DNA of 64,000 nucleotides, from positions 3,936,001-4,000,000 of the forward strand of contig OZ255842.1 in assembly GCA_965277805.1 (NCBI GenBank), given 5' to 3'. How positions within the stretch are numbered: the stretch's first letter is position 1; every line of letters starts with the position of its first letter. The notes beneath the pieces were generated by a model. That model was not told the origin of the DNA and did no database searches. It saw only the letters and a list, made by a program, of their open reading frames with translations. The position numbers were made by a program, and so were the translations under genes. This DNA comes from Candidatus Lustribacter sp. (GTDB taxonomy: Bacteria; Vulcanimicrobiota; Vulcanimicrobiia; Vulcanimicrobiales; Vulcanimicrobiaceae). Positions 1 through 64,000 of the stretch are shown here, piece after piece.

Positions 1-683
1 TGGGGCCCGAGGTAGGCCTCGCACCAGGCGTGGGAGGCCTCGGCACCGAGCACCGACCCCTCCTCACCGCTGAACACGTAGCCGCTGACGTACCGTGCCG
101 GAATCCCATAGTAGCGGCAAAGCGCAACCAGAATGTGCGCGAAGTCTTGGCAAACGCCCGCTCGAGCACGGATCGATTCATCGATCGTCGTTTGAACGCT
201 GGTCGCCTCGCGGTCGTAGCTGAAGCGGTGATTGATGGTCGCACCGGCGTGCAGAAACCACGCGACGAGGTCGTCGCGCCCCGGATCGCCGACCTCACCG
301 GCAAATGCGCGCAATTCCGGACCGAACGTAACGTACTGACTCTCATGCAATTCGTCGTAGAGCCAGCGTACGTTGGGATCGCCGGCTAACTGATCCTTCG
401 TGACGGGACTTGGTGCCGGCGGATTCGCCGGGCGTACGGTGATCACCGATGACCGCGCGACGATCGAGAGCACGTCGTGATCGGGCAGCACCGCGAAATG
501 CTGTACGTCATTGCCGAATCGGTCGGTATACGAAAACACGCGGGCGCGCGGCGCAACGTTCAATTCGTACTTCGTGCAGTATTGAGACGAGTCGCTGCGC
601 GGCCGCAAACGCACGATGCTATAACTCTCGTGAATCTTGCCGGGATAGCGATATGTGGTCTGGTGCAGGATCGTAAATTCCAC
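1..683 (-). CDS. Transglutaminase-family protein with bacterial transglutaminase N-terminal domain (3' end runs off window)
   Basis: Not in ORF track; translated by hand from GTG at 683 after AGGAGG: MEFTILHQTTYRY...DRFGNDV...GVCQDFAHILVALCRYYGIPARYVSGY...ASHAWCEAY. Catalytic Cys and His motifs present. Confidence 0.92.
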   Translation of the reverse strand, partial: MEFTILHQTTYRYPGKIHESYSIVRLRPRSDSSQYCTKYELNVAPRARVFSYTDRFGNDVQHFAVLPDHDVLSIVARSSVITVRPANPPAPSPVTKDQLAGDPNVRWLYDELHESQYVTFGPELRAFAGEVGDPGRDDLVAWFLHAGATINHRFSYDREATSVQTTIDESIRARAGVCQDFAHILVALCRYYGIPARYVSGYVFSGEEGSVLGAEASHAWCEAYLGP

Positions 684-840
684 GATATCAGCCTCCTGGG
701 CTGTAAGGGCGCGCTACCGTACCGACATGAGATGTATTGCTACGTACCATTTGTTCAATGCTCCGACGGTACTTTTGCCGTCGGCGCCGTTGTAGAGGCA
801 CTCCATCTCTAAATCTTCCGGAAACACTCTCCTCGACGCG

Positions 841-1536
841 ATGACGAACGAGGACTTTGCAGCGATTTCCAACCAGTTGGAGACCGTTCAGTTGAGCGTC
901 CGGCAAACGCTCTACGACGACGGCTCGCCCGCCAACGACGTATACTTTCCGATCGATTGCGTAATCTCGGTCGTGACCACGATGAACGACGGCTCGGCGA
1001 TCGAGACCGCGACGGTCGGCTATGAGGGCATGTGCGGGGCGCAGGTTGCGCTCGGTACGAAAGACACGTTCGGGCGCTGGTTCTGTCAGATTCCCGGCCG
1101 AGCGTACAAGATGACCGTGGCCGACTTTTTGCGCGGCTACGAACGCGACGAACGCTGGCGGCTCGCCGTCGGCCGCTATCTGCAAGCCGTGATCGACGTC
1201 CTCTCGCAGTCGGTGGCCTGCAATCGCCTGCACCTGGTCAGCGAACGCTGTGCGCGTTGGCTCTTGATGAGCGCCGACCGCGTCCATTCGGCCGACTTTC
1301 CGCTCACGCACGAAGCGCTGGCCACGATGCTGGGCGTCCGCCGCGCCGGAGTCAGCGTCGCGGCGGCGGCGCTGCAAGCTGCCGGCTACCTGAGCTATCG
1401 CCGCGGCCGATTTCACATCAACGATTCGGCGGGACTCGAGTCGGCAGCATGCGAGTGTTATGCCGTCACGCGCGCTATCTACGATCGCCGTTTGCTGACC
1501 CAGCCTGCCATCGGCACCGACGGCGTACGTCCGTAG
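841..1536 (+). CDS. Crp/Fnr-family transcriptional regulator (true start possibly ATC at 805)
   Basis: cNMP-like domain (VYFPIDCVIS, VGYEGMCG) followed by ERCARWLL and HTH LTHEALATMLGVRRAGVS. Confidence 0.92.
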   Translation: MTNEDFAAISNQLETVQLSVRQTLYDDGSPANDVYFPIDCVISVVTTMNDGSAIETATVGYEGMCGAQVALGTKDTFGRWFCQIPGRAYKMTVADFLRGYERDERWRLAVGRYLQAVIDVLSQSVACNRLHLVSERCARWLLMSADRVHSADFPLTHEALATMLGVRRAGVSVAAAALQAAGYLSYRRGRFHINDSAGLESAACECYAVTRAIYDRRLLTQPAIGTDGVRP

Positions 1537-1537
1537 A

Positions 1538-2476
1538 CTACCCAACCGGCACCCGCGGGAAATAACTCGACTGGATCGACGAGCCGATGGCGTCGGCGCG
1601 TTCGGCAAATCGCGCCGCAAAACGATCTCCGCCTTCATCGAGAATCTCGCCGATTTGCACGAAGTCCAGCATCGCCTGCAGCCGTCCGGTCACCCGCTCG
1701 GCTTCGTTGGAATAGGCACCCATCGCGGTTTCTGAAATGCGGTGTAATGCCCGGTCGACTTCGTGCGTGCAGAAGCGAATCGAACGCGGAAAACTGCGGT
1801 GCAAGAAGAGAAAGGCGAGCGCCTCGTTGGGATCGGACGAAAGCCGCTGGGCCTTGGCAAACGGTTCGCTCGCGCAGCACATCTCGAGCAGCCGCTGCCA
1901 CTCGTGCGCCGAATCGTCGCTGAAGTCGTGATTGCGCAGGATGCGCGCGGTCATCGCGGCCCGCTCCAGATAGCGGCCGATCTGCAAGAAATTCCATTCG
2001 TCATCGTGCGAGACCGTCGCGTCGACGATTCCGCCGAAGGCTTGCGCGGTATCGCGAACGCTGCGCAAGAACGATGACGGCCCTTCGCGCGCGACCGACC
2101 GCGGAGATTGCGCTTCAACGAAGAGATAGAGGCCGTTGAGGCATTCCCACACTTCGGTCGACAGCTCGGCCCGCACGCTGAGCGCGTTCGAGCGCGCGAT
2201 GCGGATGCACGACACGATCGAGGTGCGATACTCGGTCGAAAACGTGCAGCGTTCGAACGCCGCCGACGCGAGCGACGCGCCTTCGAGCAATTCGACGTCG
2301 GCGGAAATGCCCGCCATGTCGAACACGCTGCGCCAAATGCGCGCTGCGCGTTCGCGGCCGGCCGCATTGCGGTCGACGGTGCGGTTGTAGTTCACGTCGA
2401 GAATACGCGCCAGCGTTTCCGCGCGTTCGACGTTGCGGCTCATCCAGTACAGTGATTCTGCAACGCGAGATAGCAC
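1538..2476 (-). CDS. Alpha-E domain protein
   Basis: Family-typical N-terminus MLSRVAESLYWMSRNVERAE from GTG 2476; second ER motif (GRYLERA); FPRSIRFC; directly downstream of the ATP-grasp gene. Confidence 0.92.
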   Translation of the reverse strand: MLSRVAESLYWMSRNVERAETLARILDVNYNRTVDRNAAGRERAARIWRSVFDMAGISADVELLEGASLASAAFERCTFSTEYRTSIVSCIRIARSNALSVRAELSTEVWECLNGLYLFVEAQSPRSVAREGPSSFLRSVRDTAQAFGGIVDATVSHDDEWNFLQIGRYLERAAMTARILRNHDFSDDSAHEWQRLLEMCCASEPFAKAQRLSSDPNEALAFLFLHRSFPRSIRFCTHEVDRALHRISETAMGAYSNEAERVTGRLQAMLDFVQIGEILDEGGDRFAARFAERADAIGSSIQSSYFPRVPVG

Positions 2477-2478
2477 GT

Positions 2479-3918
2479 CTAGTCGTCCAAGACCCAGGTG
2501 TCTTTGCTGCCGCCGCCCTGCGAGGAATTCACGACCAGCGAGCCTTCGGTCAACGCCACGCGCGTCAACGCGGTCGGCGGAACGTCGACCTGATCGCCCA
2601 ACAGTACGAACGGCCGCAGATCGATGTGACGCGGCGCGAGCGTCTCGCCCACGATCGTCGGATGACATGAGAGCGGGATGATCGGCTGGGCGATGAAGTC
2701 GCGCGGCGAAGCCTCGATCGCTTCTTTGAAGCGCGCGCGCTCGGCCGCGGACGCGAACGGGCCCATCAGCATGCCGTACCCGCCGGATTGGTTGGTATTC
2801 TTCACCACCAGCTCGTCGAGGTGCGAGGTCACGTGCCGCCGCTGCAAGTCGTCCGTGCAATCGTAGGTCGGAACGTTCGGCAGAATCGGCTCTTCGCCCA
2901 AGTAAAAGCGAATGATCTCGGGCACGAACGGGTAGATCGCCTTGTCGTCGGCGACGCCGGTGCCGACCGCGTTCGCGATCCCGACGGCGCCCGCGCGGTA
3001 CGCGTTCATCAAGCCGGCCACGCCGAGCGTCGAGTCAGCCTTGAACACGAGCGGATCCAAATAGTCGTCATCGATGCGGCGATAGATTACATCGACGCGT
3101 TGAAGGCCCTTGGTCGTCTTCATGTAGACGACGTTGTCGTGCACGAGCAGATCGCTGCCCTCGACGAGCTCGACGCCCATGCGACGCGCAAGCACGGTGT
3201 GTTCGAAGTAGGCGGAGTTGTAGATGCCGGGCGTCAGCAGCACGACCGTCGGATCGCTGATCCCCGCCGGTGCGGAATGCCGCAACGCATCGAGCAGCCG
3301 CCGCGGGTAGTCGTCAACGGGCAGCGGCTGGTAGTGTTCGAACAGCCGCGGAAACGAACGCTTGAGCACGTCGCGGTTCTCGAGCACGTACGAAATCCCG
3401 GACGGCGTGCGCAAGTTGTCTTCGAGCACGTAATAGGTGCCGTCGCGGCCGCGGATCAGATCGCAGCCCGAGACGTGAATGTACACGTCGCGCGGCACGC
3501 GGAAGCCGATCATCTCGCGGTTGAAGAACTTCGATGAGAACACCATCTCCGCGGAGATGCGGCCCTCGTGCAGAATTCGCTGCGGCCCGTAGATGTCGCC
3601 GAGAAAGGCGTTGAGCGCCATCACGCGCTGCGCGATGCCGCGTTTGATCAGCGCCCACTCGTTGCCCGGAACGATGCGCGGAATCAGATCGAAGGGCAGG
3701 ATACGCTCGGTTCCACGGCTGTCGGAGTAGACGGTGAACGTAACGCCGCGCTGCAAGAGCACCGAGTTGACGAGGTCGACCCGGTGCCGGAATTCGGCGA
3801 TGTCGATCGAGCGCAGGGTGGCCGCGAGGCCCGCATAGTGGGCCCGCGGCACGCCGAGTTCGTCGGCAAATTCGTCGAAGAAATCGACTAGCGGGTACTC
3901 ATCGAGCAAGGGCTGCAT
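2479..3918 (-). CDS. Circularly permuted type 2 ATP-grasp protein
   Basis: Motifs VLEDNLRTPSGISY, NSAYFEH, VDVIYRRIDD, VADDKA and VVNSSQGGGSKDTWV; ATG 3918 preceded by GGAGG. Confidence 0.95.
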   Translation of the reverse strand: MQPLLDEYPLVDFFDEFADELGVPRAHYAGLAATLRSIDIAEFRHRVDLVNSVLLQRGVTFTVYSDSRGTERILPFDLIPRIVPGNEWALIKRGIAQRVMALNAFLGDIYGPQRILHEGRISAEMVFSSKFFNREMIGFRVPRDVYIHVSGCDLIRGRDGTYYVLEDNLRTPSGISYVLENRDVLKRSFPRLFEHYQPLPVDDYPRRLLDALRHSAPAGISDPTVVLLTPGIYNSAYFEHTVLARRMGVELVEGSDLLVHDNVVYMKTTKGLQRVDVIYRRIDDDYLDPLVFKADSTLGVAGLMNAYRAGAVGIANAVGTGVADDKAIYPFVPEIIRFYLGEEPILPNVPTYDCTDDLQRRHVTSHLDELVVKNTNQSGGYGMLMGPFASAAERARFKEAIEASPRDFIAQPIIPLSCHPTIVGETLAPRHIDLRPFVLLGDQVDVPPTALTRVALTEGSLVVNSSQGGGSKDTWVLDD

Positions 3919-4080
3919 TGACCACAGGTTCCTCCCGAGGCGCGGACCCTCACTTGGCCCACTGGACAACGCTCCCCGGGCGGCCCTTCATCCACACCAT
4001 CCACAGGCGCGTGTGCAGGATAACCTTCCCATAAGGCAGCCCGAAGCAACCCGGCGGCCTTGCAGGCGGTCCAAGCCAGC

Positions 4081-5196
4081 GTGTCCGCCTACGATGTCTT
4101 AGTCGTGGGCGCCGGCCTTGCAGGCAGCACGATCGCCGAGCGGTGTGCAAGCGAGTTCGGCGCGAACGTCTTGCTGATCGACCGACGCCCCCACCTGGCC
4201 GGTAACTGCCACGACCCCGTCGACGCGGACGGCTTGCAGTACCATCAGTACGGCCCCCACGTCTTCCACACCAACTCCGAGGACGTCATCGACTACCTGG
4301 GCGCGTTCACGGCCTGGCGCCCCTACGAGCATCGCGTGCTGGCGAACGTCGACGGACGGCTGCTGCCGATCCCGATCAACCGGACGACGATCAACGCGCT
4401 CTACGGCCTCTCGCTCGATGAAGCCGGCGTAACGGCGTTTCTCGAGCGGGTCGCCGAGCCGTGCAGCGCGATCCGCACCTCGGAGGACGTGATCGTCTCG
4501 CGTATCGGACGCGAACTCTACGAGCGTTTCTTCGCCGGCTATACGCGCAAGCATTGGGGCCTCGACCCCTCGGCACTCGACGCGAGCGTCTGCGGGCGCA
4601 TCCCGACCCGCACCAACACCGACGACCGCTACTTCACCGACCGTTTTCAGCTGATGCCGGCAGACGGGTATACCGCGATGGTGGAGCGCATGACGAACCA
4701 CCCGCGCATCGAGCGCGTGCTCGGCGTCGACTACGTCGAGATCGCCGACCGCGCGCATTTCCGTCATGTCGTGTTCACCGGGCCGATCGACGCGTATTTC
4801 GAACACCGCTTCGGCAAGCTCCCATATCGCTCGCTGCGCTTCGAATTCGAGACGCACGATGTGGAGCGGTATCAGAACGCCGGCTGCATCAACGAACCGT
4901 CGGAAGACGTGCCGTACTTACGCACGACGGAATATAAGCACCTCACCGGGCAGCGTCATGCGAAGACGATCATCTCGCGTGAGTATCCGAGCGACGAAGG
5001 CGAGCCGTACTATCCGATCCCCGCGCCCGAAAGCCGCGAGCAGTATCGCAAGTACGCGCTGCTCGCGCAACGCACGCGCGGCGTGACGTTCGTCGGCCGG
5101 CTAGCGGAGTATCGCTACTACAACATGGATCAGGCGGTGGCGTCGGCGTTGCGTACGGCCGAGGATCTGGTCGGAGTCGTGCGCGCCGCGTCTTAG
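4081..5196 (+). CDS. glf: UDP-galactopyranose mutase
   Basis: VVGAGLAG FAD motif, HQYGPHVFHT, YTRKHWG, EPYYP, GRLAEYRYYNMDQ. Confidence 0.95.
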   Translation: MSAYDVLVVGAGLAGSTIAERCASEFGANVLLIDRRPHLAGNCHDPVDADGLQYHQYGPHVFHTNSEDVIDYLGAFTAWRPYEHRVLANVDGRLLPIPINRTTINALYGLSLDEAGVTAFLERVAEPCSAIRTSEDVIVSRIGRELYERFFAGYTRKHWGLDPSALDASVCGRIPTRTNTDDRYFTDRFQLMPADGYTAMVERMTNHPRIERVLGVDYVEIADRAHFRHVVFTGPIDAYFEHRFGKLPYRSLRFEFETHDVERYQNAGCINEPSEDVPYLRTTEYKHLTGQRHAKTIISREYPSDEGEPYYPIPAPESREQYRKYALLAQRTRGVTFVGRLAEYRYYNMDQAVASALRTAEDLVGVVRAAS

Positions 5197-5546
5197 AGCA
5201 GATTGTCCAGTTTGCGCAGGCGGTGCGTGATGATCTTCATGATGCGCAGCGCGAAGGACGGATCGTTGCGGGTGAGCTGGTAGAAACGCGTTTGGTCGAT
5301 GACGACGACCTTGACGTCGGTTTTGGCGTACGCTTCGGCGCTGCGCTCGAGATCATCGATGATGGCCATCTCGCCGAAGACGCTGCCGGTGCCGACCATT
5401 TCGAGCAGCTTGCCGCGCAGCACGATTTCGACCTCGCCCGAAGTCACGATGTACATGACTTCACCATGATCGCCGGTCTTGAAGAAGCGGTGGCCGCTCG
5501 GGAAAAACTGCGTGACGTCGTCACTTACGGTCTGAAGATCAACCAC
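5193..5546 (-). CDS. Stand-alone cyclic nucleotide-binding domain protein
   Basis: FFKTGDHGEVMYIVTSGEV...VFGEMAIIDDLERSAEA phosphate-binding cassette; GTG at 5546 after AAGGAG; no HTH. Confidence 0.88.
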   Translation of the reverse strand: MVDLQTVSDDVTQFFPSGHRFFKTGDHGEVMYIVTSGEVEIVLRGKLLEMVGTGSVFGEMAIIDDLERSAEAYAKTDVKVVVIDQTRFYQLTRNDPSFALRIMKIITHRLRKLDNLL

Positions 5547-5675
5547 GCGGCTCTCCTTTCTTCTGCGCTCTCCAAAGTAAGCTACGCAGCGGACGTGCTT
5601 TCCTGGGCCTAAAAGTAAAGGCGCCGTAAGGGTGGGGACGACGGAATATTTCTTCGCCGGGTTTGTGGGTACAAG

Positions 5676-7076
5676 GTGCTCGTGAGCGCGTCTGTACCCG
5701 TCGTGATTTGCGGCGCCGGTCCAACCGGCATGAGCCTCGCGCTCGAGCTGGCGCGCTTCGACGTCCCGTTTCGTATCATCGACAAAGCGCCGGCCGGCGC
5801 CGAACATTCGCAGGCGCTGGGCGTTCAGGCTCGCACGCTGGAGCTGCTCGAGGCCGCGCACATCACCGATCGGCTCCTCAATTACGCGCAGCGCGTCGAA
5901 CACGTGCGGATTGCCGCCGGCACGCGGCCGCTGATCGAGACGGATTTCAGCGACTTGCCGACGGCGTATCCGTTCCTCGCGATGATTCCGCAGACCGACA
6001 CCGAGCGCGTGATGCGCGAGGCGCTCGAAGCGATCGGCGTGACGATCGAACGCGGCGTGACGCTCACCGCCATCTCGCAAGATGCTGAGAGCGTCGTCCT
6101 CGACCTTGCCGGAGCCTCGGGCATCGAACGCGTCAATACGCGTTTTCTGGCCGCGTGCGACGGCGCGCACAGCACCGTGCGCCACCTGCTCGATCTGCCG
6201 TTCACCGGCCACGCGCTACCGGAGCGCTTCGCGCTGGCCGACGTCCGCCTCGACACCGAGCTCACGCCCGACACGCTGCACGTGCACCTTGCGCCCGACG
6301 GGGGCGCGACCGCGCTCTTTCCGCTGCGTGACCGCTGGCGCATCATCGTCGAATCGCCGCAGGGGCTGCCCGACCCGCCCGAAGCCGCGGCCTTCGATGC
6401 GGCGCTGACCGCCCAGGCGTTTCCGGCGCGCATTCGCGAGACGATGTGGATGGCGAACTACCACGTGCATCAGCGAAGGGTCGAGCGCCTGCGTGCGGGC
6501 AACGCGTTCTTGCTCGGCGACGCCGCGCACATCCACTCGCCGATCGGCGGCCAGGGCATGAACAGCGGCATCGGCGATGCCGTGAACCTCGGCTGGAAAC
6601 TCGCGCTCGTGGTCCGCGACAACGTGCCGCCGGCGCTGCTCGACACCTACGCTGAAGAACGCGGAGCGGTCGGCCGCGCGCTGCTCGCGGCGACGGATTA
6701 CGGCAACCGGCTCGCGTTCAACGCCAACACGATGGTGCGGGCCTTACGCAACGCGGTGCTGCCGGTCGCCTCGCATCTGCCGCTGGTGCGCGACCGCTTG
6801 CGCGAGAACGTCGCGCAGCTGCGCATCGCCTACCCGCACAGCCCGCTGTCGGTGAACGGCGCACCTGCGCGGCGCGGTCTGCGCGCCGGCATGCGCGTGC
6901 GCGGGGCGCGGCCCGCGAGTTACCGCCCGCAGACGATCGTCATGCACCCGCACGATCAGCAGGCCGCGATCACGCTCGTGCTGCGTCCCGACGGGTACGC
7001 CGGTTACGTCTCCGACGGCGCGCACGCACACGGCGCGGTCACCTACTTGCGCAACGTGATCGGCCTGCGCAGCTAG
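5676..7076 (+). CDS. FAD-dependent monooxygenase (aromatic hydroxylase-like)
   Basis: GAGPTG, ACDGAHSTVR, LLGDAAHIHSPIGGQGMNSGIGDA, LRPDGY. Confidence 0.9.
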   Translation: MLVSASVPVVICGAGPTGMSLALELARFDVPFRIIDKAPAGAEHSQALGVQARTLELLEAAHITDRLLNYAQRVEHVRIAAGTRPLIETDFSDLPTAYPFLAMIPQTDTERVMREALEAIGVTIERGVTLTAISQDAESVVLDLAGASGIERVNTRFLAACDGAHSTVRHLLDLPFTGHALPERFALADVRLDTELTPDTLHVHLAPDGGATALFPLRDRWRIIVESPQGLPDPPEAAAFDAALTAQAFPARIRETMWMANYHVHQRRVERLRAGNAFLLGDAAHIHSPIGGQGMNSGIGDAVNLGWKLALVVRDNVPPALLDTYAEERGAVGRALLAATDYGNRLAFNANTMVRALRNAVLPVASHLPLVRDRLRENVAQLRIAYPHSPLSVNGAPARRGLRAGMRVRGARPASYRPQTIVMHPHDQQAAITLVLRPDGYAGYVSDGAHAHGAVTYLRNVIGLRS

Positions 7077-7077
7077 A

Positions 7078-7698
7078 TCAGCTACCGGCTTCGATGATCG
7101 CGTCAAGGACGGGGCGGTCGGACCCGCGCAGAAAATCTGCCAGCGCCGAGCTAATCGTGATCCGTTCGGGCCGCGCGGATGCGGCGAGCTGGAAGCCGGT
7201 GTCGATGTTGGGCCCGAGGAAATCCAAGATCTGATTTTCGCGGTCGTGGAACATCTGGTCGCCGGTCAGCAATTCGCGCTTTTCCAGTTCGGCCACGAGC
7301 TCGGCCATCTTCGGCGGCACGTTCTCCGCAAACGACAGCACCGGCGCGATCCACGCCAAGGCGCGGATCGAGATGTATTCGGTCGCTGCGGCGTACTTCG
7401 CGCTCGCGCCGAACTCGTTCATCAACGCGCCGAGCGTCCGGTCGATGGCGCGGATGCTATGTTCCACTTGATACGCCGTTTCGATGCGCTGATAGAACAG
7501 CACCTCATCGCCCTGATACTTCCAGACGACCGCGTTCTCGACACCGCGGCTCGTGATGTGGCGCCGGCACTCGCTATGGAAGAAGCGGAAGAGCTCGACC
7601 CAGTGGAAGCGTTCGAACTTCTGGGCCTTGAGCCGGCTCGAGCCGACGAGATCGAATGAGAAAAACAGATAAACGTCGACCCGAGAATTCGCTTCCAA
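7078..7698 (-). CDS. Divergent class III nucleotidyl cyclase-like protein, possibly C-terminally truncated
   Basis: FSFDLVGSS, WKYQGDEVLF and DFLGPNIDTGFQL resemble the two metal-binding Asp motifs and G-x-x-V-N-like segment of class III cyclases; strong GGAGGAGG upstream. Confidence 0.55.
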   Translation of the reverse strand: MEANSRVDVYLFFSFDLVGSSRLKAQKFERFHWVELFRFFHSECRRHITSRGVENAVVWKYQGDEVLFYQRIETAYQVEHSIRAIDRTLGALMNEFGASAKYAAATEYISIRALAWIAPVLSFAENVPPKMAELVAELEKRELLTGDQMFHDRENQILDFLGPNIDTGFQLAASARPERITISSALADFLRGSDRPVLDAIIEAGS

Positions 7699-7797
7699 CC
7701 ATCCCCTCCTCCCGGGCTACTATACCGAAATACGAGCGCACCCATGTGTGATCCCGCGCAGATAACCCCGTTAAGACAAAGAAAAGCAAATGCATAG

Positions 7798-7829
7798 AAA
7801 AAGGCGCCCCGCTTTACGGAGCGCCTTCC
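7798..7829 (-). terminator. Rho-independent terminator downstream of groEL
   Basis: Minus strand AAGGCGCTCCG-TAAAG-CGGGGCGCCTT hairpin followed by a T run. Confidence 0.75.
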
Positions 7830-7873
7830 CATCACGGATGATGGATAGAAATTGCCGTAGGGCAATTCTATCC

Positions 7874-9834
<1,961 letters not shown>

Positions 9835-9856
9835 GAAAAACTCCTCCAAACAATTG

Positions 9857-9883
9857 TTGGCAGTTCTGGCACCCGAGTGCCAG
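9857..9883. promoter_or_regulatory. CIRCE element (HrcA operator), proximal copy
   Basis: TTGGCAGTT-N9-GAGTGCCAG versus consensus TTAGCACTC-N9-GAGTGCTAA, upstream of groES. Confidence 0.7.
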
Positions 9884-9891
9884 CACCAGCC

Positions 9892-9921
9892 AGATTAGCA
9901 GACTCGGGGCTAGAGTGCAAG
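9892..9921 (-). promoter_or_regulatory. groESL sigma70-type promoter overlapped by a distal CIRCE element
   Basis: Minus strand TTGCAC-17 bp-TAATCT with extended TG; overlaps CTTGCACTC-N9-GTCTGCTAA (9895-9921). Confidence 0.8.
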
Positions 9922-9983
9922 AGGCAATTTTGCGATTCTGGGTCCTGCCGGAGCGCCGGAGGGCGCGCGAGAACTGCCCGGAT

Positions 9984-10448
9984 ATGACACGACCGCTCGT
10001 TTCGCGCGAATGGCTGACCGCCGGGATCTGCGCCGGCCTGGTTTCCGGCATCACGCTGGCGGCCTTCGCGGCCTTCGCGGAGATTCGGGCCGGCTTGCCC
10101 GTGAGCACGACCTACGCGTTCCTGGCTTCGGCCGTCGGCGGGTCCGCCCTGGGAGACGGGCCCTCGGCCGTCCCCTGGGGGGTGGCCGTCCTTTTCGCCG
10201 GCACGATTCTGTGGGCGTTCGGCTACGTCTATGCCGCCCGGCACCAGTCGCAGCTGCTGACCCGGCCGTTGATCTCGGGCGCAGGCTTCGGCGTGATCGT
10301 CTGGTTCGTGATGCAAGTCGTGCTCGTGGGCGCCGGCCACTTCACCCCGCCGAACATCTACACGTTCGACCGCGACATGGTCGGCTTTATCTTGTTCTTC
10401 GGAATCCCGCTCGCGCTCACGGCCTCACGGTTGCTGCGCACGCGGTGA
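9984..10448 (+). CDS. Hypothetical membrane protein (about 4 TM)
   Basis: Four hydrophobic segments; stop overlaps the alr start (GTGA). Confidence 0.75.
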   Translation: MTRPLVSREWLTAGICAGLVSGITLAAFAAFAEIRAGLPVSTTYAFLASAVGGSALGDGPSAVPWGVAVLFAGTILWAFGYVYAARHQSQLLTRPLISGAGFGVIVWFVMQVVLVGAGHFTPPNIYTFDRDMVGFILFFGIPLALTASRLLRTR

Positions 10449-11563
10449 TCGCCGAGCTGCGGATCGATCTCGGCGCGATCGTTCGCAATGTCGATGCGCT
10501 GGCCGCGCTGACGGCGCCCGCGCGGGTCGTGCCGGTAATCAAATCCAACGCCTACGGCCACGGCCTGGTCGAAGTCGCGCGCGCGCTCGACGGACGCGTG
10601 CCGCGCCTCGCGGTCTACGAGCTCGACGAAGCGCTCGCGCTGCGCGAAGCGAACGTGACGTCCCCGATCCACGTGCTGGGGCCGATCCGCGCGCCGAACC
10701 TCGCTGCCGCGCACGCCGCCGGCGTCGAGATCACGCTGTGGGACGGCGGCTCCTACCTCGACGACGTCACCGACGCAGCGCACGCTGCCGGCGCGCCGTT
10801 CCGCGTTCACGCCAAGATCGACACCGGCGTTGCGCGCTTGGGCATGCGCGTCGCCGATGCCCCGGCGCGGCTGGCGCGCTACGCCGCGCACCCGTCGCTC
10901 GAGCTCGCCGGCGTCTTCTCGCACCTCGCCGCAGCCGAAGAACTCGACTCGACGTTTACGCGCGAGCAGCTCGACGCGTTCGCAACCGCGACGCGTCAGG
11001 TCGATCCCCGCGTCGAGCGGCACATCGCCGCCACCGCGGCCGCGATGCTGTGGCCCGAAACGCGCCTGGATGCCGTACGCACCGGCATCGGCATTTACGG
11101 CTTGTGGCCGTCGCCTGAGACGGAACGCACGATGCGCGATCGCGGCTTCACACTCAAGCCCGCGCTCGAGTGGCGGACGCGGCTCGTGATCGTGCACGAC
11201 GTTCCCGCGCACACGCCGGTCGGCTACGGCTGCGCCTATCACACCAAACGGCCCTCGCGCATCGGCGTCCTGCCGATCGGCTATGCCGAGGGTTTAGCGC
11301 GCAATGCGGGCGAGCACGGCCACGTCTTGATCGTCGGTCAACGCTGCCGCATCGTGGGCCGCGTATGCATGAACATGACGTTCGTCGATTGCACCGATGC
11401 GCCCGACGCGGGACCCGGCAGCATCGTCACGCTGATCGGCACCGACGGTCATGCCGCGATCGGCGCCGACGAACTGGCCGCCGCGACCGGAACGATCGCT
11501 TACGAAACCGTCGCGCGCCTGCCCGCGCACGTCCCGCGCACCTACCTCGTCGCCGCGCCCTGA
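10445..11563 (+). CDS. alr: Alanine racemase
   Basis: VIKSNAYGHG PLP lysine, HAKIDTGVARLG, VGYG, GRVCMN; GTG start at 10445. Confidence 0.96.
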   Translation: MIAELRIDLGAIVRNVDALAALTAPARVVPVIKSNAYGHGLVEVARALDGRVPRLAVYELDEALALREANVTSPIHVLGPIRAPNLAAAHAAGVEITLWDGGSYLDDVTDAAHAAGAPFRVHAKIDTGVARLGMRVADAPARLARYAAHPSLELAGVFSHLAAAEELDSTFTREQLDAFATATRQVDPRVERHIAATAAAMLWPETRLDAVRTGIGIYGLWPSPETERTMRDRGFTLKPALEWRTRLVIVHDVPAHTPVGYGCAYHTKRPSRIGVLPIGYAEGLARNAGEHGHVLIVGQRCRIVGRVCMNMTFVDCTDAPDAGPGSIVTLIGTDGHAAIGADELAAATGTIAYETVARLPAHVPRTYLVAAP

Positions 11564-12976
11564 TCAGGCGTCGGGAACGCCCAACGCGAGGAGCGGCTCG
11601 CCGAGCTCGACGGCCCGGTTGCGGCCGCCTTCTTTGGCGTGATAGAGCGCGCGGTCGGCAACGGCCATGAGATCGCCCGCGCTGGTGCCGGCCGCGTTGC
11701 GCGTCGCGCTGACCCCGACGCTGATCGACACGAGCGGGTGCGCAGCCCCGGAACCGGACGGTATTGCGGCTGCATAGACGGCCGCGCGCATGCGTTCGGC
11801 GACAACGAGCGCGCCCGCCAGATCGACGTCGGGCAAGATCACGGCCATCTCTTCGCCGCCGATGCGTGCGACCAGATCCAGCGCGCGCGTGGCGTTCTTC
11901 AGCAACGCGCCGGCGATCGTTCGCAAGCAATCGTCGCCGCCTTGATGACCGAACGTATCGTTGTACGCCTTGAAGTTATCGACGTCGATCATCAACAGCG
12001 CCAGCGGCTGCGAGTCGCGCGCACAATCGCGCAGCATGTCGCTGAAACGCTGATCGAAGCTGCGGCGATTCGCGAGATTGGTCAGCACGTCGGTGAGCGA
12101 TTCGTTGCGCAGGCGTTCCGCCGTCACCGCGAGCTGTGCGTAGATCGTCGCCGTTTGGAACAGCAGCACGCAAAGCACCGCGCTGGCCGCCAGCACGATG
12201 CTCACGCGTGAGGCATACCAGCCGGCGGTGAACTGGCGCGCGAAATGCTGCAGCGTAACGTCGGCAAACATCGACAGACACGCGACGGCGAGCCACAGAT
12301 CGAGCAGCGAGCGAAAGCGGCTGGTCCGGTACGCGAGCACCATCGCCGCGAGCGCGGCCAAGCTCATCACCGTGCTGATCACGTTGAAGAGCCGCGTGAA
12401 CGCACCGTTGTTCGAGAGCACCGGAAGGCCGTCGATCCAGATCAGCGGGGGCACGGTCAGCGCGATGAAAGCGATTGCGCCCCACAGCATTCGGGATTGG
12501 AAGCGGCGGAAGGCGTCGACCGAAAACTCACTCTGATCCTGCCCGCGCGCGATGTAATACGCGATCGCGGAGCAGACGAAGAGGGCATGCCACTCGACCC
12601 ATAACCAACCCGAGGTTTGCGAATCGGCGGACACCCACTGGATGAGTTGGGGCCACAGGCCGCGGTAGAACAACAAATAGGGTATCATCGCCACCGCGGT
12701 TAGCTCATAACCGAGCGCGAGGATGGTGAGCGGGACCGACCGCGTTACGCGCGACTGCGCCCACAGCAGCAACGACGTGATCGCGATGGAAGAAATCGAG
12801 AGCGCCATGACGATCGCAAAGATCGGATACGACGTTCCGAGCGGACGCGAGATTTCGGGAATGACCAGCAGCACGCCGGCCACCAGCACGGCCGCCACAA
12901 CGAGCGCGCTCCGCCGATCGGCGCCCGTCGACGGTGCCTCGGCGAGATCCACCATTGCGATGCTGAGACCGTTCAC
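11564..12976 (-). CDS. Membrane-bound diguanylate cyclase (MASE4-like sensor + GGDEF)
   Basis: Multi-TM N-terminus; DVLTNLANRR, DVDNFKAYNDTFGHQGGD, RALD I-site, GGEEM active-site motif. Confidence 0.9.
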   Translation of the reverse strand: MNGLSIAMVDLAEAPSTGADRRSALVVAAVLVAGVLLVIPEISRPLGTSYPIFAIVMALSISSIAITSLLLWAQSRVTRSVPLTILALGYELTAVAMIPYLLFYRGLWPQLIQWVSADSQTSGWLWVEWHALFVCSAIAYYIARGQDQSEFSVDAFRRFQSRMLWGAIAFIALTVPPLIWIDGLPVLSNNGAFTRLFNVISTVMSLAALAAMVLAYRTSRFRSLLDLWLAVACLSMFADVTLQHFARQFTAGWYASRVSIVLAASAVLCVLLFQTATIYAQLAVTAERLRNESLTDVLTNLANRRSFDQRFSDMLRDCARDSQPLALLMIDVDNFKAYNDTFGHQGGDDCLRTIAGALLKNATRALDLVARIGGEEMAVILPDVDLAGALVVAERMRAAVYAAAIPSGSGAAHPLVSISVGVSATRNAAGTSAGDLMAVADRALYHAKEGGRNRAVELGEPLLALGVPDA

Positions 12977-12980
12977 GCGT

Positions 12981-14081
12981 TCATCGAACCGTGGCTAAAA
13001 GCAAGTCTTTGGCCCCGTCCGCGACGTTCACCGTGCGCGGCAGTTTGAAATCGCCCGGACGAACGCTGTAGGCCTGGGGGTTGCGCGGCTCCGGCGGTTC
13101 GACGCCTTGCATCAATTGCTTCGCCCGCGTCAAGAGGCGTTTGCGCAACGCGATGATCGCTTTGTCGGAACTCGTGAGGTATTCGCGGCTACGATCAGCG
13201 ATCGTGCCGTAACCGCCCTGGTCCTGCGTCATGGCGAGGTCTTGCGCGACGATCGACTTGATGCCGGTAAAGCTCGCGCGGCGCTGTTCGTCGCGATCGA
13301 TCAGGTAATCGTTCTCGTAGTCTTCTTTGGTCGAGAACGTTCCCGGCACGAGCTCGGGCACGGTCACGCCGTCCTCGAGCACCGCGCGTTCCGCTGGGCT
13401 GATCGGGTGATCGGCGTTCGACCAAATGCGAAAGTGCAGCGTGTGGTCGTCATCGACCGGTACGCGCACTTGCGTCAACACCGGCGTGTCCGGCGGCGCC
13501 GCGATCAGCACCGTGTACGGCATCAAATACTGGTTGACGCGCCAGTGAAACGTGTCTGCGCCCGCATCGCGCTGCGCGGAGAGCATCAAGCCGTAATCGG
13601 TCACCGCCGTAAACCAGCGCGGCTGGCGGTCGGCGAACACGGTCGCATCGACGCGTCCACCGGGGATCGGCTTCCCATCCTGCCGGCTGTGCAGAAACGA
13701 GACGTGACTCGAATCGACGTCGCCCTCTTGCATCTGCGCGTAGTTGCCGCGCGCGATCATCTTCGTGATCGAACGGTGATCGGCGGGCACGGCAAACGCT
13801 TCGATGGCCGGGAACTCCGGCATCAAATCCGGCGGCCCCATGAACGCCCAGATCAAACCGCCGCGTTCCAGCGCCGGATACGACGGCACGCCGGCCGTGC
13901 CGTTCGCATCGCGAAACGCGACGAGGTCCTCACCGAGAATGCGCGCGCGGACCGGCGGAGCATCCGGAGCGCCGAGTTCGGATGCCAGCATGATGGGCGT
14001 CCAAAAGCGACGGAAGAGCTCGCCCATCGGCGTTTTCGGTCCGGTGCGAACCAGCAACTCGTTGTCTGCTTTGGTGAGCAT
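12981..14081 (-). CDS. Phthalate 4,5-dioxygenase-like Rieske oxygenase subunit lacking the Rieske [2Fe-2S] segment (probably non-functional)
   Basis: N-terminus GPKTPMGELFRRFWTP...GEDLVAFRD and non-heme Fe motif DSSHVSFLH are present, but the CxH and CxxH motifs are absent (GTAGV joins directly to PSYP). Confidence 0.85.
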   Translation of the reverse strand: MLTKADNELLVRTGPKTPMGELFRRFWTPIMLASELGAPDAPPVRARILGEDLVAFRDANGTAGVPSYPALERGGLIWAFMGPPDLMPEFPAIEAFAVPADHRSITKMIARGNYAQMQEGDVDSSHVSFLHSRQDGKPIPGGRVDATVFADRQPRWFTAVTDYGLMLSAQRDAGADTFHWRVNQYLMPYTVLIAAPPDTPVLTQVRVPVDDDHTLHFRIWSNADHPISPAERAVLEDGVTVPELVPGTFSTKEDYENDYLIDRDEQRRASFTGIKSIVAQDLAMTQDQGGYGTIADRSREYLTSSDKAIIALRKRLLTRAKQLMQGVEPPEPRNPQAYSVRPGDFKLPRTVNVADGAKDLLLATVR

Positions 14082-14117
14082 CGTTGGTGATTTGTCCCCC
14101 GAATTGCGGGGAAATCC

Positions 14118-14849
14118 CTAGGTCAGAGCGTTAAGAGCCGTACGTAAATCGAGCGTGCCTTCGTAAAGAGCCCGGCCGATGATCGCGGCGTCGACGTTCG
14201 CCGGGGTTCCGTCGCGCAGCGCGAGCAGGTCGGCCAGCGTCTTCGCGCCGCCGCTGGCGGTGATCCCGACCGGCGCGAGGCCGGCGACGTGCGCCAGCGC
14301 CGCGACGTCGTAACCGGAACCCATCCCGTCGCGCGCGATCTCGGTATACACGATGCGGCGCACGCCCCAGGCGGCAACGTCGCGTACCAGATCGTCGCGC
14401 AGGATGCCGGCGTCTTTCTGCCAGCCGCGCGTCGCGACGCGGTCGCCGCGTGCGTCGATGCCGGCCACGATCCGCTCGCCGAACGCCGCCACGATTGCCC
14501 GCGCGACGTCGGGCTCTTCGATCAGGATCGTGCCGAGGACGACGGCCGCCGCGCCCGCGTCGATCCGCGCCTGCACGTCGGCCGCCGTACGGACGCCGCC
14601 GCCGGTTTGCACCGGCACGTCGACCGACCCGCAAATCGCGCGCAATGCGGCCGCGTTTTCGCCCGAACCGAACGCGCCGTCGAGATCCACCACGTGCAGC
14701 GCCGTCGCACCCGACGCGACGAACGCGCGCGCACGCGCGACCGGATCGTCGTCGTAACGCGTTTCGCGCGACGGATCGCCGCGTTCGAGGCGCACGCATT
14801 TGCCGGCGCGCAGATCGATCGCCGGGAACAACCGCAACGCGTGCGTCAC
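14118..14849 (-). CDS. hisA: ProFAR isomerase
   Basis: FPAIDLRAGKCVRL, LHVVDLDGA, QTGGGVR, ASGG, IIGRALYEG. Confidence 0.95.
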   Translation of the reverse strand: MTHALRLFPAIDLRAGKCVRLERGDPSRETRYDDDPVARARAFVASGATALHVVDLDGAFGSGENAAALRAICGSVDVPVQTGGGVRTAADVQARIDAGAAAVVLGTILIEEPDVARAIVAAFGERIVAGIDARGDRVATRGWQKDAGILRDDLVRDVAAWGVRRIVYTEIARDGMGSGYDVAALAHVAGLAPVGITASGGAKTLADLLALRDGTPANVDAAIIGRALYEGTLDLRTALNALT

Positions 14850-15466
14850 AATGCTAGCGCAAGAAAATTATCGAGCAGCACCGCTCCCGTGCGCTGACTC
14901 TTCTCGGGATGGAACTGCGTCGCCATCACGTTGTCGCGCGCGACGATCGCCGCAAACCGGCCGCCGTAATCGGCGCTCGCCACCATCGCGTCGCTGTCGG
15001 CCACGCGGTAGGAGTGCAGGAAGTACGCGAACTCGCCGCCGTGCAGTCCCGCCGTGAACGGATGCCGGCGCTCGATGCGCAGGTCGTTCCAGCCCATGTG
15101 CGGCACGCGCGGCGCGCCTTCGAACCGGCGCACGTGACCGTTGAAGATTCCCAAACCGGCGTCGTCGCCGAACTCATCGCTCGTTTCGAACAGCACTTGC
15201 ATGCCGACGCAAATACCGAGAAACGGTTTGCCGGCGGCAACGACTTCGCGCACCGCGCGATCGAGATGCCGTTCGCGCAGCGCCGTCATCGTGGCGCCGA
15301 ACGCGCCGTCGCCGGGCAAAATTGCAGCGTCGGCCGCGACGACGCGCTTGGGGTCTTCCGTCAACTCGAAGGCAACGCCGCGCCGTTCGAGCGCTGCGAC
15401 GAGCGAGCCGATGTTGCCGCCGCCATAATCCAGCACGGCGAGCCGCTTGCGTCCCTGGGGTTCCAT
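14846..15466 (-). CDS. hisH: Imidazole glycerol phosphate synthase glutaminase subunit
   Basis: DYGGGNIGS, LGICVGMQ, VPHMGWN, QFHPEKS. Confidence 0.97.
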   Translation of the reverse strand: MEPQGRKRLAVLDYGGGNIGSLVAALERRGVAFELTEDPKRVVAADAAILPGDGAFGATMTALRERHLDRAVREVVAAGKPFLGICVGMQVLFETSDEFGDDAGLGIFNGHVRRFEGAPRVPHMGWNDLRIERRHPFTAGLHGGEFAYFLHSYRVADSDAMVASADYGGRFAAIVARDNVMATQFHPEKSQRTGAVLLDNFLALAL

Positions 15467-15505
15467 TGGCGCATCATTTCACGCGCCGGTGGGGAAACAC
15501 CCGGC

Positions 15506-16648
15506 ATGATGTCGTCGCTGCGCATGCTCCTCGCGCTCACCGTGCTCGCTTTTCTTGCCCCCGCCAGCGTGCGAGCCGCGGCCGCGCCCGTCGGGTTGAC
15601 CGTCCCGGCCGGCTTCACGATCGAGCGGATTGCGACCGTCGAGGGCGGCCGCGAACTCGCTGTCGCTCCCAACGGCGACCTGTTCGTGGCGACATCCGGA
15701 AGCACGGTCGACATCGTCGCCGATGCCGAAGGCAACGCGGCGCCGGCCAAAGCGTTCACGCAGATCACCGACCATCCGGTTGCGGGCGTCACGATCGACG
15801 GCGACCGGATGTATCTCGGCGCGCAGTTCGGCGTGTACGAATTGCCCTATCACGCCGGCGACCGCGCACCGTCGGCGCCACCGCGCAAGATTGCTTCGGT
15901 GCGTACGAGCGGCGCATCGGGCGCGCACGTGACGACCACCGTCGCAGTAGCGAAGGACCATCTCTACGCGAGCGTCGGCTCGTCGTGCAACAACTGCAAT
16001 CCGGATATCGACGCGACGCGCGCGACCGTGCAAGAGATGAACCTCGACGGCAGCGGCATGACGGCCAAAGCGCGCCACGTGCGCAACGCAATCGCGCTCG
16101 CGGTCAATCCGCAGACCGGCACGTTGTGGATCGGCGTCGCGGGTCAAGACGAGTTGCCCAAAGGCCATCCGTACGAGATGTTCGACCCGCTCACGCTGCA
16201 TGCGGGCGTGGCCGACTACGGCTGGCCGTTCTGCTATGAAAATCATCAGGCCGTGGACGGTCACGACTGTTCAACGCAGACGGTTCCGCGCGTCGTCTTT
16301 CCGGCTTACGAAACGCCGATCGGCGCGGTGTTCTACCCGCTCCATCCGGCCGGCGCGCACGCCTTTCCCGAGGCCTACCGCGGCGGCGCGTTCGTGACGC
16401 TGCACGGCTCGTGGCACGCGCCGCCGGTTCCACCCCGCGTCGTGTTCGTGCCGATGAACGGCGACGATCCGAAGACGGCGGTCGACTGGAACGATCCGTC
16501 CGCTCAGTGGAAAGACTTCGTCAACGGCTGGCAACTCGCCGACGGCCGCCGTCGCGCGCGCCCAACGGGCATCGCCGTTGCGCCCGACGGCAGCCTCTTC
16601 GTCAGCGACGATCTCGACGGCGGGATCTATCGCATCCGCCCGCGCTGA
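15506..16648 (+). CDS. Secreted PQQ-dependent sugar/sorbosone dehydrogenase-family protein
   Basis: Signal peptide; LYASVGSSCN, RNAIALA, DYGWPFCY, LHGSW, RPTGIAVAPDGSLFVSDD. Confidence 0.85.
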   Translation: MMSSLRMLLALTVLAFLAPASVRAAAAPVGLTVPAGFTIERIATVEGGRELAVAPNGDLFVATSGSTVDIVADAEGNAAPAKAFTQITDHPVAGVTIDGDRMYLGAQFGVYELPYHAGDRAPSAPPRKIASVRTSGASGAHVTTTVAVAKDHLYASVGSSCNNCNPDIDATRATVQEMNLDGSGMTAKARHVRNAIALAVNPQTGTLWIGVAGQDELPKGHPYEMFDPLTLHAGVADYGWPFCYENHQAVDGHDCSTQTVPRVVFPAYETPIGAVFYPLHPAGAHAFPEAYRGGAFVTLHGSWHAPPVPPRVVFVPMNGDDPKTAVDWNDPSAQWKDFVNGWQLADGRRRARPTGIAVAPDGSLFVSDDLDGGIYRIRPR

Positions 16649-16654
16649 CACGCG

Positions 16655-16680
16655 TGTCATCCCGAGCTTGTCGAGGGACA
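16655..16680. repeat. REP-like imperfect palindrome between convergent genes
   Basis: TGTCATCCCGAGCTTGTCGAGGGACA folds as an imperfect hairpin; resembles GTCATCCTGAGCTTGTCGAAGGA-type extragenic palindromes; single copy in window. Confidence 0.45.
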
Positions 16681-16681
16681 G

Positions 16682-17269
16682 CTACTCGAGCAGACCTTTA
16701 GTGGAGAGGATTTCGTCGCTGCCGGTTAGGGTTTTGGCTTGGGCGAAGGCTTTGGCGAACGCTTTGAACGAGGCTTCGCACAAGTGGTGGGCGACGTCGC
16801 CGTTCATCTGGATCAAGTGCAGGTTGAACTTGCCGTTGTCGACGACGGCGCGAAAGAATTCGCGGATCATCTCGGTCTTGAAGTCGCCGAGGTTTTCCAC
16901 GCCGTCGAACCGCACGCTGAAGTTCAGGTAGCTGCGGCCGGAAAGGTCGATGCTGCCGGCGACGAGGGCGTCGTCGAGCGGCACCATCATCGAACCATAA
17001 CGCGCGATGCCGCGCTTCTCGCCCAGCGCTTCGTAGATCGCCTTGCCGAGCGCGATGCCGACGTCTTCGATCAGATGGTGGTTGTCGAGCCCGTCACCAC
17101 GCGCGACGAGCTGCAGCGCGCAGCCCGAGTGACGCGCGAACGCGTCGAGCATGTGGTCGAGAAACTTGACGTCGGTGTCGATCTCGATCGGGCCGCCGTC
17201 AAGACCGAGGCGCAGATCAATCTGCGTCTCTTTGGTCGTGCGTTCGACGACGGCCCGGCGGTTACTCAG
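16682..17269 (-). CDS. hisB: Imidazoleglycerol-phosphate dehydratase
   Basis: ERTTKETQI, FLDHML, DNHHLIED, HHLCEASFKA; start inferred at CTG overlapping the citrate synthase stop. Confidence 0.95.
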   Translation of the reverse strand: MSNRRAVVERTTKETQIDLRLGLDGGPIEIDTDVKFLDHMLDAFARHSGCALQLVARGDGLDNHHLIEDVGIALGKAIYEALGEKRGIARYGSMMVPLDDALVAGSIDLSGRSYLNFSVRFDGVENLGDFKTEMIREFFRAVVDNGKFNLHLIQMNGDVAHHLCEASFKAFAKAFAQAKTLTGSDEILSTKGLLE

Positions 17270-18435
17270 GAGCGCGCGCTGCCGGCCGGTTCGCGTCCGC
17301 GTTCGGCGATCGGCTCGAACGGGTGCACTTCCGGCCCAGTGTAAGTGACTTGCGGGCGGATCAGGCGATTGTTGGCGTACTGCTCGAGCACGTGCGCGCA
17401 CCAGCCGGCCATACGCGAGCACGCGAACATGCACGTGTATTCATCGCTCGGGATGCCGAGCGCGCCGAGTGCCGGCGCCGTGTAGAAGTCGACGTTGGCG
17501 AAAATCCGCGCTTGCGGTTTTTCTTCGGCGATGACTTTGTTCCACGCATCTTCGAGCGCCCGCGCGATTGCGTAGCTGCCGCCGCCGTTGTTGAGGCGTT
17601 TGGCGGTTTCTTCGAGATGCTTCGCACGCGGATCGCGCACCTTGTATTCGCGGTGACCCATGCCCATCAGGCGGCCTTTGCGCTTGATGAGATCGCGCAC
17701 CCACTGCTCGGCCTTGTCGGGCGAACCGACGTCGACGAGCGAGTCTTGCACTTGGCTCGGCGCGCCGCCGTGCAGTTCGCCGGTCAGCGTGGCGAGGGCC
17801 GCGGTGATCGCACAGTAGAGGTCGGCGTTGGTCGAGGCCGTGACGCGGGCCGAGAAGGTCGAGGCGTTGTAGCCGTGGTCGACGAGCAGCACGTAGTACT
17901 GGTCGAGCGCTTTGGCGTTTTCGGCCGTCGGCTCTTTGCCGGTCTTCATGTAGAGGAAGTTCGCGGCGGTGCCGAGCTTCGGATGCGGCGCAATCGGCTC
18001 GAGGCCTTGGCGCAGACGGTCCCAGGCGGCCACGATCGTGGTGGTCTTCGCCACCAAGCTCAGCGCGGCGTCGACGTCGGAGGCGTGCACGCCGGACGGC
18101 TTGTGCGGCAGCGGCAGCGAGAGCGACGAGACGGCCGTACGCAGCACGTCCATCGGCCATGCATCGCGCGGCAAGGCTCGCAACAGGGCCAGCGTCGCTT
18201 CGGGAAGCGCCCGCAGGGAGCTCAACTTCGCTTCGAGCGCCGCCAGCTCGGCGGCCGTCGGCAGCTTCCCATGGAGCATGAGGGAGACGACCTCTTCGTA
18301 CGTCGCCTTCGGAGCAAGATCGTCGATGTCGTATCCGCGGAACGTTAACCGCCCGACTTCACCCTCGACGTTAGAGAGGACGGTTTCACCAACGTTGACG
18401 CCCTCGAGACCACGATCAACTACAATTCCAGGCAT
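17266..18435 (-). CDS. gltA: Citrate synthase / methylcitrate synthase
   Basis: DHGYNASTFSAR, GELHGGA, GMGHREYKVRDPR, NVDFY. Confidence 0.93.
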   Translation of the reverse strand: MPGIVVDRGLEGVNVGETVLSNVEGEVGRLTFRGYDIDDLAPKATYEEVVSLMLHGKLPTAAELAALEAKLSSLRALPEATLALLRALPRDAWPMDVLRTAVSSLSLPLPHKPSGVHASDVDAALSLVAKTTTIVAAWDRLRQGLEPIAPHPKLGTAANFLYMKTGKEPTAENAKALDQYYVLLVDHGYNASTFSARVTASTNADLYCAITAALATLTGELHGGAPSQVQDSLVDVGSPDKAEQWVRDLIKRKGRLMGMGHREYKVRDPRAKHLEETAKRLNNGGGSYAIARALEDAWNKVIAEEKPQARIFANVDFYTAPALGALGIPSDEYTCMFACSRMAGWCAHVLEQYANNRLIRPQVTYTGPEVHPFEPIAERGREPAGSARS

Positions 18436-18506
18436 AAGATTTTGGCACTTCCAAGAAGCCGGGTCCGCCGCCTTCTGGCTTTTGTCGGGTCAACCGATGA
18501 TGTGGC

Positions 18507-19289
18507 TCATAATGCCTTCGCGGACTTGTCGGCGGTCGCGGCAAGCGTTAAGTTACCGGCGGCGAGGAACGCGCGGGCCGCGCTCGAGTAGCCGCGCTGG
18601 ATGATCGCGGGATCGTCGGCACTCTCGGCCAGCAGCAGATACATCTTCCCGGCCAGGCGCCGAAATTTGTTCCCGATGTCGGGGTTGGCGACGGTTAACG
18701 CCAGAACGGCAGCGCGCTCATAGGCTTGTGCCGCGTCTTCGAACGCACGCCGCTCTTCGGCGACCTCCGCGACTTGCACGAAGCTCGCGAGATTCGTGTT
18801 TTCCGGCGTTGCCGCCGGCCGCGGCGGCGCCTGCGCAACGACGCCGGAGGAATCGTCGGCGAGGAGCCGGCGCCAGCGCAGCTGCTGGCGCACGCTCGCA
18901 GTGAGCGGCGCGGGCTCAAAGGGCTTCGTTAGAAAATCTTGCACGCCGGCCGCGAGTGCGGCGATTTTGTCTTCGGCCTTCGAGCGGCTGGTCAGCATCA
19001 CGATCGGGATTGCGGCCGTGAACGGATCGGCTTTGAGCCGGATCGCCGCGTCGTGGCCGTCCAGCTCGGGCATCATCCAATCGATGATGATCAAGTCGGG
19101 GCGGAACTCGAGCGCGCGCGCGTGGCCGACCAAGCCGTTCGGTGCCTCGATCACGGCAAAGCCCTCATTTTCGAGGACGTGCCTCACGAGCGTCCGCACC
19201 CCGTCGTCGTCGTCGACGATCAGGATACGTCCCGTATCGGTCGACTCCGCGTCGCGGACGAGTTGCTGGACGGTCGCGGTCTCGTTCAT
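18507..19289 (-). CDS. Response regulator: receiver domain plus helical C-terminal domain of unknown function
   Basis: ILIVDDD, IIIDWMMPELDG, MLTS, FLTKPF; ATGA overlap with the GT2 stop. Confidence 0.9.
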   Translation of the reverse strand: MNETATVQQLVRDAESTDTGRILIVDDDDGVRTLVRHVLENEGFAVIEAPNGLVGHARALEFRPDLIIIDWMMPELDGHDAAIRLKADPFTAAIPIVMLTSRSKAEDKIAALAAGVQDFLTKPFEPAPLTASVRQQLRWRRLLADDSSGVVAQAPPRPAATPENTNLASFVQVAEVAEERRAFEDAAQAYERAAVLALTVANPDIGNKFRRLAGKMYLLLAESADDPAIIQRGYSSAARAFLAAGNLTLAATADKSAKAL

Positions 19290-21166
19290 AGCGGTGCGGT
19301 CCTTTGCGCAGCCATCGTTTTGGGAGCGATGCGCGAGATGCCGTGCTGCGTCTTCTCCCAATAGAACGGCTTCGTGAAGAGTTGCCCGAGAGCTTTGTAC
19401 GCTGCGATCGAGTGCAGCAGCCAGTACAGCGGGTTGAGCAGCGCGTACGGCATCAGCGCGTAGTTCTTCCGCAGATAGATCGCAATCATGTTGAGGTAGA
19501 TGCCGAGAAAATTCCCGATCAGAAGATTCGCCAGTGCCAAGTAGAGCACCGCATCGGGAAAGAGCGGTTCGACGACGTGCGAGCGCGTTAACAGCCAGAA
19601 GACGAAGAGCGCCCACAGGGGCGGCGATGCGAGGAACGTCAGCGGCGTGCCGCCGATGAACAAGTTGAAGGCCAGAAAATTCTTCAGCCCGATCGTGCGG
19701 ATCAGCGCGACCGGGTGGCGCCAGTAGACGAGAAACGTCTGCATGTAGCCCTTGACCCACCGCGAACGCTGGCGAATCCAGTTGCCGAGGTCGGCGTTGG
19801 CCTCCTCGAACGTCGTCGAGTTGATGAAGCCAACGCGAAATTTTTCGGCCGACGCGCGAATCCCGAGATCGGCGTCCTCGGTCGTGTTGAACGGATCCCA
19901 GCCGCCGAGCGAGCGCAGCTTCGCCACATCGAAGTGGTTGCTCGTGCCGCCCAGTGGGATCGGTAAATTCAAGCGGTCGAGCCCGGGAATGAGGTAGTCG
20001 AACCAATACGAGTATTCGAGGGTGAACATCCGCGTGAGCACGTTCTCGGTAACGTTGAAGTAGTTGAGCGCCGCTTGAAAGCACACGTAATTGGACGGGC
20101 TCTTGCGAAACGCGCAGACCGCCATCTTGAGCTGCGAGGCCTCGGGAATGTCTTCCGCATCATAGATCACGAGATACTCGCCGCGCGCGAACGTCAGGCC
20201 GTAGTTGCAGGCCTTCGGTTTGGTGCGCGGCTGCCGATTGGGCACGACGATGAAACGCCAGTTGGCCGGGGGCCGCGCGTCCTTGGCGGCCTGGAGCGTC
20301 GCGACGTCGTCTTCTTCGAGCAGCAGCATCACATCGAGCTTGTGCTGCGGGTAATCGAGATTCTTGAGCCCGGCGATGAGCTGGCCGACCACTTCAGGTT
20401 CTTTGTAGACCGGAACCAGCACGGTATACACCGGCAGATCCTCGTCGCGCAGCGCCGCGATATCACCGGCCGAAATCGGCTGCGTAATCTCGTTCTGAGC
20501 GCCGGCGATGCTCAGCGCGACCTTGAACGCAACGCTGGCGAGAAAGAAAACCTGCAGCACGCCGATGATCGCAATCAGGAGCGACCGGACGTCGAAGTAC
20601 GCCCAGGCGACGAGCGCGAAGAGGATCGCGCCCAGCACGACGATCTGCGGGATCGTCAGTACGCGCCGCGCACTCTGTTCGGGGTTGCGGTAGAAGTTGC
20701 TCATCACCGCGCCCTCGATCATCGTGTCGCGAAACGTGCGCGATGCGACGAGGGTGAGGTCGAGATCGCTGATCAGCAACTCGGCGATGGTTGCGGCGCC
20801 GAACCGGTCGCGCGCGAAGGCGTGCGCGATTTCATCCCGCGGATGTGAGGTCGCGATGACGAGAAGCTCGCCGTCGAACGAGAACGGCATGAACTCGTAG
20901 CGGATCACTTCCTCGTACGTCATCTTGCCGATCAGCTCGATGTCGACGTTCGTGCGAAGCCGTTCGATGTCGAGCACCAGCGGCAGACCGTAATGTTCGG
21001 CCAGGGTTTCGTAGAGCATGCGGCGCGTGACGACGCCCATCGAGGCGAGGACCCAGCTCAATTCGCCGCCGCTCTGCGCCTGGATCGACCGCGCCGCCAG
21101 GACCGTTTCGGGCGGCACCTGGGCAGCTTCGATCAACTGCGCCGAAAGGGCATCGATCTCGATCAC
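19286..21166 (-). CDS. Processive GT2 polysaccharide synthase with N-terminal GspE_N/MshEN-like domain
   Basis: KPKACN, YDAED (DxD), TTEDAD and QRSRW (QxxRW) with flanking TM helices; N-terminus resembles GspE/PilB N-domains. Confidence 0.9.
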   Translation of the reverse strand: MIEIDALSAQLIEAAQVPPETVLAARSIQAQSGGELSWVLASMGVVTRRMLYETLAEHYGLPLVLDIERLRTNVDIELIGKMTYEEVIRYEFMPFSFDGELLVIATSHPRDEIAHAFARDRFGAATIAELLISDLDLTLVASRTFRDTMIEGAVMSNFYRNPEQSARRVLTIPQIVVLGAILFALVAWAYFDVRSLLIAIIGVLQVFFLASVAFKVALSIAGAQNEITQPISAGDIAALRDEDLPVYTVLVPVYKEPEVVGQLIAGLKNLDYPQHKLDVMLLLEEDDVATLQAAKDARPPANWRFIVVPNRQPRTKPKACNYGLTFARGEYLVIYDAEDIPEASQLKMAVCAFRKSPSNYVCFQAALNYFNVTENVLTRMFTLEYSYWFDYLIPGLDRLNLPIPLGGTSNHFDVAKLRSLGGWDPFNTTEDADLGIRASAEKFRVGFINSTTFEEANADLGNWIRQRSRWVKGYMQTFLVYWRHPVALIRTIGLKNFLAFNLFIGGTPLTFLASPPLWALFVFWLLTRSHVVEPLFPDAVLYLALANLLIGNFLGIYLNMIAIYLRKNYALMPYALLNPLYWLLHSIAAYKALGQLFTKPFYWEKTQHGISRIAPKTMAAQRTAPL

Positions 21167-22941
21167 GTGCTGATCCTTCCCGTGAGCCTGCGCGCGCAAT
21201 ACAAGCCACCCAACACGATGCTCGCTAAGAGCACGAGCGCGACCGCGAGGCGGATGCGCGACCAAATCGCGGCTGCGGTGAGATCGCCCGGATAGCGCAT
21301 GCGCAATTTCTCACCGACATCGTACGTCGTGACGCCGCGCTCGTCGACGATGGAAACGTTCGCGACCTGCGTGGTGAGCTGTGCGGCGCTCACGCCTTCG
21401 AGCAACGCGATGCTCGCCGGCGCACCGTGATAGGTGACGGCGAGCAACGGCGTGCCTGCCGCCTCGCCGAGCTGCAACAGGCCGACGTTCGTATCGGCAA
21501 CGGCGCCGAACACGGTCGCTCCGTCGGTTGGATTGACGGCCGCAAAGACCGGTTCGGCGGCGTTCACCGCGAGATGCTCGCCCGCGAGCGCGCTCGGGGC
21601 CGCAAACACGATGGCATAGTTGTATCCGGCCGGAACGGCGGCGGAATACGGCCGGACGTCGAGCTGCGCGATCGCAGCGTTCATTTTGCCGATTTCGCCC
21701 ATGATGTGGAAGGCCGCAGGTGTGAAACCGGGGCCCACCAGCACGATGACACGTCCGCTGAGCGCCGTGATGAACGACTCGATCGAAGCCGGCCGGCGGT
21801 CGACATCGCTCCACGAAAACGATGACGAATCGAGCAGCGACGCCGTGAGCGGGGCGGCGCCCGCGCAGGCCGCGGGCGGGATCTCGGTGGCAACGAGCAC
21901 GCGCACGTTGTTCGACGGCCCGACGATCGACTGCGGGACGGCGACGTCGAATGACTGCGTCACCCCATCGCTGCTGAGGGCGCGCGCGCCGGCGAGTACG
22001 CCGTTGACGAGCACCTGCAGCGTGCCGTTCGCCCCGGGAGGCAAGGTCGAATGCGCGACGGAGACGTGGACCGCCAGATGATGCGGCACCCCGCCCGTAA
22101 TGCTGCCGGCCAGCGGAACGTCGAACGCAATGTCACCGCGACCGCCGGCCGACCCCAGATGCTGGCGCAGATCACCGAAGTTCACGCTCGCGCTGCGGCG
22201 TTCGGGTGACTCCCCTTGGGGTGAGGGCAGCGCGGCGAGCGCCTCCGGCGACAAGCGCAAGACGTCGCCGTTTCGCGAGGTGCGGCCGCCGGTCGCGAGC
22301 ACGAGCGCGCGACCCGTCCGCGGCGGCTCGGCCACGAGCGTCGCATCCACGCGGTGCCACGGCTCGAGGCGGTCGATGCGGTACGGTACCGCGGCGAGCT
22401 CCGGATCGCCGCTCCCGCTCACCGCGACGCGGCTGCGATAGTCACGGAAAAATGCTTCCGCCGTGCCGCCGTCGACCGTTCGCACGGCGAGCGCGCTATC
22501 TCGCCCGACGCGCAGAAAAAGCTTGCGTGACGACCCGCTCGCGCACGGATTGCCGGCCGCCCGCAGAGCGCCCGAAACGGTGATCGAGAAGAGTCGCGCA
22601 CCGGCAGGCGGTACGGGCAACGGAATGGTGAGACGCGCGTCGCGTCCGATCTCCCGGAGCGTTCGCGTGTAGTCCGTGACCCCGTTGACCGCGACCGAAA
22701 TCGTGCTCGACGGATCGGCGTCCTCGGAGACATGCAGTTCCAAGTGCAACGCAGCCGCCTGCAACGATGCGTAACGCGGCAGATCGAACGTGACGCTCGG
22801 CGCAACGCCGGCGACCGTCACGCCGTCGGTGTACCCGAGCGTCGTGAGCGGGATGTCCACCCCGGCGGCGGCTGCCGGAAGCGCGGCACTCGCGACGATC
22901 GCGGCGGCGGCGAGCGCGGCGAAAACGCGCACGGCGTTCAC
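21163..22941 (-). CDS. BcsB-like periplasmic co-polymerase (signal peptide, two beta-sandwich repeats, C-terminal TM anchor)
   Basis: Repeated STISVAVNG / GTLQVLVNG segments each followed by a Cys-containing loop; single C-terminal TM; coupled to the GT2 gene. Confidence 0.65.
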   Translation of the reverse strand: MNAVRVFAALAAAAIVASAALPAAAAGVDIPLTTLGYTDGVTVAGVAPSVTFDLPRYASLQAAALHLELHVSEDADPSSTISVAVNGVTDYTRTLREIGRDARLTIPLPVPPAGARLFSITVSGALRAAGNPCASGSSRKLFLRVGRDSALAVRTVDGGTAEAFFRDYRSRVAVSGSGDPELAAVPYRIDRLEPWHRVDATLVAEPPRTGRALVLATGGRTSRNGDVLRLSPEALAALPSPQGESPERRSASVNFGDLRQHLGSAGGRGDIAFDVPLAGSITGGVPHHLAVHVSVAHSTLPPGANGTLQVLVNGVLAGARALSSDGVTQSFDVAVPQSIVGPSNNVRVLVATEIPPAACAGAAPLTASLLDSSSFSWSDVDRRPASIESFITALSGRVIVLVGPGFTPAAFHIMGEIGKMNAAIAQLDVRPYSAAVPAGYNYAIVFAAPSALAGEHLAVNAAEPVFAAVNPTDGATVFGAVADTNVGLLQLGEAAGTPLLAVTYHGAPASIALLEGVSAAQLTTQVANVSIVDERGVTTYDVGEKLRMRYPGDLTAAAIWSRIRLAVALVLLASIVLGGLYCARRLTGRIST

Positions 22942-24425
22942 AGAGCACCATCGCGTTCGAACACGATGTAGTCGAGCTGCCGGAAGACTTCGTGGAAGCG
23001 CGGCAGACGGCCGAACTCCGCCCCGGCATAGAGCGCGTAGATCGTGTCGTCGGGGCGCCGCGCGATGACCACGAAACGCACGAACGCGGACGGGTTGGAG
23101 AGCGCACTTGCGTACTCGTATTGGTACGGCAGTATGAAACGCCCCGGCGAACCGAGCGTGTAGACGAGCGGGTAGAGTAGGGCATCGTCGATGAGGATTG
23201 GGCCGTCGGATCCAAGTTTGGTGGCGAGTTCACGGAACGGCACGAGGTTCGCGTCGCCCGTACTGCGCCCGATCAGCGCGTTGCCGAAACCCCGCTCGTC
23301 GGCACTCGGTGAGACGAACGGTGCGAAAAACGACGCGACGAGGCTCAGCACGAGCGTTATCGTCAGCCACCGCGTCGGCTTGATCGCGTCGAGTGAAAAC
23401 AGCAGCACCAGCACGAACAGCGCCAGCAGCGTGATCGTCTCACGATACAGGCCGCCGAAAATCGCGGCGAGCATGAAGACGACGGGGCTCAGGTACACGA
23501 CGGTCGCCGGGAGCGCATAGGCGAATCGGCCGCCGCGCAAGGTGACCACGCCGACGAAATACGGCAACGTGACGGGTATCGAAAGCAGCAGGGTTCCGGC
23601 TGCGAGGCGCAACGTTTGCAGCGGATCGCCGGCAGCCGACAAAAGTTCCGGCGTCACCGGGAACGTCCGGAAGAACGAGCCGCGGCCGTGCGCGTATGCC
23701 AGGGGATCGCCGAGGAAGACCCAGTTGACGTACGACCACGCCGCAGCGAAGAAGACCGTCGGCACGGCGAGCGTCAAGGCAACGCTGATCGCCTGCGCGC
23801 GCGACTTCCGCCAGAGCGGAATCGCCGCCGCCGGCACGATGGCGATCAAAAGCGCAGCGCTGCGAAAATCGACGAAGAAGGTCAGGCCGAGCAGCGTGCT
23901 GCCGGCAAAGAGATAGAGCGAGTAATCATCGCGCAAGAAGCGGATGATGAAGTGCACGCTTGCGGCCAGAAGCAACGCGAGAATCAGCGTGCTGAAATCC
24001 TCCACCGTGAGGTAGAGAAAAATCGGCGATGCGAGCACGTAGGCCTGGGCAGTGTAACCGAGCAGGCGATCGGAGATCGACGTACGCAGGTACGCGAGAA
24101 TTCCGGTTACCGCGATCCCGGAAATGACGGCTTGACCGACCAACGGGGTCGGAAAGAGCAATTGGAGCAAAAAGGTCAGCGGCGGATAGATGAAGCCGAC
24201 GTTGACGAGTCGCGGCGGCAGCCCATGGAGCGCGAGCGCTCCCTTTTCGGCGAAAAAGACGAGGCTGGAGCTGAGAAAGCCCGCACGCTCGAGCACCGTG
24301 ACGGCCAGGAAGTAGGCGATGGATAACAGCGCAGCCACGAGGACGAACGCCCCCAGGCGCACACCTCGCCCGGATATCTGATCGCGCACCCGTGCAGCAT
24401 AGCCGAGTCGCGAGCGAGCGTCCAT
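22938..24425 (-). CDS. Multi-TM membrane protein, GT-C/PMT-like glycosyltransferase candidate
   Basis: About 10-11 TM segments, GFIYPPLT loop motif, NWVFLGDPL, soluble C-terminal domain. Confidence 0.6.
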   Translation of the reverse strand: MDARSRLGYAARVRDQISGRGVRLGAFVLVAALLSIAYFLAVTVLERAGFLSSSLVFFAEKGALALHGLPPRLVNVGFIYPPLTFLLQLLFPTPLVGQAVISGIAVTGILAYLRTSISDRLLGYTAQAYVLASPIFLYLTVEDFSTLILALLLAASVHFIIRFLRDDYSLYLFAGSTLLGLTFFVDFRSAALLIAIVPAAAIPLWRKSRAQAISVALTLAVPTVFFAAAWSYVNWVFLGDPLAYAHGRGSFFRTFPVTPELLSAAGDPLQTLRLAAGTLLLSIPVTLPYFVGVVTLRGGRFAYALPATVVYLSPVVFMLAAIFGGLYRETITLLALFVLVLLFSLDAIKPTRWLTITLVLSLVASFFAPFVSPSADERGFGNALIGRSTGDANLVPFRELATKLGSDGPILIDDALLYPLVYTLGSPGRFILPYQYEYASALSNPSAFVRFVVIARRPDDTIYALYAGAEFGRLPRFHEVFRQLDYIVFERDGAL

Positions 24426-24517
24426 GCAAGAAGGTAAAGATCGGAGCCAAATCCCGCTTCGTGTCCGGAATCGGGGCGACAGACCGCGTGCAAACGCCTA
24501 TACTTGACCGCGTTGTG

Positions 24518-25333
24518 ATGTCTTCGATGCTTCGCCTGCCCGCGATTGCCTTGGCAGCTGCATGTCTTGGGTTCGCCCCGCAAGCGGCACGCGCCGACGA
24601 TCCGCCGACGTTCGTGTCGATCGGACCGCTCTACTACAACTCGACGACGTATATCGATAAGAGCGGCCGGGTCCAGCCATCCGGCTGCGATTTCCAAAAA
24701 ACCGGGGAAAGCATCTACGCGCAGCAGCGGCTGAGCGCGGCGGATTCGCTTCGTTTGAGCACGGAATACGACGACGTTCGCTGCGGAGGTCCGGCGACGC
24801 AGGGCCTGACCGACGTCGAAGTCGATTATTTGCACGGCGTGAGCGGAGCAACGCATGCGACGCAGTTCAGCGTCGAGGGTTCGCTGGTCATACCCGCCGG
24901 TTACTCGATCGCGGCGAATCCGCGATTGGGCTTGGGCCGTCCCGCGGCCGAACTCGGCGCGGTGTATTACGCCACGTTCAAAGCGGGTTCAAATTACGGT
25001 TACGTCACGTCGGGCATCAACGTGCGCGGATATACGGGGTACCCGGCGCCGCAATTGCTGACGAACGTCACGGTCGGCTTGAATCTTTCGAGCCGTCTGC
25101 TCGTGTATGAATCCTTCTACGGAACGACCCACCTCGGTGCCGGCGGCACACTCACCAACATCGGGCTGAATCCAACGGTGAATGCAAGTTACGATGCGTA
25201 TCAGCTTGCGGAGAACGTGGCCTTTGCGCTCACGCCGCACACCTCGTTGGCGTTGACCTACCAGTCGCTCGTCGGCGGCTGGAACACGGGCATCGGATCG
25301 ACGCTGCAAGCGGGGGTATGGCTGCGCTTCTAG
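24518..25333 (+). CDS. Putative outer-membrane beta-barrel protein
   Basis: Signal peptide (AQAARA-D), alternating amphipathic strands rich in Tyr/Gly, C-terminal GVWLRF beta-signal. Confidence 0.65.
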   Translation: MSSMLRLPAIALAAACLGFAPQAARADDPPTFVSIGPLYYNSTTYIDKSGRVQPSGCDFQKTGESIYAQQRLSAADSLRLSTEYDDVRCGGPATQGLTDVEVDYLHGVSGATHATQFSVEGSLVIPAGYSIAANPRLGLGRPAAELGAVYYATFKAGSNYGYVTSGINVRGYTGYPAPQLLTNVTVGLNLSSRLLVYESFYGTTHLGAGGTLTNIGLNPTVNASYDAYQLAENVAFALTPHTSLALTYQSLVGGWNTGIGSTLQAGVWLRF

Positions 25334-26352
25334 CACGCGCACTGCTCTGCGCGTTTGCTCTCGTGTTCGCCGGAGCGGTCGCGCGCGCAGATCCCCTCGA
25401 ACGCGCCTACACCAATGCCGTGCGCAAGATGGCGCACGGCGCCGGCGTCGCGCGCCCCGACGGCTATACGTGGGCATACGATTCGGCCCAGCTGCTGCGC
25501 TTCGCCGCCGTCGACCGCGATCTGACCCGCTACCTCGAATTGCGCGGCGCGATCGTCAAGCGCTTCGTGCTCGCCGATCCGGCCGATGCCGAGGCGCGTG
25601 ACGACGTCGCTTGGCGCGTGCGTGACGGCGCGTTTCCCGAGGCGAGCGGCACGACCGAGGCACTAGCGTTGGCCGATGCGCTCATCGTGGGCGCGAACGC
25701 TTTTAATCGCGAGGACGATCGCACGCTTGCCCGCAGCATCGCGGGCGCCTACATGCGCCACGCCACGACCGAGGGCGGGGTGTGGTTCATCCGCAACTAC
25801 TACAATTTTTCCACGCACGCGTACGCCAATAATTCGTTTCTCGTCGACTATTTGCCCGACGTTCTCGCGCGAGCGGGAGAAACCGACGGCGCGGAGCGCT
25901 CGGACGCGCTGCTCGATCGCGCGATGGGCCCGGCGGGCCTTTTCTACGAACTGGTTCAACCCGAGATCGACACCGCATTTCCCGGTGCAGGTTTGGCTTT
26001 TTTCTCACCCAACGCCGTTTCATCGATCACGAACGCGTGCAATTTGGCGCTCTATGCAACACAGGGGCGGCCGGCGCTCGCGCGACGCGTCCTCGCCTTC
26101 GGGGTCGCGCGAGCGAACGATCTCAAACGATTCTACGATGTTCGCACGGGCGTGCCGCGCAGCGGCGAGAACGCCGGAACGCCGGCCTACGCATGCCTCA
26201 CCCGGCTCGCCGTTCGCTTGGGTGATGAGCGTGCGCGCCGCAAGCTCGAACCCAATCTGCGGGCCAACGCCGCGACCCAGCTCGCCAACGGGACCGCGGG
26301 CCCGGATACGGCGACGGCGGTCGTGTTCGCGTTACGCGGCAGCGACCGCTAA
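25318..26352 (+). CDS. Secreted helical protein, putative (alpha/alpha)-barrel glycoside hydrolase/lyase
   Basis: Signal peptide (AVARA-D); VAWR...EASGTTEALA and IRNYYNF recall GH8-like architecture; overlaps the barrel gene. Confidence 0.5.
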   Translation: MAALLARALLCAFALVFAGAVARADPLERAYTNAVRKMAHGAGVARPDGYTWAYDSAQLLRFAAVDRDLTRYLELRGAIVKRFVLADPADAEARDDVAWRVRDGAFPEASGTTEALALADALIVGANAFNREDDRTLARSIAGAYMRHATTEGGVWFIRNYYNFSTHAYANNSFLVDYLPDVLARAGETDGAERSDALLDRAMGPAGLFYELVQPEIDTAFPGAGLAFFSPNAVSSITNACNLALYATQGRPALARRVLAFGVARANDLKRFYDVRTGVPRSGENAGTPAYACLTRLAVRLGDERARRKLEPNLRANAATQLANGTAGPDTATAVVFALRGSDR

Positions 26353-27272
26353 ACCAGAACGGCGCGGCCGAGCGCGGCCTGCAGCAGCCGGTCGATGAGC
26401 GCTTCGAACGAGATTCCGGCGGCTTTCGCCTCGTCCGGCAAAAGCGAGAGCGGCGTCAACCCGGGCAGCGCGTTGATCTCGAGGATGTACGGGCGGCCTT
26501 CTTTGGTCACGATGAAATCGGTGCGCGAGTAGTCGCGCAAGCCCAGCATACGATGGACGGAGAGCGCGAGCATCTGCAAGCGCGCGGTCAGATCGCCGTC
26601 GATCGGCGCAGGCACCAGATGGCGCGAACCGCCGGGCTTGTATTTCGCGTCGTAGGAATAGAACTCGTCGCTCGCGATGATCTCGACCAGCGGCAGCGCT
26701 TCTTCACCCAGCACGCCGCTCGAAAACTCGCGGCCCGGTATGAATTCTTCGACCACGATCTGGGTCGTGCGCGGCGCGACGCCGATCATCGCTTTGGTCC
26801 ACTCTTCGTGCGTGCGCACGATCGACACGCCGGCGCTCGAACCGCTGGCGCGCGGCTTAACGACGAGCGGCAAATTCAGCGAACCCGGCAACAGCGGCAA
26901 CGTGCCGCCGGCAAGATCGAACGTGTCCCAGGCGGGCGTCGGCAGGCCTTCGGCGGCCAGCAATTTTTTGGTGAGGTGCTTGTCCATCGCGAGCGCGCAG
27001 CTGGTGAGATCGCTGCCCGTGTACGGAATGCCGAGCCACTCGAGCACGCCTTGAATCGTGCCGTCTTCGCCGCCCGTTCCGTGCAGCGCGTTGAACACGA
27101 CGTCGGGACGGATGTCGCGCAGCGCATCGACGAAGCGGCCGTCGAAATCGAGCGACTGCGCTTCGTGACCGAGCGTGGCCAGCGCCCGCATCACGGCTTG
27201 TCCGCTTTCGATCGAAACCTCGCGCTCGGCGCTGGGGCCACCCATGACGACCGCGACCCGTACGTTAGACAT
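26349..27272 (-). CDS. ddl: D-alanine--D-alanine ligase
   Basis: GGPSAEREVS, LHGTGGEDG, FYSYDAKY, EINALPG. Confidence 0.96.
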   Translation of the reverse strand: MSNVRVAVVMGGPSAEREVSIESGQAVMRALATLGHEAQSLDFDGRFVDALRDIRPDVVFNALHGTGGEDGTIQGVLEWLGIPYTGSDLTSCALAMDKHLTKKLLAAEGLPTPAWDTFDLAGGTLPLLPGSLNLPLVVKPRASGSSAGVSIVRTHEEWTKAMIGVAPRTTQIVVEEFIPGREFSSGVLGEEALPLVEIIASDEFYSYDAKYKPGGSRHLVPAPIDGDLTARLQMLALSVHRMLGLRDYSRTDFIVTKEGRPYILEINALPGLTPLSLLPDEAKAAGISFEALIDRLLQAALGRAVLV

Positions 27273-28206
27273 CCGCTACGAACTCCCCGACGAGGTGAAC
27301 TTCGAGGTGGAGGTCGATGCCGAACTCCGCATCGACCGCGCGATGAACGCGGGCGAGCAGCGAGCTGACATCGAGGGCCTTCGCGCCGCCGACGTTGATG
27401 ATGAAGTTAGCGTGAAGCTGGGAGACTTCCGCCCCGCCCGACCGCCAGCCCTTGGCGCCCACGGCTTCGATGAGGCGCCCGGCCCGGTCACCGGGCGGAT
27501 TGCGAAAGCACGAACCGGCGTTGGGCACGGCCACCGGCTGCGTGGCCTTGCGCCGCACGAGCCGGTCCTGGGTGCGGGCCCGCACGGCGGCCGGGTCAGC
27601 GCATGGAAAGGCCAGCGTCACTTCGGACACGATCGCCTCGCGCGCCAGCGTGGTCTGGCGATACGAAAATCCCACCCACTGCGGCGCCGGCTGCGGGTGG
27701 GTTGGGGTCTGGATCCGCACCTCGCGCACGAACTCGCCGATCTCGCGGTCGGTGCCGGCGTTCATGCGCACGGCACCACCCACGCTGGCCGGGATTCCCG
27801 CCAGACCGTCGACGCCGTCCGCGCCGAGCGAGGCGGCTTGCGCCACGAGCTGCGGCAGCGACGCGCTCGCGCCGGCGCGCGCCACGACCATGCCGTCTTC
27901 AACGCGCACGTCGAGCGCATCGTACTCGCCGCCCAGCTGCACGACGAGACCGCGCATGCCGCCGTCGCCGACGAGCAGATTCGAGCCCGCACCCAAGACG
28001 AAGCACGGCAGCTTGTGGCGGAAACACCACTGCAGCACGAACGCGACGTCATCGGTCGTGTTCGCCGCGATCGTGGCGTCGGCCGGTCCGCCGATCTTCC
28101 ACCACGTCGCCGGCGCCAGCGGGGCATCGAAGCGCACGCGCTCGTCGAACCGCTCCGTCAACGCCGCGCGGTCGTCATCGGCGAGCAGCGTGGCGCTAGC
28201 GTTCAT
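27265..28206 (-). CDS. murB: UDP-N-acetylmuramate dehydrogenase
   Basis: KIGGPAD, GAGSNLL, GIPASVGGAVRMNAG, NAGSCFRNP, HANFIIN. Confidence 0.96.
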   Translation of the reverse strand: MNASATLLADDDRAALTERFDERVRFDAPLAPATWWKIGGPADATIAANTTDDVAFVLQWCFRHKLPCFVLGAGSNLLVGDGGMRGLVVQLGGEYDALDVRVEDGMVVARAGASASLPQLVAQAASLGADGVDGLAGIPASVGGAVRMNAGTDREIGEFVREVRIQTPTHPQPAPQWVGFSYRQTTLAREAIVSEVTLAFPCADPAAVRARTQDRLVRRKATQPVAVPNAGSCFRNPPGDRAGRLIEAVGAKGWRSGGAEVSQLHANFIINVGGAKALDVSSLLARVHRAVDAEFGIDLHLEVHLVGEFVADV

Positions 28207-29585
28207 CGCGCGACGGCCGGCGCTTCCAGCAACGCGCCCAGCTTGTGCGCGACGCCCGAGATCGAACCGGCGCCCAGCATCAGCACGACGGCTTCGCCCG
28301 CGATCGCGCGCGGCACCGCTTCGAGCAAACCGTCAACGCTCGCAACATAGGTAACGGGCGTACCCCGCGCGGCCAGCGGTTCGCCGATCGAACGTTCGCT
28401 GACGCCCTCGATCGGCTCTTCTGATGCGGCGTAGATCGGCGCCAGCAGCACCGCATCCGCATTCGCGAGCGCGTTGGCGAAATCACCGGCGAGGTAGCGC
28501 GTGCGCGAGTAGCGATGCGGCTGAAACGCAACGATGACGGGCTTGCCGGTAAAACCGCGCGCGGCGGCGATCGTCTGCGCGATCGCGGTCGGATGGTGCG
28601 CGTAGTCGTCGACGATCGTCACGCCGCGGTGGTCGCCGACAATTTCGAAGCGCCGGCGGACGCCGCGATAAGCCGCGAGCGCGGCCGCGATCGTCGGCAC
28701 GTCGATCTTGAGCGTGCGCGCGACCGCGATCGCGGCGAGCGCGTTCTGCACGTTGATCTCGCCCGGCACGTGCAGCGCGATCGTGCCGAGCGCGGTGCCG
28801 CGTTCGACCAGCGTGAACTGCGAGCCCAGTCCCTCGTAGACGATGTCGCGGGCCACGAGATCGGCATCGACGCGCGTCGCAAACGTGAACTTCGGCGCGG
28901 TGGCGCTTTTCGCGATGAACGCGCTGCCGCGATTGTCGAGGCCGATGATCGCGCAGCCGTCGGGCGGTACGCGCTGCACGAAGGTCGTGAACTGCGCCAG
29001 CAGTCCCGGCAACTCATCGTCGCTCGAGATGTGATCGTTCTCGACGTTGGTCACGACCGCGATCGTCGGCTGCAAATGTAAAAACGAACCGTCGCTCTCG
29101 TCGCTCTCGGTGACGAACCACACGCCGGAACCTGCGGCCGCATTCGTTCCGGTATCCACGCGCAGGCCGCCGATCGCGTAGGTCGGATCGACGCCGGCAT
29201 GTTCGAGGATCGTCGCGGTCATCGCGGTCGTCGTCGTCTTGCCGTTCGTGCCGGCGATCGCGATCGTCTTGCGCGAGCCGATCAGATCCGCCAGCATCGC
29301 GCCGCGTGTTTTGATGTCGATGCCGCGTTCGATCGCCGCGACGAATTCAGGGTTGTCGTGCGCGATCGCGCTCGAAACGATCACGAGATCCGGATTGCCG
29401 ACGTTCTCGCCGCGATGACCGATCGCGACCGTTGCGCCTTCGGACTCGAGCGCTTGCACGAGGTCCGAGCGATAGACGTCGGAGCCCGTGACCCGCGCGC
29501 CGCGCGCCAGCAGCAACCGCGCAATCGCACTCATGCCGATCCCGCCGATGCCGACGAGATGATATGACGCCGCTCCGTTATTCAC
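28203..29585 (-). CDS. murC: UDP-N-acetylmuramate--L-alanine ligase
   Basis: GIGGIGMS, AGTNGKTTT, ESDESDGSF, DDYAHHP, FQPHRYSR. Confidence 0.97.
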   Translation of the reverse strand: MNNGAASYHLVGIGGIGMSAIARLLLARGARVTGSDVYRSDLVQALESEGATVAIGHRGENVGNPDLVIVSSAIAHDNPEFVAAIERGIDIKTRGAMLADLIGSRKTIAIAGTNGKTTTTAMTATILEHAGVDPTYAIGGLRVDTGTNAAAGSGVWFVTESDESDGSFLHLQPTIAVVTNVENDHISSDDELPGLLAQFTTFVQRVPPDGCAIIGLDNRGSAFIAKSATAPKFTFATRVDADLVARDIVYEGLGSQFTLVERGTALGTIALHVPGEINVQNALAAIAVARTLKIDVPTIAAALAAYRGVRRRFEIVGDHRGVTIVDDYAHHPTAIAQTIAAARGFTGKPVIVAFQPHRYSRTRYLAGDFANALANADAVLLAPIYAASEEPIEGVSERSIGEPLAARGTPVTYVASVDGLLEAVPRAIAGEAVVLMLGAGSISGVAHKLGALLEAPAVAR

Positions 29586-30735
29586 GGCCGTTTCCGTTCG
29601 CTCCGGCCGATTCTACGACCCGTGCCGGCATGAGAAATTCGATGCGGCTCACGATCTTGCGACCAACGTCGGACGACGCCAGGGATCCGGCGGCCGCGCG
29701 CATTTGCGCCAGCCGTTCGGGCTGCAGCATCGCATCGAGCGTCCACCACAGCCGGTCGCCGTCGAGTTCGGCGTCCGGGATCACGATCGCAGCGCCGCAT
29801 TCGGCAAAGACGGCGGCATTCGAGACCTGGTGGTTGTCGGTGTGGTGCGGATAGGGCACGAGGATCGCCGGCGTGCCGGTTGCCGCCAGCTCGGCCAACG
29901 TCGACGCGCCGGCGCGCGCGATCACGACGTCGGCGGCGGCATACGCATTGGCCGGGTCGGTGAGATACGGCACGAGCATCACATGGTTCACGCCGACGTC
30001 GCGCTCTTCGGCCTCCATGTAGGCATGATCGCGCTCGCCGCTGACGTGCAGCACCTGACGGTCGTCGCCCAGCGTGCGGCGCGTCACGAGCGCCGCCACC
30101 GCCTCGTTGACGGAACGCGCGCCGAGGCTCCCGCCCATTGCGACGACCGTCGCGCGTTCGGGCGCGAGGCCGAGTTCGAGCCGCGCGCGCGAGGGGTGCA
30201 CCTTGCGCGTGAGCGACGCGCGCACCGGCGCGCCGGTGCGATACGCCTTGCCGCGAAAGTAGGGCGCCGACGCGTCGTACGTTGTCCAAACTTCGTCGAC
30301 GATCGGCGCGAGCAGGCGATTCGTCAGGCCCGGCGTGAGGTCGATCTGCAGCAGGGCGATGCCGCAGCGCAACAGTCCGAACGTACGCAAAATCCGCGCC
30401 GCAACGACGACCGGAAAACAAACGTAGCCGCCGGTCGCAATCACCATCAACGGCTGGAAACGGCGCAGCGCTCCGAGCGCCACGATCACGCCGAGCAGCG
30501 TGGTCAGCACCGTGAACAGCGTGCCGATGGAGAGCTTGCGCTGCAGCGCCGCGCTCGGCACGAACGACAGCGGCATCGTCGTCACCAGCTGCGCCTCGAG
30601 GCCGTGGCGGTTCCCGAAAAAGCGCGGCTCGTAGTGCGCGGAATCGTATTCGGCGCGAATGGCATCGTCGATCGCAAGCGCCGGATAGATGTGGCCGCCG
30701 GTGCCGCCGCCGGTGAACGCGACGCGAAAGGACAC
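29578..30735 (-). CDS. murG: Lipid I N-acetylglucosaminyltransferase
   Basis: GGGTGGHIYP, TGGYV, GGSLGA, RAGASTLAE. Confidence 0.96.
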   Translation of the reverse strand: MSFRVAFTGGGTGGHIYPALAIDDAIRAEYDSAHYEPRFFGNRHGLEAQLVTTMPLSFVPSAALQRKLSIGTLFTVLTTLLGVIVALGALRRFQPLMVIATGGYVCFPVVVAARILRTFGLLRCGIALLQIDLTPGLTNRLLAPIVDEVWTTYDASAPYFRGKAYRTGAPVRASLTRKVHPSRARLELGLAPERATVVAMGGSLGARSVNEAVAALVTRRTLGDDRQVLHVSGERDHAYMEAEERDVGVNHVMLVPYLTDPANAYAAADVVIARAGASTLAELAATGTPAILVPYPHHTDNHQVSNAAVFAECGAAIVIPDAELDGDRLWWTLDAMLQPERLAQMRAAAGSLASSDVGRKIVSRIEFLMPARVVESAGANGNGRE

Positions 30736-30739
30736 GCGC

Positions 30740-31891
30740 CTACCGCGTACGGCGGGCGACGTTCATGATCAGGGCCACGGCCACGAGGCTGACGATCAGC
30801 GACGTTCCCCCGAACGAGATGAACGGCAGCGGAACACCGGTCACCGGCCACGACGACGTGACCACGCCGATGTTGATGAAGGCCTGGATGACCACCAGCA
30901 GCGCGCAGCCGACGATCAGGAAAAAGCCGAAGCGGTCGCTCGCGCGCTGCGCGAGCATGAACGCGCGAATTCCCAAGGCGGCGAAGAGCATGAGCACGAT
31001 CATCGTGCCGAGCATGCCGAGTTCTTCGCCGATCACGGCAAAGATGAAGTCGGTGTGCGCTTCCGGGAGATAGAAAAACTTCTGGCGCGAAGCCCCGAGG
31101 CCGAGGCCGAAGATGCCGCCGCTACCCAAAGCGAGCAGCGACTGCACGATGTGGAAGCCTGTGTTCTGCGCGTCTTTCCATGGATCGAGAAACGCGAGGA
31201 TGCGCGCGCGTTTGTAGGCGCTCGCGCCGACGGCAAGCGCCACCGGCGGCAGCAACGCGAGGAGGGCGAGCGCGACGTGTTCGACGCGCGCGCCGGCGCA
31301 AAAGAGCATCCCGAACGCGGTGAACATGACAAGGCTCGCCGTGCCCATGTCGGGCTCGAGCAGGATCGGCACCGCGATCACCGCCGCCACGAGCAGCGCC
31401 GGCACGACGCCGCGCACGAGCGATCGTACATCGGCGCCGATCGTCGAGAGCTTCGCCGCGAGGAAGAGCACGAGCGTGAGCTTCGCAATCTCCGAGGGCT
31501 GAAAGCTCAGGAAACTCGCGCCGAGCCAGCGCCGGGCGCCGCCCGTTTGCAAACCGATGTGCGGGATCAGCGTGAGCACGAGCATCAGCACGGTGATGCC
31601 GACGAGCGCCGGCGAGATGCGCTTGAGCTTCGTGTAATCGACGCGATAGGCCGCATAGGCGAAGCCGCCGCCGATCACGAGCCAGATGAGCTGGCGCTTG
31701 AGGAAATACGCGGTGTCGTGATAGGTCGCGTACGCGGTCGCACTCGACGCGCTGAACACCATCACGAGACCGATCGCGATCAGGCCCGCGACCGTGGCGA
31801 AGAGCCACGGGTCAGGCGGCGCGAGCGCCGTCCGCGCACGCATCGGCGGCGGCAGGGTCGTCCCGAGACTGCGCTGCGCCTTAGCTAACAC
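30740..31891 (-). CDS. ftsW: SEDS peptidoglycan polymerase FtsW
   Basis: GARRW, FQPSEIAK, LPEAHTDFIFA, GVPLPFISFGG. Confidence 0.95.
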   Translation of the reverse strand: MLAKAQRSLGTTLPPPMRARTALAPPDPWLFATVAGLIAIGLVMVFSASSATAYATYHDTAYFLKRQLIWLVIGGGFAYAAYRVDYTKLKRISPALVGITVLMLVLTLIPHIGLQTGGARRWLGASFLSFQPSEIAKLTLVLFLAAKLSTIGADVRSLVRGVVPALLVAAVIAVPILLEPDMGTASLVMFTAFGMLFCAGARVEHVALALLALLPPVALAVGASAYKRARILAFLDPWKDAQNTGFHIVQSLLALGSGGIFGLGLGASRQKFFYLPEAHTDFIFAVIGEELGMLGTMIVLMLFAALGIRAFMLAQRASDRFGFFLIVGCALLVVIQAFINIGVVTSSWPVTGVPLPFISFGGTSLIVSLVAVALIMNVARRTR

Positions 31892-33284
31892 GCGCGGTCC
31901 CGTTCACGGCGGCCGCGAAGGCTTCGCCGCGGGCCTCCGCCGAGGCGAACATGTCGAACGATGCATTGCCGGGCGAGAGCAGCACGACGTCGCCGCTCGC
32001 CGCGAACGACCGGGCCGTCGCCACCGCTTCGTCCATCGAACCGGCGTAGGCGACTTCTGCGCGCTTGACGTGCTTAGCGATCTCCGGCGCCGCCTCACCG
32101 ATCAGTACGACGGCTTTCGTGCGCGACGAGATGACTTTGCCGAGCTCCGAGAACTCCGTCCCCTTCGATTTGCCGCCCGCGATGAGGACGATCGGGCGAT
32201 CGAACGAGCGCAGCGCCGCGATGACGGCGCCCGGGTTCGTCGCTTTGGAATCGTCGACGTAGAGAATACCGTCGCGATCGGCGACCGTCTCGAGCCGGTG
32301 GTGCAGCGGTTTGAATGCGCGCACGGCCGCGGCGATCGCGGTGCGGTCCAACCCCGCCGAGAGGCCCACCAGCACCGCCGCCATCACGTTGTCGACGTTG
32401 TGTGCGCCGTGCAGCGGGATATCGGCCACGTTCATGATCTCGACCGGGCGCGGGTCGCCGGTCGGCGGAGCGTAGACGATCGAGCTTTCGTTGCGCATGT
32501 AGAGCGTGCTCTGACGGTGCGGCTCGCGCGAGAACCACAGCGCGCGTGCACGGATGCGCGTGTTGTCTTCACCCGGCGCGGCGGCGACGATCGGATCGTC
32601 GAGGTTGCCGACGAAGGTGTCGCCCGGGCCTTGGTTGGCGAAAATGCGGAACTTCGCTTCGGCGTACTCGTCCATCGAGTGGTAGCGATCGAGATGATCG
32701 GGCGTGATGTTGATGATGCACGAGATGCGCGGCTTGAACGAGCGGATCGATTCGAGCTGGAACGACGAGACCTCGGCGATGACCCAATCTTCGGGCTTCG
32801 CGACCGCCGTTTCCGCGATCAGCGCGTTGCCGATGTTACCGCCGACGTACGTGGTGAAGCCGGCCTGGCGGAAGATCTCGCCGATCAGTGCGGTGGTCGT
32901 CGACTTGCCCTTGGTGCCGGTCAGCGCGACGATCGGCGCTTGGCAAATGCGATAGGCGACTTCCACTTCGCTGAACACCGGCACGCCGGCTGCCTGAATG
33001 CGCCGCACCAGCTCGCCGTTGAGCGGGATGCCGGGCGAGAGGACGGCCACCGTCACTTTGGGCAGGATCTCACCGAGCGCATCAGGCGCGACGAACGGCA
33101 CGCCGGCCTTCTCGAGTTCCGCCAGGACGGGAGCGAGGGCGCTCGGCGAGCCCTCGTCGGTACCGTAGATCTGCGCGACGCGCGGCTGCAAGACCGCGAC
33201 GCTCGCGCGCCCGCTGCGGCCGAGCCCGATGACGAGGACGCGTTCGTTACGATCGAAGCGAACGGAAGAGATCGGAATATTCAT
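31881..33284 (-). CDS. murD: UDP-MurNAc-L-Ala--D-glutamate ligase
   Basis: GLGRSG, TGTKGKSTT, EVSSFQLE, DDSKATN; ATG 33284 overlaps the mraY stop. Confidence 0.96.
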   Translation of the reverse strand: MNIPISSVRFDRNERVLVIGLGRSGRASVAVLQPRVAQIYGTDEGSPSALAPVLAELEKAGVPFVAPDALGEILPKVTVAVLSPGIPLNGELVRRIQAAGVPVFSEVEVAYRICQAPIVALTGTKGKSTTTALIGEIFRQAGFTTYVGGNIGNALIAETAVAKPEDWVIAEVSSFQLESIRSFKPRISCIINITPDHLDRYHSMDEYAEAKFRIFANQGPGDTFVGNLDDPIVAAAPGEDNTRIRARALWFSREPHRQSTLYMRNESSIVYAPPTGDPRPVEIMNVADIPLHGAHNVDNVMAAVLVGLSAGLDRTAIAAAVRAFKPLHHRLETVADRDGILYVDDSKATNPGAVIAALRSFDRPIVLIAGGKSKGTEFSELGKVISSRTKAVVLIGEAAPEIAKHVKRAEVAYAGSMDEAVATARSFAASGDVVLLSPGNASFDMFASAEARGEAFAAAVNGTARVS

Positions 33285-34222
33285 GCATGCACCACGATGA
33301 CGAAGCCGATGATTCCCAAGCAGAGCGAAGCTAACCAGAACGACGAGGTGACACGGGTTTCCGGCCAACCGCCCAACTCGAAATGATGATGCAGCGGGCT
33401 GATGCGAAAGACGCGCCGCCCGGTGGTTTTGAACGACGTTACCTGAATGATCACGGAGAGTGTTTCGGCCACGAACACGCCGCCGATGAGCAAGAGCAGC
33501 AACTGCGAACCGGTGAGGATCGCCGCCCCCGCCAGCGCTGCGCCGAGCGCGAGCGAGCCGGTATCACCCATGAAAATCTTCGCCGGATGGCGGTTGTAGA
33601 GTAAGAAGCCGAGCACCGCACCGAGCACGGCCACTGCCAAGATCGCCACGCTCGCGTTGCCTTGGCGCACGGCGATGAATGCTAGGAGCGCGAGCGGCGG
33701 CACGACCGTTCCCGAGGCGAGGCCGTCGAGCCCGTCGGTGAGGTTGACCGCGTGCGTCGTGGCGAGAATCACCGCGAGCGAAAGCCCATACCACACCCAA
33801 TACGGCACCGGACCGATGAAGAGCACCGCGTGCGGATCGGGGGTCAGCAACGCGACGTACGCGAGAAAGCCGGCGCCGATCACGGCGGTTGCGAGAAACT
33901 TCGTGCGCGCGTTCAAGCCGCGATTGCGGCCGCCGCGAATCGCCATGTAGTCGTCGATGACGCCGACCAGCGCCGAACCCGCAATCAGCAAACCGTAGGC
34001 CGCCACGATCGGATCGCGCGAGATCGCAAACGCGACCAGCGGGGCCAGCAGAAAGAGCAAACCGCCGAGGGTGGGCGTGCCGGTCTTCTTCTGGTGCGTT
34101 TGCGGTGCGAGTTCGTAGGCGTGCTGCCGCAGCGCAGCGCGCCGCAAGTAGCGTATCAGCGCCGGCGCCAGCACGGCCACCAGCGCGAACGTCACGACCA
34201 GCGCGACGAGCAGATCGATCAC
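33281..34222 (-). CDS. mraY: Phospho-N-acetylmuramoyl-pentapeptide transferase
   Basis: KTGTPTLGG, DDY, NLTDGLDGL, FMGDTGS, PLHHHFE. Confidence 0.96.
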   Translation of the reverse strand: MIDLLVALVVTFALVAVLAPALIRYLRRAALRQHAYELAPQTHQKKTGTPTLGGLLFLLAPLVAFAISRDPIVAAYGLLIAGSALVGVIDDYMAIRGGRNRGLNARTKFLATAVIGAGFLAYVALLTPDPHAVLFIGPVPYWVWYGLSLAVILATTHAVNLTDGLDGLASGTVVPPLALLAFIAVRQGNASVAILAVAVLGAVLGFLLYNRHPAKIFMGDTGSLALGAALAGAAILTGSQLLLLLIGGVFVAETLSVIIQVTSFKTTGRRVFRISPLHHHFELGGWPETRVTSSFWLASLCLGIIGFVIVVHA

Positions 34223-34917
34223 GCCGCACGCACCAAGGGATGCGCGCCGGCGCCGCGCCAGGCGAGGATGACCAGCGGCGTTTGTTCGTCGCCGTTGCCG
34301 GCGGGGTTGCCGAGCAGTGCCTTCTCTACCGCATCGCGCACGACGCCGGGCGACGCCCCGAGCGCCTTCGCGCGGCGCAGATCGTTGGCGTCGACGATCG
34401 CGATGTGCAATCCCAGCTCTTGCGCGAGTTCCGCGCTGACCTTGTCCGGCTCAGCGGGGCCGAGCACGATCGCACGCTCGTAGGGCGGCAGCGTGCCGGT
34501 GTAGCCGTCGATCGCGGCGATCGCTTCGCCGAGCAATTCGTAGAACACGCCGCGGCGTCCGATCGCGCGGCCGGCCACCTGCAGCACTGCGGCGCCGAAG
34601 ACGCGCCACGCGCCGACTTGGTCGATCACGAGCTGCAGCGACTCGGGCTGGTTGATCGTCGCGAGCACACCCGCGCGGCGCGCCAGCACGCGTGCGAGCT
34701 TCGAAGGACGGATCGTTTCGGCGCCGATGAAACGCCCTTGCGCGATCGCCACCGCCGTCTCCGCAATCGCGACGACGTCGCCCGGCTGCGCTAGGCCCGA
34801 GAGCGCTTCGCGCAACAGCGCGGCGAGATCGTCGCCTTTGACGATCAAGCGCGTGCGCACGGGAATCGCCACGATGCCTTCGGGCAGCGAGGGCTCGTGA
34901 ATCGCCACCGGGATCAT
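34219..34917 (-). CDS. CofE-like (F420-0:gamma-glutamyl ligase family) protein inside the dcw operon
   Basis: GDDL, GDVVAIAETAVAIAQGR, AIDG, IVDAND, GNGDEQTPLVI; 4-bp overlaps with murF and mraY. Confidence 0.75.
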   Translation of the reverse strand: MIPVAIHEPSLPEGIVAIPVRTRLIVKGDDLAALLREALSGLAQPGDVVAIAETAVAIAQGRFIGAETIRPSKLARVLARRAGVLATINQPESLQLVIDQVGAWRVFGAAVLQVAGRAIGRRGVFYELLGEAIAAIDGYTGTLPPYERAIVLGPAEPDKVSAELAQELGLHIAIVDANDLRRAKALGASPGVVRDAVEKALLGNPAGNGDEQTPLVILAWRGAGAHPLVRAA

Positions 34918-36281
34918 GCCGACAACCCCGCCACGATTTGCTCCATGCGGTACATGCGCGAGCCTTTGAGCAGCACGGTATCGCTGGGCCGCCCGTTTTC
35001 GCGCAGCCACGCGATCGCTTCTTCGTTGGTTTGGTAGATCACGAGCGCGTCTTCCGCAAGGCCCATCGCACGCGCGCCCGACGCAAGCGAGGGCGCGAAC
35101 GCGCCGCCGAACAGCACGACGTCAGCGGACGCTGCCGCCGCCGCGCCGACGCTCTGGTGCATGAACGCGGCGTCCGGACCCAATTCGGCCATGCTGCCGA
35201 TCACCGCGATGCGGCGCGCCGGCACGCGCTCGCGCGCAAACGTCTGCAGCGTGGCGAGCGCGCCGCTCGTCGAGGCGTTGTAGGCATCGTAGATGATCGT
35301 CGGTCCGCCGGCGATCGCGATGCGTTCGTAACGGCCGTGCGGGAGTTCGAATTTCGGCGCAGCTTGCGCGACGGCGGACGGATCGACGCCCGCCGCCCAC
35401 GCCGCGGCGAACGCAGCGGCAAGGTTGCGCCGGTTGTGATCGCCCGGCACGTCGACGAGCAACGGAAACGCGCGCACGTCGTCACCATCGATTGCGAGCA
35501 CGTCGTCGAGGCGTACGATCGCCGCCCGTTCGCCCGCCGGCGGCCGTTGCGCGTCGATGCCGAACCACACCGGCTGCTGGCCCAACTCCGGCGCGCGCTC
35601 CCGCGAGGTGTCATCGCTGAGGTTGAGCACCGGTTGCGCGCCGCCCCCAAAGATTCCCCACTTCGTCTCGGCGAGCCGCTCGCGGCTGCCCATGATCTCG
35701 AGGTGCGCTTCGCCGATGTTCGTGAGCACGCCGATGTCCGGCCGCGCCGCCATCACGAGCGGCTCGAGATCGCGGTATTTGCGCGCGCCGAACTCGACGA
35801 TCGCCACGCGCTCGTCGCCGTCGTCGAGGGAGAGCAAGAATTTCGCGACACCGATCTCGTTGTTCTCGTTCTCCGGCGTTGCGGTTACCGGCCGGCCGGC
35901 CGCCTCGAACGCCTGCAGCGCGAACGTCTTCGTCGTCGTCTTGCCGGTACTGCCGGTGATTGCGATGACCGGACCGTTCACGCGATCGCGCGCCAGCCCG
36001 CCGAGCGCGAGATAGGCCGCCAGCGTGTCGGCAACGACGATGCCCGCTTGACCCTCCGGCAGCGCGCTCGCATCATCGACGATGACGGCCGATGCGCCGG
36101 CCGCCACGGCGGCGTTCACGAATTTGTGTCCGTCGAAACGCTCGCCGCGCAAGGCCAGGAACGTTTCGCTGGGCCGGATGTCGCGCGTGTCGGTCGAGAC
36201 CGCGATCGTGGCCGGCAAGTGTTCGCGATTGTGCACGGTTCCTGCGAGCGCGGCCAGCGCGTCGTTCGTCGGCAGCCTCAT
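34914..36281 (-). CDS. murF: UDP-MurNAc-tripeptide--D-Ala-D-Ala ligase
   Basis: GERFDGH, TGSTGKTTTK, NNEIG, DAYNAS, MAELG, LKGSR. Confidence 0.96.
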   Translation of the reverse strand: MRLPTNDALAALAGTVHNREHLPATIAVSTDTRDIRPSETFLALRGERFDGHKFVNAAVAAGASAVIVDDASALPEGQAGIVVADTLAAYLALGGLARDRVNGPVIAITGSTGKTTTKTFALQAFEAAGRPVTATPENENNEIGVAKFLLSLDDGDERVAIVEFGARKYRDLEPLVMAARPDIGVLTNIGEAHLEIMGSRERLAETKWGIFGGGAQPVLNLSDDTSRERAPELGQQPVWFGIDAQRPPAGERAAIVRLDDVLAIDGDDVRAFPLLVDVPGDHNRRNLAAAFAAAWAAGVDPSAVAQAAPKFELPHGRYERIAIAGGPTIIYDAYNASTSGALATLQTFARERVPARRIAVIGSMAELGPDAAFMHQSVGAAAAASADVVLFGGAFAPSLASGARAMGLAEDALVIYQTNEEAIAWLRENGRPSDTVLLKGSRMYRMEQIVAGLSA

Positions 36282-37708
36282 GCGCGCAACGCTCCCGAAC
36301 GCAACGAGAACGCGCTGCGTACTTCGTCGCGGTCATCGAACGGAAACCGCTCGTCGCCGATGATCTGGTAGGCTTCGTGGCCCTTGCCCGCCACCACGAC
36401 CGTATCGCCGGCGCGCGCATCGTTGATCGCGCGGCGGATCGCGGTGCGCCGGTCGAGGATCACTTCGGCAATGATGCCGTCGGCGATCGCGGCGGCAATT
36501 TCGGCCGGGTTTTCACTGCGCGGATTATCGGTGGTCACGATCACCGCGTCGGCCGCTTCGGCCGCGATGCGTCCCATCTCCACGCGTTTGCCCGCATCGC
36601 GGTCGCCGCCGCACCCGAACACCACGATCAAGCGCCCGCGCGTCGTTTCACGCGCGGCGCGCAGCACGTTCGTCAGGGCATCGGGCGTGTGCGCGTAGTC
36701 GACGATCGCATCGATGCCGAACGCGCCGATGCGTTCCATCCGGCCGGGTACCGCGCGCACCGTGGCCAGACCGCGCACGATCGCTTCGTCGTCGATGCCG
36801 GCCGCCCGCGCGAGACCGATCGCGGCGAGCGCGTTCGCGACGTTGAACCGGCCGGGCAGGCTGATCTCGATGTGCATTCCGTCAACGTCGAATTGCGATC
36901 CGTCGCCGTTGAGGACGATGTTCGTTGCGCGCAGTTGCGCCACGCGGTCGATCGCGTAGGTGGTCGCAGTCACAAACTCACCGGCAAACGTGCGGCCCAC
37001 CGGATCGTCGACGTTGAGCACCGCCAGCGGCGCCAAATCGAAGAGATGGCGCTTGGCGGCGATGTAGCGCGTAAGCGTGCCGTGAAAATCGAGATGGTCG
37101 CGCGTGACGTTGGTCAGCACCGCTGCACGAAAGTGCACGTCGTCGGCACGGCCCAGCGCGAGCGCGTGCGACGAGACCTCCATCGCTACCGCGCGCGCGC
37201 CGGCGTTGCGCATCTCCGCGAGCGTGCGGTGCAGTTCGATCGCTAGCGGCGTCGTGTTCTCGAGCGCCCACGTCTCGCCGCCGAACACGCCGCCGAGCGT
37301 ACCGATCACGCCGCACGGGATACTCGCCGCTTCGGCGATCGCGCGGATCAGATACGACGTTGTCGTTTTGCCGTTGGTCCCGGTGATGCCGAAGACCATC
37401 ATTCCGAGCGACGGCTGGCCGTAGAATTTTGCGGCCAGCCGCGAGATCGCACTGCGTGTGTCATCGACCACGACCTGCGGTACGTCGACATCAACTTCGT
37501 GCTCGACGACCAGTGCGGCGGCACCGCGTGCGACGGCACCCTTGGCAAAGCGATGGCCGTCCACACGCTCGCCTCGGACGGCAACGAAAAGGCTGCCGGG
37601 CTCAACCGTACGCGAGTCGACGGCAATCGAGGTCACGGCTTCGGGCAAGGTGCCGATGATTCGCGGCGCGGTCAGTGCGTCGAGCAACGGCCGAAGCTCT
37701 CGCATCAT
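36278..37708 (-). CDS. murE: UDP-MurNAc-dipeptide--meso-DAP ligase
   Basis: TGTNGKTTT, MEVSSH, DYAHTPD, DNPR (meso-DAP-type motif), AGKGHE. Confidence 0.96.
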   Translation of the reverse strand: MMRELRPLLDALTAPRIIGTLPEAVTSIAVDSRTVEPGSLFVAVRGERVDGHRFAKGAVARGAAALVVEHEVDVDVPQVVVDDTRSAISRLAAKFYGQPSLGMMVFGITGTNGKTTTSYLIRAIAEAASIPCGVIGTLGGVFGGETWALENTTPLAIELHRTLAEMRNAGARAVAMEVSSHALALGRADDVHFRAAVLTNVTRDHLDFHGTLTRYIAAKRHLFDLAPLAVLNVDDPVGRTFAGEFVTATTYAIDRVAQLRATNIVLNGDGSQFDVDGMHIEISLPGRFNVANALAAIGLARAAGIDDEAIVRGLATVRAVPGRMERIGAFGIDAIVDYAHTPDALTNVLRAARETTRGRLIVVFGCGGDRDAGKRVEMGRIAAEAADAVIVTTDNPRSENPAEIAAAIADGIIAEVILDRRTAIRRAINDARAGDTVVVAGKGHEAYQIIGDERFPFDDRDEVRSAFSLRSGALRA

Positions 37709-39474
37709 CGTTTCTTCTTCGCAGCAGCCGGCCGGGAAACCAAGCGCGGGGGAGAGCTCGGCATGATGTCGTCGTGCAACATCACCGTGCGCGCGAGGTC
37801 GGCGAAAATCGGCGCCGCGACGGTACCGCCGTAGTAGGAGCCGCGCGGGCGCTCGATCTTCACGAAGATCACGTAACGCGGCTGTTCGGCCGGCACGTAA
37901 CCGATAAAGGAGCCGACGTACTCGCCCGGCTCGTAGCGGCCGTTTTCCACCACCTGCGCGGTACCGGTCTTCCCGGCCGTGGTGTAGCCCGGGGTGCGCG
38001 CGCTGGGATTCCCCGTGCCGTACGTCACGACCGCGCGCAAGATCTGCCGCAACTCCGCCGCCGTCGTCTCGGAGATCACGCGCCGTTCGATCTCGGGCGC
38101 GTACGTGTAGATCACCTTACCGTTCGCATCTTCGAGGGCGTGCACGATGCGCGGGCGCAGCAAGAGCCCGCCGTTGGCGATTGCGGCGTACGCCCGCGTC
38201 AGCGCGATCGGCGTCGTCGACACGCCGTGACCGAACGAGATCGTCGCGACCGAACTGCCGCTCCACTCGGAGACCGGCGGAACGATGCCGGCATTTTCGC
38301 CGTCGAGTTCGACGTGCGTGTAGTCGCCGAAACCGAATTTGCGGATCATCGCATACAGCGTCGAGGCGCCGATCCTCATGCCCACTTCGGCCGCGCCGAC
38401 GTTGTGCGAGTACGCGACGATATCTTGCAGCGTCTCGGTACTCGACGATCCGGCCATGAAGCCGTCCTCGGCGTTGTGAATCGTATGACCGCCGACATCG
38501 AGCTGATCGCGGGCCGGAAAGCGCGTCTTCAGCGTCACCTTGCCGCTCTCGAGCGCCGCGGCGGCGGTGATCAGCTTGAAGGTCGATCCGGGCTCGTAGG
38601 CGTCCGCCACCGCGCGATCGCGCCACGAGTTTTCCGGCGCTTGCGAGAAATGGTTGGGATCGAAGTCCGGCGCGTTGGCCATCGCCAGGATCTCGCCCGT
38701 GTGTACGTCCATCACGACGGCCGTCGCGCTCTTCGCGTGCCAAGTCTTCATCGCGGCGTCGATCTGGTGTTCGGCCTCGAACTGCAGGAACGAATCGAGC
38801 GTCAGCACGAGCGTCTTGCCGGGTTGCGCGCGTTCGATCACGGTCGAGTCGCCGAACGGGATCGCGCGTCCGAACTCATCCGCCTCGACGCGCATTTTTC
38901 CCGGCGTACCGCGCAGGTAGCCATCGAACGAGTACTCGAGGCCGGCGAGCCCGTTTTCTTCCGTTCCCACGAAGCCGAGCACCGTCGACGCGAGCCGGCC
39001 CGATGGTGCGTACCGCACGCCGGTCTCTTCGGGTTTGAGCCCGATCGCGTCGATGTTCAGCGCTCGGACGCGCTCGGCAACCGAGTGCGGAATCTTGCGC
39101 TTTAGGTAGCGGAACGGCGTGCGCTCGCGCAACGCTGCTTCGAGCCGGTCTTGCGAATAGCCGAGGATCGGCGAAAGTTTGGCGGCGATTTCCGGCACGT
39201 CGGAGGGATCGATCGACGTCGGCACCGCGTAGACGCTCTCCGACGGGAGCGATCGCACGAGAACCGTTCCGTCGCGATCGACGATCGAGCCGCGCTTGGC
39301 GAACGCGTCGACGGTTTCGCTATGCTGGGAGAGCGCAAGACGCGAAAGATTCGCGCTCTGACGAATTTGGACGTCGGCGAGCCGCCACGTTAGCCATAAG
39401 GTAACCAGAAGCGTCGCAAGAATAGCGAGCTTCGCGCGTACGACAGGAACGCGCGCGAACGCCCGGTCGGCCAT
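37705..39474 (-). CDS. ftsI: Class B penicillin-binding protein (FtsI/PBP3)
   Basis: N-terminal TM, RGSIVDRDG, EPGSTFK (SxxK), SHN, KTGTAQ. Confidence 0.93.
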   Translation of the reverse strand: MADRAFARVPVVRAKLAILATLLVTLWLTWRLADVQIRQSANLSRLALSQHSETVDAFAKRGSIVDRDGTVLVRSLPSESVYAVPTSIDPSDVPEIAAKLSPILGYSQDRLEAALRERTPFRYLKRKIPHSVAERVRALNIDAIGLKPEETGVRYAPSGRLASTVLGFVGTEENGLAGLEYSFDGYLRGTPGKMRVEADEFGRAIPFGDSTVIERAQPGKTLVLTLDSFLQFEAEHQIDAAMKTWHAKSATAVVMDVHTGEILAMANAPDFDPNHFSQAPENSWRDRAVADAYEPGSTFKLITAAAALESGKVTLKTRFPARDQLDVGGHTIHNAEDGFMAGSSSTETLQDIVAYSHNVGAAEVGMRIGASTLYAMIRKFGFGDYTHVELDGENAGIVPPVSEWSGSSVATISFGHGVSTTPIALTRAYAAIANGGLLLRPRIVHALEDANGKVIYTYAPEIERRVISETTAAELRQILRAVVTYGTGNPSARTPGYTTAGKTGTAQVVENGRYEPGEYVGSFIGYVPAEQPRYVIFVKIERPRGSYYGGTVAAPIFADLARTVMLHDDIMPSSPPRLVSRPAAAKKKR

Positions 39475-39900
39475 TTAACGGCGGAAAAATGCGCCCAGGA
39501 ACGCGATGCCGTTGGAGGGCGGCGCCACGACCGGACCGGGAACGTCGACCACGGCGTACCGGCTGGGATCGTGCATGTTCATGCGACCCGCCAAATCGGC
39601 CAGACGCTCGCGCGACTGGAGTTGCGCGATGCGATCGTCGAGACGCAGCGTCTCTTCGACGAGGGCACTTTTCGTCTGCGTCGCCTGCGCGAGCGAGTAG
39701 TTGAGCGCGGTGAGGTTGCCCATGAGGAGCACGTAAACCATCACCGGCACCAGCAGCACCCCGAACCCGATTGCGATGAGCGCGGGCATCGCGTAATTCT
39801 GCATTCGCGTGCGGCGTCCGCGACGGCGCGCGGCTTCGCGCGCGCGTACCTGGACGCGCGGCTGGGGTTGAGTCTGCGGAATTGCTTTGAGCGCAATCAC
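39475..39900 (-). CDS. ftsL: FtsL-like cell division protein
   Basis: Position between rsmH and ftsI; basic N-terminus, one TM, coiled coil. Confidence 0.65.
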   Translation of the reverse strand: MIALKAIPQTQPQPRVQVRAREAARRRGRRTRMQNYAMPALIAIGFGVLLVPVMVYVLLMGNLTALNYSLAQATQTKSALVEETLRLDDRIAQLQSRERLADLAGRMNMHDPSRYAVVDVPGPVVAPPSNGIAFLGAFFRR

Positions 39901-40763
39901 GCGGCGGCCTCGCTTTCAACGGTGGCGACGCGCATTTTCGCGCTGCGCGCCCGGGGATTGGTGCTGATTTCCTCATCGCCCGGTACGATGGGTTTGCGCG
40001 TGAGCGGTTGCACGCGCTCGTCCTCACGAAAGAACAGCTTCACGATACGATCTTCAAGCGAATGAAAGCTGATGACGGCGATGCGGCCGCCGGGGCGCAC
40101 GACGTTCGCCGCTCCGTCGAGGCTCTCGCGCAGCGCGCCGAGCTCGTCGTTGACCGCGATGCGCAAAGCCTGAAAGGTCCGCGTTGCGGGGTGAATGCGC
40201 TCGCGCTTCCCACGCACGTGCACGGACCCGGCGACGATCGCAGCCAGCTCGCCCGTGGTCCGCGGCAGTTTGCTCTTGAGCGCGCGGGCGATACGCCGTG
40301 AGTTGCGCTCGTCGCCATAGCGGAAGATGATGTCGGCCAACTCGACCTCGTCGTGCGAGACGATGTAGTCGGCCGCGCTTTCGCCCTGCGTTGGATCGAG
40401 CCGCATGTCGAGCGGCGCGTCGCTGCGGAACGAGAAGCCGCGCGCGCCGTCATCGAGCTGCATCGAGCTCACACCTAAGTCGTAGAGGACGCCGTCCACC
40501 CGCGCGATCGCCCGCGACGCCAGCTCCGCGGCGAGCGTCCGGAAATTTGCGTGTATTAAGGTAAGCCGCGGATCCTCCGGCGCGAGCGACGCCGCAAGCG
40601 GATCCGCATCGAAAGCGATTGTCCGTCCGAGCGGCCCCAATCGCTCCAGGATCAGCCGCGTGTGTCCGCCCGCGCCGAAGGTCGCGTCGACGTAAGTCCC
40701 ATCCGGGACGATGGCCAGAGCATCGAGTGCTTCGGTTGCAAGAACCGATGTGTGCGGCGGCAC
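39897..40763 (-). CDS. rsmH: 16S rRNA m4C1402 methyltransferase
   Basis: DATFGAGGH, DLGVSSMQLD, PLDMR, FHSLEDR, NPRARSAK. Confidence 0.97.
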   Translation of the reverse strand: MPPHTSVLATEALDALAIVPDGTYVDATFGAGGHTRLILERLGPLGRTIAFDADPLAASLAPEDPRLTLIHANFRTLAAELASRAIARVDGVLYDLGVSSMQLDDGARGFSFRSDAPLDMRLDPTQGESAADYIVSHDEVELADIIFRYGDERNSRRIARALKSKLPRTTGELAAIVAGSVHVRGKRERIHPATRTFQALRIAVNDELGALRESLDGAANVVRPGGRIAVISFHSLEDRIVKLFFREDERVQPLTRKPIVPGDEEISTNPRARSAKMRVATVESEAAA

Positions 40764-40766
40764 CCA

Positions 40767-41210
40767 CTAATACAGCCCGAGCTCGGAGCGGAAGTCGGTG
40801 AGATCACCGGCGCCGGCCGCGACGGCAGCGTAACGATCCTTCGCCCAGAGCTCGACCCGGGTCAGAGAACCGATCGACGTCACGTCTTTCTCGATGTGGG
40901 CCCACGCGCGCAACACCGGCGGCAGCACGAGCCGGCCTTGGTTATCGCACGAGCTCTCTTCGGTGTGCGCGAACAGATGGCGCACGAACGCGCGATAGCG
41001 CGCGTCCTTCACCGGCGAGGCCTCGAGGCGCGCGCAAAATTCGTTCCACATGACAGCAGGGTAGAGCGCCAGACACTGGTCGGGCTCGCCGATCGTTACG
41101 AAGAAGCCGGACCCCAGACGTTCCCGGAAGCGTGCGGGCACGACGAGACGGCCTTTGTCATCAAGGCTATGTTCGACCGAACCGGTGAACAGGGGCCGTT
41201 CCGCTGCCAA
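40767..41210 (-). CDS. mraZ: Division/cell wall cluster repressor MraZ
   Basis: DDKGRLVVP and DNQGRLVLP repeats; first gene of the dcw cluster. Confidence 0.96.
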   Translation of the reverse strand: MAAERPLFTGSVEHSLDDKGRLVVPARFRERLGSGFFVTIGEPDQCLALYPAVMWNEFCARLEASPVKDARYRAFVRHLFAHTEESSCDNQGRLVLPPVLRAWAHIEKDVTSIGSLTRVELWAKDRYAAVAAGAGDLTDFRSELGLY

Positions 41211-41219
41211 AAGGGTACT

Positions 41220-41272
41220 CCACTAGGAACCATTACGATCCACTAGGTACCACTATAGCCCACTGTCCCCAC
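41220..41272 (-). promoter_or_regulatory. MraZ-binding repeat array
   Basis: Minus strand GTGGggacaGTGGgctataGTGGtacctaGTGGatcgtaATGGttcctaGTGG: six (G/A)TGG cores at about 10-bp period immediately upstream of mraZ. Confidence 0.8.
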
Positions 41273-41477
41273 ATGGGCAACCCTCTGCGCGATTTCCGCC
41301 AGACCGAGATACGGGATACGCGGGCCGACCCACCTGACGAACGCACGTTCGATCCCCGCGGCCTCGTAGCGAAGGCCGCGTGTCGAGTGGCGCCCGTCCA
41401 GTTATGTTCTTACGAAGACGCGCAATCTGCGGAGCAAAGACTTGTTTCGAAACTTCGCGACTGTGGGTTCCCGCCCG

Positions 41478-41648
41478 TTACGAGTGACGCCGGTCTTTGG
41501 ATCCACGGTCGACGCGTCGCCGATCGACCGCGCTGCGGGGCACGTAGGCGCGACGCAGTGCGCGATCTCGCATCCGTACCGATGCGACACGCCATGCGAG
41601 CGAGCAAAGCACAACAACCGTCCCAATCGCTAACAGCGTGAAAAACAT
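41478..41648 (-). CDS. Putative 56-aa single-TM small protein with Arg-rich DRR tail
   Basis: Not in ORF track; MFFTLLAIGTVVVLCSLAWRVASVRMRDRALRRAYVPRSAVDRRRVDRGSKDRRHS; no clear SD. Confidence 0.4.
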   Translation of the reverse strand: MFFTLLAIGTVVVLCSLAWRVASVRMRDRALRRAYVPRSAVDRRRVDRGSKDRRHS

Positions 41649-41917
41649 GCACGTGAGAGCTTTAGCCGGGCCCCATGTGATCGACTTGTTCGAGTCGAAG
41701 CCGAATGAATCCGGCAGTTTTCGGCAGCCTCGTTAAGTCAGACTTAAATTCGTGACCGACCACCGGCATCTGCGTCGTTCGGCCGTGTATATGGCACGGT
41801 CGATTGATCCTTAGGCGACCATCGGCTGCGATCAACGACAATGGCCCTTCTGCGGACCGCTGTGAGGCGACAGGACCAGCGGGGCTTTGGAGGTTTCCTC
41901 GCGCAAACGTATCCGCC

Positions 41918-42700
41918 ATGGATATGGCCATCCGCCGCGCGGTGAAGGCGCTGACACTCGGAGGCGACGCCGAGCGTCATTTCGATTTAGCTGCGAGGCG
42001 CATAGAAGAGTCCTTACTGGCAGTTCATGTCCCAACGATTCCGGGCTTCGACCTTGGAATCCACGCCGAGCCTGCGCGCCTAGTTGGCGGCGATTATATT
42101 GATCTTTACAAGGTGGATGCCGCGTCAATTGTCTTCGGCTTGGGCGATGCGTCCGGAAAGTCATTGGCAGCAGCCTTGACGGCTCTTATGTTGCGCTATT
42201 TGGTGCGCGGCCTAGTTACGGCAATTGGGACGGCAAATCTCGCACAACACCTCGCGCATATCAACCATGTCGTTTCAGAAGATTTAACGGACGGGGCCTT
42301 TATCACGTTTATCATCGGTGAGCTGAATGGAACGACCGGTAATATGCGCGTAGCGAACGCAGGACACGAGCCGCCTCTAACGCTGCGCGCCGACTCGGAG
42401 GCCGTCGGTACGATTGATGCTGCCGGCATTGTGCTCGGCGTCGATTCAAAGGCGACGTTTTCCGAAGTTCACTGCGACCTTGCGCCGGGCGACCTTGTCG
42501 TGATTTATACGGACGGCCTTACAGAGGCCACAAATAGCCGCGGAGAAATGTATACGATCGAGCGTCTGTCTGAGGATATCTTGCGAAATCGTTCACTTGG
42601 CGCAGCCGCACTCGCAGATACGGTATTTGCCACGGTTCAGGAGTTCGCGACCGGCGAGCTAAAAGATGATGCCACGATTCTTGCCATAAAACGTCTCTAG
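41918..42700 (+). CDS. PP2C/SpoIIE-family (RsbU-like) Ser/Thr phosphatase
   Basis: VGGDYID, GDASGK, ANAGHEPP, YTDGLTE, DDAT. Confidence 0.9.
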   Translation: MDMAIRRAVKALTLGGDAERHFDLAARRIEESLLAVHVPTIPGFDLGIHAEPARLVGGDYIDLYKVDAASIVFGLGDASGKSLAAALTALMLRYLVRGLVTAIGTANLAQHLAHINHVVSEDLTDGAFITFIIGELNGTTGNMRVANAGHEPPLTLRADSEAVGTIDAAGIVLGVDSKATFSEVHCDLAPGDLVVIYTDGLTEATNSRGEMYTIERLSEDILRNRSLGAAALADTVFATVQEFATGELKDDATILAIKRL

Positions 42701-42765
42701 TTCGCCGCCGCCGATTCGAACGCGTGTTCGCTCTTATTATCTCGGCGACGGCCGAACTTTTTTAG

Positions 42766-44541
42766 ATGAAACGCATTGACTGCCGGCGTGCCGTAGCGTG
42801 CGCGGCGGTACTCGGACTGGCCGGCTGCGGCGGCGGCGGTGGTGGGGCCATATCGCCGCCGGCTGACACGGCAGCGGCGAGCCCGGCCCCATCCGTGAAA
42901 TCGGTCACCGCGTCGGTGACCTTGCGGATCGCGCTCCCCACAAAGACGGCCTCGGCGCGGGTACGCACGCCGGCATACGTCTCGCCCGCCACGAAGTCGA
43001 TGTCGATCGCGGTCAACGGGGCGTCACCCGCCGACTTTGATCTCACGACCGGTTCGCCGAATTGCGTGACCGGGCCGGCGCCGGCGTGCAGCGCGACGGT
43101 CGCCGCACCGGCCGGCAACGATACGTTGGTCGTCACGCTCTACGACGGCGCGGGCGCCACGGGCAACGTGCTGGCAACGAAGACGCTCGCGCAGACAATA
43201 GCTGCTAACAGCACGAACACGATTTCACTGGTATTGAACGGCGTCGTCAGCAGCATCAGCGTCAGTCCCGCGGCCCAAACCGTGCCGGCGGGAGTCGCAA
43301 CGTCGCTGCCCGTCGTCGTCAACGCGTACGACGCGCAGAACAACATCATCGTCGGGCCGGGCAACTACGCCGATGCGAACGGAAACCCGCTCACGATCAC
43401 CCTCGCCGCGACGCAGACGACGCCCACGGTGCAAACGCCGTATACGGCAGGCTCGGCAACGCTCAGCGCAACCACGCTGACCGGTCCGTCGACGGCGTTG
43501 ACGATAACCTACGACGGAAATGCCTTGCTCTCGACGCAGTTTACCGCAACCGTGAGCGGCGGCGCCGGCATCGCACCGGCGGCGGCAACCCTCAACGTGA
43601 CGCCGGCAATATACGAATACGCGACGTCTGTTGCCAATAGCGGACCGTATTCGCTCGCCGTGGGCGTGGACAAACAGATCTGGGTAACGCTCTTCGGTAT
43701 TAGCGGCGTCGAGCATTTCGCACCGCCCGCGCCCGGCACGACGTCGCTCAACGCAACGACGTTCGCCATGCCGGATACGAGCAACCAGTATGCGCTTGGG
43801 ATCGCGCCGGGCTCCGACGGGAACATGTGGATCGCATCGTGGGGGAGCGAGATCTTCGTCTGCTCGGTCCTCGGCAGCTGCTCTATCATCAATGTGTTCG
43901 AAGCGGATCACCCGGAGTACGTCATCGACGGCGGCGATGGAAACATGTATGTGAACCAGTCGTATTACACGGGCCCGTATCGATATGGCATTTCTTCGCG
44001 GTCATTTATCCAAGACTTCGGTGACATCGGCGGCGGACACCGGCAGAGCATTGGTCCCGACGGGCGCGTGTGGTCGGCCGGCGGCCAAGGCGGCTGTTGC
44101 TATACGCCGTATATCGTCGCGCTCCCGACGCTGACGTCGGCCAATCAAAGCATCACGGAAGTCAACATGGGGAACGACACGACCAACGCCGCGACCGGGC
44201 CGGACGGCAATATCTGGTACGTGCAAAGCTCCGCGGGAATCGTCGGTCACATGACGAGCCTAACGTCGACATCGCTCACGGGCGTTGCCATCGGCGTTCC
44301 GTCGGGCCCGGCGGGTGGGCTGCGCGGACTCACGGCCGGCCCCGACGGCAACATGTATTTTACCGAACCCACGGCGAACAACGTCGGACGCGTGCTGATC
44401 AATGCGACGACGGCTGCCGGCATTACCGAATATCCGGTACCGAGCGCGAACGCCGGCTTGATCGATATCATCGCGGGACCCGACGGCAACATCTGGTTCG
44501 TCGAAAGCGCGACAAGCCGGATCGGAAAACTCGCGCTTTAG
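42766..44541 (+). CDS. Lipoprotein with Thr/Ala-rich Ig-like region and Vgb-like beta-propeller
   Basis: Lipobox LAGC; repeated GPDGNIW / GSDGNMW / GPDGNMYF blades. Confidence 0.85.
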   Translation: MKRIDCRRAVACAAVLGLAGCGGGGGGAISPPADTAAASPAPSVKSVTASVTLRIALPTKTASARVRTPAYVSPATKSMSIAVNGASPADFDLTTGSPNCVTGPAPACSATVAAPAGNDTLVVTLYDGAGATGNVLATKTLAQTIAANSTNTISLVLNGVVSSISVSPAAQTVPAGVATSLPVVVNAYDAQNNIIVGPGNYADANGNPLTITLAATQTTPTVQTPYTAGSATLSATTLTGPSTALTITYDGNALLSTQFTATVSGGAGIAPAAATLNVTPAIYEYATSVANSGPYSLAVGVDKQIWVTLFGISGVEHFAPPAPGTTSLNATTFAMPDTSNQYALGIAPGSDGNMWIASWGSEIFVCSVLGSCSIINVFEADHPEYVIDGGDGNMYVNQSYYTGPYRYGISSRSFIQDFGDIGGGHRQSIGPDGRVWSAGGQGGCCYTPYIVALPTLTSANQSITEVNMGNDTTNAATGPDGNIWYVQSSAGIVGHMTSLTSTSLTGVAIGVPSGPAGGLRGLTAGPDGNMYFTEPTANNVGRVLINATTAAGITEYPVPSANAGLIDIIAGPDGNIWFVESATSRIGKLAL

Positions 44542-44568
44542 CGCGGTCGAAAACCAAGGAGCAGCTTT

Positions 44569-45693
44569 TTGATATCCGACAACCCTGCAGATCAGCGCTT
44601 GCGCAACGCGATGTACAACCGGAACGCGCTGAAGCTCGGGCTGTTCGCTGCGAACTGTTCGTCGGGCAATGCGGCCACCAAAGTGCCCGAGCGCTGGGAT
44701 GCGTCGTGGGAACACAACGTCGCGCTCGCGCGTTTAGCCGACGCGGCCGGCATCGACTTCTTCTTGCCGATCGCGCGCTGGAAAGGCTATCCCGGCGAGT
44801 CGAACTTCCAAGGGGCATCGTTTGAAACGATCACCTGGGCTTGCGGTCTGCTCGCCGCAACGGAACGACTGACGGTTTTCGGCACCGTGCACGCACCGCT
44901 CGTCAATCCCGTCTTTGCCGCGAAGCAGATGGTGACGGCCGATCACATCGGCAGCGGACGCTTCGGACTGAACATCGTGTGCGGCTCGAACGAGGACGAG
45001 TTTGCGATGTTCGGTGAAGCGCCCCTCGCCCACGACGAGCGCTACGAGCTCGGTGCCGAGTGGATCTCCGTCATCTCGCAGCTCTGGGAACGCGACGAAG
45101 ACTTCGACTTCCACGGCGCGCACTTCCAACTGCGCGGCCTGCACGGTGAACCGAAACCGTACAACGGGACCCGGCCACTGATCATGAACGCCGGGTCGTC
45201 CCCGGCCGGGCAAGACTTCGCGCTCCACCATGCCGACTTTCTCTTCCGGGGCTTGCGCTCGATCGAGCAAGGCGCACAAGACGTCGCAGCGGCGCGCTCG
45301 AGCGCCCGCGCGATCGGTCGCGACGTCGGCTGTTTCAGCGCCGCGCACGTGCTCTGCCGCCCCACGATGCGGGAAGCCGAAGAGTATCTGCACTATTACG
45401 CCGAGGAGAACGGTGACTGGACCGCAGTCGATCACATCGTCGAGATGGGCGGCCGCAACTCGGCATCGCTCGATCCGGAAATGTACCGGCGCCTGCGCAT
45501 TCGCTTTGCCGCGGGCCACGGCGGTTATCCGCTCGTCGGCACGCCCGACCACATCGCCGATGAAATGGCGAAGATTTCGCACGCGGGGTTCACCGGACTC
45601 GCGTTGTCGTTCGTCGATTATCTCAACGAGTTCCCGTACTTCCGTGATGAAGTGCTGCCGCGCCTCGAGCGCTTAGGAGTCCGCGAACCATGA
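44569..45693 (+). CDS. Luciferase-like (LLM) flavin-dependent monooxygenase
   Basis: LPIARWKGY, AAKQMVTADH, GRFGLNIV, NAGSS, LVGTP. Confidence 0.92.
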   Translation: MISDNPADQRLRNAMYNRNALKLGLFAANCSSGNAATKVPERWDASWEHNVALARLADAAGIDFFLPIARWKGYPGESNFQGASFETITWACGLLAATERLTVFGTVHAPLVNPVFAAKQMVTADHIGSGRFGLNIVCGSNEDEFAMFGEAPLAHDERYELGAEWISVISQLWERDEDFDFHGAHFQLRGLHGEPKPYNGTRPLIMNAGSSPAGQDFALHHADFLFRGLRSIEQGAQDVAAARSSARAIGRDVGCFSAAHVLCRPTMREAEEYLHYYAEENGDWTAVDHIVEMGGRNSASLDPEMYRRLRIRFAAGHGGYPLVGTPDHIADEMAKISHAGFTGLALSFVDYLNEFPYFRDEVLPRLERLGVREP

Positions 45694-46625
45694 ACCGTCG
45701 TAGCTATCTCGCCGGAGCCGCAGCCGTCTCGACCGCCGCGCTGTTCCCGAACATCATCGGCGCGCAGACGAATGCCGTGCGCATCGCGTCGGCATATAAC
45801 GACGCCTACGCCCTCTCGTACTTCGCCCGCGATGCCGGCTTTTTCAAACAGGCCGGGATCGATGTCGATATTCAGCTCTTCCCGAACACGCAGGTCGCGC
45901 TGCAAGCCGTCGCCACCGGCTCGCTCGACGTCGCGGTGGCGGACGCCGTGCAGATCGGCAATGCCGTGAATAGCGGTGTCGAAGCCGGCTTCTTTGCGCC
46001 GTCGTCCGTCTACACGAGCGCCGTGCCGACGACGCTGATCTGCGTCGCGAAAGACGGTCCGGTCAAGACGGCCAAAGATCTCGAAGGCCGTACGGTCGGC
46101 GTCGTCGCGCTGCACTCGCTGATGTGTGTCGGCCTCGAGGAATATCTGCGCCAAAACGGCGCCGACAATACGAAGGTCAAGCAGGTCGAACTGAACTTTC
46201 CGGTCATGGAGGCGGCCGTCGTGCGCGGCACCGTCGACGCGGTGATCCTGGCCGAACCGTTCATCAGTGCCGCCGCTGCCGACACCCGCGTTCTCGGCGA
46301 TCCACTCGGCGCCATCGCGAAGAATTTTCTGTTGAGCGGACAAGTCGCCATGCGAAAGTGGGTCTCGGACAATCGCGATTTAGCAGCCAAACTTGCAAAA
46401 GTCTATGCGCAGACGGCCGCGTGGGCCAACGACCATCACGATGAGACGGCGAACTTTCTGGCCACCTACTCGAACGTTCCGGCGGCAAGGATCCGCGCGA
46501 TCCGCCGCGCGACGTTCGGCTCGTCGCTCACGGCACCCGCGGTGCAGCCGGTACTCGACATGGCCTTCAAGTATGGTTCCTTACAGAAGGCCGTGCGCGC
46601 TCAAAGTGCGCTGATTAGCGTCTGA
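45690..46625 (+). CDS. NMT1/SsuA-type ABC substrate-binding protein, Tat-like signal
   Basis: NRRSYL signal, GFFKQAGIDV, DLEGRTVGV, GTVDA. Confidence 0.85.
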   Translation: MNRRSYLAGAAAVSTAALFPNIIGAQTNAVRIASAYNDAYALSYFARDAGFFKQAGIDVDIQLFPNTQVALQAVATGSLDVAVADAVQIGNAVNSGVEAGFFAPSSVYTSAVPTTLICVAKDGPVKTAKDLEGRTVGVVALHSLMCVGLEEYLRQNGADNTKVKQVELNFPVMEAAVVRGTVDAVILAEPFISAAAADTRVLGDPLGAIAKNFLLSGQVAMRKWVSDNRDLAAKLAKVYAQTAAWANDHHDETANFLATYSNVPAARIRAIRRATFGSSLTAPAVQPVLDMAFKYGSLQKAVRAQSALISV

Positions 46626-47277
46626 GCGCAGCCGATAAAGCCGGCCGCAGTGCTTCGCGCAAGAGTGCGTAGCCTGCATCGGACGGGTGAAAGCGATCGT
46701 GCGAAAAGAAGCGCGAGTCGCGGCCGATGCGCCGTTTGGTGAGATCGAAGAAATCGACGAAGCGCGCGCCGGCCGCTCGCGCGCCGGCGCGGACGGCCGC
46801 ATCGTCCGCGGCCGAACGCCGCCCGATCAGCGCGGGCTCGTCGGCAAAGAGCGGGCTCACCGCGACATCGGGAACGCCGCAGCAGATGATGCGCGCGCGC
46901 GGAGCCGCGTCGCCGATCGTCCGGCACAAAACGCGGTATGTCGCGGCGAAGACGGCGGGCGGGGTGCCACGAACCACGTCGTTACCGCCCACGCAAACGA
47001 TGACTACGTCCGGATGGGTCGAGGCCACGCGCGGCGCCTGTAAGCGCAAGACGTCGGCGGCGGTGCTGCCGCCGATCGCGAAGTTGTCGAGCTCGGCACC
47101 GGGATGATCGCGTAAGATGTCGCGAAACAGCGGGAAGATGAAGCCGCCGTCCGGTCGCGACGCGCCGGTTGCCAAGGCGAGTGAATCGCCGAGGACGAGG
47201 ATCCGCAGCGCACCGGTAGGGTGGTAAGCGGCGGCCGGGGCCGCGGCCACCAGCGCCAAAAAGGCGCTACGATCCAT
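46615..47277 (-). CDS. SGNH/GDSL hydrolase
   Basis: GDSL, GGND, DRFHP. Confidence 0.9.
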   Translation of the reverse strand: MDRSAFLALVAAAPAAAYHPTGALRILVLGDSLALATGASRPDGGFIFPLFRDILRDHPGAELDNFAIGGSTAADVLRLQAPRVASTHPDVVIVCVGGNDVVRGTPPAVFAATYRVLCRTIGDAAPRARIICCGVPDVAVSPLFADEPALIGRRSAADDAAVRAGARAAGARFVDFFDLTKRRIGRDSRFFSHDRFHPSDAGYALLREALRPALSAALRR

Positions 47278-47950
47278 CGCTGACGATCTGCCCGTCGGCG
47301 AGCCGGATGACGCGCCGCGCGCGCCGCTCGACGGCGGCGCTGTGCGTCACGACGACGATCGTCTGGCCGCGTGCATTCAGCCCGTCGAACAAATCGAGGA
47401 TGGCACCGGCCGTGCGCGAATCCAGTTCGCCGGTCGGCTCGTCCGCGAGCAGTAACGCCGGTTCGTTCACGAGCGCCCGCGCGATCGCGACGCGCTGTTG
47501 CTGGCCGCCCGACAATTCGCTCGGACGATGGCGCAAACGGTCGCCGAGGCCGAGATCGCGCAGAACTTGCTGCGCCCGCACCGCAGCCTCAGCGGGATCG
47601 CGCCGTGCGTAGCGCGCGGCGAGCAGCACGTTGTCGACGGCGTTGAGCGTCGGGATCAGGTTGAAGCCCTGGAAAACGAAGCCGATCTTCTGCGCGCGAA
47701 TGTGCGCGAGTTCGCGTCGCGATGCCCGGTCGAGCGCTTGACCGTCGACGACGATCGAGCCGCTCGTTGGACGGTCGAGTCCGCCCAGAAGGTGCATGAT
47801 CGTCGTTTTTCCGCTGCCGCTTTCACCGACGATCGCCACGTACTCGCCGCGCGCGATCGTCAGGCTCACATCGTCGAGCGCACGGACGCTCGCCATCTTC
47901 GATGAGGCATAAACCTTGCTCACCGACGCGGCGCGGACCAGGGGCTCCAT
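47267..47950 (-). CDS. ABC transporter ATP-binding protein (LolD/MacB type)
   Basis: GESGSGKT, LSGGQQQR, LLADEPTGELD. Confidence 0.95.
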   Translation of the reverse strand: MEPLVRAASVSKVYASSKMASVRALDDVSLTIARGEYVAIVGESGSGKTTIMHLLGGLDRPTSGSIVVDGQALDRASRRELAHIRAQKIGFVFQGFNLIPTLNAVDNVLLAARYARRDPAEAAVRAQQVLRDLGLGDRLRHRPSELSGGQQQRVAIARALVNEPALLLADEPTGELDSRTAGAILDLFDGLNARGQTIVVVTHSAAVERRARRVIRLADGQIVSDGS

Positions 47951-49123
47951 CTACGCCCGGCCCAACGCGTCGGTGGGCACGAGCCGCGCCGCGCCGAGCG
48001 CCGGGATGAGGCCCGCCGCAACGCTGAGGACGATCGCAAACGCGAACGCACCGGCCACGACGCGGGGCGACAGCGCAAACAACTCGACCGACCCGGAGAC
48101 GGCGCTGTGCGCGTCGACGTATGCCACGACCGCCGCACCGCCGAGGATGCCGAGGATGCCGCCGAATGCTCCGATCGCCGCGGCTTCGATGAGGAACTCG
48201 CCCAGCACGTCGGCGTCGGTGGCGCCGATCGCTTTGCGGATGCCGATTTCGCGCGTTCGCTCAGCGACCGCGATCGTCATCGTGTTGACGATCGAGAACC
48301 CGGCAATCAACAGCGCGATCAGCGCCGCACCGAACACGATCGTATCGAAGATCCGGATCGTCGCGCTCACGCTTTGCGCGACGTCGACCGGGTCGCGCGC
48401 CGCCAGCCCATCGATCGTATTGATGCGGCCGACGAGCGTCTCCACGTCGGTGCCGGGCCGCGGGACGACGAGGAATGCCGTAATGCCGTTCGACGGCACC
48501 GATGCGATGCTCGGCGGCACGCTTTGCGCGAGCAGCGCTTGCGCATCCGCGAACGGCACGACGACCGCTGCATCGTACACCGTGAACGACTTCGCATACA
48601 CGCCGGCGACGGTATAGGAGTTCCCGTAGAGCGAGATGACGTCGCCCGGCTGCACCTGAGCCGCGGCGGCAAAATCGGCGCCGACCACGGCAACGCGGCG
48701 GTCGCCGACACGCAAATCGCGGCCCCCACCGACGGTCAACGTCGCCGACGCGAGCGCCCGCGCCGCATCCGGCAAGCCGAAGATCAGCGAGGGCGGTCCG
48801 AAACGTCCCGTTTCACCCGCATCGGCGGCATACGGTAAGACGACCTCGGGGACGACGTTCGCGACCCCGGGCAACCGCTGCAATGCCGGTCCGTCGCGTC
48901 GCACCGTCGCGCCGTCGCCCGCGATCAGCACCCGGCGCTCGACCACGGCGAAGATCGTGCCCGCATTCACGGCGGTCGAACGCGCGACGATTTCGGCCAG
49001 CCGCTCCGCCAGCGAGCCGACGACCACGAGCGCAAGGATGCCGATGGCGATGCCCGCGACGGTAAGCACGGTGCGCGTTGCACGTCCGTACATGTGAAGC
49101 AAGGCATCCCGGATCGCGCGCAC
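47951..49123 (-). CDS. ABC transporter permease (MacB/FtsX type)
   Basis: N-terminal TM, periplasmic domain, ERTREIGIRKAIGA, three C-terminal TMs. Confidence 0.92.
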   Translation of the reverse strand: MRAIRDALLHMYGRATRTVLTVAGIAIGILALVVVGSLAERLAEIVARSTAVNAGTIFAVVERRVLIAGDGATVRRDGPALQRLPGVANVVPEVVLPYAADAGETGRFGPPSLIFGLPDAARALASATLTVGGGRDLRVGDRRVAVVGADFAAAAQVQPGDVISLYGNSYTVAGVYAKSFTVYDAAVVVPFADAQALLAQSVPPSIASVPSNGITAFLVVPRPGTDVETLVGRINTIDGLAARDPVDVAQSVSATIRIFDTIVFGAALIALLIAGFSIVNTMTIAVAERTREIGIRKAIGATDADVLGEFLIEAAAIGAFGGILGILGGAAVVAYVDAHSAVSGSVELFALSPRVVAGAFAFAIVLSVAAGLIPALGAARLVPTDALGRA

Positions 49124-49159
49124 TTTCGCTGGTACCCGTTACGGCACCAGGAGTTCCAC

Positions 49160-50266
49160 TTACGCGAGGTGCTCGACGAAAAAGGCGCGCGCGACGTCGA
49201 AGCAATTGGCACGATCGACGCGCGTGCGCTCGGGGCCGCCCTTGGGATGTTCGCGAACGTCCATGCGGAACGGACCGGCCAATTCATCGAGATTCGTGCG
49301 ATTGAAGAACGTGTGCGGCAGACCGTCGACGAGCCGCAGCGTCACGTCGTTGTTCGCTTTGGCCAGCGCCTCGTACATGAGCACGCTCTGCGTGTGCGGC
49401 ACGGAGTTGTCGGCGAGGCCGTGCATCAGCAGAAACGGCGGCGCATTGCCCGACACGTAGGTCAACGGACTGGCGGCGCGGGACTTCTCCGGCACGCTTT
49501 GGATCGGCGCGCCGACGAGCCTCGATTCATTGGATTGGGGATCGTCGTGCGGCGGATCCGCATCTCCGATGCCGGTGCCGCGCGGCCGGCCGGGCGGGAG
49601 TACCGTACCGGGTTCGACGACGACGCCCCCAACGAGCGGTGGCGCGTGTACTAACCCTGCCGCCAGCGGCTGCAGCGTCGCCTTCTCGGCTTCCGTCTCC
49701 GCGTCCATGACGAGTAGCGAACTCGGGCCATAGGCGTCGAGCACGCACTGCACGGTGCTCGCGTAGCTGAGATTGCCGCTGCCTTCGAACATTCCGCGCG
49801 GCGACAGCGCCGCAATGCCCGACAGCAATCCACCCGCCGAGGTGCCCCACAGGCCGATGCGATCGGGATTCAGTCCATGTTCGCTCGCATGAGCGCGTAG
49901 CCAGCGGAGCGACGTTTTCACGTCTTCCGCATTGGCGGGGAACGCGACGCCCGGCGCGGTGAGGCGATATTCGATCGACGCGATCGCAAAGCCGTCGCGC
50001 GCGAAGAAGCGCTTGAAGTCGGGACCCGTCGCACGGTTTCCGCCCGACCATCCACCGCCGTGAATGAAGACGATCACCGGCAACGGCTTCTTCGCGCCTT
50101 GCGGCAGAAAGAGATCGAGCAGCAGATCGTTCCCGCCGGGGCTTGCGTAGGCGAAGGTGTTTTTCGTCACGCCGGTCGTCTGTGCGAAAGCCGCTCCGGG
50201 CCACGTGAGCTGCGTAGCGGCGGCGGCCGCGGACGTGCCGATGATGAATGCGCGTCTCGTTATCAC
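49160..50266 (-). CDS. Tat-exported alpha/beta hydrolase (esterase)
   Basis: TRRAFI Tat motif; HGGGW, GTSAGG nucleophile elbow, HGLADNSVP, GLPH. Confidence 0.9.
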   Translation of the reverse strand: MITRRAFIIGTSAAAAATQLTWPGAAFAQTTGVTKNTFAYASPGGNDLLLDLFLPQGAKKPLPVIVFIHGGGWSGGNRATGPDFKRFFARDGFAIASIEYRLTAPGVAFPANAEDVKTSLRWLRAHASEHGLNPDRIGLWGTSAGGLLSGIAALSPRGMFEGSGNLSYASTVQCVLDAYGPSSLLVMDAETEAEKATLQPLAAGLVHAPPLVGGVVVEPGTVLPPGRPRGTGIGDADPPHDDPQSNESRLVGAPIQSVPEKSRAASPLTYVSGNAPPFLLMHGLADNSVPHTQSVLMYEALAKANNDVTLRLVDGLPHTFFNRTNLDELAGPFRMDVREHPKGGPERTRVDRANCFDVARAFFVEHLA

Positions 50267-50279
50267 GTCGTGCGTTCGT

Positions 50280-51716
50280 TCAGACGAACTTTTCGGCTTT
50301 GGGTTTCAACGCCAGCGAGCGGCGCAATTCCGGGCTCATTTCGCGGCTCAGCCCCTCGGCGCCGCAAATCGCCATGCCGTGCATGACCAACGCGGCGCGC
50401 TGAACGGCCGACGGCGTCAATCCCGATATCGGACCTTGCGTCTTGATCCAGAACGGATCCTGCGGCGGCAGCGGCTGCGTTGCACCGTGAACGTCGAGCG
50501 GATAGCCGTCGGGGCCGCGACCGCTCATCATCAAGTAGTGGAGCATCGCCGCCGAATTGTTCGACGACCCCGGTGGTGGCGCATCGGCCGGCAAGGTCAC
50601 GCCGCCGGCGTCCCAGATGCCGTTCTGCGCATCGGCACCGGGCCGGTGCGCGAGCCGGCCGAATGGATTCCCATCGAAAAACTTCTCGAAGATCCCGGGG
50701 GTGAGAAACGCCGCGAACCGGTTGTACGGTTGCGTGAGCGCGAAGCCGTGCAGATTGCGCGGCGGCGCTTGAAAATAATCACCCGTCGTGATCGGCACGG
50801 CCTTCCCGTGCGCCCAACCCATCGTCTCGCCGTCCATGCCGAGAAAATTCTCAAAGTGACGAGCGTGGAAATGCGGCCCGACGCCCGGGCTCTTCGGCCC
50901 ATCGGTAATGACGAACAAAAATTGGCCGCCGGAATTGGTATTTTTGGCCAGCAGCGTGTTCCCGCCGAAACGGTCACCGCCGCCGTCCAAGATCACGTAG
51001 GGGCCGGGCGCCGTGGGAACAGCTTTGTTCGAAACGCGCACCGGTGCCGAAGCCGGCTGACGCAGCGGGCGCAATTGAAAGTCACCAACCGTTGCGGCAT
51101 CGTCGAGTTTACCGGGCGCGATCGCGAGACCCTCGGGCATCGCCGCCTCGGCCCCGCGAACGGCACTGCCCATTGCGACGAACGCAGCGCCGACGCGATC
51201 GCCCATCGTGTATAGCGCAAATCGCGTCTTGTCCGATCGTATCGTCCACGCGTGCGGCGTACCCGGCGGAATGTTGGCGAAGTCGCCGCGCATCATGGTC
51301 CACGTATCGCCGTTCAGCTCGAGTTCGAGTTCGCCGCTCAGCACGAGCAGCGCAGCGTGCGAGCCGAGGTGCGCGTGCCGCGGCATCGATGTACCGTTCT
51401 TGCCGGCGAACGTCACGAGCTCGTGGACGTTCGTCGTCTCCTCGGGCCGCGCGAGCCGCGTCATGACGTGACCACCGATCGCGTAGCTCTCACCGTGACC
51501 GGCCGGGAGCATGTACATCCGGCGCGCGCCCGGCAGGCGGCCGAGGATCGGCACCGCCGGCGCGCCGGTCACTTCAACCGGATTGAGAATGTCGGCCGGC
51601 GGGTCGGCCGTTTGCGCATCACCCTGTAGGGCCAGCCCGGCTTGGTACGCGAGTAACCCGCACCCGCTCGTCAATCCGGCAATGCGCAAGAAATCGCGCC
51701 TGTTTCGATCGCTCAT
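50280..51716 (-). CDS. Tat-exported bicupin, quercetin 2,3-dioxygenase-like
   Basis: NRRDFL Tat motif; cupin 1 HAH...GDFANIPPGTPH; cupin 2 HFHARHFE...GDYFQAPPRNLH. Confidence 0.75.
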   Translation of the reverse strand: MSDRNRRDFLRIAGLTSGCGLLAYQAGLALQGDAQTADPPADILNPVEVTGAPAVPILGRLPGARRMYMLPAGHGESYAIGGHVMTRLARPEETTNVHELVTFAGKNGTSMPRHAHLGSHAALLVLSGELELELNGDTWTMMRGDFANIPPGTPHAWTIRSDKTRFALYTMGDRVGAAFVAMGSAVRGAEAAMPEGLAIAPGKLDDAATVGDFQLRPLRQPASAPVRVSNKAVPTAPGPYVILDGGGDRFGGNTLLAKNTNSGGQFLFVITDGPKSPGVGPHFHARHFENFLGMDGETMGWAHGKAVPITTGDYFQAPPRNLHGFALTQPYNRFAAFLTPGIFEKFFDGNPFGRLAHRPGADAQNGIWDAGGVTLPADAPPPGSSNNSAAMLHYLMMSGRGPDGYPLDVHGATQPLPPQDPFWIKTQGPISGLTPSAVQRAALVMHGMAICGAEGLSREMSPELRRSLALKPKAEKFV

Positions 51717-51762
51717 GTTTCTCCACCCGAGGAATTCCCCGGGAGCAGCCTACGCGATCAGC

Positions 51763-52809
51763 TTACACAGTGCCTGTGCGCTTCTCGAGCGACGTCAGGC
51801 GCTCGAACAGCTCCGGCAGCCGCTGGAAGTACGCCTGAACTTTCAGCGTTTGCCGGTGCGCCCGCGCCGGTGCGCCGCTGACGACGAGACCGTCGGCGAT
51901 GTTGCCCCACACTTCCGAACGCGCGGCGACGCGAACGCGCGAGCCGATCGTCAAATGGCCTTTGACGCCGACTTGGCCGCCCATTTGCACGTAGTCGCCG
52001 ACGATCGTCGAGCCGGCGAGTCCGGATTGCGCCGCGATCGCGCAGTGCTTGCCGATGCGGCAGTTGTGACCGATCTGCACGAGGTTGTCGATCTTCGTTC
52101 CTTCGCCGATGGAGGTGACGCCGGTCTGCGCGCGATCGACGCACGTGTTGGAGCCGATCTCGACGTCGTCACCGAGCTGGACGTAACCGATCTGCGGAAT
52201 TCGCCGCAGGCCGCCGTCGAGAAAGGCCCAGCCGAAGCCCTGACCGCCGATGACCGCATGCGGTTTGAGCACGACGCGGTTTCCGAGCACGGATCCCTCA
52301 CCCACGTACGCGCGCGTATCGATGAAACACTCTTCACCCAACGTTGCATGTTCGGCGATGACGCAACCCGGACCGAGGACGGTGCGCGCGCCGACGACCG
52401 CTCCCGCCCCAACGGTGACGTCCCTTCCAACGTACACGTCCGCGCCAATCGTCGCCGACGGATCGATCGCCGCGGATGGATCGGCAAAGGGGCCCCGGGG
52501 GAGCGGCGTTTCCACCATCGCGAGCAGCGACGCGAGGGCAGCGCGCGGTGACGGCACAACGACGATCGGCTTCGAATACGATATGCGCGAGTCGACGGCA
52601 GATTCAGCCGCGAGTATTGCTGCCGCGCGAGACTCAAGGGCGGCCTTCATATAACGCTCGTCGGTCGCGAAGGTCAGCGTGGCTGATTCCGCATCCTCAA
52701 CGGCTGCGATCGACGCGATGCGTACGTTCGGATCACCGATGACGACACCGTCGGTGCGCCGGGCAATGTCCGCTAACGAGCCCAGCTCAGCGGCATTCCG
52801 AGCCAACAT
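51763..52809 (-). CDS. lpxD: UDP-3-O-acyl-glucosamine N-acyltransferase
   Basis: Hexapeptide repeats, IGGQGFG, IPQIG, KIDNLVQIGHN. Confidence 0.95.
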   Translation of the reverse strand: MLARNAAELGSLADIARRTDGVVIGDPNVRIASIAAVEDAESATLTFATDERYMKAALESRAAAILAAESAVDSRISYSKPIVVVPSPRAALASLLAMVETPLPRGPFADPSAAIDPSATIGADVYVGRDVTVGAGAVVGARTVLGPGCVIAEHATLGEECFIDTRAYVGEGSVLGNRVVLKPHAVIGGQGFGWAFLDGGLRRIPQIGYVQLGDDVEIGSNTCVDRAQTGVTSIGEGTKIDNLVQIGHNCRIGKHCAIAAQSGLAGSTIVGDYVQMGGQVGVKGHLTIGSRVRVAARSEVWGNIADGLVVSGAPARAHRQTLKVQAYFQRLPELFERLTSLEKRTGTV

Positions 52810-52897
52810 AACACGTCCATCGTACTACGCCGCGGACGGGCTGGCTATAGCACTTTCTACGGTATTTTCACATCATTTTGCCAGGTTTGTAGGCGTG

Positions 52898-53653
52898 TTA
52901 TGTTGCGAGCGCGACTTCAACGGGTGCGGGATGTTCGGCCAGCAGACGGCCGAAGCCGCGGCGCGGTTCGCGCACGTGCAGGCGATTCTGAATCGCCCAC
53001 AGCCGCGCCATCTGCGCGTGCACGACGGGAACGCCGAAGTCGTCCTCCATCAGCTGCACGATGTCCGTGACTTTCCAACCCGAACCGAGCATGTAGATGC
53101 CGTCCGCACCGGGGTTCTCGATGAACGTCTTGCGCGTATGCGCGTAGACTTCGTGTGACGAGAGGTTCTGCGCGCGGTCGAAGTCGACGTCCATGCCGGC
53201 CATCGCCAGCACCTCGATGCCCGCGTCGCGGAAGTACTGCGCGAACGTTTCGTTGATATCGCCGCGGAAATACGACACGCCCACGATGCGCCGGATGCCG
53301 AGCGCGCGCATCGCCTCGACCTGCGTCTGCGGCGCCGTAACGATCGGCACGCCGTACGCGCGTTCCCAGCGTTGCACGATGTCGCGCTCGCCCGCAAGTC
53401 CGTGCACCATGAACGGCGGCGCGCCTTCGGGATGGATCAATTCGACCGGTACGCTCGCGAGCGCCTTGACGTGCTCTTCGAAGTGCTCGAGTACGCTCTT
53501 GAACTCGTCTGCCGTGCCCTTGCGAATGTTGACGAAGAGCGGCAGCACGCCGATGCCTTCCGGCAGCAGACGAATGAACTCTTCGATCCCGCCCAAACGC
53601 ATCGTGGGCTTGATGATGCCGACGCTGCCGCGCCAGCTCGATGAAATGGCCAC
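52898..53653 (-). CDS. Maleate isomerase / Asp-Glu racemase superfamily protein (cysteine-free)
   Basis: WRGSVGIIKP, GVPIVT, EAMRALGIRRI, PGADGIY, GVPVV, GFGRLL. Confidence 0.8.
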   Translation of the reverse strand: MAISSSWRGSVGIIKPTMRLGGIEEFIRLLPEGIGVLPLFVNIRKGTADEFKSVLEHFEEHVKALASVPVELIHPEGAPPFMVHGLAGERDIVQRWERAYGVPIVTAPQTQVEAMRALGIRRIVGVSYFRGDINETFAQYFRDAGIEVLAMAGMDVDFDRAQNLSSHEVYAHTRKTFIENPGADGIYMLGSGWKVTDIVQLMEDDFGVPVVHAQMARLWAIQNRLHVREPRRGFGRLLAEHPAPVEVALAT

Positions 53654-53657
53654 CCGA

Positions 53658-54731
53658 TTAGCTCCTCACCGTTTCGGCGACTTTGGGGGTCAGCAGCCGG
53701 CCGATGCCGGAGCCGACGTAATCGACGACGTGCTCGCCCTCGACGATCGTATGCTGCATCCGGCCGATGCCCTCGAACTCGATCGAGATCCTCTGGCCGA
53801 CCTTCACCCACTTGCGCAAATCCAGAGAACAGCCGGTGCCGATCGTTCCGGTGCCGAGCAACTCACCCGGCTGCAGCGTTTCGTTATCGGATGCATACGC
53901 AACGAGCTGATGCGTGAGCACCGAGCGCGGCAAGCTCGTGTTACCCTCAAACCACACCTCGCCGTCGACCACGACGCGCACGTCGAGGTTGTCGACGTCG
54001 AGTTCATCCGGCGTCACGAGACACGGCCCGACCATGGTGGCGAAGTCCTTCGATTTCGACGGCCCGAGCGTGTCGCGTTTTTGTCCGTCGCGGCTGCTGC
54101 AATCGACCACGATCGTATACCCGGCAATCGCCGCGAGCGCCTCGTCTTCGCTCATGTTGCGTCCGGTGCGGCCGACGACGATGCCGAGCTCCGGCTCGAG
54201 ATCGAGCTTTTTCGTATAGTACGGATACGGGATCGGATCTTCGGGTCCGTAGATCGATTCGGGGCTGCCCTTGTAGTACGGCGGCCACTTATACCAGTTC
54301 TCGGGCTTGTAACGGCGGACCGCAAGCTCGTCGCCGTCGCGCCGGCTGCCGTGATCTTCGTAGATCGAGAAATCGCGAAACGTCGTCGGCCGCGGTAAGG
54401 GCGAGAGAAGGCGGACGGCCGCGCGCGGATGGACGATCTGCTCGCCGTTGCGCCCGAGTACGGCATCGGCACCCTTCGCGCGCACATGCGCGAGCGCGAG
54501 TTCGCCCGCCTCTTTCGACTTGTGTCCGCCGCGCAGCCACCCGATCATGTCGGGCGGGGTGCGCAACTGCGCTAAACCTTCCGGCGTCGGCTCGTCGGTC
54601 GCGTCTTGCAGATAGAGCGTGTACGCCAGGGTGAGATCGACGATGCGCCCGTCTTGATCGTTATCGAGCAGCGCGCCGAGCCGCCGCTGCGTGCCGAGCG
54701 GGGTCGCGATCTGGAAGGTGACGAGCTTCAT
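53658..54731 (-). CDS. Fumarylacetoacetate hydrolase-family protein
   Basis: FRDFSIYEDH, LDLEPELG, SKSKDF, GPCLVT, LGTGT. Confidence 0.9.
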   Translation of the reverse strand: MKLVTFQIATPLGTQRRLGALLDNDQDGRIVDLTLAYTLYLQDATDEPTPEGLAQLRTPPDMIGWLRGGHKSKEAGELALAHVRAKGADAVLGRNGEQIVHPRAAVRLLSPLPRPTTFRDFSIYEDHGSRRDGDELAVRRYKPENWYKWPPYYKGSPESIYGPEDPIPYPYYTKKLDLEPELGIVVGRTGRNMSEDEALAAIAGYTIVVDCSSRDGQKRDTLGPSKSKDFATMVGPCLVTPDELDVDNLDVRVVVDGEVWFEGNTSLPRSVLTHQLVAYASDNETLQPGELLGTGTIGTGCSLDLRKWVKVGQRISIEFEGIGRMQHTIVEGEHVVDYVGSGIGRLLTPKVAETVRS

Positions 54732-54733
54732 CG

Positions 54734-55939
54734 CTAGTGCGCGCCGGTCGTGACTTCGAGATGGCCCGGCCAGTGCCAGCGTTTGAGCGGCTCACCGTTC
54801 GCAATCTTCGTCATCTCGCGGCTCCACAGCTTGCGCAGCAGAATCACGATCTTGTCGGATTGGCCAAGGCGCTCGTGCACGCGGTCGACGATCAGACCTT
54901 GTCCCCGCTGCGCGACGTAGTCTTGCAGGTTGACGCTCTTCGCCAGCTCACCGACATCCTCGACCGTCAAGCGCAGGCGTCCGGCGAGAATCTCGTTGCC
55001 GAGGCGCTGGATCTCCGCCCACTGCGCGCCGCGCCCGGAGTTGCGCGGGTTCTGCGGATGCGCGCGATAGCGGTCGGCCGCAGCGCCGTCGACGTGTGCG
55101 ATCGTCAGGTTGAAGTTGTGGTAGCTCTCGTCGTCGATCGGAACTTTCCAGGCCACGAAGTCGCGCCAGCCGCTCTCGGCATCGACCGGCCAGACTTTGA
55201 TGTGCAGCGTGTTGGGCATCTCGAAATGGCTCACGCGCACGTTGCCGTTATCGTAGATGTCGCGAAAGATGAAGCCGTATTCCGTTTCGTCGGCCGAGAA
55301 CTCGACGATGTTGCCCTCGAGCGATCCGACCTTTTTCTCGTCGCCGTTGAAATCGGACAGACGGCTATCGGAGTAGAAGTTCGATTTGCGGTGCACCCAG
55401 CTCACATGGAGCGTGTCGACCGAGTTCTCCATGTTCTGATAGAAGTTGTAGGGCACGTCCATCATCACCGCATCGACGACACAGCCCGTCTCGAATTCCG
55501 GGTACCGCGGCATCGGCGGCGGATCGCCCTCGCCGAGATACGCGAAGATGAGACCGAGATATTCTTGCACGGGATGACTCGGGATACTCACTTTGGAGGC
55601 GAAGCCCGGATTCTCCACGGCCTGTTCGACGCATTGCCCGTGTTCGTCGTACTTCCAGCCGTGGTAGAAGCAGCGAATGCAATCGCCCTCGATCCAGCCG
55701 ACCGAAAGCTGCGTATTCCGGTGCGCGCAGCGTCCGGCCACGAGATGCGGCGTGCCGGTCTCACCGCGATAGACCGTGAATTCCTCACCCATGACCTGGA
55801 CCGGAATCGCACGCCCCGCTTGTACCGACTCCGAGAGCGCCACCGGTTGCCACACCGAACGCATCAGCTTGCCGCCCAGCGTACCGGGCCCGGTATGCGC
55901 GTAGTCGGTGTAACGCTTAACTGCAGATAGCATCGTCAT
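54734..55939 (-). CDS. Rieske aromatic ring-hydroxylating oxygenase subunit (phthalate 4,5-dioxygenase-like)
   Basis: CAHR and CFYHGW Rieske ligands, ENSVDTLHVSWVH iron motif, QD. Confidence 0.92.
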   Translation of the reverse strand: MTMLSAVKRYTDYAHTGPGTLGGKLMRSVWQPVALSESVQAGRAIPVQVMGEEFTVYRGETGTPHLVAGRCAHRNTQLSVGWIEGDCIRCFYHGWKYDEHGQCVEQAVENPGFASKVSIPSHPVQEYLGLIFAYLGEGDPPPMPRYPEFETGCVVDAVMMDVPYNFYQNMENSVDTLHVSWVHRKSNFYSDSRLSDFNGDEKKVGSLEGNIVEFSADETEYGFIFRDIYDNGNVRVSHFEMPNTLHIKVWPVDAESGWRDFVAWKVPIDDESYHNFNLTIAHVDGAAADRYRAHPQNPRNSGRGAQWAEIQRLGNEILAGRLRLTVEDVGELAKSVNLQDYVAQRGQGLIVDRVHERLGQSDKIVILLRKLWSREMTKIANGEPLKRWHWPGHLEVTTGAH

Positions 55940-55953
55940 TCGCTCCGTGTTCT

Positions 55954-56787
55954 CTAGTCCAGTGATTTCTTGTCGACCCAGCCCTGGCGCTCGAGCTGGC
56001 TGAGGCCGATCATCTCGTAGCCTGCGCCCGCATCGAGTGTGCGGTTGAGCTGTTCGACGATGTGGCGGTTGACCGCGCGCTTGCACCAGGCCAGCGGATA
56101 GGCCGGGCGGTCGAGCAAACGCTTCACCAAATCGGCGACCTTCGCATCGATCTCGCTCGCGGGCACCGCGTAGTTGATGATGCCTTGCGCCGCGAGCTCT
56201 TTGGCAGTGAAGCTCTTGCCGAGCATCAGCATTTCTTTCGCGATCATCGGTGAGAAGAACAGCGGCGCGAGCGCGGTTCCGCCGTCGCCCGGCACGAGAC
56301 CGAACGGCGGGCCGATCGGATCGTATGCGCCCATCGCGAGATGGTGGTCGCCGAACACGGCGTCTTCGCGAGCGACGATGAAATCGCCCGAGAAAGCGAT
56401 CCAGCAGCCGCCGCCGATGATGTTTCCGTCGACTTGCATGATGATCGGTTTTTCGATCGCCGCCATGACCTCGTGCATGCGCACGATGCCCGAGAACGTC
56501 TTCCAGATGTGTTCCGGATCGTTGTGATGATCTTGCCACGCAGGGCTGTTGTAGTGCTTGGTCGAGTTCCCGCCGTGGTTGGCCCCGCCGCGGTGCAGCA
56601 CGATGACGCGCACGCCGTCGTCGGCGCGCAGCGCGTCGAGCAAGTTCGCCAGTGCGAGCGCGCTCGTGACCTTTTTCGCGGCTTCCTGTTCCTCGGGAGC
56701 GAGTTTGTCGCCGGCGCGCGCCCAGATCGTGGCCAGCTGGCCGTCACGTTCGATCCGGAAATGCGGGCTCTGCAGACGGTCGATCAT
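55954..56787 (-). CDS. Crotonase-superfamily (enoyl-CoA hydratase/isomerase-like) protein
   Basis: EKPII, GNIIGGG, GLVPGDGG, GIINYAVP. Confidence 0.88.
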   Translation of the reverse strand: MIDRLQSPHFRIERDGQLATIWARAGDKLAPEEQEAAKKVTSALALANLLDALRADDGVRVIVLHRGGANHGGNSTKHYNSPAWQDHHNDPEHIWKTFSGIVRMHEVMAAIEKPIIMQVDGNIIGGGCWIAFSGDFIVAREDAVFGDHHLAMGAYDPIGPPFGLVPGDGGTALAPLFFSPMIAKEMLMLGKSFTAKELAAQGIINYAVPASEIDAKVADLVKRLLDRPAYPLAWCKRAVNRHIVEQLNRTLDAGAGYEMIGLSQLERQGWVDKKSLD

Positions 56788-57734
56788 GCTTTCAGCACGA
56801 GCTCGGACGTGCTCATCGGGCGCGGCAAGAAACCGAACTTGGTGGCGGTGTCGAGCAGCGGCTGGATCTGGTCGACGTGGATGCCGTCGGAGAAGTCGGC
56901 GCGCATCATCGTCGTAATATCGGCCACCGGCAGCTTCGTGTATTTCGCCACGATCACCGCCGACGCCGTGTGGTTGGCGTTTCCCCAGCGGCCCGCTTGA
57001 GCGATGGCCGCCTGGAAGCGTTTGATGATGTCAGGGTTTGCCTTGGCGTAGGTGGGCGTCGAGTACCAGGCAGCGTAGAGAAAGTTCGGCGCGATCGCCG
57101 GCATCGGGTCGGCGAGCACGCGCACGTTATTGCGGCGCAGTGCATCGGAGAGCGCCGGCTCGCCTTGTGCGAACGCATCGATCGTGCCGCGGTCGATCGC
57201 GGTGCCGACTTCGGCCGCCAAGACCTCGACGAACTTCACGCTCTTCGCATCGAGGCCGTTCTTGACGAGCCAGGCTTGGATCGCGAGATCGACCGACGTG
57301 CCGAGCACGTTCACGCCGATCACCTTGCCGACCATGTCTTTGGCGGTGTGAATCGGGCCGTCTTTGCGCACGCAGAGCAATGCCTGCGGTCCCTTGGCCG
57401 TATTCACGGCGGCAGGCGCGACGATCACGAGCGGAACGTTCTTCGACACCGCGACAGCCGTGCCGAGCGTCGTACCGCAGGCGATGTCGCACGATCCGCC
57501 GAGGACGGCCGCCGTCGCGATGCTGCCGCTGTTGAACGGCTGATATTCGACGTCCAGTCCGGCATCTTTGAAGAAGCCCATGTCGACGCCATACCAGCCC
57601 TCAGCGTAAGCATCGGCCGGACCCGAGCCGATCCGCAGCTTCGGCAGCCCGGTTTGCGCGGCGGCGGGTGCCGTAGACGCGAGCGCGAGCGCCGCGGTCG
57701 CTCCGAGAAATGCTTTACGCGAATGACCGGTCAT
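56784..57734 (-). CDS. NMT1/SsuA-type ABC substrate-binding protein
   Basis: SRKAFL Tat-like signal, GFFKDAGLDV, GTIDA; paralog-like to 45690-46625. Confidence 0.85.
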   Translation of the reverse strand: MTGHSRKAFLGATAALALASTAPAAAQTGLPKLRIGSGPADAYAEGWYGVDMGFFKDAGLDVEYQPFNSGSIATAAVLGGSCDIACGTTLGTAVAVSKNVPLVIVAPAAVNTAKGPQALLCVRKDGPIHTAKDMVGKVIGVNVLGTSVDLAIQAWLVKNGLDAKSVKFVEVLAAEVGTAIDRGTIDAFAQGEPALSDALRRNNVRVLADPMPAIAPNFLYAAWYSTPTYAKANPDIIKRFQAAIAQAGRWGNANHTASAVIVAKYTKLPVADITTMMRADFSDGIHVDQIQPLLDTATKFGFLPRPMSTSELVLKA

Positions 57735-59994
57735 CGTTGCTCCTTGTGGATTGCAGCGCGTTGAAGATGCGCTCGGAAGTAATCGGGAATTCGCCCAGCC
57801 GCACGCCGACCGCGTTGTGAATCGCGTTCATTAGCGCCGGTGCCACGCCGCTGTTGCTGAGTTCGCCGGCCATCTTGGCACCGTAGGGTCCTTGGCCTTC
57901 GGCGGGTACGTGGATCGTCCGGAACGGCGGCGGCAGATCGTTGATCGTCGGCAGTTTGTACTCGCCGAGGCTCAGCGTCGTGATCTTGCCGCTCTCGTCC
58001 TCGGGCATTTCTTCCATCGTTGCACCGCCGAGGCCGTAGATGAATCCGCCGTCGATCTGCCCTTGATGGCCGATCGGGTTGATGATCTGGCCGACGTCGG
58101 TGATGAAGAGCGTATCGACGATTTCGAACGCCCCGGTTTCTTTATCGACGGCGACGTCGAGCGCGTAGCACGAAAAGGTGTAGTCGGCGGGATGGTCGCC
58201 CTCGTGAGAACCGTCGTAGCCGCCTTCAACCTCGAGCGGTCCTTGCGCGCACGCCTGTGCCGTAATGTTTTCGAACGAAAGCCGCATGCCGTGCGTGTCG
58301 ACGAAGGCGCCGTCTTCGAAGGCGGTGCCGGTACGTGCGGCGAGCTCTTCCACGATCATGTGGGCGGTAACGATGGCGCTCTGACCGACGATGTGCGTCA
58401 CGCGGCTCGCGCCGGTGCCGGGATCCTTCGCCGCTTCGTTCGTATTGCCGCGGCGCACCGCGATTTTCTCCGGAGCAATGCCGAGAATGCCGGCCATGAT
58501 GCGGCGCACCACGGTGAAACCGCCGGAGCCCTGATCCGGAGCGCCGACGATTACCTCGACCGCACCCGACGGCTTTACCGATGCTTTGATCGACGTCTTG
58601 CCGCCGCCGGTATGGCGGCAAACGAGCGCGACGCCGCGGCCGGCGCCGGCGGGCGGCGGTCCCTGTTTGGCAAGTTCGCGGGTGAGCGTCTGCAGCACGG
58701 CGCGGCCGGCGGGTTTATACATCGACTCATCGGTGATCGCGTGATCGCCCTCATCGACGACGTTGCGCAGACGCAGGGCGATCGAGTCCATGCCGAGGGC
58801 CTGCGCGATCTCTTCGACGTGCTGTTCCCATGCCCAGAAGATCTGCACGTCGGACGGCGCGCGCATGTGCGCCCCCGGCGGCGTGTTCGTATACACGACG
58901 TCGATGTCCAAGCGCACGTTGGGAATGCGGTAACCGACGGTGGAGTAGCCGATTTGTCCGGGCGTGAGCAGATTGCCCGGCTTGCCGCCGCCATAGGCAC
59001 CGCCGTTGAACGTCACCTGCGAGTGATGTGCGAGAAACGTCCCATCGCGATCGACGGCCGTGCGGAGCGTCAAGTGCGCCGGGTGACGAACCGTGCCGCT
59101 TTGGAGCTCGTCAACATACGTTGCCACCGATCGCACGGGACGGCCGGTTGCGCGCGCCAAGAAGTAGCACGGGAACTCGTCCATCGTGAGCCCCTTGCCG
59201 CCGAAGTCGCCGCCGATGAAGGTCGACTCGACGACGATCTTATTGCTCGGCGTGCCGCTGATCGCGGCCATGAAATCGCGCATCTTGAACGGCGATTTGT
59301 TTGGGCTCACCACGTGGATCGTGCCGTCGTCGTCGATCCATACCAGCGTCGACTTCGGCTCGATGTAGCCGCAGTGCTGGCGCGGCGTCGAGTACGTGTG
59401 TTCGAACACGCGATACGCGCGCGCAAAGATCGCCTCCAGTTCGGCATCCGTGCCCTTGCGCACGACGTTACCGCCTTGCTGATTGGGGTGGCGCCGAGCC
59501 GGGCGCACGTTCGAACCAAACGCGTAGGACTCGACGTTCGGATGCAGCACCGGCGCATCCGGATCGAGCGCGCGGAGCGGATCGAGCAGGGTCGGCAGCT
59601 CTTCATACTCGACCTCGATCAGGCGCGCCGCTTCTTGCGCTGCTTCGCGCGTCTCGGCGGCGATCGCCGCTACCCGGTCGCCGATATACACGACCTTCTC
59701 GTACGCGAGCACCGACCAGTCGCGGATCATCCGGCCGTGGCGCACGTCGCCGATATCGGCGCCGGTCAGCACGGCCCGAACACCGGGCACTTCTTTTGCG
59801 GCAGCCGTGTCGATGCTGATGATCTTCGCGTGAGCGAACGGGCTCGTCGCGAACGCCGCCCAGAGGCAATTCGGCCGCCGCACGTCGGCCGTGTATTTCG
59901 CCTCGCCGCTGACCTTGTCGCGTCCTTCGACGCGAATGTCGTCGGTCTTGAAGATCTCGATCGCCGATGACCGTTCGAGTTGCTTGACGCTCAT
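57715..59994 (-). CDS. Xanthine dehydrogenase-family molybdopterin-binding subunit
   Basis: KVSGEAKYTAD, GGDFGGK, MRAP, GQIDGG, AKMAGE. Confidence 0.93.
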   Translation of the reverse strand: MSVKQLERSSAIEIFKTDDIRVEGRDKVSGEAKYTADVRRPNCLWAAFATSPFAHAKIISIDTAAAKEVPGVRAVLTGADIGDVRHGRMIRDWSVLAYEKVVYIGDRVAAIAAETREAAQEAARLIEVEYEELPTLLDPLRALDPDAPVLHPNVESYAFGSNVRPARRHPNQQGGNVVRKGTDAELEAIFARAYRVFEHTYSTPRQHCGYIEPKSTLVWIDDDGTIHVVSPNKSPFKMRDFMAAISGTPSNKIVVESTFIGGDFGGKGLTMDEFPCYFLARATGRPVRSVATYVDELQSGTVRHPAHLTLRTAVDRDGTFLAHHSQVTFNGGAYGGGKPGNLLTPGQIGYSTVGYRIPNVRLDIDVVYTNTPPGAHMRAPSDVQIFWAWEQHVEEIAQALGMDSIALRLRNVVDEGDHAITDESMYKPAGRAVLQTLTRELAKQGPPPAGAGRGVALVCRHTGGGKTSIKASVKPSGAVEVIVGAPDQGSGGFTVVRRIMAGILGIAPEKIAVRRGNTNEAAKDPGTGASRVTHIVGQSAIVTAHMIVEELAARTGTAFEDGAFVDTHGMRLSFENITAQACAQGPLEVEGGYDGSHEGDHPADYTFSCYALDVAVDKETGAFEIVDTLFITDVGQIINPIGHQGQIDGGFIYGLGGATMEEMPEDESGKITTLSLGEYKLPTINDLPPPFRTIHVPAEGQGPYGAKMAGELSNSGVAPALMNAIHNAVGVRLGEFPITSERIFNALQSTRSNDDRSFA

Positions 59995-62900
59995 TGTGCC
60001 AATACCGCCGTTCCATTCCAAGCTGCCAGCGCTTCGCCGAGCTTCGCAGCGTCTGCACCGTAATCACGAATCGCGGCCTCGCGCGAAACATATCCGTCGA
60101 GAACGTCGGAGAGTATCGCGTCGAACGGCCGCTCGGCTGGGACTCCCAGTCCGCCGCCTCCGGCGCGCTGCATGCGCAAAAGATCGCCGCGCATCATGCG
60201 CACGCCGCTAAAGCGGCTCGGCAACTGCTTTTCGCTCGCGGTACCGGGATTGATCGTCAACGAACCCAGCGCGCCCGGCTTTCCGCCGCCGGTTCCGGCC
60301 GGCGGCACCGTGTGCTTTCCGCCGCGGCACGTGAGCTGTGCATCGTCGACGAGCACTTCCCAAACCCGGCGCGGCGAGAGGCCGCCGCGATAGCGGCCCG
60401 GACCGGCGGAATCACGGATCAGCTCGAACCGTCGCACGCGCGTCGGGAACTCGCTTTCGAGCACTTCGATCGATGCGGTGCGCGTGTTGGAGAGCAGCAC
60501 CGAGATCCCGCTCACGCCGTCCGAGGTGGCGCGTCCGCCGTACGCGGAGCCCATCGGTTCGTACTGCACGAACGACTCGCCCGAGGGTGCGCGCCCGGTA
60601 ATCGAAATTCCGCCGACGCCGCCGTTGCCCGCCATCCGCCGAGTTGGAACGAATTCGCTCAGCGCATTCAGCATCGCCTCAACGATCGCGGTGCACGACG
60701 CCATGTAAGTGCAGCAGGGCGCGGGGAAATGGGGATCGAGCACGGACCCCTTGCGGAACATCGTCTCGACCACCCGCGCTACCCCGGCGTTGTTCGGGAG
60801 CGTCGGATCGATCATCGCGATGAGCGCATAGTAGCAGCAGCCGCGGGCGAGCGAGGGGCTGATGTTCACCGGGCCCTGCGCCTGATCGTTGGAATCGGTG
60901 AAGTCGAACGCGATGCGGTCGCCGCGCTTCTCGATCTTCACGTGGTAGCGGATCGGCCGGTCGAGCGTAACGCCATCGCTATCCACGTATGTTTCGGCTT
61001 CGTGCACGCCGTCGGGCCAGGTCGCCAGCACGGCGCGAATGCGACGTTCGGTGACGTCTTGCAATAGCGCGAACGTCTCGAGCGCCGTTTCGATCCCATA
61101 GCGGGCGATGAGGTCGGCCAGGCGGCGCTCGCCCAGGCGTCCGACCCCGACTTGCCCGCGGATGTCGCCGATGACGAGATCCGGCGTGCGGCTGTTGGCG
61201 CGCAAGATCGCCTCGACGTCGCGCTGCGGCACGCCGCCGGCGATGAAGCGGATCGGCGGATACTGGATGCCTTCCTGAAAGAGTTCGCGCGCGCTGCCGT
61301 ACGAGGTGCCCGGCACCACTCCGCCGAGGTCGCTCTTATGCGCGATGCTGCCGCAGAACGCGATCAAGGCGCCGTCGTGAAAGACCGGCGTGACGACGGC
61401 CATGTCCATCGAGTGCGTGACGCCGGCAAGGTACGGATGGTTGGTGATGAAGGCGTCGCCGGGACGGATATCGTCGAAATCGCGCCGCACCGCGCGCACG
61501 ACTTCGGGCAGCGCGCTGATGTGTAACGGGAGCACGACGTTTTCGCCGACGACGTTGCCGACCGCATCGAGCAGCATGCAGCTCGCGTCCTGCGACTCGC
61601 GAATGATGGTCGAGTAACCCGTGCGGAAAATGCTGTCCTGCATCTCGCTGACGATACCTGAGAGCCGGCTCTGCACGACTTGAAACGTGACCGCGTCGAC
61701 GCTGCGCTTCGCGCCGAGCTCCGCCTTTTTCGCCGCGAGATCGACGATCTCGATTTGCCCGAGTTCGACGACCCGCGCGCGCTGGCCGGTTCCGACCACC
61801 GTCGTCGAGTCGTTCTGCAGCAGAATTGCCGGGCCGTCGATCTCGGCGTCCGGCGGCAGCTTCGTGCGATCGTACAATGCGGTCGTCACCGGTTGCTCGC
61901 CCTCGATGAACGTTTGCCGCGTGCCGAGCTGGGCGCCTTCTACGGAGCCGCCCGCAGCGAACGGCGATGAGATCGAAACGTGCGGCACCGCGGCTACCGC
62001 CGTCAAACGATAATTGACGATCTCGACGTGTTCGTCGGGCGCGGAGTGCCCCGTGAGTTGCGCGTGCTGCGCATCGAAGCGGTCGCGCACATCACGCATG
62101 GCAGCCGCATCGCGCGGCACGTCATCGAGCGCTACGGTGAGATCGTAGCCCTGGCCGACGTAACGCAAGTCGAACGCGTATTCAAAACGGAGGGAGGCGG
62201 GAGCGAAGCCTTGCGCGATCAATTCGCCCTCGCCTTGCGCCCGCAGCCGCCCGAAGATTTCGGCGACCGGCCCGAGTTCCGTAGCTTCGATGCCGGAGAG
62301 CTTCGAGACGACGTAATCGTGCCGCACGTCCGAGAGCAAGAGCCCGAGCGCGCTCGTCACACCGGGAAACGCGGGCACGAGCACGCCGCGCATGCCGAGT
62401 TCTTGTGCCATCTTCGCCGCGTGAATCGCACCCGCTCCGCCGAAAGCCAGCAAGTGAAAATCGCGCAGATCGTAGCCGCGGTTGGACGAGACGACCTTGA
62501 TCGCTTCCTGCATCTTCACGCTGACGATCTCGACGATGCCGCGCGCTGCCGCGATGACGGAGATGCCGAGCGGTTCGGCAATGCGTTCGCGAATCGCCTT
62601 CTCAGCGGCCGCGCGGTCGAGCCGCAGCGTGCCGCCGGCGAGCGGACTCTCTTCCGAGAGCGCGCCGAGCACGACGTTCGCATCGGTAATTGTCGGCTCC
62701 ATACCGCCCTTGCCGTAACACACCGGTCCCGGATTCGCGCCCGCGCTCTTTGGACCGACTTGCAAGACGCCGGCCGTATCGATCCACGCGATCGTCCCGC
62801 CTCCGGCGGCGACGGTATGGATGTCGAGCATCGCCACTTGCACGTCCCGGCCGTGCACTTTGCCGCCGCTGCGGCGCACCGGCCGGCCGTTCTCGATCAG

Positions 62901-63809
62901 CGCCACGTCGGTGCTCGTGCCGCCCATGTCGAAGGTTACGACGTTGGGAAAGTCTTTGCTGCCGCTCACGAGCCGCGCCGATGCCACGACGCCGGCCGCG
63001 GGACCGCTCAAAATCGTCTGTACGCTGCGCCGCGCCGCTGCTTCGAACGTTGCGACGCCGCCGTTTGAGCGCATGATGTAGCGCTGACGCTCGCCGCAGC
63101 GCTCGGCACTGAGCCGCCGATCGAGTTCCTCGATATAGTGTTCGAGCTTCGGATTGAGATATGCGTTCACGACCGTGCTCGAGAGCCGGTAGTATTCGCG
63201 AATTTGCGGCGATACGTCGCTCGAGAGCGACACGTTGACGCCCGGTGCTTCGCGGGCGATCAATTGCCCCACGCGCCGCTCGTGCGCCGGATTGCGGAAC
63301 GAGAACAACAGCGCTACCGCGATCGACGTTACGCCATGGCGCACGAGCGTACGGATGGCCTCGACCGTCGCTGCCTCGTCGAGTTCTTCGAGCACCGAGC
63401 CGTCGAAGAGCAGTCGCTCGGGGATCTCTTCGGTCAGGCGCGCCGGAATCAGCGCGTGCGGCTTTTCGAAAAATAGATCGTACGTTGTCGCGCCGTATGG
63501 GCGGCTCTGTTCGCCGACTTCATAGATGCCGCGGAACCCGGCGGTAACGAGCAAACCGGTTTTCGCGCCGTTCTCCTCGAGCATCGCGTTCGTGCCGACG
63601 GTCGTACCGTGCGAAAAGTACACGACCTCGTCCCCACCGGCGCCGGAGCGCCCGAGGTAGGCGCGAAGGCCGTTGACGATACCGTCGGCCTCGGATCCGC
63701 GTGTCGAGGGCACTTTGAACACATCGAACGTGCCGCTGCTCTCATCGAGCACGACGAAATCGGTAAATGTGCCGCCGGTATCGACGGCGACGCGGAGACG
63801 CTTTTCCAC
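59991..63809 (-). CDS. Fused hydantoinase/5-oxoprolinase A+B subunits
   Basis: DTGGTFTD, DMGGTSTD, SAGANPGP (A part); STIIRESQD, NHPY, HKSDLGG, GGGGLG (B part). Confidence 0.93.
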   Translation of the reverse strand: MEKRLRVAVDTGGTFTDFVVLDESSGTFDVFKVPSTRGSEADGIVNGLRAYLGRSGAGGDEVVYFSHGTTVGTNAMLEENGAKTGLLVTAGFRGIYEVGEQSRPYGATTYDLFFEKPHALIPARLTEEIPERLLFDGSVLEELDEAATVEAIRTLVRHGVTSIAVALLFSFRNPAHERRVGQLIAREAPGVNVSLSSDVSPQIREYYRLSSTVVNAYLNPKLEHYIEELDRRLSAERCGERQRYIMRSNGGVATFEAAARRSVQTILSGPAAGVVASARLVSGSKDFPNVVTFDMGGTSTDVALIENGRPVRRSGGKVHGRDVQVAMLDIHTVAAGGGTIAWIDTAGVLQVGPKSAGANPGPVCYGKGGMEPTITDANVVLGALSEESPLAGGTLRLDRAAAEKAIRERIAEPLGISVIAAARGIVEIVSVKMQEAIKVVSSNRGYDLRDFHLLAFGGAGAIHAAKMAQELGMRGVLVPAFPGVTSALGLLLSDVRHDYVVSKLSGIEATELGPVAEIFGRLRAQGEGELIAQGFAPASLRFEYAFDLRYVGQGYDLTVALDDVPRDAAAMRDVRDRFDAQHAQLTGHSAPDEHVEIVNYRLTAVAAVPHVSISSPFAAGGSVEGAQLGTRQTFIEGEQPVTTALYDRTKLPPDAEIDGPAILLQNDSTTVVGTGQRARVVELGQIEIVDLAAKKAELGAKRSVDAVTFQVVQSRLSGIVSEMQDSIFRTGYSTIIRESQDASCMLLDAVGNVVGENVVLPLHISALPEVVRAVRRDFDDIRPGDAFITNHPYLAGVTHSMDMAVVTPVFHDGALIAFCGSIAHKSDLGGVVPGTSYGSARELFQEGIQYPPIRFIAGGVPQRDVEAILRANSRTPDLVIGDIRGQVGVGRLGERRLADLIARYGIETALETFALLQDVTERRIRAVLATWPDGVHEAETYVDSDGVTLDRPIRYHVKIEKRGDRIAFDFTDSNDQAQGPVNISPSLARGCCYYALIAMIDPTLPNNAGVARVVETMFRKGSVLDPHFPAPCCTYMASCTAIVEAMLNALSEFVPTRRMAGNGGVGGISITGRAPSGESFVQYEPMGSAYGGRATSDGVSGISVLLSNTRTASIEVLESEFPTRVRRFELIRDSAGPGRYRGGLSPRRVWEVLVDDAQLTCRGGKHTVPPAGTGGGKPGALGSLTINPGTASEKQLPSRFSGVRMMRGDLLRMQRAGGGGLGVPAERPFDAILSDVLDGYVSREAAIRDYGADAAKLGEALAAWNGTAVLAQ

Positions 63810-63887
63810 CTCCTTACTATAGTCTGCGCCGGTACCGGGGAGCGATGATCCCAGGCGACGTATTCCATGACGCGGAGGCTATGGGTC

Positions 63888-64000
63888 ATGGAGCTTCTTC
63901 AGCTAGAGTATTTTTGCACGCTCGGCCGCGTGCAGCACGTCACCCGCGCTGCCGAGCGAATCGGCATTGCGCAGCCGACGCTCAGCCGGGCGATCGCTCG
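63888..64000 (+). CDS. LysR-family transcriptional regulator (5' part only)
   Basis: Not in ORF track; MELLQLEYFCTLGRVQHVTRAAERIGIAQPTLSRAIA HTH after GGAGG; divergent from the catabolic operon. Confidence 0.9.
   Translation, partial: MELLQLEYFCTLGRVQHVTRAAERIGIAQPTLSRAIA

Follow-up and report, generated by a model that had tools for sequence, protein, structure and literature searches.

A CofE-fold protein encoded between murF and mraY in Eremiobacteria, a candidate ligase acting on peptidoglycan precursors

A CofE-like gene inside the dcw operon

The window, a stretch of 64,000 nucleotides from the single-contig genome of Candidatus Lustribacter sp., contains a dcw operon on the minus strand, with the gene order mraZ–rsmH–(141-aa ORF)–ftsI–murE–murF–X–mraY–murD–ftsW–murG–murC–murB–ddl, in which X is the gene under study. 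The host is a soil bacterium. The head of the operon is formed by mraZ (40767–41210; TIGR00242, 101.5 bits) and rsmH (39897–40763; TIGR00006, 313.2 bits), and is followed by a gene for an ftsI/SpoVD-like class B penicillin-binding protein (37705–39474), whose scores of 438.6 bits (TIGR02214) and 317.7 bits (TIGR03423) were both under the equivalog cut-offs. Next come murE of the meso-DAP-adding type (36278–37708; NF001126, 512 bits, cut-off 373), murF, encoding the UDP-MurNAc-tripeptide–D-Ala-D-Ala ligase (34914–36281; TIGR01143, 308.8 bits, cut-off 288.6), and, beyond X, mraY, encoding the phospho-MurNAc-pentapeptide transferase and starting with GTG (33281–34222; TIGR00445, 277.3 bits, cut-off 192). 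Downstream of mraY, the genes murD (415.6 bits), ftsW (389.5 bits), murG (231.5 bits against a cut-off of 250), murC (453.8 bits), murB (NF010480, 277.9 bits), and ddl (NF002378, 345.3 bits) occupy positions 26349–33368. The only promoter-like site on the minus strand was located at 41280–41252, and no terminator-like sites were found on this strand between 33281 and 36281.

The X gene (P0001; 34219–34917, minus strand) encodes a protein of 232 amino acids that matches PF01996 and is predicted to adopt the CofE fold. The ORF begins with ATG, and a longer form starting with GTG at 35010 is possible; the ATG start is favored because most of the 120 relatives listed were 232 amino acids long with 100% query coverage. 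Positions 34914–34917 read tcat (ATGA on the minus strand), where the murF stop overlaps the X start, and positions 34219–34222 read tcac (GTGA), where the X stop overlaps the mraY start. An earlier reading of this DNA, made from the letters alone (the sequence-only reading), had described a CofE-family ORF overlapping both neighbors in an otherwise canonical dcw operon, and the ORF, its sequence, and the profile matches from mraZ to ddl bear out this description. The dN/dS values of X against eight orthologues were 0.17–0.40, and X was more conserved than MurF and MraY at all 29 non-self loci; the gene is real and under constraint. X lacks a signal peptide and has relatives fused to MurF, Asn synthase, adenylate kinase, and GNAT domains, suggesting that it is a cytoplasmic protein.

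Relationship of X to CofE and to F420 synthesis

The AlphaFold2 model of X had a pLDDT of 94.2. A Foldseek search with this model retrieved CofE structures only (E = 2e-10 to 4e-9, TM 0.6), with the next match at E > 1, and the VIA comparison with 2PHN gave a Z score of 15.7 and an rmsd of 3.1 Å over 185 residues at 26% identity, the next match having a Z score of 3.3. As modeled, X has the CofE fold and shares it over almost the whole chain with CofE (PDB 2PHN, 2G9I, and 7ULD; TIGR01916; PF01996). Both proteins carry N-terminal PGD and (E/Q)GR motifs, a central RxG, and a D/N–D/S pair. In the alignment, in which the C-terminal register is ambiguous, the X/CofE columns D47/D37, Q60/E50, R62/R52, G123/G104, N178/D154, and D179/S155 correspond, so that CofE D154 is matched by the invariant Asn N178 of X. 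Meanwhile, many residues that do not vary among six true CofEs from this phylum (H43, K44, S47, K48, S115, N116, R158, R161, and K212) are unmatched in X, and the use of nucleotide and metal may therefore differ or have been lost. Approximately 20 polar or glycine positions, including D47, D137, D176, N178, D179, and N204, are invariant or nearly so across 36 diverse X members, and this set looks like an active site.

X also lacks about 25 residues that CofE has between its last strands. According to passages of PMC10861534, a long β-hairpin of CofE contacts F420, and the segment missing from X probably corresponds to this hairpin. By analogy with CofE, X is probably a carboxylate–amine ligase dependent on an NTP and a metal. 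The two differ in genomic context, which is cofD and other F420 genes for CofE and the cell wall for X.

In profile searches, X exceeded the gathering threshold of PF01996 (52.5 bits vs. 25), with residues 20–102 matching only positions 2–82 of the 218 in the profile, and this was the single PF01996 match in the 5.53-Mb genome. The PF01996 model misses some clear relatives of X, such as the Prochlorococcus protein P0273. Against the CofE equivalogs, X scored 34.4 and 36.9 bits (cut-offs: TIGR01916, 180.65; NF009809, 274), and these matches covered the N-terminal third only, whereas true CofEs of the same phylum scored 198–272 bits. No cofD, cofH, or cofC above the cut-off was found in the complete genome, the best matches being 21 bits (cut-off 257), 35 bits (cut-off 374), and 25 bits (cut-off 105), respectively. 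True cofE (TIGR01916 above the cut-off) was present in 39 of 201 genomes of the phylum and in 0 of the 131 sampled genomes of the class to which the window belongs, whereas X was present in 198 of the 201, including those with true cofE. X is thus not a CofE orthologue but a paralogue, and in other classes the two occur in the same genomes. The sequence-only reading had noted that the window holds no other F420 genes and had proposed that X does not act on F420; the first point extends to the whole genome, and the second is strengthened by the failure to find the pathway in the genome, by the lack of true cofE in the 131 sampled genomes of the class, and by the paralogue status of X. The Mur_ligase_M and Mur_ligase_C domains were likewise absent from X and were seen only in the MurF part of the MurF–X fusions. 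In public records, relatives of X are labeled "coenzyme F420-0:L-glutamate ligase".

Conservation, fusions, and distribution of the X subfamily

The order murF–X–mraY was conserved at all 35 loci from genomes of the class (30/30, plus 5/5 from a third family). Among 76 Eremiobacteria-type metagenome loci, MurF was seen in 71 and MraY in 72, and every miss was at a contig end. At three of the 35 loci, all from one genus, MurF and X form a single open frame, and 18 protein clusters among 56 longer relatives combine Mur-ligase and PF01996 domains. One MurF–X protein, P0486, has a frameshift-like linker. Other long open frames at X loci were rejected as fusions, being mostly chance frames in high-GC DNA. 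Two apparent X–MraY fusions were also rejected: P0503 has a garbled, frameshift-like linker, and in P0487, given the topology of MraY, X would sit on the wrong side of the membrane.

X is one member of a large subfamily that has no name and extends over Eremiobacterota, Cyanobacteria (Prochlorococcus and Gloeomargarita among them), Negativicutes, Limnochordia, and others. The named close relatives of the Sporomusa X were from Sporomusa, Pelosinus, Thermosinus, Propionispora, Lucifera, and Methylomusa, all Negativicutes; the polyamine linkage was proven in other genera, Veillonella and Selenomonas. X also occurs in Oscillospiraceae, which are monoderm, and its range is not confined to diderms. 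Of 30 distant-relative representatives scanned, five were fusions with Amidase_3 (MurNAc-L-Ala amidase) and six with an Asn-synthase/GATase module, the latter also occurring in 9 of the 56 longer relatives; fusions with polysaccharide deacetylase, GNAT, and M20 domains were each seen once among the 30, and a fusion with adenylate kinase was also observed. At two loci (L049 and L050), Ddl is encoded directly upstream of X. The conserved dcw position, the MurF–X fusions, and the fusions with wall-related domains uphold the link to peptidoglycan precursor synthesis that had been suggested from the sequence alone.

In most other lineages, X is membrane-anchored through a transmembrane helix and a β-sandwich. 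This N-terminal β-sandwich is generic in structural searches; its best match, the luminal domain of TMEM106B (Z = 7.2), lies under the caution line of the tool. In other classes of the phylum, anchored X has as neighbors ECF-transporter genes (L044 and L048, and by layout L051 and L053), FolD (L043, L045, and L054), MetH/MTHFR (L042), or GlnRS, and neither murF nor mraY was found near it at any of 15 loci within the DNA fetched. FolD and MTHFR neighbors were restricted to these other classes.

Several neighbors of X hint at amines. At locus L092, from an Actinomycetota MAG, X overlaps a downstream Orn/Lys/Arg decarboxylase gene by 4 nt, and the same pair is present at L193. The pair was seen at two related loci in all, of which a metagenome scan had added one, and X was found in 1 of 48 genomes of the class containing this MAG. 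A decarboxylase of the OKR_DC_1 family was present in 126 of the 131 genomes of the window's own class. In cyanobacteria, the gene immediately following X has a GNAT domain at 23 of 28 loci, and at 21 of these the match exceeds the Pfam cut-off. The GNAT partner was not found in the Lustribacter genome with this query, which gave only 25 bits, against the GNAT core, and the Atlas matches of the C-terminal half of the partner were unnamed clusters only. The GNAT pairing is equally compatible with a pathway for a small acetylated peptide or metabolite. At L195, a weak Asp/Glu-racemase-like gene (26.5 bits, cut-off 31) lies two genes upstream of X.

Candidate substrates and comparison with known systems

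We favor, with moderate confidence, the explanation that X works in the cytoplasm as an amide ligase on a carboxylate of a peptidoglycan precursor, most plausibly joining it to a polyamine. X probably decorates a wall building block, because its relatives too are tied to wall genes. On this explanation, X would have moved from tailing a cofactor to a part in making the cell wall while keeping the CofE fold and the capacity to form amide bonds, and would be translated together with MurF and MraY. Its substrate would be UDP-MurNAc-pentapeptide, the product of MurF, or one of the lipid-linked intermediates that MraY and MurG produce. As in CofE, a free carboxylate on the stem peptide would be converted, with the help of an NTP and a divalent metal, to an acyl-phosphate, which the amine would then attack. 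The likeliest carboxylate would be the α-carboxyl of D-iso-glutamate, and the likeliest amine a diamine or polyamine (putrescine or cadaverine, for example), with an amino acid also possible. In cyanobacteria, the GNAT partner would N-acetylate the amine.

Diamine-modified walls give this chemistry a precedent. The sequence-only reading had stated that the stem D-Glu α-carboxyl of Negativicutes bears diamines, and passages of PMC10628300 and PMC12826042 agree, describing cadaverine or putrescine at this carboxyl; passages of PMC3266927 describe the addition of putrescine to D-Glu of the cyanelle wall at a membrane-bound stage. In these passages, diamine addition in Negativicutes and the N-acetylputrescine modification in Cyanophora cyanelles are alike in acting at the membrane stage on the D-Glu α-carboxyl, and no gene is named for either. 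X is found in the lineages of these activities, that is, in many Negativicutes and in cyanobacteria, where it is accompanied by GNAT. No literature tying CofE, COG1478, or PF01996 to peptidoglycan or to Negativicutes was found in the open-access main texts searched. The proposal that X ligates a polyamine or amino acid to the precursor has held up as to peptidoglycan, whereas for the specific chemistry the decarboxylase, the GNAT partner, and the occurrence in Negativicutes make a polyamine on D-iso-glutamate the favored but circumstantial choice.

A bolder form of the explanation, which we regard as possible but doubtful, is that X is the long-missing enzyme attaching cadaverine or putrescine to the α-carboxyl of D-iso-glutamate. 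X would then be the maker of the anchor point for the SLH domain of OmpM in diderm Terrabacteria and, with its GNAT partner, the source of the N-acetylputrescine modification that cyanelles inherited, and in Eremiobacteria it would be built into the dcw operon. If so, its place in this operon and, in one genus, within MurF itself would imply that essentially every precursor is modified. The Lustribacter genome carries both SLH domains and a pyruvyl-transferase, suggesting that an SLH tether could exist there without a need for polyaminated peptidoglycan.

It is also conceivable, if unlikely, that the enzyme class and the precursor are as proposed and the chemistry is another: X might add an amino acid (L-Glu or Gly) or ammonia, or act on the carboxyl of meso-DAP or of the terminal D-Ala. 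CofE and its homologue FolC2 both add L-glutamate, according to passages of PMC8498797 and PMC1971073, and the E50–G51–R52 motif of CofE has its aligned counterpart in Q60, G61, and R62 of X. The Asn-synthase-type fusions suggest two modifications per stem peptide, one possibly on DAP, and the MurE of this operon is of the meso-DAP type; the racemase-like gene at L195 would also fit. However, an amine accounts better than an amino acid for the decarboxylase operon and for the pairing with GNAT.

A third explanation, which we consider improbable, takes the dcw position as co-regulation only and has X tailing or ligating a soluble non-wall metabolite, such as a folate-like or other glutamylated compound or a small N-acetylated peptide produced jointly with GNAT and Asn-synthase partners. 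The combination of a GNAT, an Asn synthase, and a ligase resembles the N-acetylglutaminylglutamine-amide pathway, the FolD, MetH/MTHFR, and ECF-transporter neighbors in other classes point in the same direction, and CT611 (FolC2), a homologue of CofE, can stand in for FolC in an E. coli folC mutant, as stated in part of PMC1971073. Nevertheless, a canonical folC is present in the Lustribacter genome (319 bits, cut-off 163), translational coupling of X to murF and mraY is kept throughout the class, MurF and X are covalently fused in some cases, and the independent links to Amidase_3, polysaccharide deacetylase, and Ddl are difficult to account for unless the substrate belongs to the wall. Scarcely different in its low probability is a role without ligase chemistry, in which X would be an adaptor or regulator passing UDP-MurNAc-pentapeptide from MurF to MraY, or a precursor sensor. 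The replacement of several CofE-invariant polar residues, the MurF–X fusion in one genus, and the membrane anchoring in most other lineages would suit such a role, whereas the active-site-like set of invariant positions, the slower evolution of X relative to MurF and MraY, and the decarboxylase and GNAT pairings argue for chemistry. Lastly, that X is an ordinary CofE adding glutamates to F420-0, as its PF01996 match and the names of its relatives might imply, is extremely improbable in view of its scores of 34–37 bits against cut-offs of 180–274, the sub-cut-off cofC, cofD, and cofH, the lack of true cofE in the 131 sampled genomes of the class, and the missing segment between the last strands.

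If X modifies a peptidoglycan precursor as we favor, thousands of genes that now carry the name "coenzyme F420-0:L-glutamate ligase" or "hypothetical" would receive a new annotation, in Prochlorococcus and many other cyanobacteria, in Negativicutes, and in nearly all sampled Eremiobacterota. To our knowledge, F420 synthesis is not expected in these groups, and we checked this in Eremiobacteria alone. X is a concrete candidate gene for a decades-old activity, the addition of diamines to D-Glu, on which the tethering of the outer membrane in diderm Firmicutes depends, and it bears both on outer-membrane anchoring in Terrabacteria and on how the wall modification of cyanelles arose. In Eremiobacteria, X is small and soluble, and can be assayed directly.

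Two further known systems come close to the proposed role. FolC2 of Chlamydia (CT611) is a precedent for a CofE-fold enzyme with a non-F420 substrate in a genome without cof genes, according to passages of PMC1971073. Compared by description, FolC2 makes up for an absent folC and its gene lies among folate genes, whereas the genome studied here has folC, and X lies with murF and mraY. MurT/GatD performs an ATP-dependent modification of the D-iso-glutamate α-carboxyl on the membrane-bound precursor, as described in part of PMC3266927, and is analogous to the job proposed for X. MurT combines the Mur-ligase fold with a glutaminase partner, whereas X has the predicted CofE fold, and no GatD-like partner of X was found in the window; X may therefore resemble MurT/GatD in role and is not a member of its family. 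Stem-peptide-modifying enzymes of the Asn-synthase fold, AsnB/LtsA, are also known, and X, if it modifies the precursor, would add a third fold to the enzymes acting on the stem peptide.

Gene X and its position in the dcw operon

Gene X lies at positions 34219–34917 on the minus strand and encodes 232 residues between an ATG start and a TGA stop. When the sequence was read directly, the ATG and the murF stop were seen to overlap in ATGA (tcat on the plus strand), and the TGA and the mraY start, a GTG, in GTGA (tcac on the plus strand). These overlaps and the profile scores confirmed that a CofE-family gene is embedded here, as the sequence-only reading had claimed. An alternative, longer frame begins with a GTG at 35010; the ATG is probably the true start, because most of the best 120 relatives listed are 232 amino acids long and span 100% of X. 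X matched PF01996 at 52.5 bits (cut-off, 25), with the match confined to residues 20–102, and its neighbors are authentic: MurF upstream (TIGR01143: 308.8 bits; cut-off, 288.6) and MraY downstream (TIGR00445: 277.3 bits; cut-off, 192). The gene order is mraZ, rsmH, a 141-amino-acid ORF, ftsI, murE (meso-DAP type), murF, X, mraY, murD, ftsW, murG, murC, murB, and ddl. In a weak consensus scan, the sole promoter-like site on the minus strand was upstream of mraZ, and no terminator-like site was found on that strand within murF–X–mraY. The dN/dS of X against eight orthologues was 0.17–0.40, and X is under purifying selection.

The 141-amino-acid ORF (39475–39900, minus strand) occupies the usual place of ftsL, between rsmH and ftsI, and had no NCBIfam match at E ≤ 1e-8, nor did three overlapping ORFs of 226, 495, and 592 amino acids downstream of ddl (21163–24856, minus strand), where ftsQ, ftsA, and ftsZ are expected; the DNA here is GC-rich, and these three calls may be wrong. 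The murD ORF as listed (31881–33368, minus strand; 495 amino acids) has a TTG start and shares 88 nt with the 3' end of mraY; because its TIGR01087 match starts at residue 43, translation probably begins downstream of the listed start.

A survey of dcw neighborhoods bore out the position of X. In the phylum search, X followed MurF and preceded MraY with no gene in between and on one strand in 30/30 loci, which represent families f1 and f2 of the window's class and include our own locus, and the order was also kept in all five loci fetched from f3, a third family of this class. In each of the 29 non-self loci of that search (f1 and f2), conservation was higher for X than for either MurF or MraY. 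A metagenome scan yielded 80 loci, 76 of the Eremiobacteria type (58–74% identity to X); MurF was seen in 71 and MraY in 72 of these 76, and for every miss, a contig end lay within ~110 bases of X. In three of 35 genome loci, all from one genus (g42), murF and X form a single open frame with a linker, and among 56 relatives longer than 406 amino acids, 18 clusters, mostly of 730–770 amino acids, contained both Mur-ligase and PF01996 domains. Two entries in public protein sets, an apparent MurF–X (P0486) and an apparent X–MraY (P0503), have garbled, arginine-rich linkers suggestive of artefactual frameshifts where the genes overlap by 4 nt; X–MraY fusions were discounted as evidence, since the stretch in P0503 is typical of frameshifts.

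A CofE fold outside the F420 pathway

The AlphaFold2 model of X, predicted with 36 diverse relatives as input, was confident (pLDDT 94.2, pTM 0.90). A Foldseek search of the PDB with this model retrieved only the Archaeoglobus CofE entries 2PHN, 2G9I, and 7ULD (E = 2e-10 to 4e-9), the next match having E > 1. With VIA-align, the CofE match covered model residues 14–231 (Z = 15.7, rmsd 3.1 Å, 185 aligned residues, 26% identity), and the next match had a Z of 3.3. At the sequence level, X is remote from the CofE orthologues, and the best match to PDB sequences was only E = 2e-4 over 66 residues.

The comparisons supported the proposal that X does not act on F420. The two NCBIfam CofE equivalogs scored 34–37 bits against X (cut-offs, 180.65 and 274), and in the phyletic profile of the complete 5.53-Mb genome, which contains one PF01996 match, cofC (25 bits; cut-off, 105), cofD (21; 257), and cofH (35; 374) were not found above their cut-offs. 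True cofE, defined as scoring above the equivalog cut-off, was not found in the sampled genomes of the window's class (0/113 genomes in f1, 0/3 in f2, and 0/15 in f3). Among 201 sampled genomes of the phylum, including two that are unpublished (G128 and G178), true cofE was found in 39, all outside this class, and X-type matches occurred in 198, the three genomes without one being 90%, 75%, and 67% complete. X was also present alongside true cofE, which marks it as a separate paralogue of older origin. The true cofE genes of other classes encode 246 amino acids (L139–L146), and the N-termini of the ORFs on either side are presumably those of cofD and an F420-dependent luciferase-like oxidoreductase; with such neighbors, these classes would have an F420 pathway as well as X.

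The wider X subfamily and its neighborhoods

Searched exhaustively with HMMER, 1.84 billion cluster representatives yielded 760 proteins at E ≤ 1e-3, 94 of them at E ≤ 1e-30. Carriers included Eremiobacterota/Vulcanimicrobiota MAGs ('Ca. Lustribacter' among them), cyanobacteria (Microcoleus, Lyngbya, Halomicronema, Prochlorococcus, and Gloeomargarita), Sericytochromatia, Negativicutes (Sporomusa, Methylomusa, Pelosinus, Thermosinus, Propionispora, Lucifera, and unnamed members), Thermodesulfobium, Natranaerofaba, Limnochordia, and Oscillospiraceae. Since the Oscillospiraceae are monoderm, X is not restricted to diderms. In the cyanobacterial phylum, 52 of 151 sampled genomes carried X. Public names of the relatives are 'coenzyme F420-0:L-glutamate ligase' or 'hypothetical protein'. 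The Prochlorococcus homologue (P0273; L113, 5497–6663; 388 amino acids), undetected by PF01996 and NCBIfam, appears in public records as 'ABC-type sugar transport system' or 'hypothetical' and falls in a cluster that, at 90% identity, has 1459 members; its gene follows that of a PSI accumulation factor and precedes a 351-amino-acid gene of unknown function and ruvX.

Of the best 150 relatives, 30 were scanned with Pfam; X was preceded by Amidase_3 (MurNAc-L-Ala amidase) in five, none with a signal peptide, by Asn-synthase/GATase in six, and by MurF in one. X was followed by an M20 peptidase, GNAT, or adenylate kinase in one relative each, and by a TM segment and polysaccharide deacetylase in another. 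The commonest architecture (~400 amino acids) consisted of an N-terminal TM helix, a β-sandwich of ~140 residues with generic structural matches only (best Z, 7.2), and X, which would lie on the cytoplasmic face of the membrane, because it is fused to cytoplasmic enzymes and positive charges follow the TM helix. The subfamily to which X belongs is large and unnamed, and its links to the cell wall recur.

Some neighborhoods point elsewhere. In the phylum's other classes, neither murF nor mraY was found in the DNA examined around X at any of 15 loci. ECF-transporter genes accompanied X in an operon (L044 and L048), by layout (L051 and L053), or divergently (L052 and L056); in the first four loci, from family f6, a membrane-anchored X closes an apparent operon for a transporter of the ECF type, in which one gene encodes fused S and T components and another a double ABC ATPase. 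Other neighbors were GlnRS (L052 and L056), Ddl (L049 and L050), FolD (L043, L045, and L054), and MetH/MTHFR (L042). A CofE homologue is known as a folylglutamate synthase (passages of PMC1971073), but a canonical folC (319 bits; cut-off, 163) occurs in our genome. SLH domains (five matches) and a pyruvyl-transferase (one) are likewise encoded there, so an SLH tether, which could use a pyruvylated polymer, gives no contrast to exploit.

Proposed activity and comparison with known systems

Comparative genomics supports well the view that X is not an F420 enzyme but a peptidoglycan-linked one, as originally proposed: its dcw position is kept class-wide, MurF–X fusions exist, and relatives are fused to cell-wall domains. 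The mechanism that we favor, at about even odds, is one in which X would activate a stem-peptide carboxylate, most likely the D-iGlu α-carboxyl, in an NTP-dependent manner, and an amine would then be joined to it as an amide, either when MurF and MraY act or with lipid intermediates as substrates. No paper connecting peptidoglycan with CofE, COG1478, or PF01996 proteins turned up in a literature search that did not extend to supplements or to most subscription journals; a prior description is possible. X is a putative ligase of the CofE fold for which both the class of substrate and the context of the pathway would be new.

That the amine is a diamine, where the sequence-only reading had suggested a polyamine or an amino acid, is a tentative and rather doubtful extension. 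The standalone X gene of an Actinomycetota MAG (L092) shares 4 nt with the gene that follows it, which encodes an Orn/Lys/Arg decarboxylase (OKR_DC_1, 293 bits), and the same pair occurs in a metagenome locus (L193, 73% identical). The pair represents one lineage. In that MAG's class, X was found in 1/48 genomes. An AbiV/HEPN-type gene (L092, 5088–5834) is directly upstream of the pair, which may be in a mobile or defence-rich region. OKR_DC_1 decarboxylases were found in 126/131 genomes of the window's class (114/116 high-quality ones), a tally including the unpublished G128, G178, G405, and G412, and in only 3/14 control genomes. One genome of the family has two further large OKR_DC_1 genes in tandem (G045:C1:877391–881121; 524 and 513 bits) beside the common copy, which encodes ~500 amino acids. 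In cyanobacteria, a same-strand gene directly follows X in 28/30 loci, six of which are from near-identical Microcoleus relatives, and contains a GNAT domain in 23 of the 28 at E ≤ 0.01 (21 above the Pfam cut-off). According to passages in the literature, Negativicutes carry cadaverine or putrescine on the D-Glu α-carboxyl, bound by the SLH domain of OmpM (PMC10628300, PMC12826042, PMC5007114), and in Cyanophora, putrescine is put on D-Glu at a membrane-bound stage, with higher efficiency on lipid II (PMC3266927, which cites Pfanzagl and Loffelhardt 1999, with N-acetylputrescine in the title); these passages name no gene for the diamine-adding step. The cultured member of the Eremiobacterota is described as diderm, its peptidoglycan being thin and its outer membrane containing LPS (passages of PMC9758169).

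Profile–profile alignment of the X family with six true CofEs was significant (probability 97.9) and spanned X residues 24–189 only. Conserved columns common to both (X/CofE) were D47/D37 (in PGD), Q60/E50, R62/R52, G123/G104, N178/D154, D179/S155, and P214/P217; the C-terminal register is ambiguous, N204 corresponding to CofE D185 by MAFFT and E207 by hand alignment. Approximately 20 positions were invariant or nearly so among 36 X-family sequences (30–70% identity), including D47, D137, D176, N178, D179, N204, P205, T213, and P214, and resemble a conserved catalytic centre. Ten residues invariant in the six CofEs (H43, K44, S47, K48, S115, N116, R158, W160, R161, and K212) are not shared with X. 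Furthermore, CofE has ~25 extra residues between its last two strands, and the element without a counterpart in X would be exactly the long β-hairpin that, as described in passages of PMC10861534, wraps over the F420 site of CofE.
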